The notes under the pieces are model-generated. The model made no database searches and was not told where the DNA came from. It saw only the letters and a program-made list of their open reading frames with translations. This document shows, piece after piece, positions 1 through 64,000 of a stretch of 64,000 nucleotides of DNA (position 1 is the stretch's first letter; each line of letters begins with the position of its first letter). Made by a program: the position numbers and the translations under genes. The stretch lies in the NCBI GenBank assembly GCA_051294905.1, contig CM119371.1, positions 7,256,001 to 7,320,000 of the forward strand, given 5' to 3'. This DNA is from Botryllus schlosseri. Its lineage: Eukaryota.

Positions 1-1316
1 TCAAAAAATTCAAATCTTAACAATTGGTCAAGAATGAAAATCTCGGAAATTTTTGGAGTAAGTGGAAGGTTGGTGAGAGATGCGAAACAGCAAGAACAAG
101 ACACTGGAGTTATTCTTTGCCACCACCACAAAAAGGGAAGATGCTTTCAGATGAAAAAATTGTGAAGTTTTTTGGAAACAGCAAACACAACAGGATGATG
201 CCGGCGTTGAAAGACCTAGTTAGCATCAAAAAGAGTGTGTATAAACAACACTGAAAGTCAAAGAAGTTTGGAAGACATATCATCAAAGATAAATATATAT
301 ATCTGATATGTGCAAGTGCGTAGTTGATATCTCACCATAATATGAAATCTACCAATCCGCTGACATTGATTTTCATTGTTATTGTCCATTTCATTGTTTA
401 GTGCTGATCGTTGCCCAAATGTATTGTGTAGAATACATAAAATATTGCATCTTATCAGTGCGTTAGTTGTGAATTCTGATTCATTTTTGAAGTACTGTGT
501 GTTCACCTCAAACTGTGTTTTTCAAAAATTATTTCCAGCATAATTTATGTCGGCAATTATCTGTTCTGAGTTATACTGACTACCTTGTGTATAGTACAAT
601 AGGTACTGTATATAGAATAAAAGTAAAATTAGTTGTTTTACAGAGTTCGTGTCATGTTGAGAAAGGTGAGATTTTCAATTAAAACATGTTTTTTGCAGGT
701 TAGTTTCATGGCACTCTTATGGTATGAAATGATTCTATAGCGAGGAATGTTATAGTTGATTCTGAAAGTCCTGATCAGGAGCTTTCCAATGACACCTGAC
801 ACTTGATGACACCACCTCTTAGTCAAAAGAAATTGTGCAATTAAAAATGACTTCACGTGTGAGCGATTTTCGAAGACGCGAGCAGAATCATGGGGCTAAA
901 GGTCAGACAATGCAACCCCAGGTGTCAAAGAAGGGGGCAAAGTATCAAGTAGGATGTAAATGAACAAGTGTGAAAGTGTCACCCTCAACAACCCAAATTT
1001 GACCAAAATATAGCAAATTTCAATTGCATGTGTAAATTTCTGTCATTTTTTTCCGCTTCAGCGATCACAAAAACAGCAATTTGTGAACGGCCATATCTTC
1101 GGTTGTACTGGATCGATTTTCATAAAATTTGTTTTTCTGAAATCAGAAAGAAAAGTTTCCCAAGCATACCAATTTTCATGATAATGTGAGAAGGTGGGGG
1201 CATATTTTGAAATTTTTCTGGACCACCTGGCATGAACTGACCTAACATTGTTAAACATGATACTTATTTAACTCTCATTAAACCCCTATCCACGTTCTGC
1301 TATTAAAACTCTAAAA

Positions 1317-1633
1317 CAGTGCTTCTCAAGCTTTTTTAGGCACGCCTTCCTTTATGATAATGAAAAATTTTGCGCCCGCCTTATCATGATATTACAAAAT
1401 AATAAAAAGTGTCACCAGAATGCTAGCAATCCCAATGAATAGTTTGATGGCATGGAAGGTTCTGGCTGTTGATGAGAGAATTCTCAAATATAAAAGTCAG
1501 AGAATACACAGAGCATAAACGATATGCTGGGGTGCTGGGGGTGAATCACGCTAAGCGCGAAACTTTTTTTCGGTGAACTTTGGCGTCGAGCCACCCTTCT
1601 GATGCTTTAACGCCCGCAGTTCGAGAATCACTG
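1317..1633. mobile_element. hAT-type non-autonomous element (MITE)
   Basis: Termini CAGTGCTTCTCAA ... TCGAGAATCACTG; degenerate 8-bp flanks ctctaaaa/cactgaaa (6/8). Confidence 0.5.
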
Positions 1634-2677
1634 CACTGAAATGTATATAACAAAGCATGTTTTCTTGTTCGCTACCTTCCGAGCAGTGTGCAGCTTGAAA
1701 GCGTGTATGTTGCGCGAAGCTTGCAGTTTTTCTGAGTTTTTCCCTCCCTTGACCACAAGTTTAGTGTTTTTGTCATAAGACCAACTCTAATTAATATCCT
1801 TAATCTCGGCAACATGCTCGGCAAAAACTAAAAGGATGAGTTTACCCCTGAATCCAGTATACAAATATTTAGTGCTCTAGTCTAAACCTAAGACTTTTTT
1901 GGCATGCCCGTTAATAATTTATGGGTGATAGATATGATGAGTCATATAGTAATCGCAAGCACTGATTGACTTGTTTTACAAATTGGGGATTTGGAAACGT
2001 ATCACGTATCAATTTGAAACACATGCTGTATAATGCGTAATGTGACATTGTCACAGTGACAATGGCAACGAAGAAGGTTTGAACTAAACTATATGGAAAG
2101 AGTAACTTCTTGCGACTTCAATTGCTACTCATACTTTGCCACACTGCCTTTATTTTGAATATGGATAACGCATGGGAGGTGCGTAGGCAATGTAATCGTG
2201 GCATATCAATGAACAGGCTTCAAAGTAAACCAATTTCCTGTTCATTTGATACATCCTACGATTTTGGTCCTTCAAAAAGCAAGTTTTATATATTGAATTC
2301 CAAGCAACCTGTTGCGGTCCGCACAGAATAGCTTCGCGGGCCGCATCCGGCCCGCACTTTGCACAGATCTGTTCTATATCATTGATGGCAAATAATCGAA
2401 TCCGAAGTTATTGATTTTGTAAATGGATAAAATCAGAATTACTCACTTTTATCTCCTGGACGGAATTGTCAGACATTGATGCATGTCAGATTCCAACTGA
2501 TTGATATCGGCTGATTTTGCCATGCAAACTTCTTTTATCACCAAAGCCATTTCCCATCCAACAACCAGACTATTAAACGATACCTATGTTATCCGATATG
2601 AGGATATTCTGATTGCAATCCACTGTACCAAAACGAAAAGTGGTTATGAAAAGTAAAATCAATGAATCTATATACAC

Positions 2678-3842
2678 CAGTGGTTCTCAAACGCCGGTCA
2701 ACCAGGTATATAACAACTTTATCAAATATTATTTAAATTTCATTCAATTTTCTTTAATGCGATTTGGCGTCACTAATTGTCTTGATTATTGGGTGCCCTT
2801 CCTCCAAGAAATACCCATGACATATTGCAATAGGCATTCTAATCTCAATCATTACCGGGCCACGACGCACCATCCCATAATGAAGTTTAGGCTAACATAG
2901 GACTCTGAATAGAGTGCCGAAAATTCCGTAGCGAGAAAACCTTGGCTGAAAAGGATTAGCCTTTGTTGACCGAAAACATCGATATTGTCCAATGTCCATA
3001 TGTGCCTAAACGGCTGTCAGCGAATCTCACTGTCCTGACCATCTGTACCTCACAGGACAAATGCCATCCCACAGAGAATAAAATTGTTTGCCAGCGAGCA
3101 AATACCACTTTGGAATCGTGTGCATCTTCTCACCCAGCTCTACTGGAAAATCTGATAATTCTGAGATAATAAAAAATTGATATCAATATGTATGCAATTA
3201 CCAATAGTATTGACCAACTCGGTAATGAATTATAAAATATTTTCGCGCGAAAGCTACATAAACACTCTGCCTACACTGAGTAGAATGAATGCGCTCACAA
3301 GTACTGAGGAAAATATCCATCAAACTGTGGGGAGGCCGTTTTTGGGGTGTGGGCTGACGAAGTGCTTTTTATGCGCTGATTTTGTGGATGATCAGGTACA
3401 GTATAGCTTTATCATGCAAGTGTTTTCGTGCCGCATTTTTTATTCGTCGTAGCCAGAGTATCTTACGTTTTGTCGCAGAGAGCAATCGCCAAGGTGGCAC
3501 GACAAGGTGCTTAGTTCTATTCCAAAACGCTTCATCTCTCGATATTGTCGAAGAGAAGAATATTATTCGTGTTGGCGTAGTCAGTTAAATTCACGGCCTT
3601 CGGTGCGAAAGACTGTAAAGGACTCTCGCCAGTGGACTCAGCAGACTCACTGCAGTAAATATGCATGGATACCAAACCATCATGAACATAGTTAATTATG
3701 ATTAAAACCCTCAAAATGTCACTCTCCAGCACCAGGTATTTGCAAAAAACGGTTGCACACTTTACATTTTTAGTCCACCGGTCCGCTAAATATTTTTTGA
3801 AATTATACCGGTCCGCGAGGTGAAAAAGGTTGAGAACCACTG
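2678..3842. mobile_element. hAT (Charlie-like) non-autonomous DNA transposon
   Basis: TIRs CAGTGGTTCTCAA/TTGAGAACCACTG; perfect 8-bp TSD atatacac (2670-2677, 3843-3850); empty site in unit B near 35335-35350. Confidence 0.9.
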
Positions 3843-5029
3843 ATATACACCACAGGTTGCCCAAGCCTGACCATCGTACCAGAAGATGTGGTAGATAACG
3901 AGATGCCGATAGTCGTCTCATATAAACATAGGCCTAATTTAAATGGTTAGTTTTTAGTATGAGTAAAAATCAGGAATCCTGATGATGGATAGCGAAAAAT
4001 TGACACTTTTTTTATTCGGCGCACCCAAATTCATCAAAAACAACAAGAAATAACAAGATAAACAAAGATTTCATCCGATTTTATTTCATACATAATTATC
4101 ATTTTTAATCCACGACTCTCATAAAATAAGGTCGACATATAAACTTGTAACTTATAACCCAAACTCATATTGTTGTGAGTATTCCCTTTTGAAGAGTGGA
4201 TAGCTTGAGCAAATATATATGCGGCTCAACAAGGAAGAGATAATACACACTGATTTGACTTTTTTCATATTGAATCATTGAGTGTTGCTGGTGTTTTCAT
4301 ACTGAATTATGGGAAGTGTAAAACTTATACTGCCGACAGTAATCAGAACGTTCCCAACTATTGATATTGGCCATGTAACCCTTGTGCAATGAATTTTCCA
4401 AGTCATCGATCATATTTATATTGAGTAAGGAAATACAGTAAATATATGATGGGCTGTATCAACTAAAATTGCCGGCAGATTTATACACTTTCGTGTTTCT
4501 CCACAAAATTTCTGGTTACTATTGCTATGACATTTATCAAATGGTACAAATCGATCACATGCCAAAATTTGAAAAACTGGACCTACAAAGTTTTGCCGCT
4601 TTGAAACAAAAAATACACAATCTTCAAGGCAATTATGATGGATTGAAAATGAAATGAATTGAAAATTGTAATTATTTTCATTCATGTCTCAGCTGCAGAT
4701 TTGTACAAACTACTAATCCAGTTGGTTCATGGTAAAGAGTAGTTCATGATGCAAATTTTTGAAGCGAGTAGTTTAGCGTGAATAGTGAAACTGGTGTTCT
4801 GTTGTGTGACGTTCTTGCAGCTATTGCTAGCTCGGAGTCAACGCTACCAACAATGGCGTGGCCAGGAAATGGGTTTTGAGGGTCGAAAACCGTCCATTTC
4901 AAACTCAAAACCCCGTTCTTTTGAAAGGCAGATTATATTTCCAACTCAGTAATTCACATTATAAATACTGCAGTTGCTTCAGAACTGAAAATCCAGTAAT
5001 TTGTACAAATCTGCTCAGGTGAGTGCAAT

Positions 5030-6649
5030 CTATCTCTTCACAAATACAGATCTGTAAATCACAAAACATTCATCTACTTTTGGTGTCACTATAGTCCATT
5101 TGTCTTGTGTTATATCATACTTTTCAATTTTATTAGCGGTTTTTCCTTCTGATACTGCAAAAATCCACTTGTCATGTTGATAAGCAGAAACTCGATCATG
5201 AGGAGCATTCATAGATAAAAATGAAGTCCATTGAGCTGAAGTAACATCGTAACATTCAACGTTGTTGACTTGAAATCCTCCACTCCATCCACCGATCACA
5301 AATATCTTGTGATCAACTGCAACAACACCACTGTCAGTCACAGGATATCTCATTGGGTCGAGATCAACCCACTCTGATGAGGATGGAGTGAATCTGCAGA
5401 ATGATGAAACTATGACATCATCTTGTCCTACACCTCCGATACAATAGATGGAATCGTTCAATGATACGAGACTTGTATTACAAATCGCTGTAGGTTTGTC
5501 TTCTAGTTGAATCCATTGATTCACAAGGGAAGTAAATATTTCCACGTCACTTGTTGCTTTAGGATAACTTCCGCCCACGACAAATATCGATCCCGACTAA
5601 GAAACTGCACGAGGATAGTTTCCATGATCACAAATCATATCTTTCATCTTTTCCCACGTTGATTTTTCGCTCTGAAAATTGAGTCGGTAAACTGATTTCG
5701 TCACACACAAAACGTAGATATACGAGTCTAGAGAAATCGCAGAGAAAAGTGGTAAATTCTTAAACTTCTCATCATGGAACTTGTCTACTTTTTCAGTTAC
5801 TGGATTGAAGGATCGGATACAATCTGCGTCACGATCAAAAAGAATTATCAATTCATCTTTGCCAATTTCTTTGTTTCTTTTTTGTGATGCTTTTAAAAGA
5901 TGTCCATTGATCAACTTGTACAGTCCTAAGTTGTTACTGATAATTAGGTTCGATTCCAAAAGACGTTCTAAAAATGCCGGAGAGACTTTATCAAACTTGA
6001 TTGCTTCGAGACATTCGTCCAAATGTTCCTGATTTCTGCAATTTTTCTCCACCCAATCGAACAATAAAATTAGTTTTTCTTCTTCACATAACTTTGATTT
6101 TTCCGACATCACAAATTTGAGGAGGTTAGTTTTTTCAATGTTTCCAAATTCTGGTTGGTTTGATATTTTTATGATATTTTCAATAAAAAACGCTTCACAT
6201 CGCGTAGAGAGGGCATCCAGTCCATAAATATCGGCAACATTTCTTGTGGAAAAGTAGTTCTCTACATCAACTGATTCCGCCAAAACGTCAGATACTGCCT
6301 GCTTCACATCTTCCAGCTGCATCATGACTGCGACATGTAGAAGATCATTCATCTTTTCATCAGGAATCTCAAATTTTCCCGAATATATGAAATCGATGCA
6401 GTTTTTCACACACCTTGAATCGACCTCTTTCAAAACAACTTTTCCTTCACGACACTCTTTTGTGTCGTGTTTCAACATAGCTTTAAAATAATCACAACCA
6501 GCCGACAATACATTTCTGTGAGTGTAATAAACATCATCTCCCACTTGAATTGTGAAATCACAATGATCGTTCTCTCGCTTCATTCGATGTAATTCTTCCA
6601 TCATCTTCACTGAATGTTTCTCTACATTTTGACACACAATCTGCACCAT
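5030..6649 (-). pseudogene. Intronless BTB-BACK-Kelch (kelch-like) gene, copy A, with one in-frame TAG at 5597-5599
   Basis: BTB (CDFTIQV..HRNVLSAGCDYFKAM..FIYSG), BACK, and Kelch repeats (IYCIGG, IFVIGG, VECYD..W). ORFs 5597-6658 and 5030-5578 are in the same frame; the paralog has TTG (Leu) at the stop position. Confidence 0.9.
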
Positions 6650-7186
6650 GATTGTCAATCAACTATAATTATCCTACGATTATTATAATATAGTCAAGCA
6701 CTGTTATTGAATTAAAGATGATTAGAAAGTAATGCCTGTTGAAAGAATCATAATACGTACCGGTACATCAACGTCATGAGTATGAATTGAAGGAAATTCA
6801 ACTACACATAGGGTGATCACTGAACAGTGCTAAATCAGAGGCATCCCTCTCATAATGTTATGAAAACTTCTTTATATTTTATACTGTGGTATATTCCAGG
6901 GGCGACCGCACCTATTTCATGCTCCAACCTAATACCACAAAGATTGGTTTTAACAGAGCAGCAACACGAATGATCACGGCATCACGCTGATTTCGATCCC
7001 CGTGTTTGGAAACGAAACCAGCGAAGCATGCGGCTTGTCAGTGTCATCTGACGGATAATTAGTTTTTGCATTTGCAGTGCAGACGTTACTGTAGGAACTC
7101 GTTTCCTACTGAGTAGTTAACTAACTACGTAACTCTCATTTCGATACTGAGAACGCCAGACAAGTATAGCTACACTCAATCTGTAA

Positions 7187-7885
7187 TCACAACAACAATA
7201 ACTGGGCAAATGCGCACCCTTGTTTGCAGTTCGTAGCCTTCATACCGAAAGTTTTGTGGTAGTGACAGATGAAAACTCCACTTGCGCTGTTTACTTCTGC
7301 CTGTGGGGCGATATCCTGCGCGTCATGGCGTAAGGCGCTCACGTTGGCTGTCTGAGCTGCGAAAAACACTCTATCCGCAACTTCGGCCAGTTTTTCAACA
7401 TCTGTTTCTGCGGATGTGGCCAGCGCTGTTCGCACTGCAGCAGGTAGCTGGGCCAACCAGAACGCTCGCAGTAATGTCTCTTGACTGCCACCTAGCGCGC
7501 GCATGTATCTCAACAACCCAGACGGCTTTCTGTCTCCTAAGCCGGCTATGTTAAGAAGTTCAGAGTCCTTAACTTCTTGTGGCTTGCCATATACTTTGAT
7601 TAGCGCCCTTTTGGTAGCAGAGTACTTTTCTGTTGCTGGCGGGTCAGTAAGGAGAGAGGAAATTTCGCTAGCAGTGGCGTTATCTAACACCGAAACCACA
7701 TGGTTAAATTTCGTTTCATCTCGAGTGATGCGTGCAGCCTCGAACTGAGCTTCAGCTCTAGCGAACCACAAAGTAGGGTTGTCAGTCCATATTGACGGAA
7801 GTTTAACGCTTACCGCATTAGCTGTCGAAGGAATGACGAGATTCTTCAGTGCGTCGGTCAATCCCTGCAAAGCGGCGTTATCCAT
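7187..7885 (-). CDS. Gypsy-type Gag protein, truncated and running into the LTR remnant
   Basis: VKLPSIWTDNPTLWFARAEAQF N-terminal motif, LGDRKPSGLL, and C-terminal CHYH..FG..A..C...C motif typical of invertebrate Gypsy Gag; no pol follows. Confidence 0.85.
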   Translation of the reverse strand: MDNAALQGLTDALKNLVIPSTANAVSVKLPSIWTDNPTLWFARAEAQFEAARITRDETKFNHVVSVLDNATASEISSLLTDPPATEKYSATKRALIKVYGKPQEVKDSELLNIAGLGDRKPSGLLRYMRALGGSQETLLRAFWLAQLPAAVRTALATSAETDVEKLAEVADRVFFAAQTANVSALRHDAQDIAPQAEVNSASGVFICHYHKTFGMKATNCKQGCAFAQLLLL

Positions 7886-7953
7886 GTTGGAAAGCGTCAG
7901 TATAATCCTGGCTGTGCACAATATTTGTGGTCTTCTGGAGTCTTCCAGGTAGT

Positions 7954-7965
7954 TCGGGGTCACCA
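7954..7965 (-). other. Primer-binding site (tRNA-Trp-like)
   Basis: TGGTGACCCCGA, 1 nt after the 5' LTR end; complementary to the conserved eukaryotic tRNA-Trp 3' end (recalled from memory). Confidence 0.75.
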
Positions 7966-8930
7966 ATGTAGGAACTCGTTTCCTACTGAGTAGTTAACTA
8001 ACTACGTAACTCTCATTTCGATACTGAGAACGCCAGACAAATATAGCTACACTCAATCTGTAATCACAACAACAATAATATGAACATGCTCTCTGACTGA
8101 CTACTGTGAAGCCGCCGGAATATGAACACGTCATAAATACGAATCTGCTGACTCATTGTCTACGCAGTGTTTCGCTCGTCGATGTACCAAATATTCATCA
8201 CGGTAATTACATACTTTAATGGAAATCCACCAAATCAAAACAAAATTATATATTTCGAGTGCATGAAAGTGACTGTGCATTTGTTTACTTCTGCTGTATT
8301 TGTTTTGTGTCAACTTGAACTCGGTTATCTTTCATTGCATCGCAGCCTTGTGGTGTATTGAAGTGAATTGAATTAGTTTCTGCAATGCGCCTCTATTTCA
8401 AACGGTTGCAGTGAATTCCGTACGTTGAAATCGGCAGTTGGTGAATTTGACACTTCCAATGTAATAACTATCATTATGAAATCAATGCAAAAATATTGTA
8501 TTAATAAATTTGGAAACGAATATTTCACGAAGTAATAAAGTGAAGTGTAGTTATACGGCACTCGGTATCGTTGTTTTCGGGCTCGGGTTTAGGTTTAGGC
8601 TAGTGTTGAGAGAGACATATTTTATTCGGTAAAAATTACATTCAAAAATATACTACAGGCTGCAGCGATACGATCCTTAGGGATAATCCAGTCAGCTGCA
8701 TCGAGGGAGTACTAAAGCGTCTTTCAAGTCGAGTTCCGCGTAAAGAATAAATTAAAACAGGGGTTATAGCTTTGTGTCAGCGGCTCGGGGTTCGATTAAG
8801 TTAAAGACGTTGTGGTAGGGGGGGGGGGGGTGAGGATTAGGCCTCCGAATTTACTGATAACCTTTCAAAAAGTCTTTAGTACCAAGCCTCAATGTATGGC
8901 TGGAGGTAAATATAGAAAAATATCAACTAC

Positions 8931-9280
8931 TAGAGGTGGTTAAATTAGTCGTATTTGGTACTCAAGTAGAAGTATAGAGGCGTCGTCGTAATCTCTATAG
9001 TCAAGTATACAGTAGAAGAAGCGAATTGCAATCCGCTAAATAACTAAGTATTTCGGCTTGGTTTTGCCATAAAAACTGAAAACTGTTGAGTGTAAGTAGT
9101 CCAAAATGATAACCACTTGAGTAATTTGTCCAAGTAGGCAAAATGAACATGAGTAGGCTACTTTAAGTAGAAGTGAAAGTAGCCTATATATGTAAACAGT
9201 CGAGTAATTATTAGCGCAAATAGGAAAAACATACTTGACTACTCTGGAAAAGTAGAAATACTTAGATACTGACCATCTCT
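8931..9280. mobile_element. Degenerate hAT-like MITE (AAGTAG-rich), related to 50530-51367
   Basis: Termini TAGAGGTGGT...ACCATCTCTG and repeated aagtag motifs; no TSD found. Confidence 0.4.
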
Positions 9281-9642
9281 GTCGAGGTCAGGGACAATAG
9301 CTGCTCGCTCATGGCCAGAGTTCACCCTTGAGCAACTGGCTTACTGTTATATAACGTATAGCCTGCGAGGGTATACAGCGAGTTCGTGGTCTACGGATAG
9401 CGGCTTACAAATATACTGGAAGTGAGACGAACGTCCTGACGAATGAGTCCTTGACTAGTAGTTAAACACACGACTATCGCCTTTTCCAGATATATTGTAC
9501 GAATAAATCACACATGAGTCTATCTAGTTAATATACGATAGGCATTGGGTTATATACCATGTACGAATAGAGATCACGTGATCACGTGCATGCATCATCG
9601 GTAAATGAATTGAACAGCGGTACGAGTACAAAATGTAAGAAT

Positions 9643-10171
9643 TAAGGCAAGTTTTTGTTGCAGTCAAATCCGTGGAAAGTTGCACTTATTTTTTATAAAA
9701 GTTGCAACGAAAAGTTGCATTTAATTTCCACAAAAGTTGCACCAAAAGCTGCAGTTATGGACAAGTGCCTAGAAAGTATTAGGGTATAAGATATTCGAAT
9801 CGTTCTATATTCAAGGCAATGCAGCAAAACTTAATGTTGGCAACTTGAACAATGTCAATAGCCTGAAAAACTTGATCCGGCGGTCAAGTTCGAATGTACG
9901 TCAAATCAGAAAGGACCTCAAATTTAAACGACAGTGAAATAATCAAGCGATCTATTTACATATAGTAGCAAATATTTCCAGTAAGAAATTATTTGTATAG
10001 AAAATCGAAAAAAAACTTGCTAGAAGTTGCATGAAAAATCGAAAAGAGTTGCAAAATTTGCAATATAATAAACCTCCAAACAGCTTAAATTGGTATAGGC
10101 CTACTACATAACTTCTGAGTATTTAGGAAGCTGCCGGAAGTTAAAAAAAAAAATTGCAAAAACTTGCCCTA
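9643..10171. mobile_element. hAT-type MITE
   Basis: TIRs TAAGGCAAGTTTTTG/CAAAAACTTGCCCTA; 8-bp TSD gtaagaat/gtaataat (7/8); aagttgca subterminal repeats; related inverted fragment near 32890-33090. Confidence 0.7.
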
Positions 10172-10900
10172 GTAATAATTGTAATATTCAACTGTATAGA
10201 ATAGCCTATATGTTAACGCTGTAAGGTCGAATCCAGTAGTCAATGATATTATTTTATAAGGGGATATGACTTGCAAAAGGCAGAAATCTTTTGTCGAACG
10301 CAAAATGTCAGTTAGTCTTTGATACAGATGACCACCATTTATTTACAAGGCCGCATAGGAAGCCGCGAAATTGCCGAATTGGTAGCAACAGTCAATGCTC
10401 AAAGTTTACGAATCGATCCACTGGGATCAGCGAAGCTCTGTCGCGGTAATTGTGATTACCATATATAATCGCGATATGACTTTCGCAACTATAACCGATT
10501 TAGTTGGTCGGGTGCGAAGCTGAACTACTGGTGCGGTAAACATCCGGTCGAAGATCACATTCATATTAGTGCCGCACACTGCATTCGTAGGTCATGCGAT
10601 TAGCGACCAATTCCACGTGTACGGTGTAAATATCGGACAGGTAGTGAGTAATTGTCTTTCGAAAGAGCATTTCGGAATTCAGCAATTCACGCGGTCCTGA
10701 CGGCGGGAAGGGGGTCCGATTTCTGCAACAAGAAGTCGGCAGCAGTATCACGACAACAAACGAAATGCACATTTACTAAACAAGAAAAATAATAACAATA
10801 ATGTATTAATTACAATAAATGCGTATACAGACAATAGGAATGCAACAAGGCAGGCAACTAATCAGATCAATGACGTAATGAATCTAGCAAATACAAGTAT

Positions 10901-11918
10901 TCATGGAATGGTATGACTTTTGGACACGGCAGACATAATGTGGTGTATTCTCACGTCCAATTTCGTGGCGCCGCAGATGATTTTAAATAGTATCCATGCT
11001 CGATAATCTCGAATTTTCGCGATTTGGTTATCAAGCTGATCAGCGGAGCAGCAATGATAATTAAGCCAATTAGGGAAGCATACTGCGTCCGCAGACATGC
11101 AAACACAAACACCGCAGCTGAATGAATCCGATTGTTTGACCAAACATTTCAATTTGTACCCCCGTACATGACAGCGGGTGGTGTTGTTCACGTGCGGAAA
11201 TAAATGCTCGATCACTTTCATATTGAAATCAATGGGTGAAGGGCCAAGTGAGTCATAAATCGTGATATATTCGTCATCACTGCTGACTGTCAACAAGATA
11301 AAGTGCTTTCGCCAAAGTAAAGGGTATAACAAAACAAACGAGTCTTGGGTTTGGTTAACATATTTTGGGTATAGCGAACGAAGCGACTCCCTTTTATACG
11401 ATTTATTTGCCAGTATTTCTGCCGTCAAATCCGGATTGACGCAGAAAATTTGTTTTTTGGAGTTTGTCTTGGAAGCAATTAAAGCGGAATTTTCGATATA
11501 TCGGTATACCATTGTGACTGTCAACCAGCCATTGGGATCGGAAGTGTTTTTTTGCCTGCTGGGTCCGGGTCTGTTACAGGTAAAATCAGACAATGGTCTT
11601 GTGGAGAGTATATCGGACCAACAAATGACGTTTGTGTCACATTTAACGGCTACAGTATTCATATCTTCGATATCTTCCGCTTGATGCCAGACTTTATTGG
11701 AAAGTCTAAGGCAACACCCTTCGAATGTTTGTGGTGGTAACAGCCCAGGAAAAGGTGCGTCTTTCAGATACGCAGGTATTGTGTCCGCGCATGCAACCAG
11801 CATGCTATTAGTCGATTCCTGTTCTCGAGATTCCTGCAACGCAACGACTGATGACACTGCATTTTTGTCTTTTGTATTTGGCCGAAAAGGTTGGCCAGCC
11901 CTGACTAGCAGCTTATCT
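10901..11918 (-). CDS. Ulp1/SENP (peptidase C48) SUMO/ubiquitin-like protease domain; probably a terminal exon
   Basis: Open frame with catalytic motifs in the correct order: PLLWRKHFILL (His), YDSL (Asp), KQSDSFSCGVCV (Gln, Cys). The frame opens upstream of the GTG call, next to a possible acceptor AG at ~11919. Confidence 0.85.
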
Positions 11919-12548
11919 TAAAGTCATTATGGAAAAATCGTTGCGTAGGCTTATATCACAGGAGAAAATGTTTTTTTTTTAAATTTCGAAGTCACCATGA
12001 TTGACCTTGCTCATTCAATTTTTTTGTTACAATCCCCAACAAAACATCTCTAAACAGCATTTTTTTTGTATCAGTAGGCTATTGATAGCAATTTAGCAAT
12101 AAATATGAGTCTGCACAGTAGGATATTTCATCTCAGATGACGACTCTGTGGATGATGAGCTCTGGAGTTTTACTATAGTAAGGAAGCAAAACTGCATCGT
12201 GATTTTCCGGATTAAGAAATAATACAAATTAATTTATCAACTACTTCCAGGCTTCGCGGACCCCCGGTGGAGAACCGATGACTTAGATACAGTAAATTAG
12301 CACTAAAGAAGAGCTGCGGCAGGTATTTTTGGAGCTGGGCCGGTAAGATGACCTTTTTTGTCAACCGACCACGAAGTGGGAAAACTTTACCATTTTTTAG
12401 GATTTTCCTCCGGTTTTGCAAGTCTGAAAATTTTGAAAAAGTGTCCTCTTTTCAGATTTCCAAAATATGATACCCCTACTATAACATGCGATGTTTCCAA
12501 GAATTTCACACGACACGTATAAGCGCTCACGCAACAAATAATATTACG

Positions 12549-15500
12549 ATTGTGAATTATGAAATCGTAATTTTGGGTGCGTATTTCAAAGTATTTCGCT
12601 GACTATACCTTTAATGATGTGATAAAATGAATGCATTTTTAGAATAGTATGATACTCTACGTACATCGTGTGCAAATATAAGCGTCTTAGTGATATATTG
12701 CGATGCCCTAATGAAGGATAGGAATAGTTTGTATTGAAGGTTGCGTTGCCGCTATTGTGAAATCGTAGTTTTGGATGCGTATTTTAAAGTATTTCGCTGA
12801 CTATACCATTAATGATGTGATAAAATGAATGCATTTTTAGAATAGTAGGATACTTTATCTACATCGTGTGCAAATATAAGCGTCTTAGTAATATATTGCG
12901 ATGCCCTAATGAGTGATAGGAATAGTTTGTATTGAAGGTTGCGTTGCCGCTATTGTGAAATCGTAATTTTGGGTGCGAATTTCAAAGTATTTCGCTGACT
13001 ATACCATTAATGATGTGATAAAATGAATGCATTTTTAGAATAGTAGGATACTTTATCTACATCGTGTGCAAATATAAGCGTCTTAGTAATATATTGCGAT
13101 GCCCTAATGAGTGATAGGAATAGTTTGTATTGAAGGTTGCGTTGCCGCTATTGTGAAATCGTAATTTTGGGTGCGAATTTCAAAGTATTTCGCTGACTAT
13201 ACCTTTAATGATGTGATAAAATGAATGCATTTTTAGAATAGTATGATACTCTATGTACATCGTGTGCAAATATAAGCGTCTTAGTGATATATTGCGATGC
13301 CCTAATGAAGGATAGGAATAGTTTGTATTGAAGGTTGCGTTGCCGCTATTGTGAAATCGTAGTTTTGGATGCGTATTTTAAAGTATTTCGCTGACTATAC
13401 CATTAATGATGTGATAAAATGAATGCATTTTTAGAATAGTAGGATACTTTATCTACATCGTGTGCAAATATAAGCGTCTTAGTAATATATTGCGATGACC
13501 TAATGATTGATAGGAATAGTTTGTATTGAAGGTTGCGTTGCCGCTATTGTGAAATCGTAATTTTGGGTGCGAATTTCAAAGTATTTCGCTGACTATACCT
13601 TTAATGATGTGATAAAATGAATGCATTTTTAGAATAGTATGATACTCTATGTACATCGTGTGCAAATATAAGCGTCTTAGTGATATATTGCGATGCCCTA
13701 ATGAAGGATAGGAATAGTTTGTATTGAAGGTTGCGTTGCCGCTATTGTGAAATCGTAGTTTTGGTGCGTATTTTAAAGTATTTCGCTGACTATACCATTA
13801 ATGATGTGATAAAATGAATGCATTTTTAGAATAGTAGGATACTTTATCTACATCGTGTGCAAATATAAGCGTCTTAGTGACATATTGCGATGCCCTAATG
13901 AAGGATAGGAATAGTTTGTATTGAAGGTTGCGTTGCCGCTATTGTGAAATCGTAGTTTTGGATGCGTATTTTAAAGTATTTCGCTGACTATACCATTAAT
14001 GATGTGATAAAATGAATGCATTTTTAGAATAGTAGGATACTTTATCTACATCGTGTGCAAATATAAGCGTCTTAGTAATATATTGCGATGCCCTAATGAG
14101 TGATAGGAATAGTTTGTATTGAAGGTTGCGTTGCCGCTATTGTGAAATCGTGATTTTGGATGCGTATTTAAAGTATTTCGCTGACTATACCATTAATGAT
14201 GTGATAAAATGAATGCATTTTTAGAATAGTATGATACTCTATGTACATCGTGTGCAAATATAAGCGTCTTAGTGATATATTGCGATGCCCTAATGAAGGA
14301 TAGGAATGGTTTGTATTGAAGGTTGCGTTGCCGCTATTGTGAAATCGTAGTTTTGGATGCGTATTTTAAAGTATTTCGCTGACTATACCATTAATGATGT
14401 GATAAAATGAATGCATTTTTAGAATAGTAGGATACTTTATCTACATCGTGTGCAAATATAAGCGTCTTAGTAATATATTGCGATGCCCTAATGAGTGATA
14501 GGAATAGTTTGTATTGAAGGTTGCGTTGCCGCTATTGTGAAATCGTAATTTTGGGTGCGAATTTCAAAGTATTTCGCTGACTATACCTTTAATGATGTGA
14601 TAAAATGAATGCATTTTTAGAATAGTATGATACTCTATGTACATCGTGTGCAAATATAAGCGTCTTAGTGATATATTGCGATGCCCTAATGAAGGATAGG
14701 AATAGTTTGTATTGAAGGTTGCGTTGCCGCTATTGTGAAATCGTAGTTTTGGTGCGTATTTTAAAGTATTTCGCTGACTATACCATTAATGATGTGATAA
14801 AATGAATGCATTTTTAGAATAGTAGGATACTTTATCTACATCGTGTGCAAATATAAGCGTCTTAGTAATATATTGCGATGCCCTAATGAGTGATAGGAAT
14901 AGTTTGTATGAAGGTTGCGCTACCGCTATTGTGAAATCGTAATTTTGGATGCGTATTTAAAGTATTTCGGTGACTATGCCTTTAATGATGTGATAAAATG
15001 AATGCATTTTTAGAATAGTATGATACTCTATGTACATCGTGTGCAAATATAAGCGTCTTAGTGATATATTGCGATGCCCTAATGAAGGATAGGAATGGTT
15101 TGTATTGAAGGTTGCGTTGCCGCTATTGTGAAATCGTAGTTTTGGATGCGTATTTTAAAGTATTTCGCTGACTATACCTTTAATGATGTGATGAAATGAA
15201 TGCATTTTTAGAATAGTAGGATACTTTATCTACATCGTGTGCAAATATAAGCGTCTTAGTGATATATTGCGATGCCCTAATGAGTGATAGGAATAGTTTG
15301 TATGAAGGTTGCGCTACCGCTATTGTGAAATCGTAATTTTGGATGCGTATTTAAAGTATTTCGCTGACTATACCATTAATGATGTGATAAAATGAATGCA
15401 TTTTTAGAATAGTAGGATACTTTATCTACATCGTGTGCAAATATAAGCGTCTTAGTAATATATTGCGATGCCCTAATGAGTGATAGGAATAGTTTGTATT

Positions 15501-16780
15501 GAAGGTTGCGTTGCCGCTATTGTGAAATCGTAGTTTTGGATGCGTATTTTAAAGTATTTCGCTGACTATACCATTAATGATGTGATAAAATGAATGCATT
15601 TTTAGAATAGTAGGATACTTTATCTACATCGTGTGCAAATATAAGCGTCTTAGTAATATATTGCGATGCCCTAATGAGTGATAGGAATAGTTTGTATTGA
15701 AGGTTGCGTTGCCGCTATTGTGAAATCGTAGTTTTGGATGCGTATTTTAAAGTATTTCGCTGACTATACCTTTAATGATGTGATGAAATGAATGCATTTT
15801 TAGAATAGTAGGATACTTTATCTACATCGTGTGCAAATATAAGCGTCTTAGTGATATGTTGCGATGCCCTAATGAGTGATAGGAATAGTTTGTATTGAAA
15901 GTTGCGTTGCCGCTATTGTGAAATCGTAGTTTTGGATGCGTATTTTACCTTTATGATGTGATAAAATGAATGCATTTTTAGAATAGTATGATACTCTATG
16001 TTCATCGTGTGCAAATATAAGCGTCTTAGTAATATATTGCGATGCCCTAATGAGTGATAGGAATAGTTAGTTCGCATTGAAGGCTGCGTTGCTGCTATTG
16101 TGAAATCGTGATTTTGGATGCGTATTTAAAGTATTTCGCTGACTATACCATTAATGATGTGATAAAATGAATGCATTTTTAGAATAGTATGATACTCTAT
16201 GTACATCGTGTGCAAATATAAGCGTCTTAGTAATATATTGCGATGCCCTGCCCTAATGAGTGATAGGAATAGTTTGTATTGAAGGTTGCGTTGCCGCTAT
16301 TGTGAAATCGTAGTTTTGGATGCGTATTTTAAAGTATTTCGCTGACTATACCATTAATGATGTGATAAAATGAATGCATTTTTAGAATAGTATGATACTC
16401 TATGTACATCGTGTGCAAATATAAGCGTCTTAGTGATATATTGCGATGCCCTAATGAGTGATAGGAATAGTTTGTATTGAAGGTTGCGCTACCGCTATTG
16501 TGAAATCGTAATTTTGGATGCGTATTTAAAGTATTTCGGTGACTATACCTTTAATGATGTGATAAAATGAATGCATTTTTAGAATAGTAGGATACTATAT
16601 TAATATCGTGTGCCAATATAACCGTCTTAGTGTTATATTGCGGTGCCCTCTAATGAGTGATAGGAATAGTTAGGTTGCGTTGCCACTTTTGTAAAATCGT
16701 AATTTTTGATGAGTATTTAAAGTATTTCGCTGACTATACCTTTAAGGATGTGATATGTGATGCCGCTATTGTGATATCGT
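12549..16780. repeat. Tandem satellite, 198-bp unit, ~21 copies
   Basis: gaaatcgta recurs at 12561, 12759, 12957, etc.; units near-identical with two recurring variants; degenerate at the right end. Confidence 0.97.
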
Positions 16781-18954
16781 AGTGCTAGTGGTATGTTGTG
16801 ATGGTCGTATGGTCGGTGTGAAATTCGAAACTCAATGTTTGAAACCCTTCTAAACTGATATTATTGCCGTCCTTATTTTATTACATTACTCACATCACCA
16901 CATAATACTCTAAAACACGATACTGATGCGATACTACAACATGAATTCATATATTACCGTGTTGAATATTTGATATACTGACGGGCGAAGCACTCACATG
17001 ATAGTGATTCAGCATAACCGTATATATGACGTAAGCATATTCCGGCGGCTTCACAGTGGTCTCTGACTGGCACCTTTTGAGCGTGCAAGTCAGAGCGGTA
17101 CGAATGTATCAGAATGTTAATATTTGAACGGTAACGCGTCAGGAATAAGCGTAGTACATTTACGAGTCGCGATCGCTTGGATATAGTTTGTAGGTGTATT
17201 ATGTGCAGCTACATTACCAATGATATTTATATATATATACTTATCATTGCGGTTAGTGACGAGATAAACCTTGTACTATGAGTAACAGTAATTCAGTTTG
17301 TTAATATTTTCATCATTTCAAAACACCACAAGACTGCGATCAGGCGATGTAGAGAAGAGGCATGCGCGAACGAGGGCGTGGATGCACTGAGCTATATAAA
17401 CACTGGAGTGCGTTACTCGCGATATTTGCGTGATCAATTGGCCGCCATCTTTGGGTTAAGTTGATGGTTGCGCGTTAAGCTGGTAGTCAAGGCAGAAAAG
17501 GTTGGTTGATGTGACTGTTTTGATTACTCTTTGGCCTGGACATATCGATTTCGATGGTTCGGACAAGATAAGGTTATATATGTGTCATTGTATGTATTCA
17601 TTTGCAAATATCTTCCTGATGTAGATTGCTTAACTCGTTGTATCCAGGTAAATAAACATATGCTTCTGCTCAAAAATTCCTGCTGGCCTTGAGTGCTGTT
17701 TTCACAGTTACTGGGATAAGTCAATTGTCATGACATTGATAATTCGATTTGGATATGATACCGTTAATCCTAAGGGAGCTTGATAATGTTGTCTTCTCTA
17801 TCCCTACAGTTTCAGGTACTGTGTATGGCAATTTGATTTGGATATGATGCCATTAATCCTGAGGGAGCTTGCTGATGTTGTCTTTATACTCATTATAGCT
17901 TCAGTTTCATGTACTGCGTCCTCGAATTGTTGTTGCAAGCACACACTGTAATTAACTATTCTTACAAATCTTGAAAACCAGCAAACAGGCACATCTCAAG
18001 TATAAATAATTACCAAGCTATCAAATGATTGCAATGGATATTGTCAGTTTTGTTGTTATTTCCCAGGTACTGTATCTATAGGTAGTAAAAGCATATATGG
18101 CTATGACCACCAGCTTCAAGTTATTACCGGAGACTGCCTCAGAATCAGCCTGGCCTCGATTCAAAATCTTCTCACTACAATGGCGCTGATGTCAATGCTA
18201 TCGCTGCCAGCTACGTGGTGGCTATGAATACCACTGGCGGAGGAAAATTCAGCATCATGTGACATGACAAAGGCACAGCTACAATCAAAGTTATACGATC
18301 TAATTGTTATTCTACTTATTCATTGTGTCAAAGTAGTCGAAATAAATTGTAGAGAGTGAAAGTGAGGATATGTGAGTTATGTGTAGCAATATGGGTTAGC
18401 GATTTCTGCAGAGGTGATCAAATGAGAGAAATAATATATTTATATCATTAAATGAGAGATACAAGATGAATGCATGAGTCCGTATTTAGATCGGGGTAGA
18501 ATTGCCTAGTACTCACTGAAATTGACGCTATGTTGGTTACAACAATCTGCACTCGGAGTTTATTATCGTTATTGATTTGATCAGATCAATCATCGATGAA
18601 AAGATAGCAAGGTAACGCAACGACCTGAGGTAATCTACAAAATCTACACCCACCCACCTTTCGTTGCCTGCTAGATGAAGCATTCCTACCTGGTGCATTT
18701 TCGGATCAACCATTTCTCGGATCACGCAGTTGCTGCCTACCTGATCCCTTTCTTCCCTACAAGACGATACATTACAACCTGGCTTTCGATCAACCATTTC
18801 TGGGATCACACGAAATACCGCGCTGTACTGTCTAGTAACCAAACTTTCGTTTTCAGAAACACTAGCTTCAGTCATGAGAAACGCAAGGTTATGAATGATT
18901 TTTCTATTAAAATAAGTAACATAAAAAAAATAAAAACAGAAATATATTAATTCA

Positions 18955-19920
18955 TCATCATCATTGGTTTATTAGCAATTTTATCAGTTCAATACACCAC
19001 AAAAATGCGATACAATGAATAGACAGGAAGATGTCGAAGCGACTTGGATTTGTCAATGGAATCGGACACCCACCTTGGCCTAGGCGTAGTAAAGAGGAGG
19101 CATGCACACTGAATGAAAGTAAAGAATACAGTATAGAAAAAGAAAGCGACAAGAAATAGGGCGGCATGTCATGGGAAGCGAGATCGATAGGTCAGTCGTG
19201 GTCCGGTAATCTTGAGGATGGACTGTATTTATTTAGTAGTAATTGCTTGTATTTCGACTTGAATGTGGACATGCTCGTCGACTGTCGGATGGCCGGCGGG
19301 ATACTGTTCCACACATCAGGTCCGGCATATTTGATGGAGCGATGATCTTTTTGGTCGATCATATGATATTTGGACGACGTGGACGCGCGTGTGTTGTACT
19401 TGTGCGCTTTTGATTCAGAGGTAAACTTGTGCGCTTTTGATTCAGAGGTAAAGAAGTCATTGAAATATTCGGGGCAACGACCGCAGTGAAACTGATACAT
19501 AAACTTGACGATTTCTAGTTTCCGCATATCTTCTATGTTTAGGACGCCGAATCTCTTCAGCAGCGACTTATTGGATGGGCAGCCAGGCCCCTTTGGGGCC
19601 CTAGCTATGATTCGGAGCACTTTATGCTGTAGTTTCTGCAGTGGCTTGAGTGCAGTTTTACTGGCAGCCCCCCAAAAGAGGATGCCATAATGTAACTTCG
19701 ATTGGATTAAGGATTTAAAGAGTATCAGGAGAACCCATGCTGGCATGAAGCGCCCAAGGCTGTAGAACAGGCCGGTGATAATTTGGTTTCTAGGGACTGA
19801 ATATGACTCTTCCAGGACATGTTCGAGTCCAGTAAAACTCCGAGATATTTGGCATTATCTGTGTTGGAAACGGGCTGACCAGCGATATTAACGGTTAGGT
19901 TATTTTTTGAATTGACTGTC
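18955..19920 (-). mobile_element. 5'-truncated CR1/L2-clade LINE (RT C-terminus and 3' UTR)
   Basis: KYLGVLLDSNMSWKSHI, LHYGILFWG, YNTR, GPDVWNSIP motifs; (TGA)n tail at ~18955; frameshift near 19740. Confidence 0.85.
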
Positions 19921-20059
19921 AATTAATTGTTATTGACTTGACGTCACCCTCGACGTAATTGAGGGTGATCTGAAAGTAAAATGTGGGATAAGTTAGGGCT
20001 TAATATCTGCAAACGAGGTACAATAAACGAACCAATTCTGATCGAAGTTGCAATTTAAA

Positions 20060-21420
20060 AGACCAAATTTGCTGACCACTCCCATCTAGCAAAGTACCCA
20101 TTCTGCTAGGCGGTTTCTGATGAGTTTGAGCATTTGACTAGGACTAAAATTACTTGGATTTGATGATTGGGTAAATATGGACCAGGAAAACTAGACTCAA
20201 TGTTCCTGGATGATATGTTTGCCCGCAATGCGGAAGGCCAAGCGGAGTGGCAGGAAAGCCCGTCGCATGTCAATGATGCAACAGTTGCACCGGTTTCGTT
20301 AAGCTTGTTCATGCAAATTTCAACCAAATTTGCTCGTTCCGATCCTGTCAAACCATTAATGAAAAAGAATCCAAGCGGAATTTTCCAGGATGAATTGACG
20401 CAAACAGCCATAAAAACTAATGCATCTCTTGCCAGTGGCAAAGAATCATCGTCCTCGCAGTCAGTACCTATGTCTACATATCCTCATTATCTTCTTCCAT
20501 CCCAAAAAACCTGTCTGCGGATCGACATTTCATCCATCATTATGGAACATATTACAGGAGCTGTTGATGCCTCTACTTTTCCTCTGATAGCAGAAAACGC
20601 AATACCAGTAAAGCCAGGCTCAGCGGGAAGTTTTCCATACCAGCGTCTTATCACATTCGGATGGGGAAGAGCGAGTTGAAAATTTTGACGCACAAAATTG
20701 TATGCCCTAGCAGAATAATACTGCAGCGTCATTGCAAAAATATTGCAGTTCTTTAGAGTATTTGACTCCTCTTCCACCAACTTGTAGCTTCATGCGCTGC
20801 AACAGCTCACTTGGTAGACGACTGAATTTTTGTGGCATTACTTCTCTGCACAAATCGCTGATCAAATTTTTTTTTTTCAGAGATGCAATGACCTCATCCA
20901 GAGTTTTCACTTTTTTTCTCAGGCAGCATGTCCTCATTTTGGCAGCATGCAACCCCTTTTTAATTTGTACCACTCTACGGCGTTGCTGTTGAATCAGCTT
21001 TTGAGGAGAGGTACGTGCACAGTAACTGCGGTCGTGGAGAACTGCTTCACCAGTTTGTGCTTTACAATAACGTTTCTTGTCTTGAAGTGTTGCTGGTCTT
21101 GCTTGCCGTTTGTTGGAAGCCTGAAATTCACGAATTTCACATCAACAGAGGCTAGGGTAAGGGTATACTTATATGAACTTAACTTTAGAAGTAAATATAT
21201 AAATGTCTACTGTACCTTTGACCTCATATATTTCGGAAAGTTCAGAAATCTCGTTGGCACCGCATTCTCCCTCAAACGTATCAACTGGCCCACATGGTAA
21301 ATGGCACTTTCCGGAAAATGATCGGAGCAGATAACTGACGATCTTGATGGGACCCAGTTTTTTTCTTTTCATGCTTTCTAACCATCTTCCTTTCAGCGAT
21401 TCATTAGTAGGAAAGCTGCA
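20060..21420 (-). pseudogene. P-element/THAP9-like transposase relic
   Basis: Frameshifted fragments: THAP-like (FP...RW...ICSDHF ~21310-21415), FAMTLQYYSARAYNFVR..LALPH, MDEMSIRRQVFWDG, ALVFMAV..SSWKIPLGFF, SLTCDG. Confidence 0.85.
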
Positions 21421-22134
21421 TTATATGGAGCATTGTATGAAGCAAAGCACACTAAATAGTCAATTCTTTGTTATGAGCTATGATAAAAGCAGAAGGGACA
21501 TAAAATAACTTGTCTGATAAAATTATACATCTGCCACTTTTCACTCCATAGGCTATTGTATTCAAGATTGCCGCAGCCTTCTAAAGCTAAAGCAGTTCAA
21601 AGGTAAACCTTGAAAAATATTTTTGAATAAATAAATTGACAGTTTCGCACAAAGCTATAAGGACTAAAGATGAACTCGACTATGGAATTTGCAAATTCCA
21701 CAGTATTTGTTTAGCATCTGAAAAAGATATCCTGTTTTAACTATGCTGATGAAAACCCATCTAGGCCATTAATTGAATCTTTTCCTTGTATTCCTACTCT
21801 TGCCTACATAGCATAAGCAAGAATTGAATACTAAACTGATTATTGGCCGAACTGCTTGTACTCGATCATGGACAAAATACGAAGAGTGAGATGGACATTA
21901 TTACAGATATTGATGATGAACATTACATAGAGGATATGGTGACACGGATTTCTGCTGGTAGTCTGGTCTGGTCATTTCATTCATATAGCTGCAACGAAAT
22001 GTTCGGCACTTCTTCGATGGCAGTCAGACATCGAAAGTGTTCACCATGATCACCGATGAATGTTTTCCATGAACACGAAAAAAAAAATTATAAACGTCAA
22101 AATATATTTTTTTTGTGCCTTTCGAAAGACGAAT

Positions 22135-22455
22135 GTTAGGGTTGGGGTGGGGGGTATTAGGGTGGGGGGAAAGGGGGATATTAGGGTTGTCGGAGGCGAT
22201 ATTAGTGTTAGGATTGGTGGATGGGGATATTAGGGTTGGCGGAGGGGATATTAGTGTTAGGATTGGTGGATATTAGTGTTAGGATTGGTGGATAGGGATA
22301 TTAGGGTTGGGGTGGGGGGTATTAGGGTGGGGGGTATTAGGGTTGGCGGAGGGGATATTAGTGTTAGGATTGGTGGATGGGGATATTAGGGTTGGCGGAG
22401 GGGACATTAGTGTTAGGATTGGTGGATAGTAATATTAGGGTTGGGGGAGGGGGAG
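22135..22455 (+). repeat. G-rich modular minisatellite (TTAGGG-containing) in left arm
   Basis: Modules attagggttgg(gg/cgg)..., attagtgttaggattggtgga. Confidence 0.9.
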
Positions 22456-24834
22456 ATAGCGTACTCGTAACGATAAGCGCCCACCAATCTGGCGGACCCG
22501 TCGGCGATTCCCGTCGGGGGTTTATGTGGGCTCCTCTTCCCTCGCCGTTGCCGCTCTTACGGAGACAAAAAAGACCAACGAAAGAAAGCACTCACAAGGA
22601 ATGGAAAGAACTAGTAGAAAGGACCGCGGCTTCAATGCGTGTCGTTCGACATCCTCCTATCTGCTCATTACATCGCATTTTGCCTTATCGCATGTACATT
22701 GTGTGTGACTTGTTCAGATGAAACATATAACCCAACGATTAACAATATGATATTATTACTATTAGGGTTGAGGTGGGGAATGTTAGGGTCCATTCATTAC
22801 ATTCAGCACCCATTACCATCCGTTCAAAAGATACATATTTTCCAATTGCCAAGACAGAAAGTATCGAATCTTTCATTCGAGCACGGGGTTAGATCGTTCT
22901 AGTTCATTACAAAACTGATTCAAATATAAGCGAGTGATTAATATGATGCCTATTGAATCAATAGGTTACGTCAATTCACGCGGAGTCATCATTACAAACG
23001 ATGGAAAAACATAAGCGGGTGAATTCAAGCCTGCAGGCTCGTGCCGCTAGGACATACTTTGCGATAGGTGATGCTGGAGCAAACTGATGATAATCAGTAT
23101 GTTGATATTTCATCCTTTCGAATACACGAAAAGATTGCGATTGAACGAAAAAATTGGAAGGTATTGAAACGACATTTAGTAGTCGTTGAAACCGGACATT
23201 CGGACACCACACTTCCTGTAGCCATAAGACAGTGTAAAGAGGCACTTACGTCGTTGTAGCCTTGTAGGATGGGCAGTTGGACACTGAATATAAAGTAACA
23301 GAAGTGATGGGATGATAGCCTAATGAAGTGGCATGTTTCGGAATGATGGGCCGATATATCAAATTGAGATTTGAATGTGGACGTTCTTGACGACTGTCGG
23401 GATGGCCTTCGAGGCTTTTAGCGATGTCTTTCCCAAACTTATTTCCACGGCGTATTTCAATATCGAATATATTCCACATATCGATAGGAAGTCTTGAATC
23501 GACAGGTGAAGTCAATGCACGCATTCATGGAAGAACACGAGCATATGGAATTATAGATAACAATGTCTTGGCGAACGGGACTTAATAATTTCGATTTTCT
23601 CGACGGCAAATTGAAAGTTGAAAAGTATCGGGATAGACGTCGTTGAATGACCAGTAGCCAAAACTATTCTTTCAAACTATTGGTAAATATACTCCTACAC
23701 AACTTGTGAAGCAGACGCAGTACAAATACAGTTGATGCCATGCAGCATTCACAATCAATCCTAATGAGTATTGTATGATACACGATAAATAGCCTATGCG
23801 GTATGTATTTTCATGACAAGTTGATTCTGCGTGTGTACTAAGTTGTTTCTGCTTGTGTGTACTAACTTTTTGACTTCTTAGGGTGAAGCAGAACGCACTA
23901 ACACCGTACTGATGCATCATTAGTGGTGTGTTTCACTCATTTCCGCCCGTAGGAAGGGTGTGGAGAAACGATTTGGTACCCGAGTGATGCTGTACCGTAG
24001 AACCTTAGCTAACCTATTCCTTGAAATTGACATGATGCTGCCGGCGGCGATTACCAAGTTGAAAAAGTGGCCCTTTACTCTTTTCGAGTTGGTAGCCCCT
24101 GCTCTGATATCACTATACCACTATATGTCACTGCATGCACATTGCACCATGCACAATGCACATGTCTGTCTGAGGAGCACTGGAGACGGTACAATTCACG
24201 CATTGTTTTGTTAACGAATGAAATATAATAAATGTAGCAAAGCCAACGAAAAAATACAGTGTAAATCATGGATGTAAATAAGTATAAATTCAAACAGGAT
24301 AGCGAGTGCGAATCTGATTTATCAAATTCTGAAATGGATCGTCGCCGAATTTGAGGCGCCACATGAATTCAAATAAGTACGTATCCAGGAGAGTACGATG
24401 AGTCCCGCACTCCCGCTTATTTCTCTGTTTCGCTCGGGCCCACATTGATTCAACGTGATTTGTCGTTGCGTGGGAGATATCATATTATTAATCGTTGGGT
24501 TATATGTTTCATCTGAACAAGTCACACACAATGTACATGCGATAAGACAAAATGCGATGTAATGAACAGATAGGAGGATGTCGAACGACACGCATGCAGT
24601 TGCGATCCTTTTAATCTAATTTCCACCTCGGTCTAGAGTGCCCGATGTCGCAGTTCTTTTCTATGTTGATCTTATCGAAGCCGTGCCCGATGTCGCAGTT
24701 CATTTCGATGTTGATCTTATTGAAGCCGCGGTCCTTTCTACTAGTTCTTTCCATTCCTTGTGAGTGCATTCTTTCGTTGGTCTTTTTTGTCTCCGTAAGA
24801 GCGGCAACGTCGAGGGAAGAGGAGCCCACATAAA

Positions 24835-24903
24835 CCTCCGACGGGAATCGAACCGGGTCCGCCAGATTGGTGGGCGCTTATCGTTACGACTACGCTATCT
24901 CCC
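24835..24903 (-). promoter_or_regulatory. tRNA-like RNA polymerase III A-box/B-box cassette (mirror copy at ~22452-22520 with damaged B box)
   Basis: A-box-like TAGCGTAGTCG (24887-24897) and canonical B box GGTTCGATTCC (24844-24854), 32 nt apart; no acceptor stem. Confidence 0.55.
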
Positions 24904-25320
24904 CCTCCCCCAACCCTAATATTACTATCCACCAATCCTAACACTAATGTCCCCTCCGCCAACCCTAATATCCCCATCCACCAATCCTAACACTAATGTC
25001 CCCTCCGCCAACCCTAATATCCCCCTTTCCCCCACCCTAATACCCCCCACCCCAACCCTAATATTACTATCCACCAATCCTAACACTAATATCCCCTCCG
25101 CCAACCCTAATATCCCCCTTTCCCCCACCCTAATACCCCCCACCCCAACCCTAATATTACTATCCACCAATCCTAACACTAATATCCACCAATCCTAACA
25201 CTAATATCCCCTCCGCCAACCCTAATATCCCCATCCACCAATCCTAACACTAATATCGCCTCCGACAACCCTAATATCCCCCTTTCCCCCCACCCTAATA
25301 CCCCCCACCCCAACCCTAAC
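24900..25320 (-). repeat. C-rich mirror minisatellite in right arm
   Basis: Reverse complement of the 22135-22455 modules with more copies. Confidence 0.9.
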
Positions 25321-25979
25321 ATTCGTCTTTCGAAAGGCACAAAAAAAAAATATTTTGACGTTTATAATTTTTTTTTCGTGTTCATGGAAAACATTCATCG
25401 GTGATCATGGTGAACACTTTTCGATGTCTGACTGCCATCGAAGAAGTGCCAAATGTTCTGCTATCACTTTACCATGACCTGTTCATTACAACTGTGACTG
25501 ATCTGGGCATGTCTGGCTGCTATGCTTATTCTGTTATTCACTTACCGGTGAAAATTTCTGGGGTATCGACGCTTTACCATCGACTCTTCATCACTACTGC
25601 CGTTACTATTACTTCTCCCATACGACTCACTGGATATCTTGTTCCGCCTTTTACTACACCCATAGGCACAGCAAAGGCTACCACTACCACCTGATGAACG
25701 TACTATCTTCGACATGTCGAATTACACAGAATATCAATATACTGACACGAGATATTGGGCTGAAACAAATCCTGAATGTTAGAATAATTAGTCATTCAAA
25801 GCTCTATACGCATACAATACTACAGAGCCAACACGAATCAAATATATTCAAACACTGACCGCTTTTCCATAAGCCCCTGTACTAAATCGATTAACCGAGC
25901 ACCCACAATGCATCTGCGCATTGGGATCACGCAAATTTGCTTAGCTGGAGATAGCAGTAGTTCGGGGCTTGCGTGGATG

Positions 25980-26620
25980 TGCAACTGATAAATCGCTTCT
26001 CAAAAGATTTGGTGTTCTAAACTTAGAAGATATGAGAAAGCTCGAAATTGCCAAGTTTATGTATCAGTTCCATTGCGGTGATCGAAGAACAACTACCATA
26101 CGATCGGGACTGAATACAAGAAAACGCATTGCTCTATCAAGTAGTCTATGATTCCATTGACAAATCCAAGTCGCTTCGACACCTTCCTGTCTATTCATTG
26201 TATCACATTTTTTGTGGTGTATTGAACTGATAAAATTGCTAATAAACCAATGAAGAAGTATGCCGGGCCTCAATTGTGGAACAGCATCTCGCCGGCTATC
26301 CGACAGTCGTCGAGCATGTCCAGTGTCCACATTCAAGTCGAAATACAAGCAATTTCTTCTAAATCAATACTAGCCAGTCTTCAGGATTACCGGACCACGA
26401 TCGAACATCTACCTCGCCCTCCGCCACATGCCACCTCATTTTGTCGCTTGTGTCTTATATTCTCGCGGCATTACTTTTCAGTGTGCATGCCTCTCATTTA
26501 CTTCGCCTAGGCTAAGGTGGGTGTCTGATCTTAATGGCTACTCCAAGTTGTTTCGACACCTTCCTCTCTTTTCATTGTATCGCAGTTTTGAAACGATGAA
26601 AATATTAATAAACCTGATTG
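25980..26620 (+). mobile_element. Rearranged CR1/L2 LINE 3' fragments (same family as 18955-19920)
   Basis: KSLLKRFGVLNLEDMRKLEIAKFMYQFHCG, YAGPQLWNSISPAIRQS, and shared 3' UTR gtggtgtattgaactgataaaattgctaataaaccaatga. Confidence 0.75.
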
Positions 26621-26910
26621 ATTGAAAAGTAATAGAAAACACACTAGCCCTACAAAGGGGTACAATCTTTGAAAATATATTTTCATTTACCATAGTTATG
26701 GGCCTAAACAACAGTTCAAGTAGTAGTGGAAGTGAAATTTCAACATGTCACCATTAAGCTGGAATACCTCCAGCAAAGAGTAGAGAAGATTATCTGCATC
26801 CGCGTGGATTCTCTCCCTGACTGTAAAATCTGCATTCACTGTGTACCCTTTGATAATAATTTGTTGTTATAGTCTCATGTTTGGTTGTTCTAAATCAGGG
26901 AGGGCCGGGC

Positions 26911-26949
26911 CAACGTCACTCAACTATGAGTCATAGATGAGTGACTTTG
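26911..26949. mobile_element. 39-bp palindromic mini-insertion with 8-bp TSD
   Basis: CAACGTCACTCAACTATGA-G-TCATAGATGAGTGACTTTG (17/19 paired), flanked by ggccgggc on both sides; absent at the paralogous site ~62895. Confidence 0.8.
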
Positions 26950-27334
26950 GGCCGGGCGACATACGGCCCGCAGACAGCTTCCGGTCGCATACGATAATGT
27001 GGCCCGCGTCTATATTATTCACTCGCTAGCCAACGTTTTCGACCATGAACATTAGCTTAACAAGACCAAGCTTCGGTTCCAATCAAACTTATGTTTACGT
27101 GAAGTCTTTACTGAGGATTTGTACGTCCAGCATGCAGCCATAGACTTCGAAGAACTTGTATCGACCACGGATTAACTTTAACTATTTAAGTACATTACGA
27201 TACTAAATTGATTGACTACTGTTTTTGGTATTTTGTTTTACGGACAAAGTTTCATTAAATGCGTTTTGTTCCTTGTATAGGTGGATAAAGACGCGATTGA
27301 CGCATCGATTCAGCAATCCGGCCCGTCGAATGGA

Positions 27335-27896
27335 GAAGATATGGGGAAGCTAGAAATCGCCAGGTTTATCCATCAGTTCAACTGCGGTCGTTGCCCCGAA
27401 TATTTCAATGACTTTTTTACCTCGGAATCAAAAGCGCACAAGTACAACACAAGCGCGTGCACGTCGTCCAAATATCATATGATCGACCGAAAATATCATC
27501 GCTCCATTAAGTATGCCGGACCTGATGTGTGGAACAGTATCCCGCCGGCTATCCGACAGTCGACGAGCATGACCACATTCAAGTCGAAATACAAGCAATT
27601 ACTACTAAATAAATACTAGTTCACCCTCAAGATTACCGGACCACGACTGACCTATCGATCTCGCCTTCCATGACATACCACCCCATTCTTGTTGCTTGCT
27701 TTTTCTATATTTTCTTTACTTTTCATTCAGTGTGCATGTGTGCCATGTGCATGCCTCCTCTTTACATCGTCTGGGCGAATGTGGGTGTCCGATTTCATAG
27801 ACTACTCCCAAGTCGCTTCGAGACCTTCCTACCTTTCATTGTATCGCATTTATGTGGTGTATTGAACTGATAAAATTGCTAATAAACCAATGATGA
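27335..27896 (+). mobile_element. 5'-truncated CR1/L2 LINE copy
   Basis: Near-identical to 18955-19530 in reverse; ends ccaatgatga; the paralogous site in unit B (ggagaagttgccc, ~63303) is empty. Confidence 0.85.
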
Positions 27897-30800
27897 AGTT
27901 GCCCGCCCCGGTTCTGAATGTTCACAGATAATAATCAGGTCGACAACTTGCTAGATTCCTATTTCATGTTTTCAATACAGTTTACTATTACAAACAGTAG
28001 ATGAGTAACAAACCCAATTGTGTCCGATTCATTTCGCAGAAAATGATGAGAATTTATTCTTACGCAGTTGTAAGCAACAGATAGGACAAAGGCAGAGGAA
28101 AATGTCAAACTAGCTGTAGTAACTAGAGTGAAATAATCAAGATTTCTGTACAATAATCTGTACATAGTAAGTGTTAGAATGTGTAATCTAAATTGCTGTT
28201 TTTCCTAAGTCAAGAAAGAGTCTATATTTTGGCTTTGAGAATATCTGCGAAACGCAATGCTTCTTGCCCTTTTCAAAGCCGTGGCTCCATTTCCATTTTG
28301 CAAATATGCTATGACCCACCACTAGGCCTCAGCCTCAATATTCTTTCAAGCGGCGGCAATACGGCAGTTGATATCAACTCATAGTTCGTTCTCATGAGCA
28401 CAAGAATGGCAAATGTATGTGTTGCAAGCTTGGCTCGTTTTGAACTGTACAGTTCTTCTGTAGCGAAATCTATCCAGTCGTCCAAGCCTGTCTGGAACGT
28501 ATCTGCCTTTTTGGGTCAATTGTTTGATTTGGGGGTCCGACTTGGATTGTTGCTTGGGGCCTACAGCGGGCTTCACCTGGTCACTAGATGTCGACAGAGT
28601 GAAGGAGGCGCTTTTCGTAATGAGTTCTCCCTCGTCAAATTTGAAATTTTGTTGGTGTCTGATTCCGTCGTCGTGACAACCTGTGACCCAGGAAGGGGGT
28701 CTGGGGTTTGAATTTGACGAATTCTTTGTTTGATTGAGCCGCCAAATTCTTACTCGCTTCGGAATGTCGCGCAGGACTGGGACGATTCACGTCCTATTCG
28801 ACCTGCAAAAATAGTAGGGGGTCAGTCATTATTAGCATTGGAATCAAGGGATTTTGAGGTATATTTTTCATTGCGATCCCAGGACTGACTCTTTTATAAT
28901 CCCGGTATTCCGAGGAAGCATCTGTCAAAGCTAAAGCAGCGCTTGCTTTGTAATTAAAGCAGCGTTGCAATATCAGAGGACTGTCTTAAAAACTATATAT
29001 TGCCGTGACAATAATACCAACTATGGTGAAACAATAAACGAAAACCAGTTGCCAGTTGTCTTCAATCTTTTTTCGTAATGGTACACCATTTTAAAGGTCA
29101 CTCAAAACTTGTACATCCCAGTTCACATATTACATCTAATCTGTAGTAATCCTAATCGGAAGAGGTATGAGTAAAGCTGCAATCAACAGGAAATGCTAAT
29201 GCTAAAAACTAATGAGCGTTCGAGATTACCAGATCACGATCTAACAGTGAATTTCAACGGCGGTCTACGAAAAATTTTCAGGAAACCGGAAAGCGAGGGT
29301 AGATCATGTGAACCAATTTTCTTCTAACTGCTTAAACTTCATGGTTTACATCAGTCGAATGACCGTTTCATACATATATCAAACGGCACCAGCTGATTTT
29401 AATTACCTGCAAACCTTTAGTCCATGGGTAGAACTATTGTTACAAACATTTTGCTGTTTGGAGCTGTTGAGGTTTGTGTAAAAACTGCAAATATGGAAAA
29501 GAGAGGTCAAACAGAGTGATCATAATCAGAAACCGCTTAAATGATGATATTCTCAGTGATCTCATGACTTTGAGTCTGTATTACAATAAATGAATGTAGC
29601 TTGCAAGAGTATATAACTACATCGCTATTCTCAGGGTTAAGGAGTAAAAATCGCAATCGCGGGATCCAAATTGTAATTCCGAAAACCCAACCCTAGTGTG
29701 CGACAACCCAAAAAAACTCACCATCTTTCGTGTGTACCTCACTTATTTTGGTGTCCATAATGAAAGAAAGTTTGCACCGATGATAGAAATCTCAACTTGC
29801 AAATTTCGAAGTACTTTAAGAAGATTCGTCTAGTTCTACAACTACCTCATGTGGTTCACTTTTCTACTCTTACATTTCTACTGAACAGATTTTTAGGAAA
29901 AGCTAGTTGCTTGTTACATTTTGGATTTTGCAAAGTGGAAAGCAGTTTTGTGATACTTGCAATCCTTACTGGAGTGGTAACAATTTCAAACTACTTCCGT
30001 TGTAGTTTTTTTGCAAACAAGGCCTAGAATAATTACCGTTTTCACTGATTGGAAATTTATACTTCTACATGCACTTGAGTATAAAGTTACAACACTGCTT
30101 ATCCTTTTATTTGAGTAGCAACGATGAATACTATGACATCTGATCCCGAAACAGCGATGTCGGTTCCTAACCCCAACCTTCACCCACCTTTTTACATCGG
30201 GATCAACTGTCTTTCCCTGTCGGAACCCGAACCAACGGTGGGACCAGGGGCACTTTCTTTCGGATAACCCCCAGCTAGTAGGCCGACCTTTGACCAGTTG
30301 GGTGCCGTGCTAGAAATCCATCCCGAACGAGGTCGACGCTGGAATAAAAGAGGGTCATTTTTTTGAGCTACACGAAGCAAATTGCGACACTGACTCGATT
30401 ACAATCATAATTGTAAATGCACAGTGTCTGCTGAATTAGATTAGAATTAGAGTAGAATGATAGCTAAACATTTTTTTCAACTGAGATTAGAATCCGTCCG
30501 AATTTACTGCAAATCAGTGCGCAATATTTATTGAATGATTTCTTCGTTAACTAGGAATGAGTAAATGCTGGATGTAGGCATCGGTAGGGCGTAAATAGCT
30601 GGTGACCTGGTGTGACAATGGGAAGGATAGCACAATGGTATGGAAATCCATTCGATATCCATTGATTCATTCAACACTGATATTGTCATCATTATGGAAA
30701 GAATGTTTGCCATATATTTGTAACACTATTGCCAATTCTGGATATGTTACAATTACAATATTTCACAGAAACTCACCTGTAATCATCACGATTCTTGAAA

Positions 30801-31231
30801 ACCTTGATATTGAGATTTTGTCTTTTGGCAGCTGACAAGGTCTGAAACAAAATCTCATTACTATGCATCAGGAAAAATAAGACTAGCACTGCTACTTGAA
30901 TATCATGTGGACAAAAGAACAGTAAATTATAAATAAAAACTTTCCACTAGTCACCTTGAACTGAATGGAGCACAAGAATGTAAAATATGCTATCTTAACA
31001 CATAGCCTTTTCTATTTTATTGCCTTTTATGTACAGCGCCCTAGTGTAGTAATGATATATTGCTATATTCGGCGCTCTATAAATTATCATGTTATTATTA
31101 TTATAGAAAATCTGTAACCGTGCACAGGGGCGCGTTTCACTTTGAATTACGGTACTCATTTATCTTTATGGCATCACAGAGATGTCGGCGTGTGCGTTAA
31201 TACCATTCGCGTAGGTTTGCTTGGTCATTAC

Positions 31232-32116
31232 TAGGGCGATTTTTTTTGACATGTCAAAAAAAGTCAAAATTAGGTCAAAATTGTAGCGTTAGGTAAAAAA
31301 ATGTCAAAATTGTTTAAAAAGTTGAAACTTTTTTGCAACCTGCATTTCGTTTGTATCGTAGATTTTGGACTGTCGGTGAACTTATTATTTGACATTTTAC
31401 AGCTTGTAGCCTACTTTATAGGCCTACCGTTGTAGACGGCCCATTGTCTGCTCATTGTGAATCATAAACATTCAAATGAAACAAATAGGCTGATGTGGTG
31501 TGCCTCAATATCCTCAATATCCGAACTGAAGCAAGCATGCGTGGGCATTGCATGGTTCTTATAGCAAGATGCGCATGATGAAAAATTGTGATGTAGATAG
31601 CATTTTCAAAATGAAGCAACACGGTGTGTCACCAGCAGTGTACGCACAACTTCAGTGCTGTCAGCCAAAAAGGCAACAACTGCTGCTGTTGATCGTTCTT
31701 TCTCCATTCTTGGCAAGCTACTTAGTAAAGACAGACAGTTTCTAGCCGTGAATGTAGGAAAGTATCTTCCCTTGTACCACAACAAATTTTAATTATTTCG
31801 ACCATAATTCGTGATGTAACTACTGGAATCCTTCATAGGGCCAGATTTCGTCGAAATACTAGTTTTTTCATGTAAAAATATGTCAGTTTTCAAGCCAAAA
31901 AAGTGTTTTTAGGCTAAAATACTTCATAAGGACAGACAGTTCCAACCAGAAATGAAGATAAGTAGTACAATTTTCACATTAGGTGCGAAAACACCTAATT
32001 TGCATACTCGAGGTCAAAATTTGGTCAAAATTCAGTTTTTTTAGGTAAAAAAAAGTCAAAATTTTGATTTGTTAAGTCAAAATCTTCCGATTTTTAGGTA
32101 AAAAAAAATCGCCCTA
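31232..32116 (+). mobile_element. Internally deleted hAT element with C-terminal dimerisation-domain relic
   Basis: TIRs TAGGGCGATTTTTTTT/AAAAAAAATCGCCCTA; TSD gtcattac/gccattac; TTAAVDRSFSILGKLLSKDRQF relic at ~31675-31742. Confidence 0.8.
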
Positions 32117-33317
32117 GCCATTACACATTTTCCAGAGTCAATGGAATTGCCCATCACACAGAAGAGGTCAACCAAAATGGCCACTTATGGATACAGAATA
32201 GGCCTGGTGCATGAATGCATGCTTTTAAACAAGTTTTTAAGGAGAGCGTGCAGTAAGCGCGGGGATTCGTCAATTAGTATTGTAGCCATTGGACAGATTT
32301 GTATCATTTTCATAAGTGAAATTAGTTGCGCTTACTAGTGATAAAGAATATAATTTCAAAACTCCTAACTATATTTGCATCGCTATTATTCATTATGCAT
32401 AACTTGCAAATGTTATTCATGCTATCGCTGGTAATTGGCTAACAAAGCCTGCGACGCAACTTTGTAAAGTTACTTACGGTACTTTGATTCTTTTCTGATC
32501 TTGCTCCTTGACTTTTACTTCAAGTAGTTTCGACAGCTCTTGTGAATTTTTATTTTACGTCTCATTGAATAAAAATTCCGTGGATGACTGCATCTTTAAG
32601 TGATGAGTAAGCGCAATGATGGAGCGTCGGATTCTCGATCGGTAGGCAGCGAGGTTGTGAACGTAGTTGGCGTGAATACTCTAGCAAAAATAGAAGTAAT
32701 ATTGTAGATCGCTAGTTAAACATAAGTAGGCTGGAAGTGGCGAAATCCAAGACGTGTTAAAAGTACTTCAAGTGGACCGAAATATTGTAGATTTGGTGGA
32801 TTGCTTGAATACATTTAGCCATTAATCAGACGCGGCTAGTTTCGAAATTGCAAGTTGTATCTTTGCGACCAACACAAGATGACTAATCACTATGGCAAGA
32901 TTTTGCAACTTTTTTCGATTTTTCATGCAACTTTTTCCTGCAACTTTATCAAGTATTGCGCAAAATGGAAATGAGGTCCTTTTTGATGAGGCGAGACCGT
33001 TGAAGACTGCATTTTCCTTACTCAGGCTATTGATTTTGTCAAAGTCGCATACACTGAGTTTACTGCAATGCCTTGGATCACATTTGCAGACCTAGGGGAA
33101 TTGAGATGGGGTATTTGACTTGTTTTTTTTTGGGGGGGGGGGGGGAGGCATACTCATAGCAGTTATCGGCGGTCGCTACTTTAGAAATTGGATGGAGCAA
33201 CGGGAACGACTAATGACAAAAGAAATAGGCCAAATTTTCAAAATTATAATTAGTTATCGCGATACAGGTGCTACTTTGCCTATTTTTCTAATGTTTCGTT
33301 CATGAAAAGGATCCAAA

Positions 33318-34646
33318 CAGGCACGTAACCAGAGCGCGAAAAAAGGGGGGGGGTTATGTTACGAAATTGGCTATTATGACGTCATCATTACGATCACTCG
33401 TCTCCACGCCATGGCGAATATTTATGATATATTATAGTTTAATAATAAAAAGAGATTTGCGGTGAGTGGGAGATGTACGAATACGATACAGACATTGTAT
33501 GAATATCGCGGTTTTTACGGTATGATTGAAACAAATTCGTAAATGCTCACATTTAGTCATGAGCTGGCAAACGCCGCCCGTCTTCAAGCGCCTAGTTCCG
33601 GCCAGAGATGCGCGATTTTGTCAGGTTTTGACGATATTATGCACACGGCCTGTAGTATAGCAGCGGACGAACAAGCGCGGAATAGGGCGGTAGCATTAAC
33701 GAGGGCGATCGCGATCGCCACAGAGAGGTGTGGTGTGAACCTGAACAGTGTACGTCGTACACGAATGTGTGCTTTTCGATGGCTTTACTAGCCGTACGGC
33801 TGAGCGTGTAGTACGCGCGAAGATAATAATTAGACCTTAATTGCAAGCACGCAAGTCAGTCAATTAATGCAGAGTACACACTAGGATAATAACTTGATCG
33901 ACAGAGAAACTTGTCAGCCGATATAATTAGGTTAACTTTACTACTAGGCCTACTCAATTGTCCCCTTCTGCGACAACATAGGCCTGTATTTGGACGACAG
34001 CAAGCCACCTAACAATGGGGAACGTGGATTGCTAGGCTTGTATTTTGAAATGTGAATGTCAATCGTAGGCCATTTCTCGTCAATAATCGTGAAGACAATG
34101 TGTATTTGAGAACAGCATTGTCGTACTGGTGCCGCCGTGTCTGCGTCTCGCTGATCAATCAACACGCCGTGCAATTCTTAATTAAGATTTCAAGGCGAGC
34201 AGGTGCAGCGAATTCGCGGGCGATGTTGATTGCCGACAACTTCGTCTTTGCAATTATGTATCGCATCGGCCTATTAGATTAGATTTTCCTAAAATGCGTC
34301 TCTCGTTTTGGTAAGGCGAGAGAGAAATCGAGGGAAGAAAGTTGAGAACGTCAGCAACTGCCACAGCTGAAATGTAGCTGAACAAGCGCAGAATTCGTAT
34401 GGAATTAGCGAAATATAATGACTTATTTTATCCTTTCGGCGAATTCGGCGCATAATTCCAATATTTTGTAGGGGTTTTAGTCCCCTTAAATAACATTAGG
34501 ACGCCATATTCGCCTTCTCATAACGTAAAAACGAATATGCTAAACTAATAAAGTGGCAAATATTAGAGGCTATATTTGACATCAATTTTTAGGATTTTGA
34601 AAAGGAGAGGGTTCCGACCCCCTAAAACCCCCTGGATACGCCACTG
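33318..34646. mobile_element. hAT-type non-autonomous element
   Basis: Termini CAGGCACGTAACCAG/CTGGATACGCCACTG; perfect 8-bp TSD gatccaaa (33310-33317, 34647-34654). Confidence 0.8.
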
Positions 34647-36890
34647 GATCCAAATATAAATCTATAATGTAAAAAGTAAGGAGTTATACCAAAAAACTTA
34701 GAAGCTGAAGTAACCAAAAAATCAAAACCCCTCAAGTAAGTCGTAAAAGTAGGTAAAACCGACTAGTGTATCCTGAAAAGTAGATTGTCATTGATCACCT
34801 CTGGATATGAGCTGGTAATTGTAATGTGAATAGAATACTGATGTCCATCCTAATTGTGGGTTGAAAATGCACAGCGCGATAAAACTCTATTGACTGACTA
34901 TTGGTAAACTTGCTTGACTCTGATCCAAAGTAAATCTTTGCCTGTGATGATAAAGAAAGGATGGACTAGGGTATAAACGATTCAAATTCTAATTCCACAG
35001 ACAGAAATAAGATCGTTACTAGTGGTTGAGTAAAGTTCGTTGTTGATAATTTTATCATTTCAGAACAGCCCCACATGGCTTTGATGGCGAATAATCTAAT
35101 CCGAAATCATTGATATTGAGGAAAGATAAACTCACTGTTATCTCCCGGGCAGATTCCAACTGATTGAGATCGGCTGAGATTGTCATGCAAACTTCTTTTA
35201 TCACCGAAGCCATCTCATATCAGACGACCACACTATTAAATGATATAATATATAAATATGAAGAATATGATTATCGCCTGATTGCAACCCACTGTAACAA
35301 AATCAAGAGTGGATATGAAAAGTAAATCAATGAATCTATATAGACCACAGGTTACTCAAACCTGACCATCATACCAGAATGTGTGGTAGGCCTATATGAC
35401 AAGTTACCGATAGTCGCCTCATTTATACATAATCGAGTAGGATAGGCATATATATAAACTTGTAACTTGTAAACTAAGCTCTGTTTGGGAGCAGATTTTG
35501 TTGCAAGTAAACGTTTTCAAGAGTGAATAACTTGAGTAAATATCATATGCGCCCCAAGAAGGGAGAGATGATCCACAGTCATTTAAAATTCCCATACATT
35601 GAGCCATTGAATACTGTGGTTTATTTTATACAGAATTATGGGAAGTGAGAAATTTAAAAGGGCCTACAGTAATCAGTAGGTTCCCAACTCCTGATATTGG
35701 TCATATATTCATATTGTAGAATCAATTGCACAAGTCATCAAAATCATTGACCATATCTATATTGAGTATGGTAAGGAACTAAATATATTATGGGCTGTAT
35801 CAACTAGAATTGTCGGCAGGATTATGCACTTTCGGACAATTCATGAAGTATATTTCCACAAAATTACAGGCTACAATTCCTATTACATTAATGGAATAGT
35901 ACGAATCTACCAAAAGTAGTTTTAACATATCACAATTTGAAAAACTGGACAGACAAAGTTTTGCCGCTTTGAAAAGAAAAATTGCCCAATTTTCAAGACA
36001 ATGTTGATGGATTGAAAATGAAATGAATCGAAAATTATAATTGTGAGTGACTTTATTTTTAATCACGTTTCAGCTGCAGACTTTTAAAAGCTGCTAATCT
36101 AGTTGGTTGTTGGTCAAAAGAGGTTCTAGTTGCAAATTTTGAAAGCGAGTAGTTTGGCGTGGAAAGTGATATTGGTGTTCTGTAGTGTGACGTTCTTGCA
36201 GCTATTGCTAGCTTGGAGTCAACACTATAGACACTACTAACAATGGCGTAGCCAGAAAATAGGTTTAGAGGGTCGAAAACAGGTGATTTCGAACTCCAAA
36301 CCCTGTTCTTTTGAAACGCAGACTATATTTCCAACTGCTATCGGTTCAAAGAATTATTTCCAACTGAGTAATTTGCATTATAAATACAGCAGTTGCTTCA
36401 GAACTGAAAATCCAGGAAGTTGTACAGTCTGCTCGTGCTCAGGTGAGTGCAATCTATCTCTTCACAAACACGGATCTGCAGATCTTAAAACATTGATCTA
36501 CTTTTGGTGTCACTATAGTCCATTTGTCTTGTGATATATCATACTTTTCGATTGCATTAGAGGTTTCTCCATCTGTTACTGCAAATATCCACTTGCCAAT
36601 GTGATAAGCAGAAACTAGACCATGACAATCATTCATAGAAGATAATGAAGTCCACTGAGCTGAAGTAACATCGTAACATTCTACGTTGTCGACACGGATG
36701 ACTTCATTTATGCTTCCGCTTTTCCCACCGATCAAAAATATCTTCTGATCAACTGCAACGACACCACACCCACATACAGGATATCTCATTGGTTCGAGAT
36801 CAACCCACTCTGATGATGCTGGAGTGAATCGGCAGAATGAAGAAACTGGGACAACACCTGGTCCTAAACCTCCGATACAATAGATGGAAT

Positions 36891-37311
36891 TATTACGGCT
36901 CTTCAAGATCAACTCGAATTACGTAGCAAGGCTCCCGGTAGTCAACGCGTACCACAACCAAATCCACACTTGTATATCCTTCAATATATTCGTTGACTAA
37001 AGCCAAGGCGCATGAATCTTCTTTTTGCAGTGGAAATACGGAAGTGATACGGTGAACTAAAAGTTACACAAAAACAGAATCAATACTAGCCTACTGAGTC
37101 CTACCTAACAATGCAAATCTTACCAATTTATTCCGGCAACAATCCTACACTAACATCATTGATCTTAATTACTAATTATGCCTGTAGAAAGGTAAACAAT
37201 TACTAAATATGCCAATTAAATATGAACAACAGCAGACCAAGAGCACGGCTTACATCAGAATCACACGCATGGCTTGGTACTTCTAAACAACGATGGTACG
37301 CTATCGTTACA
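36891..37311 (-). repeat. 3' LTR of BEL/Pao element
   Basis: Minus-strand TGTAAC...CCGTAATA, preceded by purine tract AGGGGGGGAA (37312-37321). Confidence 0.95.
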
Positions 37312-37398
37312 TTCCCCCCCTAGAAATGACTGCATTTCTAAATAACATTAACACCAAAACTAAACAGTTTAACAGTAAACAAAAAACTCCTCGTCGGG

Positions 37399-40300
37399 CT
37401 ATAGTCCCGGTTCTTCTGCCTTCTTCAGTAAAATCAACTTCTGAATCGGTCGCTCCAGAAGCAAGGCATCTTTCGTTCTTCTGCCCTTAGAATCAAGAGC
37501 GGAGTTTGCGACACGACACAAAACTCTGCGAACATGTCCATCTTCATTCGGGTAAACCTTGTCGATTCGTGCCATTTTCCAACAGTTTCTGGGACTGTTG
37601 TCATCAACGATGATCACTATATCATCAACTTTCAAATCACGACGGGTTGAGTTCCACTTTGGACGTTCTTGTAATGATTGTAAATACTCTTTCCGCCATC
37701 TTTGCCAAAATTCATTCGATAAATGCTGAACACGACGCCAACGTTTCCTCAAATACATGTCAGGTTTCCCAAATATTCCGGGTGGTGGTAACACCAATTT
37801 CGTCTTCATAGTCAAAATATTGTGTGGAGACAAAGGCATAAGTCCATCTGGATTTGTCAAGTTCTCCATAGTCAGCGGCCTGCTGTTCACAATATTTTCT
37901 GCTTCCACCATGAACGTGTGAAGCGAATCTTCATCCAGCTGGTGACCATTCTTCATCAACAAAGACGAAAGAACAGCTCGACAGCTACGAATCTGTCTTT
38001 CCCATACTCCTCCTTGATAAGATGCTGAAGGCGCATTAAATTTGAACGGAAAATAATCACACTCGTCCATCAAAAGCGACTTCTGAATTTTATCATGATT
38101 CATCAGCTTATAAGCTTGCTGTAACTCTCTGGATGCCCCAACAAAGTTAGAGCCTCTGTCACAACGAATTTGACGTACCGGTCCATTACGACATACAAAA
38201 CGACGTAAAGCATTCAAAAAGCTATCAGTTTCCAAACTGGTGGCTACTTCTATGCGGACAGCACGGCTGGACAAGCAGGTAAAGAGTACACCATACCTTT
38301 TCAATTCTTTGCGACCCTGCTTGATGATCCATGGTCCAAAAATATCCAAACCGCAATAACTGAAAGGTGCCTCCACTTCGATTCTGTCGGCGGGCAAATC
38401 AGCCATCTTCTGCTGCAATACTTGTCCTCGCAGTCTGCAACAGGTGCAACAATTCGAAATGCACTGAGAAATCATTCTTGTTGCTCCAATTATCCAAAAT
38501 CCTGCATTTCGTATTGTATTTTGTGTGATTCCACGTCCTTGATGGTTTGCGTTCTCATGGTAGTGTTGAATTATAAGTTTTGTCAAGTGATGATTTTTCG
38601 GTAGTATGACTGGGTGTTTCAACCTTTCTGGTAAACTTGACAAAAGCAATCTCCCTCCAACACGAAGCAATCCATATGAATCCACGAACGGGTGCAGTTT
38701 GTACATACAGGAAGATTTCTTTACTTTCACACTCCTGTCGGTACTTCCGTCACCAACATCCTCACACGTTTCAATGTCCTTCAATTCTTCTTGGAAAACA
38801 TCATACTGCACCAACTTGATTACGCAACATTTGGCTTTGTTCATTTCTTGCACTGATACTGGTGCCCTTATCTCATCATAATTGGGTGAAATCTTACTCT
38901 TTCTGGCATCCAATTTGATTTTCCAATACTTGATAAATCTTTTCATAACCGCTGTGAAAAGACGAACTTTCCGCCACGATGAATGATAACACATCTTTTC
39001 AAGAAGATTTGGCAACTCAACTTCTCCTTTAGTTGTCAAAACAGTTGCTTTCCTAACTTCTGGATCTTCTTCATTCAACGCAGAAAATTCATTTGAGCTC
39101 TTCGAGTCAGCAGGTAATGACTTCCACAAAAAACTTGGACCATTCAAATACCGGCACTGATTCGTCAGTTCCTTTGCAGTCAGTCCTCTCGATGCATCGT
39201 CAGCAACATTATCCTTTGTCGGCACATGAAGCCAATCATTGGTCTGACTGTGGCTTCGAATTTCTTCCACACGATTCGCAATGTAAGTATGGAATCTTTT
39301 AGACTCGTTCGAAATATATCCCAAAACAACTGAACTGTCTGTCCAATAAGTTTCTGTCAGATGCTCATATTCCAACTCGTCTTGTAACATCTTTCCAACA
39401 CGCACAGAAACCACAGCGGCAGTTAATTCCAATCGCGGTACTGTCACAAATTTCAAGGGTGCCACTCTTGACTTTCCAATAACAAAGGAACAATGGATAT
39501 TGTTGATGTCATCAATAAGACGCAAATATGAGCATTGTCCATATGCCTTATTTGAAGCATCACTGAAATGATGCAATTCGGCTTTCCTAATATCACCGAA
39601 ACCTTCTGGTTTGAAGCATCTTCTCACTTTCAATTCTGAAATAAGTGGCAGTTCACTGATCCATTTCTCCCAACGTGGCTTTAGATCAGCTGGCAAAGCT
39701 TCATCCCAGTCCTTTTTATCTTTTACCATACTTTGAAGGATGAGCTTTCCTTCCAAAACCAGAGGAGCTAAATAGCCACACGGATCATAAATACTGCAAA
39801 CAGTTCCAAGTAATCCACGCCTGGTGAAGGGTCTTTCCTTCACTGAAACCCGAAACATGAAACTGTCGGACTCAATACACCATTCAACGCCCAGAGTTCT
39901 CAGAACAGGTAGGCTGTCACGTGCCAAATCAATATTTTTCACCTCCGAGCATCTATCTTCAACAGGAATCTTACTCAAAACCTCAGTGTTGTTGGCAGCA
40001 AACTTCGTGAGATTAAAACCTCCTCTTTTACAAACTTCTTTACAGGACTTCGTCAACAATAAACTTTCCGAAATGGAATCACAGCTGGCAAGAATATCGT
40101 CCACATATGAACTTGATATTATCACTTTGGCTACATCAGCACCAAACTCTTCTGCATTGTCCTCGGCAGTCTTCTTCAGAGCAAATATACTACAGCCAGG
40201 TGACGAAGAAACACCAAATGAATGTACAGTCATTCTGTATTCTACAGGATCCCTGCTCGTATCTCCATTTTCCCACCAGAGGAAGCGAAAGAAGTCTCGA

Positions 40301-43300
40301 TATTCTGGTTTCAGATGAACCGAATAAAACATCTGCTCAATGTCCGCAGTGAAGCAATACAATCCTTTACGGAATCTTAACATGACTCCAATTATGGAAT
40401 TCGTCAAACATGGTCCTGGAAGCAAGAGATCATTCAGACATTCTCCCTGATACTTTGCGCTTCCATCGTACACAACTCGAATTTTATTCGGTTTCGTAGG
40501 ATGGTAGACTCCATGATGAATCAAATACCAGGTCTGTCCAGGAGTCCCGCGATCATCTTTCTTAACTTTCTCAGCATAACCTTTACTAATGATCTTTTCC
40601 ATGAACTCACAGTAGTCATGTTTATACTTCGGATCTTGAGACATTTTCTTCTTCACTGCCTGCAATCGTTTGATGGCAAGTGGTTTGTTGTTACGAATTT
40701 TCGGCTCATTACGAAATGGTAACGGTAGCTCATAATGTCCAGTTGCCGTCTTCTCTATTCCATTTTCACAAATTCTCAAAAACTTCTTGTCTTCTATAGA
40801 TATTGGCTTGTCTGAAAGGCTGGCTGACATGATGCCAGGTTTTGAAGAAATTTCTGAAAAATCTTGTTCAAAGCATTTCAGCACAGTCACTGGATTAATT
40901 AATTCTTTGGTCTGATGAATTGGTACAAAACTCGAATTGTTAACATTGTGACTCACAATGCGATTACAATGCAGAGTGCTTGGACATGATTTTGTTACAA
41001 GGCCAACTATACTCCATCCCAACACTGATTTAATAGCATAGCTGTTGGACTCTTTATCAGTGATAACTTCCATGGGACTCAGAGCCTCGATGCAATCTGT
41101 GCCTATCAGAATGCCAACATCAATATTGGAGTCAAATTCCACACATTCACTCATTATGCCTTGGTACTTAGGGCAATCTTTGATCATAGACCTTGACACT
41201 ACTTGTTCAGTGCTTACGGGTATCTCATCAGTAGAATAACACGAAGGTAAATCAATATAAGGTCCGCCCAATCCTCTCACTCTCAACCCCTTTACTTTTC
41301 GAGCCGCAGCCATAGTAACGTTATAAAGAGTAGTGATACGAAGATTTACCTCATGTGATTCAATATCAAACTGGTCCATCAACTTCTCAGAGATGAAGGT
41401 GCAATCACTGTGTTCATCCAAAGCACAATACGTTTTGATCTCCTTTTCTGGATGCAGCGCATCTTGAATCCAAACCGGCACGATTCTCGTCGACTTAACC
41501 CGATCTATTCCAGTCATGAGACAATTTGCGGAACTTGTCTTCTGCTTACTTGTAGCAGGTCTTGACTCTGGAGTAGATCTCTGCATAACTTCCTTGTCGG
41601 TACTGTCCCTATGGAGAACTGTCGGGTGAACCTTGTTGCATACTTCACATCTGAGTCTATGTCTGCAGAACTTTGTGATATGATTCTGCTTCAAACACCC
41701 GAAACAGAGTCTGTTCTCACGAAGGAACTGAATCTTTGCTGAATATTCTGCATCTTTGAAACTGGCACATTTGAATAATCCATGTTGTCCATGACAGTAG
41801 AGACAGTTCAATTCCTTTCTGGATTCACTTCCAAACTTAGGTGCACTCTCTTGCTTACCATCGCTGTCGACTTGGTCACATGAATTCGTAGCGAATGTAC
41901 GTGCACTTTTATAATCCTTCTTGTAAGGAGCGTGAATCTTCCTGTTCTCTGCCACAATCTGGTTCAAGATAGCAGTGCCATAAACAGGCTGCGTAGCAAC
42001 CTTTGCTTCCTTTCTGACATGATCACATAACATCAAAAATGTTGCAGAACTGGAGAGAGCAATTCTGTTACGATTACATTCATTTGCTTCAGCGACAAGG
42101 TTATGGCCATTAGCAGATTCTTTGGCTTCTGCAATGATTCTGGACCAATTATCTCTCTGAGCTGCAGACAACTTGGATACAATACTTTGATTGACCTTCT
42201 CATCATTTATAGACAAGTACTTGGAATTTGTCATTAAAGTCTTGCAGCTGGTCAGGAAACTTGAAAATTGTCTGAGTCCCTTACCTCCATCTGTTGTAGA
42301 GATCACAGGCCATTCTAGTATCTTCATTCTGTAACTGTTGGTAATCGCATCAGGATCTCCATACCAATCTTCCAAAATTTGCTGGGCTTCATTGTAACTT
42401 TCTGTGGTAGGATTCACAAGAAACATATTAATATGCTGATTTGCTTCTCCTGCAGTGTATTTATTCAAGTAACTCAGCCGTCTACTTGGATCCTTCACGT
42501 TTCTTTCAATTAATTCTGTGAAACGAGTCTTCCATACAGGATACTCCAATATGTCACCACGGAATACCTTTGGCTCCTCACATGGCAGGATCGGCATAGA
42601 CCTGTGAGACTGCTTGGTTGGCTCAACAGGTGAATCAACTTCTAGAGATTCTTTGCGAGCAACAGGACGTGATGTAATCAATGGTTCGTTGAACACAGCA
42701 CATGGAGAAAAAGGTGTAGACTGTGGGTTTAATCTAGTAACCGATGGCACTTGAGTACCTGAAATTTCGATTGGAACAGGAGTCACTTGCAATGATCTGG
42801 ATGCTGGATTCAAAGTCGGCTTCGGTGTAGGAACCACAAGCGGATTCATAGTCTCCATTGCTATATCAGGTCCATGATCAACATCTGCTAGGATCCGTTC
42901 TCGGACACGAGCTTTGTCCCTTTCTCTCTGCAACTTTAAATGCTCCATCTGTTGCTTAATCCTGGTTTGAGAAGCATCAAGTTTAGCACGTAATCGTCTG
43001 TTATCTGCTTCCAATTCCGCTTCCAATTCCTCTTTTTTCTGTTCTTCTAACACAAGCCTCTGGCTTAATTCGTTTTCAGCTGCTGAATACCGTAGGTCTA
43101 CATCTAACGCAGCTCTTTCAGCAGCTGCTTCTGAACGTTGTTGCTTTATTGAGGAAGCATTGGACCTACAAGAACGTACTGAACGTTTACCTTTGGACGA
43201 GCTTGAACGGGAGGATCTCATGGAAATTGAATCTGATTCTTCGGCTTCGACCCGATGGATAGTTTCATTTATAGAGTTCACTGCTTCATTGTACCTCTCA

Positions 43301-43692
43301 TTTGCTCGAGCAAATTTACTATTTGCATCTTCAATCTCATCTGGCTCAATAAGCTTAGTCACATACGTCTGATGAGCATCAGAAAATTCCTTGAAAGCAT
43401 CAGTCAGTTTTATTTTTCCTTGTTTAAGTATGTGTAGCTCGGCTCCTGATACCAGGCTTAGTACTTCAGTGGTCGTCTTTGTTAGAGCCAAACGTGTTGA
43501 CTTGACCTTATCTCGGCACATAGCAATAGCATATTCAGTACCTTTCTCTGTCGGAGTTCTCTTGCGTCCTTCTTGGACGTCTGCTTCAGACACTTCCTGG
43601 TTACTTGTTCCCGCTAATTCATTAGAGGGAATTGCATCTTCAGGTTCCTGACGGGCAGAAGCCTCTGTAATTGGATCATCACTATCAAGCAT
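37399..43692 (-). CDS. BEL/Pao Gag-Pol polyprotein (~2100 aa)
   Basis: Three Cys/His knuckles (CLYCHGQHGLFKC, CFGCLKQNHITKFC, CEVCNKVHPTVLH), protease ALDEHSD, RT YVDD, RNase H HHFSDAS..AYG, integrase HHCC plus GLDIFGP/CDRGSNF/GVWER; domain order PR-RT-RH-IN. First ATG at 43692. Confidence 0.96.
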   Translation of the reverse strand: MLDSDDPITEASARQEPEDAIPSNELAGTSNQEVSEADVQEGRKRTPTEKGTEYAIAMCRDKVKSTRLALTKTTTEVLSLVSGAELHILKQGKIKLTDAFKEFSDAHQTYVTKLIEPDEIEDANSKFARANERYNEAVNSINETIHRVEAEESDSISMRSSRSSSSKGKRSVRSCRSNASSIKQQRSEAAAERAALDVDLRYSAAENELSQRLVLEEQKKEELEAELEADNRRLRAKLDASQTRIKQQMEHLKLQRERDKARVRERILADVDHGPDIAMETMNPLVVPTPKPTLNPASRSLQVTPVPIEISGTQVPSVTRLNPQSTPFSPCAVFNEPLITSRPVARKESLEVDSPVEPTKQSHRSMPILPCEEPKVFRGDILEYPVWKTRFTELIERNVKDPSRRLSYLNKYTAGEANQHINMFLVNPTTESYNEAQQILEDWYGDPDAITNSYRMKILEWPVISTTDGGKGLRQFSSFLTSCKTLMTNSKYLSINDEKVNQSIVSKLSAAQRDNWSRIIAEAKESANGHNLVAEANECNRNRIALSSSATFLMLCDHVRKEAKVATQPVYGTAILNQIVAENRKIHAPYKKDYKSARTFATNSCDQVDSDGKQESAPKFGSESRKELNCLYCHGQHGLFKCASFKDAEYSAKIQFLRENRLCFGCLKQNHITKFCRHRLRCEVCNKVHPTVLHRDSTDKEVMQRSTPESRPATSKQKTSSANCLMTGIDRVKSTRIVPVWIQDALHPEKEIKTYCALDEHSDCTFISEKLMDQFDIESHEVNLRITTLYNVTMAAARKVKGLRVRGLGGPYIDLPSCYSTDEIPVSTEQVVSRSMIKDCPKYQGIMSECVEFDSNIDVGILIGTDCIEALSPMEVITDKESNSYAIKSVLGWSIVGLVTKSCPSTLHCNRIVSHNVNNSSFVPIHQTKELINPVTVLKCFEQDFSEISSKPGIMSASLSDKPISIEDKKFLRICENGIEKTATGHYELPLPFRNEPKIRNNKPLAIKRLQAVKKKMSQDPKYKHDYCEFMEKIISKGYAEKVKKDDRGTPGQTWYLIHHGVYHPTKPNKIRVVYDGSAKYQGECLNDLLLPGPCLTNSIIGVMLRFRKGLYCFTADIEQMFYSVHLKPEYRDFFRFLWWENGDTSRDPVEYRMTVHSFGVSSSPGCSIFALKKTAEDNAEEFGADVAKVIISSSYVDDILASCDSISESLLLTKSCKEVCKRGGFNLTKFAANNTEVLSKIPVEDRCSEVKNIDLARDSLPVLRTLGVEWCIESDSFMFRVSVKERPFTRRGLLGTVCSIYDPCGYLAPLVLEGKLILQSMVKDKKDWDEALPADLKPRWEKWISELPLISELKVRRCFKPEGFGDIRKAELHHFSDASNKAYGQCSYLRLIDDINNIHCSFVIGKSRVAPLKFVTVPRLELTAAVVSVRVGKMLQDELEYEHLTETYWTDSSVVLGYISNESKRFHTYIANRVEEIRSHSQTNDWLHVPTKDNVADDASRGLTAKELTNQCRYLNGPSFLWKSLPADSKSSNEFSALNEEDPEVRKATVLTTKGEVELPNLLEKMCYHSSWRKVRLFTAVMKRFIKYWKIKLDARKSKISPNYDEIRAPVSVQEMNKAKCCVIKLVQYDVFQEELKDIETCEDVGDGSTDRSVKVKKSSCMYKLHPFVDSYGLLRVGGRLLLSSLPERLKHPVILPKNHHLTKLIIQHYHENANHQGRGITQNTIRNAGFWIIGATRMISQCISNCCTCCRLRGQVLQQKMADLPADRIEVEAPFSYCGLDIFGPWIIKQGRKELKRYGVLFTCLSSRAVRIEVATSLETDSFLNALRRFVCRNGPVRQIRCDRGSNFVGASRELQQAYKLMNHDKIQKSLLMDECDYFPFKFNAPSASYQGGVWERQIRSCRAVLSSLLMKNGHQLDEDSLHTFMVEAENIVNSRPLTMENLTNPDGLMPLSPHNILTMKTKLVLPPPGIFGKPDMYLRKRWRRVQHLSNEFWQRWRKEYLQSLQERPKWNSTRRDLKVDDIVIIVDDNSPRNCWKMARIDKVYPNEDGHVRRVLCRVANSALDSKGRRTKDALLLERPIQKLILLKKAEEPGL

Positions 43693-43882
43693 TCTGATTC
43701 CTTCCTTACGGCTCAATAATGATGTCTTGAATCTTTACAGTATAACTCCACCTTCCTTCGGAGTGCAAAACCTTCACCAAGCTTAGGCTGACTTGAAAAT
43801 GTCCACTATTGTTGTGAATTGTTCACTAACAATATCTTGTTCACTATAGATTGTTCAGTAAATTGTTCATTAAATTGTTCAC

Positions 43883-44303
43883 TATTACGGCTCTTCAAGA
43901 TCAACTCGAATTACGTAGCAAGGCTCCCGGTAGTCAACGCGTACCACAACCAAATCCACACTTGTATATCCTTCAATATATTCGTTGACTAAAGCCAAGG
44001 CGCATGAATCTTCTTTTTGCAGTGGAAATACGGAAGTGATACGGTGAACTAAAAGTTACACAAAAACAGAATCAATACTAGCCTACTGAGTCCTACCTAA
44101 CAATGCAAATCTTACCAATTTATTCCGGCAACAATCCTACACTAACATCATTGATCTTAATTACTAATTATGCCTGTAGAAAGGTAAACAATTACTAAAT
44201 ATGCCAATTAAATATGAACAACAGCAGACCAAGAGCACGGCTTACATCAGAATCACACGCATGGCTTGGTACTTCTAAACAACGATGGTACGCTATCGTT
44301 ACA
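43883..44303 (-). repeat. 5' LTR of BEL/Pao element
   Basis: Matches 36891-37311. Confidence 0.95.
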
Positions 44304-46864
44304 GGAATCATTCAATGATACGAGACTTGTTGCTCGAATCGCGGTAGGTTTGTCTTTTAGTTGAAACCATTGATTCGCGGGTAAAGTAAATATTTCCACA
44401 TCACTTGTTGCTTTAGTAGAACTTCCTCCGACAACGACTATCGATCCTGACAAAGAAACTGAGCGAGGCAAGAATCCATGGTCACAAATCATATCGTTCA
44501 TCCTTTCCCATTTTGAATTTTTGCTCCGAAAATCGAGTCGATGAACTGATTTATTCCAACATAAAATGTAGATATACGTGTCTAGAGAAATCGCCGAGAA
44601 TTTTAATAAATTCTCAAACTTCTCATCATGAAACTTCTCTACTTTCTCAGTTACTGGATTGAAGGATCGGATACAATCTGCTTTACGATCAAAAAGAATT
44701 ATCAATTCATCTTTGTCCGTTTTCTGTGACGCTTTTGAAGCTTTCAACAGATGTCCAGTGATCAACTTGTACAATTCAAAGTCATTACTGATAATTTGGT
44801 TTGATTCCAAAAGACGTTGTAAATATGCCGGAGAGACTTTATCAAACTTGATCGCTTCAAGACATTCGCGCAAATATTCCTGATTTTTGCGATTTTTCTC
44901 GACCCAATTGAACAGCAACGTTAATTTTTCTTCTTCGCATAATTTTGATTGTTCCAACTTCACAAAATTCCGGATGAAAGTTTTTTCAATATTTCCAAAT
45001 TCAGGTTGGTTTGAAATTTCCATAATATTTTCATGAAAACATTCTCTACATCGCGTAGACACGGCATCCAGTCCATACATATCGGCGACATTTCTTGTAG
45101 AAAAGTAATTCTTTACATTCAGTGATTCCTCCAAAACGTCAGATACTGCCTGTTTTATGTCATCCAACTGCATCATGATTGCGACATGAAGAAGATCATT
45201 CATATTTTCATCAGGAATCTCAAATTTACCAGAATATATGAAATCAATGCAGTTTTTCACACACTGAGAATCGACCTCTTTCAAAACGACTTTCCCTTCG
45301 CGACTCTCTTTAGTGTCGTGTTTCAACATAGCTTTGAAATAAGCACAACCAGCCGACAATACATTTTTGTGAGTGTAATAGACATCATCTCCTACTTGAA
45401 TTATGAAATCACAATGATCGTTTTCTTGCTTCATTCGATGTAATTCTTCCATCATCTTCATTGAATGTTGCTCTACATTTCGAGACAAAATCTGCACCAT
45501 GATTGTCGATCAAATACAGTATATAATTATCTTACGATTATTATAATATAGTCAAGCACTGTTATCGAATTAAAGATTAGTTAACTCAAGTAATGCCTGT
45601 TGAAAGAATCATAATACGTATATCAACGGCATGAGTATGAATTGAAGGAAATTCAACTACACACAAGGCGAACACTAAACAGTGCTAAATCAGAGTCATC
45701 CCTGCCAAAATGCAGTAATGAAAACTTCTTCCATCGATTTGCCTCAAGTTTTATTTGTTGTATCAACACGAAACTTAAGAGTTATTGCGGTCGATTACCA
45801 TTGTCTCGCGAATGATCGAGTTGATTACCCGTAATCTAAATTGTATTTTGGAACATCAAAAATAATTTCATACTGTGGTATATTCCAGGGGTGGCCGCAT
45901 CTGTTTAAATTCTCCAACCGAACATCACAAAGATTGGTTACAAAGTAGCCGCAACATGAAAGATCACGCTTATTTCACTCAGAGATGCCACTGGAATATT
46001 TCGGAAAAACACGGATGTGGAGGCAAAATAAAACCAGATCCTATATTTTACTTAAATTTCGATAAGATTACTGTGAAACTGGAGCCTGACAGTCATCAAT
46101 TACAGTAATACGGTTATAGAAGTCTTCAACATTGAATCTCCAACAGTTCAGGAAAGGAATGGACGTAGTTTATTTTTGAACTTGATGTTTTTGCGGCATA
46201 TAAACCGACTCACGATAGACATACACACGATCTGTGCATATGCAATGCATAACATGAGTGCATGATGTGCATATGCTACTGGACATTGGACAAGGAAGGT
46301 AGTAGGTACAGATATAGCCTGATTCATGCTATATATTTTGCTCGGTTAACACTGCAAATATGTTGTTTTCCTCTAGACGCATTGGTATGAAACAATTGGC
46401 GCGCGGTTTCAATACTTAATGGAATATTCAATATGTCATTGCACTGCGAATGGTCGTATAACAGTGCCACCCATTCCCCATTTCTGAGGATGATTATCAT
46501 GTCTTTTCAGTGACCTGACCAGATTGAAAGTAATAGGTTTCGATTGATTAATCCTGGGACAATCACTCTTATCCGGGATAATGAACCATACCCATTTTTG
46601 GTCGAAATAATAACTGACGGATCATGAAATGCAGGCTATATTTAAATTTGCTGATAACCAACACCTCTGCCTAAATTGGGGCATCCCTAAAAGACGGAGA
46701 AGCGGAGGCAGCGGAGACAGCGGAGGCAGCGGAGAACGGACCCTAAAACGCGGAAGCAACGGAGACGGCGGAGAGAGCCAAAAATGCCGATTCCTAAAAG
46801 ACGGAGACAGCGGACCTAGCGGAGAGCGGAGATTTCGGTCATTAACCTTTATAGACACGCGCGA

Positions 46865-49800
46865 CATAGCGGACGGATACTGAAAGCGGAGTCCGGGACC
46901 CCGCGAAATGGACATAGCGGACGGTTATATAATATAGAAAGCGGAGATCAGGGCGTATCGGAAGATGTTTCGAAGCAGTGGAGAATAACGGAGAAGTCAG
47001 CCATGCAAGTTCAAGGCCAATTGGGCGACTGATTGCCCATCGATGAGATGACATAGCGGGCGGTTATATAATACAAGGAAAGCGGAGTTCGGGGCGTATC
47101 GGAAGATGTTTCGAAGCAGTGGAGAATAACGGAGAAGTCAGCCATGCAAGTTCAAGGCCAATTGGGCGACTGATTGCCCATCGATGAGATGACATAGCGG
47201 GCGGTTATATAATACAAGGAAAGCGGAGTTCGGGGCGTATCGGAAGATGTTTCGAAGCAGTGGAGAATAACGGAGAAGTCAGCCATGCGAGTTCAAGGCC
47301 AATTGGCGACTGATTGCCCGTCGATGAGATGACACAGCGGGCGTTTATATAATACAAAGAAAGCGGAGTTCGGGGCGTATCGGAAGATGTTTCGAAGCAG
47401 TGGAGAATAACGGAGAAGTCAGCCATATGCAAGTTCAAGGCCAATTGGGCGACTGATTGCCCATCGATGAGATGACATAGCGGGCGGTTATATAATACAA
47501 GGAAAGCGGAGTTCGGGGCGTATCGGAAGATGTTTCGAAGCAGTGGAGAATAACGGAGAAGTCAGCCATGCTATTTCAAGGCCAATTTGGCGACTGATTG
47601 CCCGTCGATGACATGACATAGCGGAGGGATACTGAAAGCGGAGTTCGGGCCCCCGCGAAATAGACATAGCGGACGGTTATATAATATAGAGAGCGGAGAT
47701 CAGGGCGTATCGGAAGATGTTTCGAAGCAGTGGAGAATAACGGAGAAGTCAGCCATGCGAGTTCAGGGCGACTGATTGCCCGTCGATGACATGACATAGC
47801 GGAGGGATACTGAAAGCGGAGTTCGGGCCCCCGCGAAATAGACATAGCGGACGGTTATATAATATAGAGAGCGGAGATCAGGGCGTATCGGAAGATGTTT
47901 CGAAGCAGTGGAGAATAACGGAGAAGTCAGCCATGCAAGTTCAAGGCCAATTGGGCGACTGATTGCCCATCGATGAGATGACATAGCGGGCGGTTATATA
48001 ATACAAGGAAAGCGGAGTTCGGGGCGTATCGGAAGATGTTTCGAAGCAGTGGAGATAACGGAGAAGTCAGCCATGCGAGTTCAAGGCCAATTGGCGACTG
48101 CTGATTGCCCGTCGATGAGATGACACACCGGGCGGTTATATAATACAAAGAAAGCGGAGTTCAGGGCGTATCGGAAGATGTTTCGAAGCAGTGGAGAATA
48201 ACGGAGAAGTCAGCCATGCGAGTTCAAGGCCAATTGGCGACTGATTGCCCGTCGATGAGATGACACAGCGGGCGTTTATATAATACTAAGAAAGCGGAGT
48301 TCGGGGCGTATCGGAAGATGTTTCGAAGCAGTGGAGAATAACGGAGAAGTCAGCCATATGCAAGTTCAAGGCCAATTGGGCGACTGATTGCCCATCGATG
48401 AGATGACATAGCGGGCGGTTATATAATACAAGGAAAGCGGAGTTCGGGGCGTATCGGAAGATGTTTCGAAGCAGTGGAGAATAACGGAGAAGTCAGCCAT
48501 GCTATTTCAAGGCCAATTTGGCGACTGATTGCCCGTCGATGAGATGACATAGCGGAGGGATACTGAAAGCGGAGTTCGGGCCCCCGCGAAATAGACATAG
48601 CGGACGGTTATATAATATAGAGAGCGGAGATCAGGGCGTATCGGAAGATGTTTCGAAGCAGTGGAGAATAACGGAGAAGTCAGCCATGCAAGTTCAAGGC
48701 CAATTGGGCGACTGATTGCCCATCGATGAGATGACATAGCGGGCGGTTATATAATACAAGGAAAGCGGAGTTCGGGGCGTATCGGAAGATGTTTCGAAGC
48801 AGTGGAGATAACGGAGAAGTCAGCCATGCGAGTTCAAGGCCAATTGGCGACTGCTGATTGCCCGTCGATGAGATGACACAGCGGGCGGTTATATAATACA
48901 AAGAAAGCGGAGTTCGGGGCGTATCGGAAGATGTTTCGAAGCAGTGGAGAATAACGGAGAAGTCAGCCATATGCAAGTTCAAGGCCAATTGGCGACTGCT
49001 GATTGCCCGTCGATGAGATGACACAGCGGGCGGTTATATAATACTAAGAAAGCGGAGTTCGGGGCGTATCGGAAGATGTTTCGAAGCAGTGGAGAATAAC
49101 GGAGAAGTCAGCCATGCGAGTTCAAGGCCAATTGGCGACTGATTGCCCGTCGATGAGATGACACAGCGGGCGTTTATATAATACTAAGAAAGCGGAGTTC
49201 GGGGCGTATCGGAAGATGTTTCGAAGCAGTGGAGAATAACGGAGAAGTCAGCCATATGCAAGTTCAAGGCCAATTGGGCGACTGATTGCCCATCGATGAG
49301 ATGACATAGCGGGCGGTTATATAATACAAGGAAAGCGGAGTTCGGGGCGTATCGGAAGATGTTTCGAAGCAGTGGAGAATAACGGAGAAGTCAGCCATGC
49401 TATTTCAAGGCCAATTTGGCGACTGATTGCCCGTCGATGAGATGACATAGCGGAGGGATACTGAAAGCGGAGTTCGGGCCCCCGCGAAATAGACATAGCG
49501 GACGGTTATATAATATAGAGAGCGGAGATCAGGGCGTATCGGAAGATGTTTCGAAGCAGTGGAGAATAACGGAGAAGTCAGCCATGCAAGTTCAAGGCCA
49601 ATTGGGCGACTGATTGCCCATCGATGAGATGACATAGCGGGCGGTTATATAATACAAGGAAAGCGGAGTTCGGGGCGTATCGGAAGATGTTTCGAAGCAG
49701 TGGAGATAACGGAGAAGTCAGCCATGCGAGTTCAAGGCCAATTGGCGACTGCTGATTGCCCGTCGATGAGATGACACAGCGGGCGGTTATATAATACAAA

Positions 49801-50145
49801 GAAAGCGGAGTTCGGGGCGTATCGGAAGATGTTTCGAAGCAGTGGAGAATAACGGAGAAGTCAGCCATATGCAAGTTCAAGGCCAATTGGCGACTGCTGA
49901 TTGCCCGTCGATGAGATGACACAACGGACGGTTATAATACAAAGAAAGCGGAGTTCGGGGCGTATCGAAAGATGTTTCGAAGCAGTGGAGAATAACGGAG
50001 AAGTCAGCCATGCTATTTCAAGGCCAATTTGGCGACTGATTGCCCGTCGATGAGATGACATAGCGGACGGATACTGAAAGTAGAGTTCGGGGCGTAGCGG
50101 AAGATGTTAAGAAACAGCGGTGAAAAACGGAAAAGTCAACCATGC
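46865..50145 (+). repeat. Left-arm tandem array, ~141-bp unit (~190-bp variant), ~22 units, 898-bp higher-order repeat
   Basis: gcgtatcggaagatg at 46953, 47094, 47235, etc.; identical ORF calls offset by 898 bp (48507/49405, 48680/49578). Confidence 0.95.
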
Positions 50146-50529
50146 AATTTGGTGTATTTCAATTTATTCGATAATATATAACCGGCACATATTTTTTTCG
50201 ATCTGAGAACTAATAATTCACTCCAAAATTTTCTAAAAACCCGAAACTGCTCATCTAACGTTACTGTCACACAGGGTTGTAACCAAGTCACAAGGCTCCG
50301 AGTCACCTGTCAATCTCAGTTTTGACTCGAGGTCTGATACGATCTGAGGTTGGATCGATCTCAAAGTGCGGCGTTGGAGCATTGAGCAAGCGCTTTCCGA
50401 GTCAAGCCCTTTGACTCGAGGCCTTACTCATTCACTTTTTTTACGGTTTGGCCAATAATATTGAGTGCATGGAAATTGTGCTGTGAGCATGTTTGGTGCC
50501 TGAATTCACAATTTCAATTGTAATATATA

Positions 50530-51367
50530 CAGAGGTGGTCAGTAACGAAGTAGCCTACTTCTACTTTTTCGAAGTGCTCAAGTAGTTTTCCTCTACTTCT
50601 AGTACTTACTCAAGGAGATCTGATTTTCACTACTTCGACGTAATATTTTGTGATCTACTTACTTTTCGCTATTTTCAGTTTGTCAAGTAGAAGTAGCCTA
50701 ATCCTCCAATCAGGAAGATAGCCTGAGGAATTTCGGGGCTGTTTTCACGGAGTATCCACATCTAATTTTCATAAAAGTTGAGTAAAGTCCAGAATTTTCA
50801 TCGCGTTTCGCGCGCAGTGGATGCGGCATAAATAAAGTTACACTCTATGGCATTTTTACGACGCACCATATTTTTATTAGCGTTTACTAATCGCGCAAGG
50901 TGTTTATACACCGTATCCTAACTTATCCGTATTGCGCTTTGACTAAACTGCGGGCCTTATAATATGGAGGAGGGTGCGATACCATGATCTTTTCTAAAAC
51001 GTGCTGTTCGAGTATACAGAGGATTAGTATCGCATTTCCATATCAATACTAGCATTTTTATCCATTGATGCGGAAGAATGCTTATGCTGTCGAAAATTGG
51101 ATAGTTCCTGGTATGCATCAATATGAATCAAGCTCGACACCTTTCGCGTAGCTCAATTTCCACGTTTTGACAATCCATGCGAACGAATTACGATCGTTTT
51201 CACAACTACTTACTTACTTGAGTAGATTTAAAGTCAGTCAATTCTACTGCTGCTTCAAGTAGTTTTAGGTTTCTTATGGAAAACGTACTTCCACTCGTAC
51301 TTGGGTAAATTTTTTCGTCGCTACTTCTACACTTGAGTAGCTTTCTTGACTACTTTGATCACCTCTG
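50530..51367. mobile_element. hAT-type MITE
   Basis: TIRs CAGAGGTGGTCA/TGATCACCTCTG; perfect 8-bp TSD aatatata. Confidence 0.85.
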
Positions 51368-52769
51368 AATATATAGCAATGTTACATAAGAAGTAAATCA
51401 TGCTCTATCGCCGTATGGCTTCATCGTTGGCTGTGTAGGCTATTCCCAAATAGGTGGACATTTTTGACCATAAGAAAGTCTTCCAAAAGCGGTTGATTGC
51501 TCAATGCTCATACAACTCACTGTTTTATCATTTAGGTATAAAACGTAGCATCAGGATAGGTAGAAACGACTGTATGATGTATGTTACTGAAAAAACACAC
51601 ACAAATTGTTGTGTACAATATATAGCGATCTTCAAATCCTAACAAGAACCGGATCCGCGGCGATGCGGGTAGACGATACGGCGCCTCAGCAGACAAATGC
51701 AATACACAATGCGGTGGATGACCTGGCGCTTTATGAATGTACGCAATGTTAGATCATCGCAATACCCCTGATTAAACCGTCCGGCCCCGCGTATATGGCT
51801 GAAATATCAGCAACGCGGTGCGGGTACCACTATACCCATTATCAGTAACCCATACCTATACCCATTAACATGTGCTTATGCCTGAAAACTTCAGGATTAA
51901 GTATGATGTTTCATTATTTGGAAATATTTGCTCTGGCTATTACAGTATGTCAAATAGTCCTTAAATTGTTATTGAGCTTGGGAGATAATAGATATCTTTA
52001 GTCTTTACCGATTCGAAATGAATTGTACATGCGGCAAGCTATAGTTGAATAGTTTGAGCTAGGTTGATATTTCGTGTGTGTAGCGATTACAGATAGCAGT
52101 AATTGAAGGAAATACTGGGCAACAAACATCACATCTAAACCCGCGGATCGCCAGATCACGAGCAATTAATAAAACCGCAGAGGTCTGCGAGCAGTCATCA
52201 GCTGTCAAATCTATTGAGTAAAGACTCGAAACTGCAGAATGATCTTCTAGCCAGTGCCGGTCCCAAGCTCGCTAACCCTAGCACGGTTTACTCCTCATCC
52301 TAATTCCTACGTCCCTCGATAAAAATAATAATATTTCTTTAATTATATACTATATACGCAAATCCAACACGTGCATATATTATAATACTTTTTTCAACGA
52401 CGTACTGCATACTGGAATAGTTCGAAAACGTTTTTTCTTTTAATAATTAACGGGTATTTGCGCATCATGAATGAAACATGAATACTTGAATTGTTGTTAA
52501 TTACGACGCTACGGTTGTCAAGGAGCACGGTTGAATTTATGATTATTCAATTGCATGTTCAACAGCGGCAATTGTAATTGTAATTGTAATGTAATTGAAG
52601 CATGCAAGGAGTAATTGTAATTGTAATTTGATATTTTAGCATGGAGTAATTGTAATTGTAATGTAATTGAAACATGCATGAAAGTAATTGTAATTGTAAT
52701 TGTAATTAAACTGAAATAATGTAATTGATCCAACTCTGATATCAACAGTTAAATTGTCATACGAAACGC

Positions 52770-54610
52770 GTCCGCTATGTCATCTCATCGATGGGCAAGC
52801 AATCACCGAATTGGCCTGAAACTCGCATGGCAGACTTCTCCGTTATTCTCTGCTGTTTCGAAATATATTTCGCTACGCCCCAAACTCCGCTTTCAGTATA
52901 TTATAACGATATAACCGTCTGCTATGTCATCTCATCGATGGGCAATCAGTCACCTTGAACTCGCATGGCTGACTTCTCCGCTATTCTCCACTGCTTCGAA
53001 ACATCTTCCGATACGCCCTGATCTCCGCTTTCTATATTATATAACCGTCCGCTATGTCTATTTCGCGGGGCCCCGAACTCCGCTTTCAGTATCCGTCCGC
53101 TATGTCATCTCATCGACGGGCAATCAGTCGCCAAATTGGCCTTGAACTCGCATGGCTGAATTCTCCGTTATTCTCTGCTGTTTCGAAATATATTTCGCTA
53201 CGCCCCGAACTCCGCTTTCAGTATATTATAACGTTATAACCGTCCGCTGTGTCATCTCATCGATGGGCAATCAGTCACCAAATTGGCCTGAAACTCGCAT
53301 GGCTGACTTCTCCGTTATTCTCTGCTGCTTCGAAATATATTTCGCTACGCCCCGAACTCCGCTTTCAGTATATTATAACGATATAACCGTCCGCTGTGTC
53401 ATCTCATCGATTGGCAATCAGTCACCAAATTGGCCTGAAACTCGCATGGCTGACTTCTCTGTTATTCTCCACTGCTTCGAAACATCTTCCGATACGCCCC
53501 GAACTCCGCTTTCAGTATATTATAACGATATAACCGTCCGCTGTGTCATCTCATGGATAGGCAATCAGTCACCAAATTGGCCTGAAACTCGCATGGCTGA
53601 CTTCTCCGTTATTCTCTGCTGTTTCGAAATATATTTCGCTGCGCCCCGAACTCCGCTTTCAGTATATTATAACCGTCCGCTATGTCATCTCATCGATGGG
53701 CAATCAGTCACCAATAATTGGCCTGATACTCGCATGGCTGAATTCTCCGTTATTCTCTGCTGTTTCGAAATATATTTCGCTACGCCCCGAACTCCGCTTT
53801 TAGTATATTATAACGATATGACCGTCCGCTGTGTCATCTCATGGATGGGCAATCAGTCACCAAATTGGCCTGAAACTCGCATGGCTGACTTCTCCGTTAT
53901 TCTCTGCTGTTTCGAAATATATTTCGCTGCGCCCCGAACTCCGCTTTCAGTATATTATAACCGTCCGCTATGTCATCTCATCGAAGGGCAATCAGTCGCC
54001 TTGAACTCGCATGGCTGACTTCTCCGTTATTCTCCACTGCTTCGAAACATCTTCCGATACGCCCCGAACTCCGCTTTCCTTGTATTAGATAACCGCCCGC
54101 TATGTCATCTCATCGATGGGCAATCAGTCGCCCAATTGGCCTTGAACTTGCATGGCTGACTTCTCCGTTATTCTCCACTGCTTCGAAACATCTTCCGATA
54201 CGCCCTGATCTCCGCTTTCTATATTATATAACCGTCCGCTATGTCTATTTCGCGGGGCCCCGAACTCCGCTTTCAGTATCCGTCCGCTATGTCATCTCAT
54301 CGAAGGGCAATCAGTCGCCCTGAACTCGCATGGCTGACTTCTCCGTTATTCTCCACTGCTTCGAAACATCTTCCGATACGCCCCGAACTCCGCTTTCCTT
54401 GTATTATATAACCGCCCGCTATGTCATCTCATCGACGGGCAATCAGTCGCCCAATTGGCCTTGAACTTGCATGGCTGACTTCTCCGTTATTCTCCACTGC
54501 TTCGAAACATCTTCCGATACGCCCCGATCTCCGCTTTCTATATTATATAACCGTCCGCTATGTCCATTTCGCGGGGTCCCGGACTCCGCTTTCAGTATCC
54601 GTCCGCTATG
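52770..54610 (-). repeat. Right-arm tandem array (inverted), ~141-147-bp units
   Basis: Reverse complement of the left-arm unit; inner units are a 147-bp variant. Confidence 0.95.
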
Positions 54611-56219
54611 TCGCGCGTGTCTATAAAGGTTAATGACCGAAAGCTCCGCTCTCCGCTAGGTCCGCTGTCTCCGTCTTTTAGGAATCGGCATTTTTGGCTC
54701 TCTCCGCCGGCTCCGTTGCTTCCGCGTTTTAGGGTCCGTTCTCCGCTGCCTCCGCTGTCTCCGCTGCCTCCGCTTCTCCGTCTTTTAGGGATGCCCCCTA
54801 AATTGCTTGGGGTGTCCAACTGTCTCCCCGAGGATCCCAGTTGGAACTAAATACTTTAAGATAACAATGTGATATATTAGTCAGATCATCACCGGGTCTA
54901 TCCATTTGAATACTTTACAGCCAGAGTGGAATTGGTGGCAAACGTCACGCGCAACTTTTCATATAATTCTTCAATTATTCTATGAAAGAAACCCTTCTGT
55001 CAAGCGCAACTTATTGGCGAAAACAACCACTGATTCCAGTCTGGCTTTACAGTTATACATGTTATTTATCGAATTTGGGTGAGTGATAGGCCTATTCAAG
55101 TCTTAAATCGTTTCAAATGGTAAAATAACCTTTCCAATGATTCGCCCAATAAACATGACGTTCTGCGAATTGAAGGGTCCAATAAAATGAGACTCCATTG
55201 CATCACGCCGAGGCTCCTCATTTTAGTAGTGAAACAGTCGCTGGAAGACTCTGGGCGAGCTGAAGTGCGTGGATTTTTTACGAGATTATGATCTTACTAA
55301 TATTATAATAAATTTTTGAGCGTAAAACTGACCCGACGAACATGATGTTGTAATGAACCCAGATTTCAAGGACAAAAACCCGGAAACCCAGTTGATGCTT
55401 TAAAAACCCAGACGTGGGGACGTGGGTGGAAATACCCAGGAGTGGCTTGTCTGTTCACTCCGTGTTTGGAAACGAAATCAGCGAAGCATGTGGCATGTCA
55501 GTGCCACCTGACGGATTAGTTTTTCAATATACAATAGACACTTACGTGACCTTTGACACGAACCAATCAGGTTGCAGCAGGGTGTAAACAAAGAACAAGC
55601 CCGGGCAAGCTTACTATGAGTTCTTATGGAAAAAGGTTGAAAAATGAAGGTTTTAAGCAAGATTACGTTGAATTGGGGATGACTGGCCAAAATGAATAGT
55701 AATAGCGTAGAGCTAGTATGAAGTTGCAGCTTTTAATCTAGGATGAACATGAATGGTGGCAAGTACGCACCAGCGTGCTGTGTCCAAATGCACGGGTTTT
55801 TGACAACTTTTTGGATTAAGCGACGATTGTTGTATACTATACTATAGGATTGTGGTAATGCATATTTTGACGATTTCATAGGCTCCAGGTCTCGAGGAAA
55901 ATTTTCAAGCACATCTCATGTTCAGAAATATATATACTATAAAATATAGCTGCTGCCACACATCACAATTTTTGTGTATTGATTATGAAACTTGAAAGCT
56001 ATGGAGATTCTATCGAATTTATGGATTTGAGTGGAACAGCATCTTCTTCTAACACCGCGGAGAAAGCTACGAAGTATTTCATGGAGCGCTACGCACACGA
56101 TTTAGGGATAAAGATTGAGGAGACAATCCACTCTTTTTGGAAGCAATATTCTAGTGAACAGCCAATGTTATCGCAACTTGCGGAAAAGTGAGATAACACA
56201 CTCAATGGAAATACACGTT

Positions 56220-56372
56220 CTCGGAAAATCCATTATTGATTCGTCTTGCACTTGTAAGACAGGGTAAGTAAGGCGAAAAAGACATTTTTTTAGAGACTAC
56301 TGCAATAGATATTTTAACCATGATTTATTTTCATATTAGGTTCTGATATATGCTCTCATGCATATGCATTGA
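56220..56372 (+). pseudogene. SWIM zinc-finger relic (ISL2EU second ORF-like), split by a short intron
   Basis: IIDSSCTCKTG|gtaag...ttag|SDICSHAYAL gives a CxC..CxH motif. Confidence 0.55.
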
Positions 56373-56884
56373 TTAAGACAAGCCAGCACCTGAAGCTAAA
56401 AGGACTACATTGTGATTTGCATCAGCATCAGTGAGCTCCATCGTGATTGACAAGCAATCTCTCCACCGCACTCGCAACCGATCAACTCCTGCCTCAAGGT
56501 AGATTTTGGTGTATCTGGTGTCTTCAGTTTTATAACATTCCACCAAACACAAATAATCCTAGAACATTTTCATCTGGAGAATTGTTCATTCAACAAATTG
56601 GGCATCGAAATGAGCTTCAATGCACACCACTGGAATATCTAGACATGCACTGTTGGTACAGACTGACCTTGGCACCGCGCAAATACGATCCGTAGCATGC
56701 TATTAGGCATTACGATATTCACAATGGAACTGAATTTGCACAATTGCAGAATATGTTGCATCATTCGTTTTTAATTTTCAATCTTGAATTAGAGTATGCA
56801 ATTAGTCCACATTTGGTTAGTTGTGATACACAATGCTGCATAGTATGACACCGGTCAAAATTTTATACTCCTTGATTCTTCCGA

Positions 56885-57215
56885 TCAGCTGTTCAATATG
56901 AATACGTTCTCTCGCCATCTTTCTTGTTGTGGAACAGTCTGGCTCAGGCATTTGACGTTGTGTAAATCATGTGCAGGAATATTTAAATCTAGATTCAATT
57001 TCTTGATTTCAGACTCACTGGTGAATCCCTTTTCTGCCATGATAGCATTGCCTGGCTCACCATAGCTGAACTCCATCATTTTCTTGCATTTCTTGTCGAA
57101 TCCACATATTTAACTAGTATTTCGATCTGAAATGCTCCCTGTGAATATTTCCTGCACAAAAGTAAGTGTACCACAATCCATCAATCCTTTCAAAGTTGTA
57201 TGTGATTTATTGACA
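56885..57215 (-). pseudogene. DDE_Tnp_4-type (ISL2EU/Harbinger) transposase relic
   Basis: KSHTTLKGL..GTLTFVQEIFTGSISDR and PGNAIMAEKGF...LNIP motifs; frameshifted. Confidence 0.75.
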
Positions 57216-58716
57216 GTCAATAAATCATTCTAGATTTGAGAAATCATGAATGAATGCAAATGGTGCATTTTGAAGAACCACATATCTACATGGCCAAATC
57301 GCGATTTAATGAAGCAGTTACATGTGGCTGACCCAATGGTTTAATACTATGCTTACAGCAATACTATAAATTTGACGTCAGTAGGATAAGTCGGACAATT
57401 CAGAAAGAATTTAATGTAGTCTAGCATAAAATTTCAGCTTCTCCGCATCTTTTGACATTATGATGCTCCTCTGAGAACTGAACTTCACTAGCAATAATTG
57501 TCCGTCAATTTGTAATTTTCCTGGACGAGTTTCCTGTTTTGTGCTTCTATACTTCTTCCAGAAATTTGATTTTCTTGCGTTTTATCCATCGACTTCCTCT
57601 TTCTGCAGCTTCATAAAAGAAATCCATCAAGCCTGCACAAAATATATAATATGTTTATTTTACAGAGCAATACTGCTGTGCAGGCACCTGTCAAGGCGTA
57701 CTCGTCCGACTCATGCAACGTATCACCGCTACCAATTTCAACCATTCATCTCGTTATTGAATATATATTGCTCTCAACAATTTTAATACATTACACACCA
57801 TCAAGCAACAAGACTGGAGTGGTATAAAACGAGACACACACCAAGTCGATTGTGGCATCAAGTGTGACTGCATTTCAGATTGGACTCATTTTGAAACACA
57901 GAATTGTTTCATCTAGATTATGTCACGATTCAATATTTTTGGTACAATAATAGATATGTCATTTTAATTATAAAATGAGAATTCAGATGACTACAAGGAA
58001 GTCCACATGCCTTTATCCAGATTTTACATTCTTCCATGCATGTTATTGGCTCTGGGAAAGGTAAAAGCGCACACCAGGAATGGTCTGGGTAGCCATCTCC
58101 ATGTTACACAGGCTATTAGCACAGTGTTTATCCGGCATTTATCCTGATAGATTCAACACAAGAGCTAGATTTCAGCTGGGAACGGATCATGTTGCCTACG
58201 ATCATTGAATATGCAGGCAAGTGTCCAGTGTAACAGTAATTTGCTAGATAATGATACAGACTGTAGACTGTACTATATACGAATGTCGATTCCATAAATA
58301 GAACGCATATAACGCCAAGCCCACATAATGGATACCACACATATCCTGACTCAAGATTCCTCCAATACATGCTATTCGGTACGACAATCCTATAGTATAC
58401 GACTAAGGATAATACAGCAATAGTTGCGCTTCATCCGAAAAGTTGTCAGAAATTCATTCATTTGGACATACCATGCTGATGCGTGCTTGCCACCATTCAT
58501 GCTTATTGTAGGTTATAACACTGCAAATACATACTAGCTCTACGTTATTACCATTCACCAAAGCCAGCTATTCCCAATTCAATGTAATTTTGCTACAAAC
58601 CTATATTTTTCAACCCTTTTCCGTATGAGCTCATAGTAAGCTTGCCCGGGCTTGTTCTTTGTTTACATCCTGCTGCAACCTGATTGGTTCATGTCAAAGG
58701 TCACGTAAGTGTCTAT

Positions 58717-58796
58717 TGAATAGTATATTCATATTAAAATGAACCCGAATATTTTCGGCTGACACTCGTCAGGGTTTAATATGAATATACTATTCA
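58717..58796. mobile_element. 80-bp MITE inside the right TIR of the ISL2EU-like element
   Basis: Perfect 22-bp TIR TGAATAGTATATTCATATTAAA; AT on both sides; excision restores gtctattgtatattgaa, the complement of the left terminus. Confidence 0.75.
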
Positions 58797-59622
58797 ATTG
58801 TATATTGAAGTTCTGTACCTCAAAGAAGCTGTTCGGATTAGTTTTTGCATTTGAAGTGTAGTGTAGCCGTTACCAATAATATAAACCTTGGTAAGGTAAA
58901 CCTTGTGCTATCAGTAACAATTATTCAGTTTATCAATATTTTCATCATACCAAAACATCACAAGACTGCGACTAGGCGATGTGGGGAATAGGCATGTACG
59001 CTGAATGAAAAGTTAAACAGAGAATATAAAAGGCATGCTAGCCCTACGGTTGCCAGTGAACTCGGAACCTGGTGAACTCGGCACCTGGTGAAATCGACAC
59101 TTGATGAACTCGCCACTTCGTTCGACCGTAGATGCTGTGCGATCTCTATTGTTTTGAGTTTACAACAATACAGTGTTCCCCGTGACACCAATAAATGCTT
59201 CTCATGAAGACATCGAAACTTACGAAGGCCAAAATAATCATGTTTTGCCTTCATAGAAACGGATATTATAAATTTAATATCGTCCTTTAACTATATTTTG
59301 TTAGCAGGATGCTTTCCTAATGTCACCCTTCAACCTGCTCCTTATAAATTAAATATCGCCAATTAACTATATTTTTTTAGCAGGATGTTTCCCTAATGTC
59401 ACCCTTCAACCTGTCACCTTCCTATAAGTAATCAGCTAATACAAATCAGAATTGTTATGTTGTATTGAACTTATAAAATCTCTAATGAACGTAACAGTTG
59501 AACTAATAAATAAAAAATAAATAAATATTAAATAAATAAAAAGTAAATAAAAATAAATAAAAAATAGATATAATTTGCGAACACAAATTAGTTATTATAA
59601 GTCGCAAATACAAAATGAGGAT

Positions 59623-61453
59623 TTAGACAGAAGCAGGACCATTAATCCTCGCGATCTCTTTCAACAACCGGCGAGGGGTCTTGCTTCCTTTTCTAAATTC
59701 CCTCCAGAGATGGTATAATTGGCCATCAATCAATCGACACTCCTTGCGGCGTCTTTTCTTGATCTTGCCATCTGAGAGGAGTGCCACCTGTTCGTCCGAG
59801 AACGACGCTTCCCCATTTAGGAGAAGAATCAGGCTATATAATGGCATGTTGAGCCGTCCCATCCTGTTTAGGCGATTGTGCCACCCCTCTACATCATTGT
59901 TGGTGCTGATTGCTGTTTGATATACACTCCAACTATGTGGCTTCCAATTCTTGGAGTTTATCCATGCGCTCTGCATATAGTTAAATAACGGTTCCAGTTT
60001 TGGGTCGGTATGTTTGCGCCACAGTCTGTTGAAACTCGGATCTATAAGTTCCGCTGGCAAAGTAGCAAAGACTCCTCAACTGCTTCATGACAAGATGAGT
60101 GGCTTTCCTCGCATAATAATATTTGGAAAGCCTTAACTCCTTGATTTTTCGAAATATACATTGTGTGAAGTGGAAGGAACATCCCTGCACATCGACACCA
60201 GGAAGAGTCGCAGCCAACGACTTCCAAATTGCCAATTCAAAATCACATACAACTCTTTTCACTCGACATTCACCTATAGTGTTCAAAACTTTGTCAAGGA
60301 CAGCGACGTAGTCTGTTTTTCGTCTTCGTGACATCAGGGCAAATAATAGAGGTACCTGCTTTGTAGCATCCCCAGATCGTATGAAAGCATGGATCGAGAA
60401 AAGTTGGTAGAAGGGTTTCCTAACAACTTTGAAGGTTGCATCCACAAACCAAGTTTTTGAATTTTTCAGGAGATTTATCTGCTGCTCAGATGCAAATAAA
60501 AGATGACGGGCCCCTTTGATTGTAACATCTCCAAGCAGAAAGTTTGATGGAATATTGTCAAAATTAAGTTCAAAGTCAATAGTCTTCGGTTCCTTGAACT
60601 TGCTCGTGCATGTTGGCGTTCCTAGCTAAATTGTCAATGGGCATCAATCCCGGCATAGGGCGCTTATTATTGATCAGGTGTTTACTGGAGACAGCTTGAG
60701 CAATCCGTGCAGCTGATTCAAAAGGATTTTTTATAGCTGTGGAATTCGTCTCTTTAGAAATCAAAGCACTCTTATAGACCCCAGGAATTGCAGGGTGATT
60801 ATGAGGATGCTTTCCCTTTCAAAAATTGGTATCATCTCCAATTACCGATGCTCGGCATGATGCTTTTGTGCGATTTTTGCATCTCCAAAGAAATGACCCA
60901 TCTTTGTTTTTCTTCTTCCTGGCGTAAGAATGACCTTGGCCGTCAAAGAGCATATCACATCCTCTTTGTGACACACCCTCCAATATTTTATAGCTTGAAT
61001 CGTCCGACCAAGACATTTCGGAGCTGACCTGAGCAGCGGACACATCCGATAACGATGACTCAATGAGATCATCATATTCCTGCAAACAAAATTAGTTAAA
61101 ATCTGATCACTCATATCGAATTAATTAGGACTATTCAACTTACCTGGTTGTTAAAATCGGCTACCGGTAGTGGCCCAACGTCAATCTCAACTGCATCTTC
61201 CTGCAAGCAAAATTTAGTTAAAATCTGATCACTCATATCGAATTAATTAGCACTATTCGACTTACCTGGTTGTTAAAATCGGCTACCGGTAGCGGCCCAA
61301 CGTCAATCTCAACGGCATCTTCCTGCAAGCAAAATTTAGTTAAAATCTGATCACTCATATCGAATTAATTAGCACTATTCGACTTACATGGTTGTAAATA
61401 TCGACTACCGGTAGCGGCCCCACTTCAATCTCCACGCATATGTCCGTGCCCAT
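59623..61453 (-). pseudogene. MULE transposase with FLYWCH finger; frameshifted; predicted exons 61388-61453, 61266-61322, 61144-61200, then from 61079
   Basis: SQRG...Y...WRC...C (FLYWCH), DATFKVV.KPFYQLFSIH, DFELA, GCSFHFTQ, TNNDVEGWHNRLN; frameshifts near 60820, 60600 and 60060. Confidence 0.9.
61078..61435 (-). repeat. 122-bp tandem repeat x3 (57-nt exon + 65-nt intron)
   Basis: Each unit is GTAAGT...TTTTG(C/T)TTGCAG followed by GAAGATGC...AACCAG. Confidence 0.9.
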
Positions 61454-61500
61454 CGCATTCCCTCTATCCGTCAAGTTAGCAATACATGTACCGAGTAGGC

Positions 61501-62150
61501 CAGTGGTTCCCAACCTTTTTCGTCTCGTGCCCCCCTTGGCCGATATTTGAGCTAACATTCCCCCCTATGAAAAAGTTGACTGTGACTAAAAAAGGTGCTT
61601 TGTAACGCACAACCATTTGTTGACAGAGCAATTAATGGCCAAACATGTTCAGATGTGTCCGGACTGTATCGAATGCGGACCGCATTACACTTTGGTAAAG
61701 TACCTTTTAAATTTGACCTGTTTTTCCTTGAGTTGAATCGATGAATTTGGAATGTTTTTCACGTTAGCTCATATGTTGGCTTAAAAGTTGAACAATTGCA
61801 CTAGCGGCCTTGTGCTGAATTCGACTAGACTTTTTCCTGCTTAGTAGCAATTTGGTCGAGAGGCTGTCTCGGGTCCAACGAAATCGTCTCGTGAGCCTCA
61901 CTTTATCAGGGGGTGTAATATCTACGGAAGGCATCCAAACATACACCTATAGCTTAAAATCCACCAAGAAACATACAATTGTAAAGAGCTAATTTCTACT
62001 TAACTATACCATAAAAATCTAAAAACCTCGTGAAACCAGTGTATCAATGCCAAAGCCAGATACCACATTAAAAACTTTAAGCCAGATTCCCCCCTAAAAA
62101 TTTCAAAATTCCCCCCAAGGGGGGAATTCCCCCCCGGTTGGGAACCACTG
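61501..62150. mobile_element. hAT (Charlie-like) MITE nested in the MULE
   Basis: TIRs CAGTGGTTCCCAACC/GGTTGGGAACCACTG; perfect 8-bp TSD gagtaggc. Confidence 0.9.
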
Positions 62151-64000
62151 GAGTAGGCCAACACCGACAGATGGCATTGCTGCGTCACAATGCATGTAGC
62201 AAGTAGACCAACACCGACAGATGACATTGCTACGTCACAATACAAGTGTCGATTTCACCAGGTGCCGAGTTCACTGGCAACCAGCCCTACAAATGGGTAC
62301 AGTCTTTGAAAATACATGCATTTACGATGATGCAGGAGCTATTTAGTGCAATTTTTTACGACTCACAAATGTGTATCAGATGTATCACAAAACTAATTTA
62401 TACTTTCCAAAATCCAAAGTGAAAAAGTAGGTAGTTGTGGGCCTAAACAACATTTTAAGTAGTAGCGGAAGTAAAATGTCAAAATGTCACCATTAGGGCA
62501 TGTAGCGCAATTAAGCAAAACGTACTTAAGTACTGCGAATAGGAACAATCTTCAGCAACATATTCAGTTACGATATGTGGCTCTTTTACGGCCTTTCAAT
62601 TTCCCTCATAAGAATGATCCCAATTATCCAAAAGCTACTATCTACTTTCCAAAACTCAATGTGGGAAAAGTAGTTTGCACATAATCTGTTCAAGTAGTAG
62701 CCGTTACTAATGGTATAAAAAGATAGCCACTTCAGTACTCGCTCAAAGTAGTAGTAAATTGTTATAGACCCCCTCTGGCAATATGTAAAAAGTTGAGAAG
62801 ATTATATGGAGCCGCGTGGACTCTCTCTCTCACACACTGTAAAATCTTCATTTACTGTGTACCCTTTGTTATTCATGCCTGGCTGTCCCAAATCAGGGTA
62901 GGGCAACATGCGACCTGCAGACAGCTTCCGGTCGTATACGATAATGTCGCCGTCGTCTACCATCAACCGCGAGTCATCGTTTTCGACCATGATCATTATG
63001 GCCTAATAAGACAAAGCCTCGTTCCAATCAAACTTATGTTTACGGGCAGTCTCTACTTCCAACATGCAGCCAGATAGTTCAAAGAACTTTCTCGGCACAC
63101 AGAATTATTTTTACATCTACTGAATTACATTACGATACTGAATTCATTGACAACTGTTTTTGGTCTCTATACTTCACGCTTAAAATTTATATTATGCATG
63201 TTTTGTTCCTTGCATAGGTGGATAAAGACGTGTTTGACGTATCGATTCATCAATCCGTACCGGAGCCAAGTACTTCAGTTTTCCATTTCAGGCCCGCAGA
63301 ACGGAGAAGTTGCCCAGCCCACCCCAGTTCTAAATGTTCACAGCATAATAATCAGGTCGACAACTCGCTAGATTCCCAATTTCATGCTTTCAACACAGTT
63401 TATTTTTTACAAACAGTAGACAAATAAGAAACCCAATTATACGTGATTCATTCCACAGGAAATTACGAGAGTTTACTCTTACGCAATTGCAAGCAACAGA
63501 TAGAACGAAGACAAAGAGACATTGAATTTCAAGCTTAACCAGAACACAGTCGTGTCTTAAATTTAGTGTCGATATATTTTAAAACCTATAATGCCAAAGC
63601 CTCAGGTTCCGCAAACAACAACCCAATATTATTCAAACCATCGAGGCAAAGTGTCAAACCAGCTGTTTCAACTATAAGGGCGAAAGAATCAAAACTTCTG
63701 TACAATCATCTGTACATAGCAAGTATAAGAATGTGAAACCTGAACTGCAGTTTCCATAAGTCAAGAAAGACACAGTTTTTCGGCTTTGTGAATAGTGAGC
63801 GTTAACATGTATGCGTAAAGCAGTGGCTCTTGTCGTTTTCATAGACTTGGCCCAATTTCCATTATGCAAATATTCCATAACCCACCACACGGCCTCAGTT
63901 TCCTTTCAAGCGGCGGCAATACGGCAGGTTTATGCCTAGCAGTTCTTAAATAGCTGGTTCGTGGTACAGAACTTGAATATAGCTTTCAATACAACATCCA

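Follow-up and report, generated by a model that had tools for sequence, protein, structure and literature searches.

A recently inserted 9-kb element with an Ulp1-type protease frame and no transposase is probably a deletion derivative of a Rehavkus-like Mutator transposon

A 9-kb unit in the 64-kb window (the whole stretch of DNA that was analysed) raises the question of whether a transposon-borne Ulp1-type protease and the satellite array beside it form a new system or are remains of a known one. The original prediction was that of a mobile deSUMOylase or anti-silencing module with the array as its cis partner; nothing that we tested supports this, and we rate the idea lower than before. The element itself is real, was recently inserted and lacks a transposase of its own, while its SUMO-protease-like domain and array are most likely remnants of a transposon of known type and not a new anti-silencing system. 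We interpret it as probably a non-autonomous, internally deleted derivative of a Rehavkus-like Mutator element, the parent transposase of which ends in an Ulp1-type protease that is often followed by a USP domain.

The unit is bounded as predicted (about 110-bp terminal inverted repeats, TIRs, and a 9-bp target-site duplication, TSD). The arms (8099-8207 and 16953-17061) are 108-109 nt long and imperfect, with 79% complementarity, but their outermost 25 bases contain a single mismatch, and blastn aligns one arm with the other at an E value of 1.7e-19. The TSD, CTCTGACTG, is identical at 9 of 9 positions; a 10-bp reading is also possible, 9 bp being favoured by the symmetry of the TIRs. Ginger1 elements produce 4-bp and Zisupton elements 8-bp TSDs, and the 9-bp TSD lies outside both lengths; these two groups also have an integrase or KDZ core of their own, whereas the core in the nearest relatives of the protease is MULE-like. 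At position 8100 exactly, a contig from run X9 (record 17) stops matching the window and continues with 254 unlike letters; the left end thus lies on a different flank in another sample, which implies that the element family moves. The window copy probably sits in the 5' LTR of a small LTR-retroelement relic, which has LTR-like repeats (7967-8078 and 7090-7201; 112 bp) that are 99.1% identical, differing at 1 of 112 bases, and a DUF7041 frame (7187-7993; Pfam E 3.4e-20).

Table 1. Features of the element and its insertion site, in window positions
Feature	Position	Strand	Remark
Small LTR-retroelement relic, insertion context	7090..8078	-	direct repeats and DUF7041 frame
Left TSD, 9 bp	8091..8099	.	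same letters as 17061-17069
Left TIR	8100..8207	+	79% complementary to right TIR
Dispersed high-copy repeat piece	8326..8366	.	matches 17313-17340, 18984-19019 and 27830-27870; depth spike in bin 8292-8464
Nested high-copy MITE, presumably hAT-like	9643..10171	.	TAGGG/TAAGG ends; 7/8 flanking duplication; depth spike
338-codon open frame	10901..11917	-	stop to stop; Ulp1/C48 from about codon 130 (11530) to 315 (10973)
Catalytic residues of the frame	H205 11303-11305, D222 11252-11254, Q262 11132-11134, C268 11114-11116 (span 11114..11305)	-	from alignments
Terminal motif over first codons of the frame, taken by us to be hAT-like	11860..11903	-	motif scan; inner limit approximate
Patchwork of high-copy repeats, expected site of transposase core	11925..12478	.	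X4 depth 15,000-143,000
Tandem array, 198-bp unit, 21.3 copies	12556..16755	.	mean pairwise identity 95.5%; one side only
Right TIR	16953..17060	-	pairs with left TIR
Right TSD, 9 bp	17061..17069	.	same letters as 8091-8099

The predicted uninterrupted frame of more than 300 codons with a His-Asp-Gln-Cys set is present, with both profile and fold matches to C48 proteases. Codon 39 is its first Met. Shuffling 8100-12555 300 times gave a longest frame of 215 codons, compared with the 338 observed. The Peptidase_C48 profile comparison proposed with the prediction gave a match above the cut-off (E 7.9e-7; 29.6 bits, cut-off 20.7). The His-Asp-Cys triad and the oxyanion Gln are all present and a GW motif is kept; H, Q and C are invariant across alignments of 8 and 13 sequences. 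The predicted structure has pLDDT values mostly of 80-90 over residues 131-280, and its core resembles Ulp1, SENP and NEDP1 structures (Foldseek E 1.9e-7 to Ulp1). Against this model, SENP and NEDP1/DEN1 structures give similar scores (TM by target 0.52-0.64 vs 0.60-0.61), so that SUMO and NEDD8 proteases are not distinguished by the predicted fold. Pfam and fold would also fit a piece captured from a host SENP or NEDP1 gene, but the best sequence match among solved structures is human SENP5 at E 0.088, host SENPs are absent from the protein matches described below and the profile of a transposon-borne subfamily scores far higher, making such an origin very improbable.

To place the protease, we searched 1.84 billion proteins and obtained 9 matches, all of one transposon-borne Ulp1 subfamily. 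Layouts of relatives include PHD-core-Ulp1-UCH (P0010), Ulp1-UCH (P0005) and Ulp1 with the start of UCH (P0008). P0026 is a second PHD-core protein, which runs through Ulp1 into the start of USP; the PHD matches in P0010 and P0026 fall below the curated cut-off, and by model features the core of P0026 lies closest to MULE clusters (0.92-0.90, at the level of a lead). On the profile of these relatives the window domain reaches 108.6 bits, compared with 29.6 on Pfam C48 and 14.9 on human SENP5. The window protease is most closely related to domains at the C-termini of long, MULE-like transposases. The window domain belongs to the same Ulp1 subfamily as P0010 and P0026, but identity is only 22-31%, the window element lacks a USP remnant and the TIR and array sequences differ. 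In a tree of 13 domains the window sequence forms a long branch in no supported clade. Word-indexed protein searches returned no matches for P0001, nor for alignment A1 among longer proteins, and A1 gave 83 pattern matches in viral contigs, of which 0 were confirmed.

At 23 redundant related loci, USP lies downstream in 17, the core upstream in 5 and arrays of 180-215 bp occur in 8; in 5 of the 23 the array lies upstream of Ulp1 with no core between, and locus L013 has the order array-core-Ulp1. Subterminal arrays of about 200 bp are a standing feature of related Ulp1-bearing elements, and 5' arrays also occur in relatives of the protease. The 4.2-kb array predicted beside the frame was confirmed at 21 units of 198 bp. 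It lies 198 bases inside one TIR, 5' of the Ulp1 frame, and is one-sided, whereas L009 and L008/L012 have mirrored arms. Its unit has no match elsewhere in the 64-kb window, no coding frame and no Rfam match, and it does not resemble the arrays of related loci; neither TIRs nor array show DNA similarity to the 23 loci.

The element was predicted to lack a transposase and to be moved in trans while carrying a C48 domain, which agrees with the left end on another flank and with the frames searched: the 12 read-through frames covering 8200-10960 and 11600-12800 contain no transposase or other Pfam family. Neither a MULE-type DDE core nor a PHD finger was found in the element, 11925-12478 holds no coding match and a separate MULE frame of the window (59984-60625) matches neither the element nor P0010. 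A TIR pattern scan for other carriers gave 0 matches in contigs from metagenomes, viruses and prokaryotes. As a side observation, the Ulp1 stop falls, in register, where the USP domain begins in P0005 and P0026, and an 'IP' followed in another frame by 'NTC' resembled the Cys box of that domain. A USP remnant after the stop was rejected, since profile, frameshift-aware and anchored tests stayed at chance (16.0 vs null 19.8 ± 3.7; 205 of 400 shuffles as high).

While the Ulp1 frame and the array were borne out as contents of the unit, its nested high-copy repeats had been missed. For the MITE, runs X4 and X9 show loose ends at 9646 and a joint that skips 9623-10174 (with short sides of 26 and 22). 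Many unlike loose ends lie behind 12469/12478 in the patchwork, with hAT-like ends at 12280 and 12478. Codons ~5-19 of the frame overlap the hAT-like repeat end at 11903, and X4 depth climbs from 170 to 1933 across the bin holding this motif. Such a hAT-like end at the 5' edge of the frame fits an origin in which the TIRs are those of an unrelated MULE-type family and the Ulp1 piece, perhaps with the array, was gained from a Rehavkus-like element, either Pack-MULE style or via a nested hAT-like insertion. The short imperfect TIRs and one-sided array, unlike the foldback arms of related loci and without DNA similarity to them, also speak for this capture, as does a left arm deeper than the protease in three runs. 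However, the order of array then Ulp1 and the unit length fit deleted relatives, no second hAT-like end was found below the frame at 1 mismatch and a deletion series explains the depth equally well; we consider a capture quite unlikely.

We then compared the element with known systems. As far as the available text of the sources goes, Rehavkus elements have a 9-bp TSD, TIRs of 26-400 bp, a minisatellite and a PHD finger (PMC6446971) and form an outgroup or sister of MULEs (PMC6446971; bioRxiv 10.1101/2024.12.02.626372). In the Rehavkus/MULE pattern, either a minisatellite adjoins the 3' TIR or both arms carry mirrored arrays. The element shares the TSD, a TIR length within this range and a subterminal tandem array able to expand, and its protease relatives sit in PHD-bearing MULE-like transposases; unlike Rehavkus, it has no PHD or DDE core, and its array lies on one side only, 5' of the frame. 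An Ulp1 domain goes unmentioned for Rehavkus in the portions available of these two sources. An Ulp1/C48 domain is described, in the accessible part of PMC2836005, as a C-terminal transposase part of Ginger1 and of Mutator elements of hydra and lancelet; the element resembles these in its C48 domain and differs in having no transposase and, from Ginger1, in its TSD. Filing it as a Rehavkus/MULE derivative is our inference, with the core absent here and present in the relatives of the protease.

Next, we asked how the frame fares in other copies. Length changes break it in 2 of the 4 listed contig pieces wholly inside it: X4 record 6 has a net +4 and X6 record 15 a net -2, where the 2-base gap could lie upstream of the conserved core. 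Four X4 contigs share a 1-base loss at 10957. Left-arm depth exceeds that of the protease 5' bins 3.1-fold in X4, 2.5-fold in X6 and 16-fold in X9, depth not being a copy number. The original prediction had named a leftover MULE transposase exon, or copies that lack the protease or decay, as findings that would speak against it; these were encountered in part, the relatives being MULE-like transposase C-termini and other copies being broken or apparently devoid of the 5' part of the domain. Seven X6 pieces differ at 66 of 3382 bases, and at only ~2% divergence an open frame is unsurprising: in simulations, neutral survival over 1-1.5% per lineage was 14-43% with indels. Over 5% per lineage it fell to 0.2-2.5% with indels and 14% without. 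A non-coding stretch past the stop is common to copies 6-11% diverged (records 4, 5 and 19), which together with the low neutral survival implies that the frame was selected for part of that time, in an autonomous parent or alone.

Selection on the frame alone would mean that an Ulp1-type enzyme is expressed by the core-less element from a spliced transcript and, by taking SUMO or some other ubiquitin-like tag off silencing factors, helps the family in trans, as an animal analogue of the plant KIU/VANC genes. According to the available text of PMC6117577 and PMC13317346, Kaonashi (KIU) or VANC-Ulp1 is a C48 domain of plant VANDAL MULEs that has an intact catalytic set, is distant from host ULPs and shows low or undetectable expression; it forms a gene of its own, joined to a VANC part that targets DNA, in non-TIR elements that also have their own transposase gene. 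This precedent matches the element in its MULE type and complete C48 catalytic set, but the element has TIRs, an animal context, no transposase gene and no further domain such as a VANC-like one. The kept catalytic residues and GW motif favour a selected passenger, as does the Ulp1-terminal layout common to the 6-11% diverged copies, one of which, X9 record 22, is gap-free across the Asp-to-Cys stretch and has 21 substitutions; the frame-breaking indels, the shallow protease 5' part and a frame start held by a nested repeat end argue against it. A splice-acceptor-like site at 11571 precedes the domain core (crude scan), whereas no upstream coding exon was found in the read-through frames. None of the 30 reads of RNA run X21 is 95% alike and none falls on the frame, and run X9, guessed to be RNA, follows the DNA depth profile (Spearman 0.92). 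Another animal's contigs hold two Ulp1 frames without core or USP, with the same stop position and 105 of 246 residues identical; these show an excess of differences at third positions (144 vs 97 and 87); in L005, the 10 kb upstream of the stand-alone frame have no core match (best E 0.12). However, all 5 changes that separate the two alleles of the stand-alone frame in L004/L005 are non-synonymous, a residue is altered by 2 of the 3 single-base differences listed for the window frame, the fold does not tell SUMO from NEDD8 proteases and the array unit resembles nothing outside the element. TIRs or a TSD around the two frames in L004 were not found. We therefore regard the passenger as unlikely, and it is equally doubtful that an animal lineage of transposase-less TIR elements keeps a selected, spliced Ulp1 protease against SUMO-dependent silencing in trans, with the L004/L005 frames as a second case and the broken sisters as ordinary losers.

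Under the preferred reading of a deletion derivative, the PHD and DDE region of the ancestral element would have been deleted, and its space would now be taken up by high-copy MITEs and by a 198-bp subterminal array that is expanding. A related transposase may bind the near-perfect outer 25 bp and mobilise the unit by cut-and-paste, making cuts staggered by 9 bp; the window copy would have inserted recently, into a young LTR relic. The Ulp1 frame would ride along as a leftover 3' part or last exon, open here mainly through little elapsed time and being lost in sister copies. We counted against this reading that no core or USP remnant was found, nor a TIR-sharing autonomous element in contig scans. 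The unplaced position of the domain in the tree, the one-sided array, the low neutral survival over 5% per lineage and the non-significant 0.1 bit that codons 1-125 score on the pre-Ulp1 linker profile of relatives were counted likewise.

Taken as a deletion derivative, the element has little importance of its own: it extends the Ulp1 lineages of animal Mutator-like elements by one and offers a case of a satellite that grows within a transposon. Were the stand-alone reading correct, this would be a counter-silencing gene of an animal, carried with no transposase alongside, and our literature search found no example of such a gene. Free of introns and with all its catalytic residues, the domain lends itself readily to a specificity assay. 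Transposons repeatedly carry Ulp1 domains, as the available parts of PMC2836005 and PMC13317346 indicate, and the role of these domains there is the real question behind this element.

The element spans 8961 bases; the window around it is animal-like, transposon-rich sequence. Its TIRs of 108-109 bases are 79% complementary, with a single mismatch within the outermost 25, and a perfect 9-base duplication flanks it; counting this duplication as 10 bases is possible at the cost of TIR symmetry. Between the ends lie a C48 protease frame and an array of 21.3 units of 198 bases with a mean likeness of 95.5%, which confirms the anatomy described in the original prediction. Within the right TIR (16995-17015, minus strand), an ATG opens a short frame and is accompanied by a donor-like GTGAGT, a likely chance occurrence.

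Coordinates of features in the window and, where named, in a related contig locus (L004)
Feature	Position	Strand	Remarks
TIR element	8100-17060		
High-copy repeat	~8326-8366		run comparison
High-copy repeat	9643-10171		TAGGG/TAAGG ends, flanking duplication 7/8
High-copy repeats	11925-12478		run comparison
Open frame	10901-11917	-	338 codons, stop to stop; sole recognisable coding stretch in element
Ulp1 frame	L004 3521-4402	+	without core or USP
Ulp1 frame	L004 11174-12136	-	without core or USP
Second core-less foldback element	46679-54796		long inverted arms of ~141-bp units, perfect 9-bp duplication
2111-codon frame	37399-43734	-	uninterrupted, inserted between parts 44253-45509 and 36454-36918 of a presumed BTB-kelch-like gene
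Two similar intron-poor genes, presumably BTB-kelch-like	5030-6658; 36454-45509	-	in the former, a stop separates a 353-codon from a 188-codon frame
Canonical MULE transposase piece	59623-60625	-	split between two reading frames; E 1.2e-11 to Pfam MULE
P-element-like HTH fragment	20707-21141	-	Pfam E 2.9e-4, below cut-off; among nested inverted-repeat units 19225-19425 / 27416-27616 and 22079-22500 / 24854-25376

The protease frame exceeds the longest frame obtained from 300 shuffles (215 codons). Its product matched Pfam Peptidase_C48 above the curated cut-off, bearing out the predicted domain, and keeps the catalytic set H205, D222, Q262 and C268. The predicted structure, confident over about residues 131-280 and below 50 in confidence over 1-130, resembles Ulp1, SENP and NEDP1 structures about equally. 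The frame had been described as uninterrupted and longer than 300 codons; it is indeed open, but its full length overstates the gene, because a terminal motif that we take to be hAT-like begins at 11903, within the opening codons, and the first Met is codon 39. Twelve frames read through stops (8200-10960 and 11600-12800) yielded no Pfam families.

A search of 1.84 billion proteins returned nine homologues (E 8e-9 to 5e-4, identity 25-38%), three of which run on into a USP/UCH domain. In the relative P0010 (2074 aa) a PHD finger and a central core are joined to Ulp1 and UCH, a layout repeated in P0026; it was confirmed only in assemblies other than this one. By language-model features the P0026 core is closest to MULE clusters; Pfam did not call MULE in it, and a BLAST comparison with the window's own MULE frame stayed at chance. 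The fish protein P0027 shows another cargo combination: there the same core family is joined to a Macro domain, a stretch resembling Ulp1 and, at the C-terminus, a PHD finger. The subfamily of the window protease is clear: against a leave-one-out profile built from eight relatives its domain scored 108.6 bits (the lowest among nine tested), far exceeding its human SENP5 match. A 13-row tree singles out no exact parent, as the domain's long branch falls outside every supported clade.

The frame's stop coincides with the start of the USP domain in P0010, P0026 and a third relative, P0005, and three of three tests found no USP remnant in the element. Among 23 metagenome loci, many of them near-duplicates, 17 have USP downstream, 5 have the core upstream and 5 have neither; 180-215-base arrays occur in 8, and in 5 an array lies upstream of Ulp1 without an intervening core. 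In one locus, L013, an array is followed first by the core and then by Ulp1. Array length class thus appears to be a family trait, the unit sequence being unrelated to those of the related arrays. The two L004 frames are convergent, 43% identical and share a Tyr-Gly-stop end at the USP junction, with an acceptor-like site near the start of each; their database versions read through these stops as Trp. This parallel cuts both ways, because the two frames show a third-position excess, whereas all five differences between the L004 and L005 alleles are non-synonymous.

Could the protease be a selected stand-alone gene? We checked the frame in four pieces lying wholly inside it, among the 23 matches listed (of ~36,900). 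By net length, an X6 piece is 2 bases short and an X4 piece 4 bases long; one piece is identical and another, with 21 substitutions, gap-free (among the matches listed). The X6 gap could lie upstream of the conserved core. These indels argue against a stand-alone gene, as does the shallower 5' part of the domain, whose bins were exceeded by left-arm bins 3.1-, 2.5- and 16-fold, in the same direction in all three runs, although depth is not copy number. A base at 10957, beyond the catalytic core, is missing from four X4 contigs, and two of the three single-base differences listed within the frame alter a residue. Of the 30 reads from the RNA run X21, none reached 95% likeness, and the X9 depth profile behaves like DNA. 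An open frame is unsurprising in a young copy, because 14-43% of simulated frames of equal length stayed open at 1-1.5% divergence, indels included. Survival fell to 0.2-2.5% at 5%, and the more diverged pieces share a non-coding stretch beyond the stop; part of the frame's history was therefore spent under constraint. This constraint would be explained equally well by an autonomous parent with Ulp1 at its end and by a stand-alone gene, and we consider the latter unlikely.

X9 record 17, oriented after other minus-strand records in the same table, matches 8100-9134 and continues into 254 unlike letters past 8100; the element's left end is therefore present at another site. X6 record 9 starts at 8103. 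The element adjoins a small retroelement relic and probably sits inside its LTR; because the relic's LTR repeats differ at only 1 of 112 bases, the insertion is young. Among the matches listed, seven X6 pieces together show 66 differences from the window in 3382 bases, and a second group diverges by 6-11%.

Comparison of four sequencing runs across 7600-12760 revealed a patchwork interior, which the original prediction had missed. The repeat at 9643-10171 is skipped by single contigs in X4 and in X9, weak evidence because the matched sides are short. The array-to-left-arm depth ratio at 12617-12760 was roughly 19 (X4), 5 (X6) and 1 (X9), hinting that array lengths differ greatly among individuals or copies.

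Elsewhere in the window, the interior of the second foldback element had no match to P0010, P0026, P0027, P0005 or the query protein P0001, and the MULE piece showed no similarity to the element. By motifs, we take the 2111-codon frame to be a BEL/Pao-type gag-pol polyprotein.

Rehavkus elements are described with a 9-bp TSD, TIRs of 26-400 bp, a PHD finger and a minisatellite ahead of the 3' TIR (PMC6446971), and with subterminal repeats that expand to long arrays (bioRxiv 10.1101/2024.12.02.626372). Ulp1 is listed at the Ginger1 C-terminus, and hydra, lancelet and plants are named as hosts of Mutator elements that carry it (PMC2836005). Plant KIU genes are reported as intact and barely expressed, with an Ulp1 role that is unknown, and some are joined to anti-silencing VANC (PMC6117577, PMC13317346); the passages of PMC13359780 leave proteases unmentioned. 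We found no published work combining at least four among Ulp1, transposase, ubiquitin-specific protease, PHD and foldback.

The element is probably non-autonomous and derived from a type of transposon that is already known. The original prediction suggested a mobile deSUMOylase or anti-silencing module moved in trans, possibly with the array as cis partner, a reading that is supported in part. Movement in trans holds up as most likely: the TIRs, the TSD and the second flank suggest that a related Mutator-type transposase would act through the conserved outer TIR bases. Nothing tested ties the array to the protease, which we infer to be a passenger remnant. The array may change length by unequal exchange, as suggested by unit variants that alternate along it and by the depth ratios. 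Given the core-less array-Ulp1 layouts among the 23 loci, the layout in the window appears to be one that related elements have reached repeatedly by deletion.
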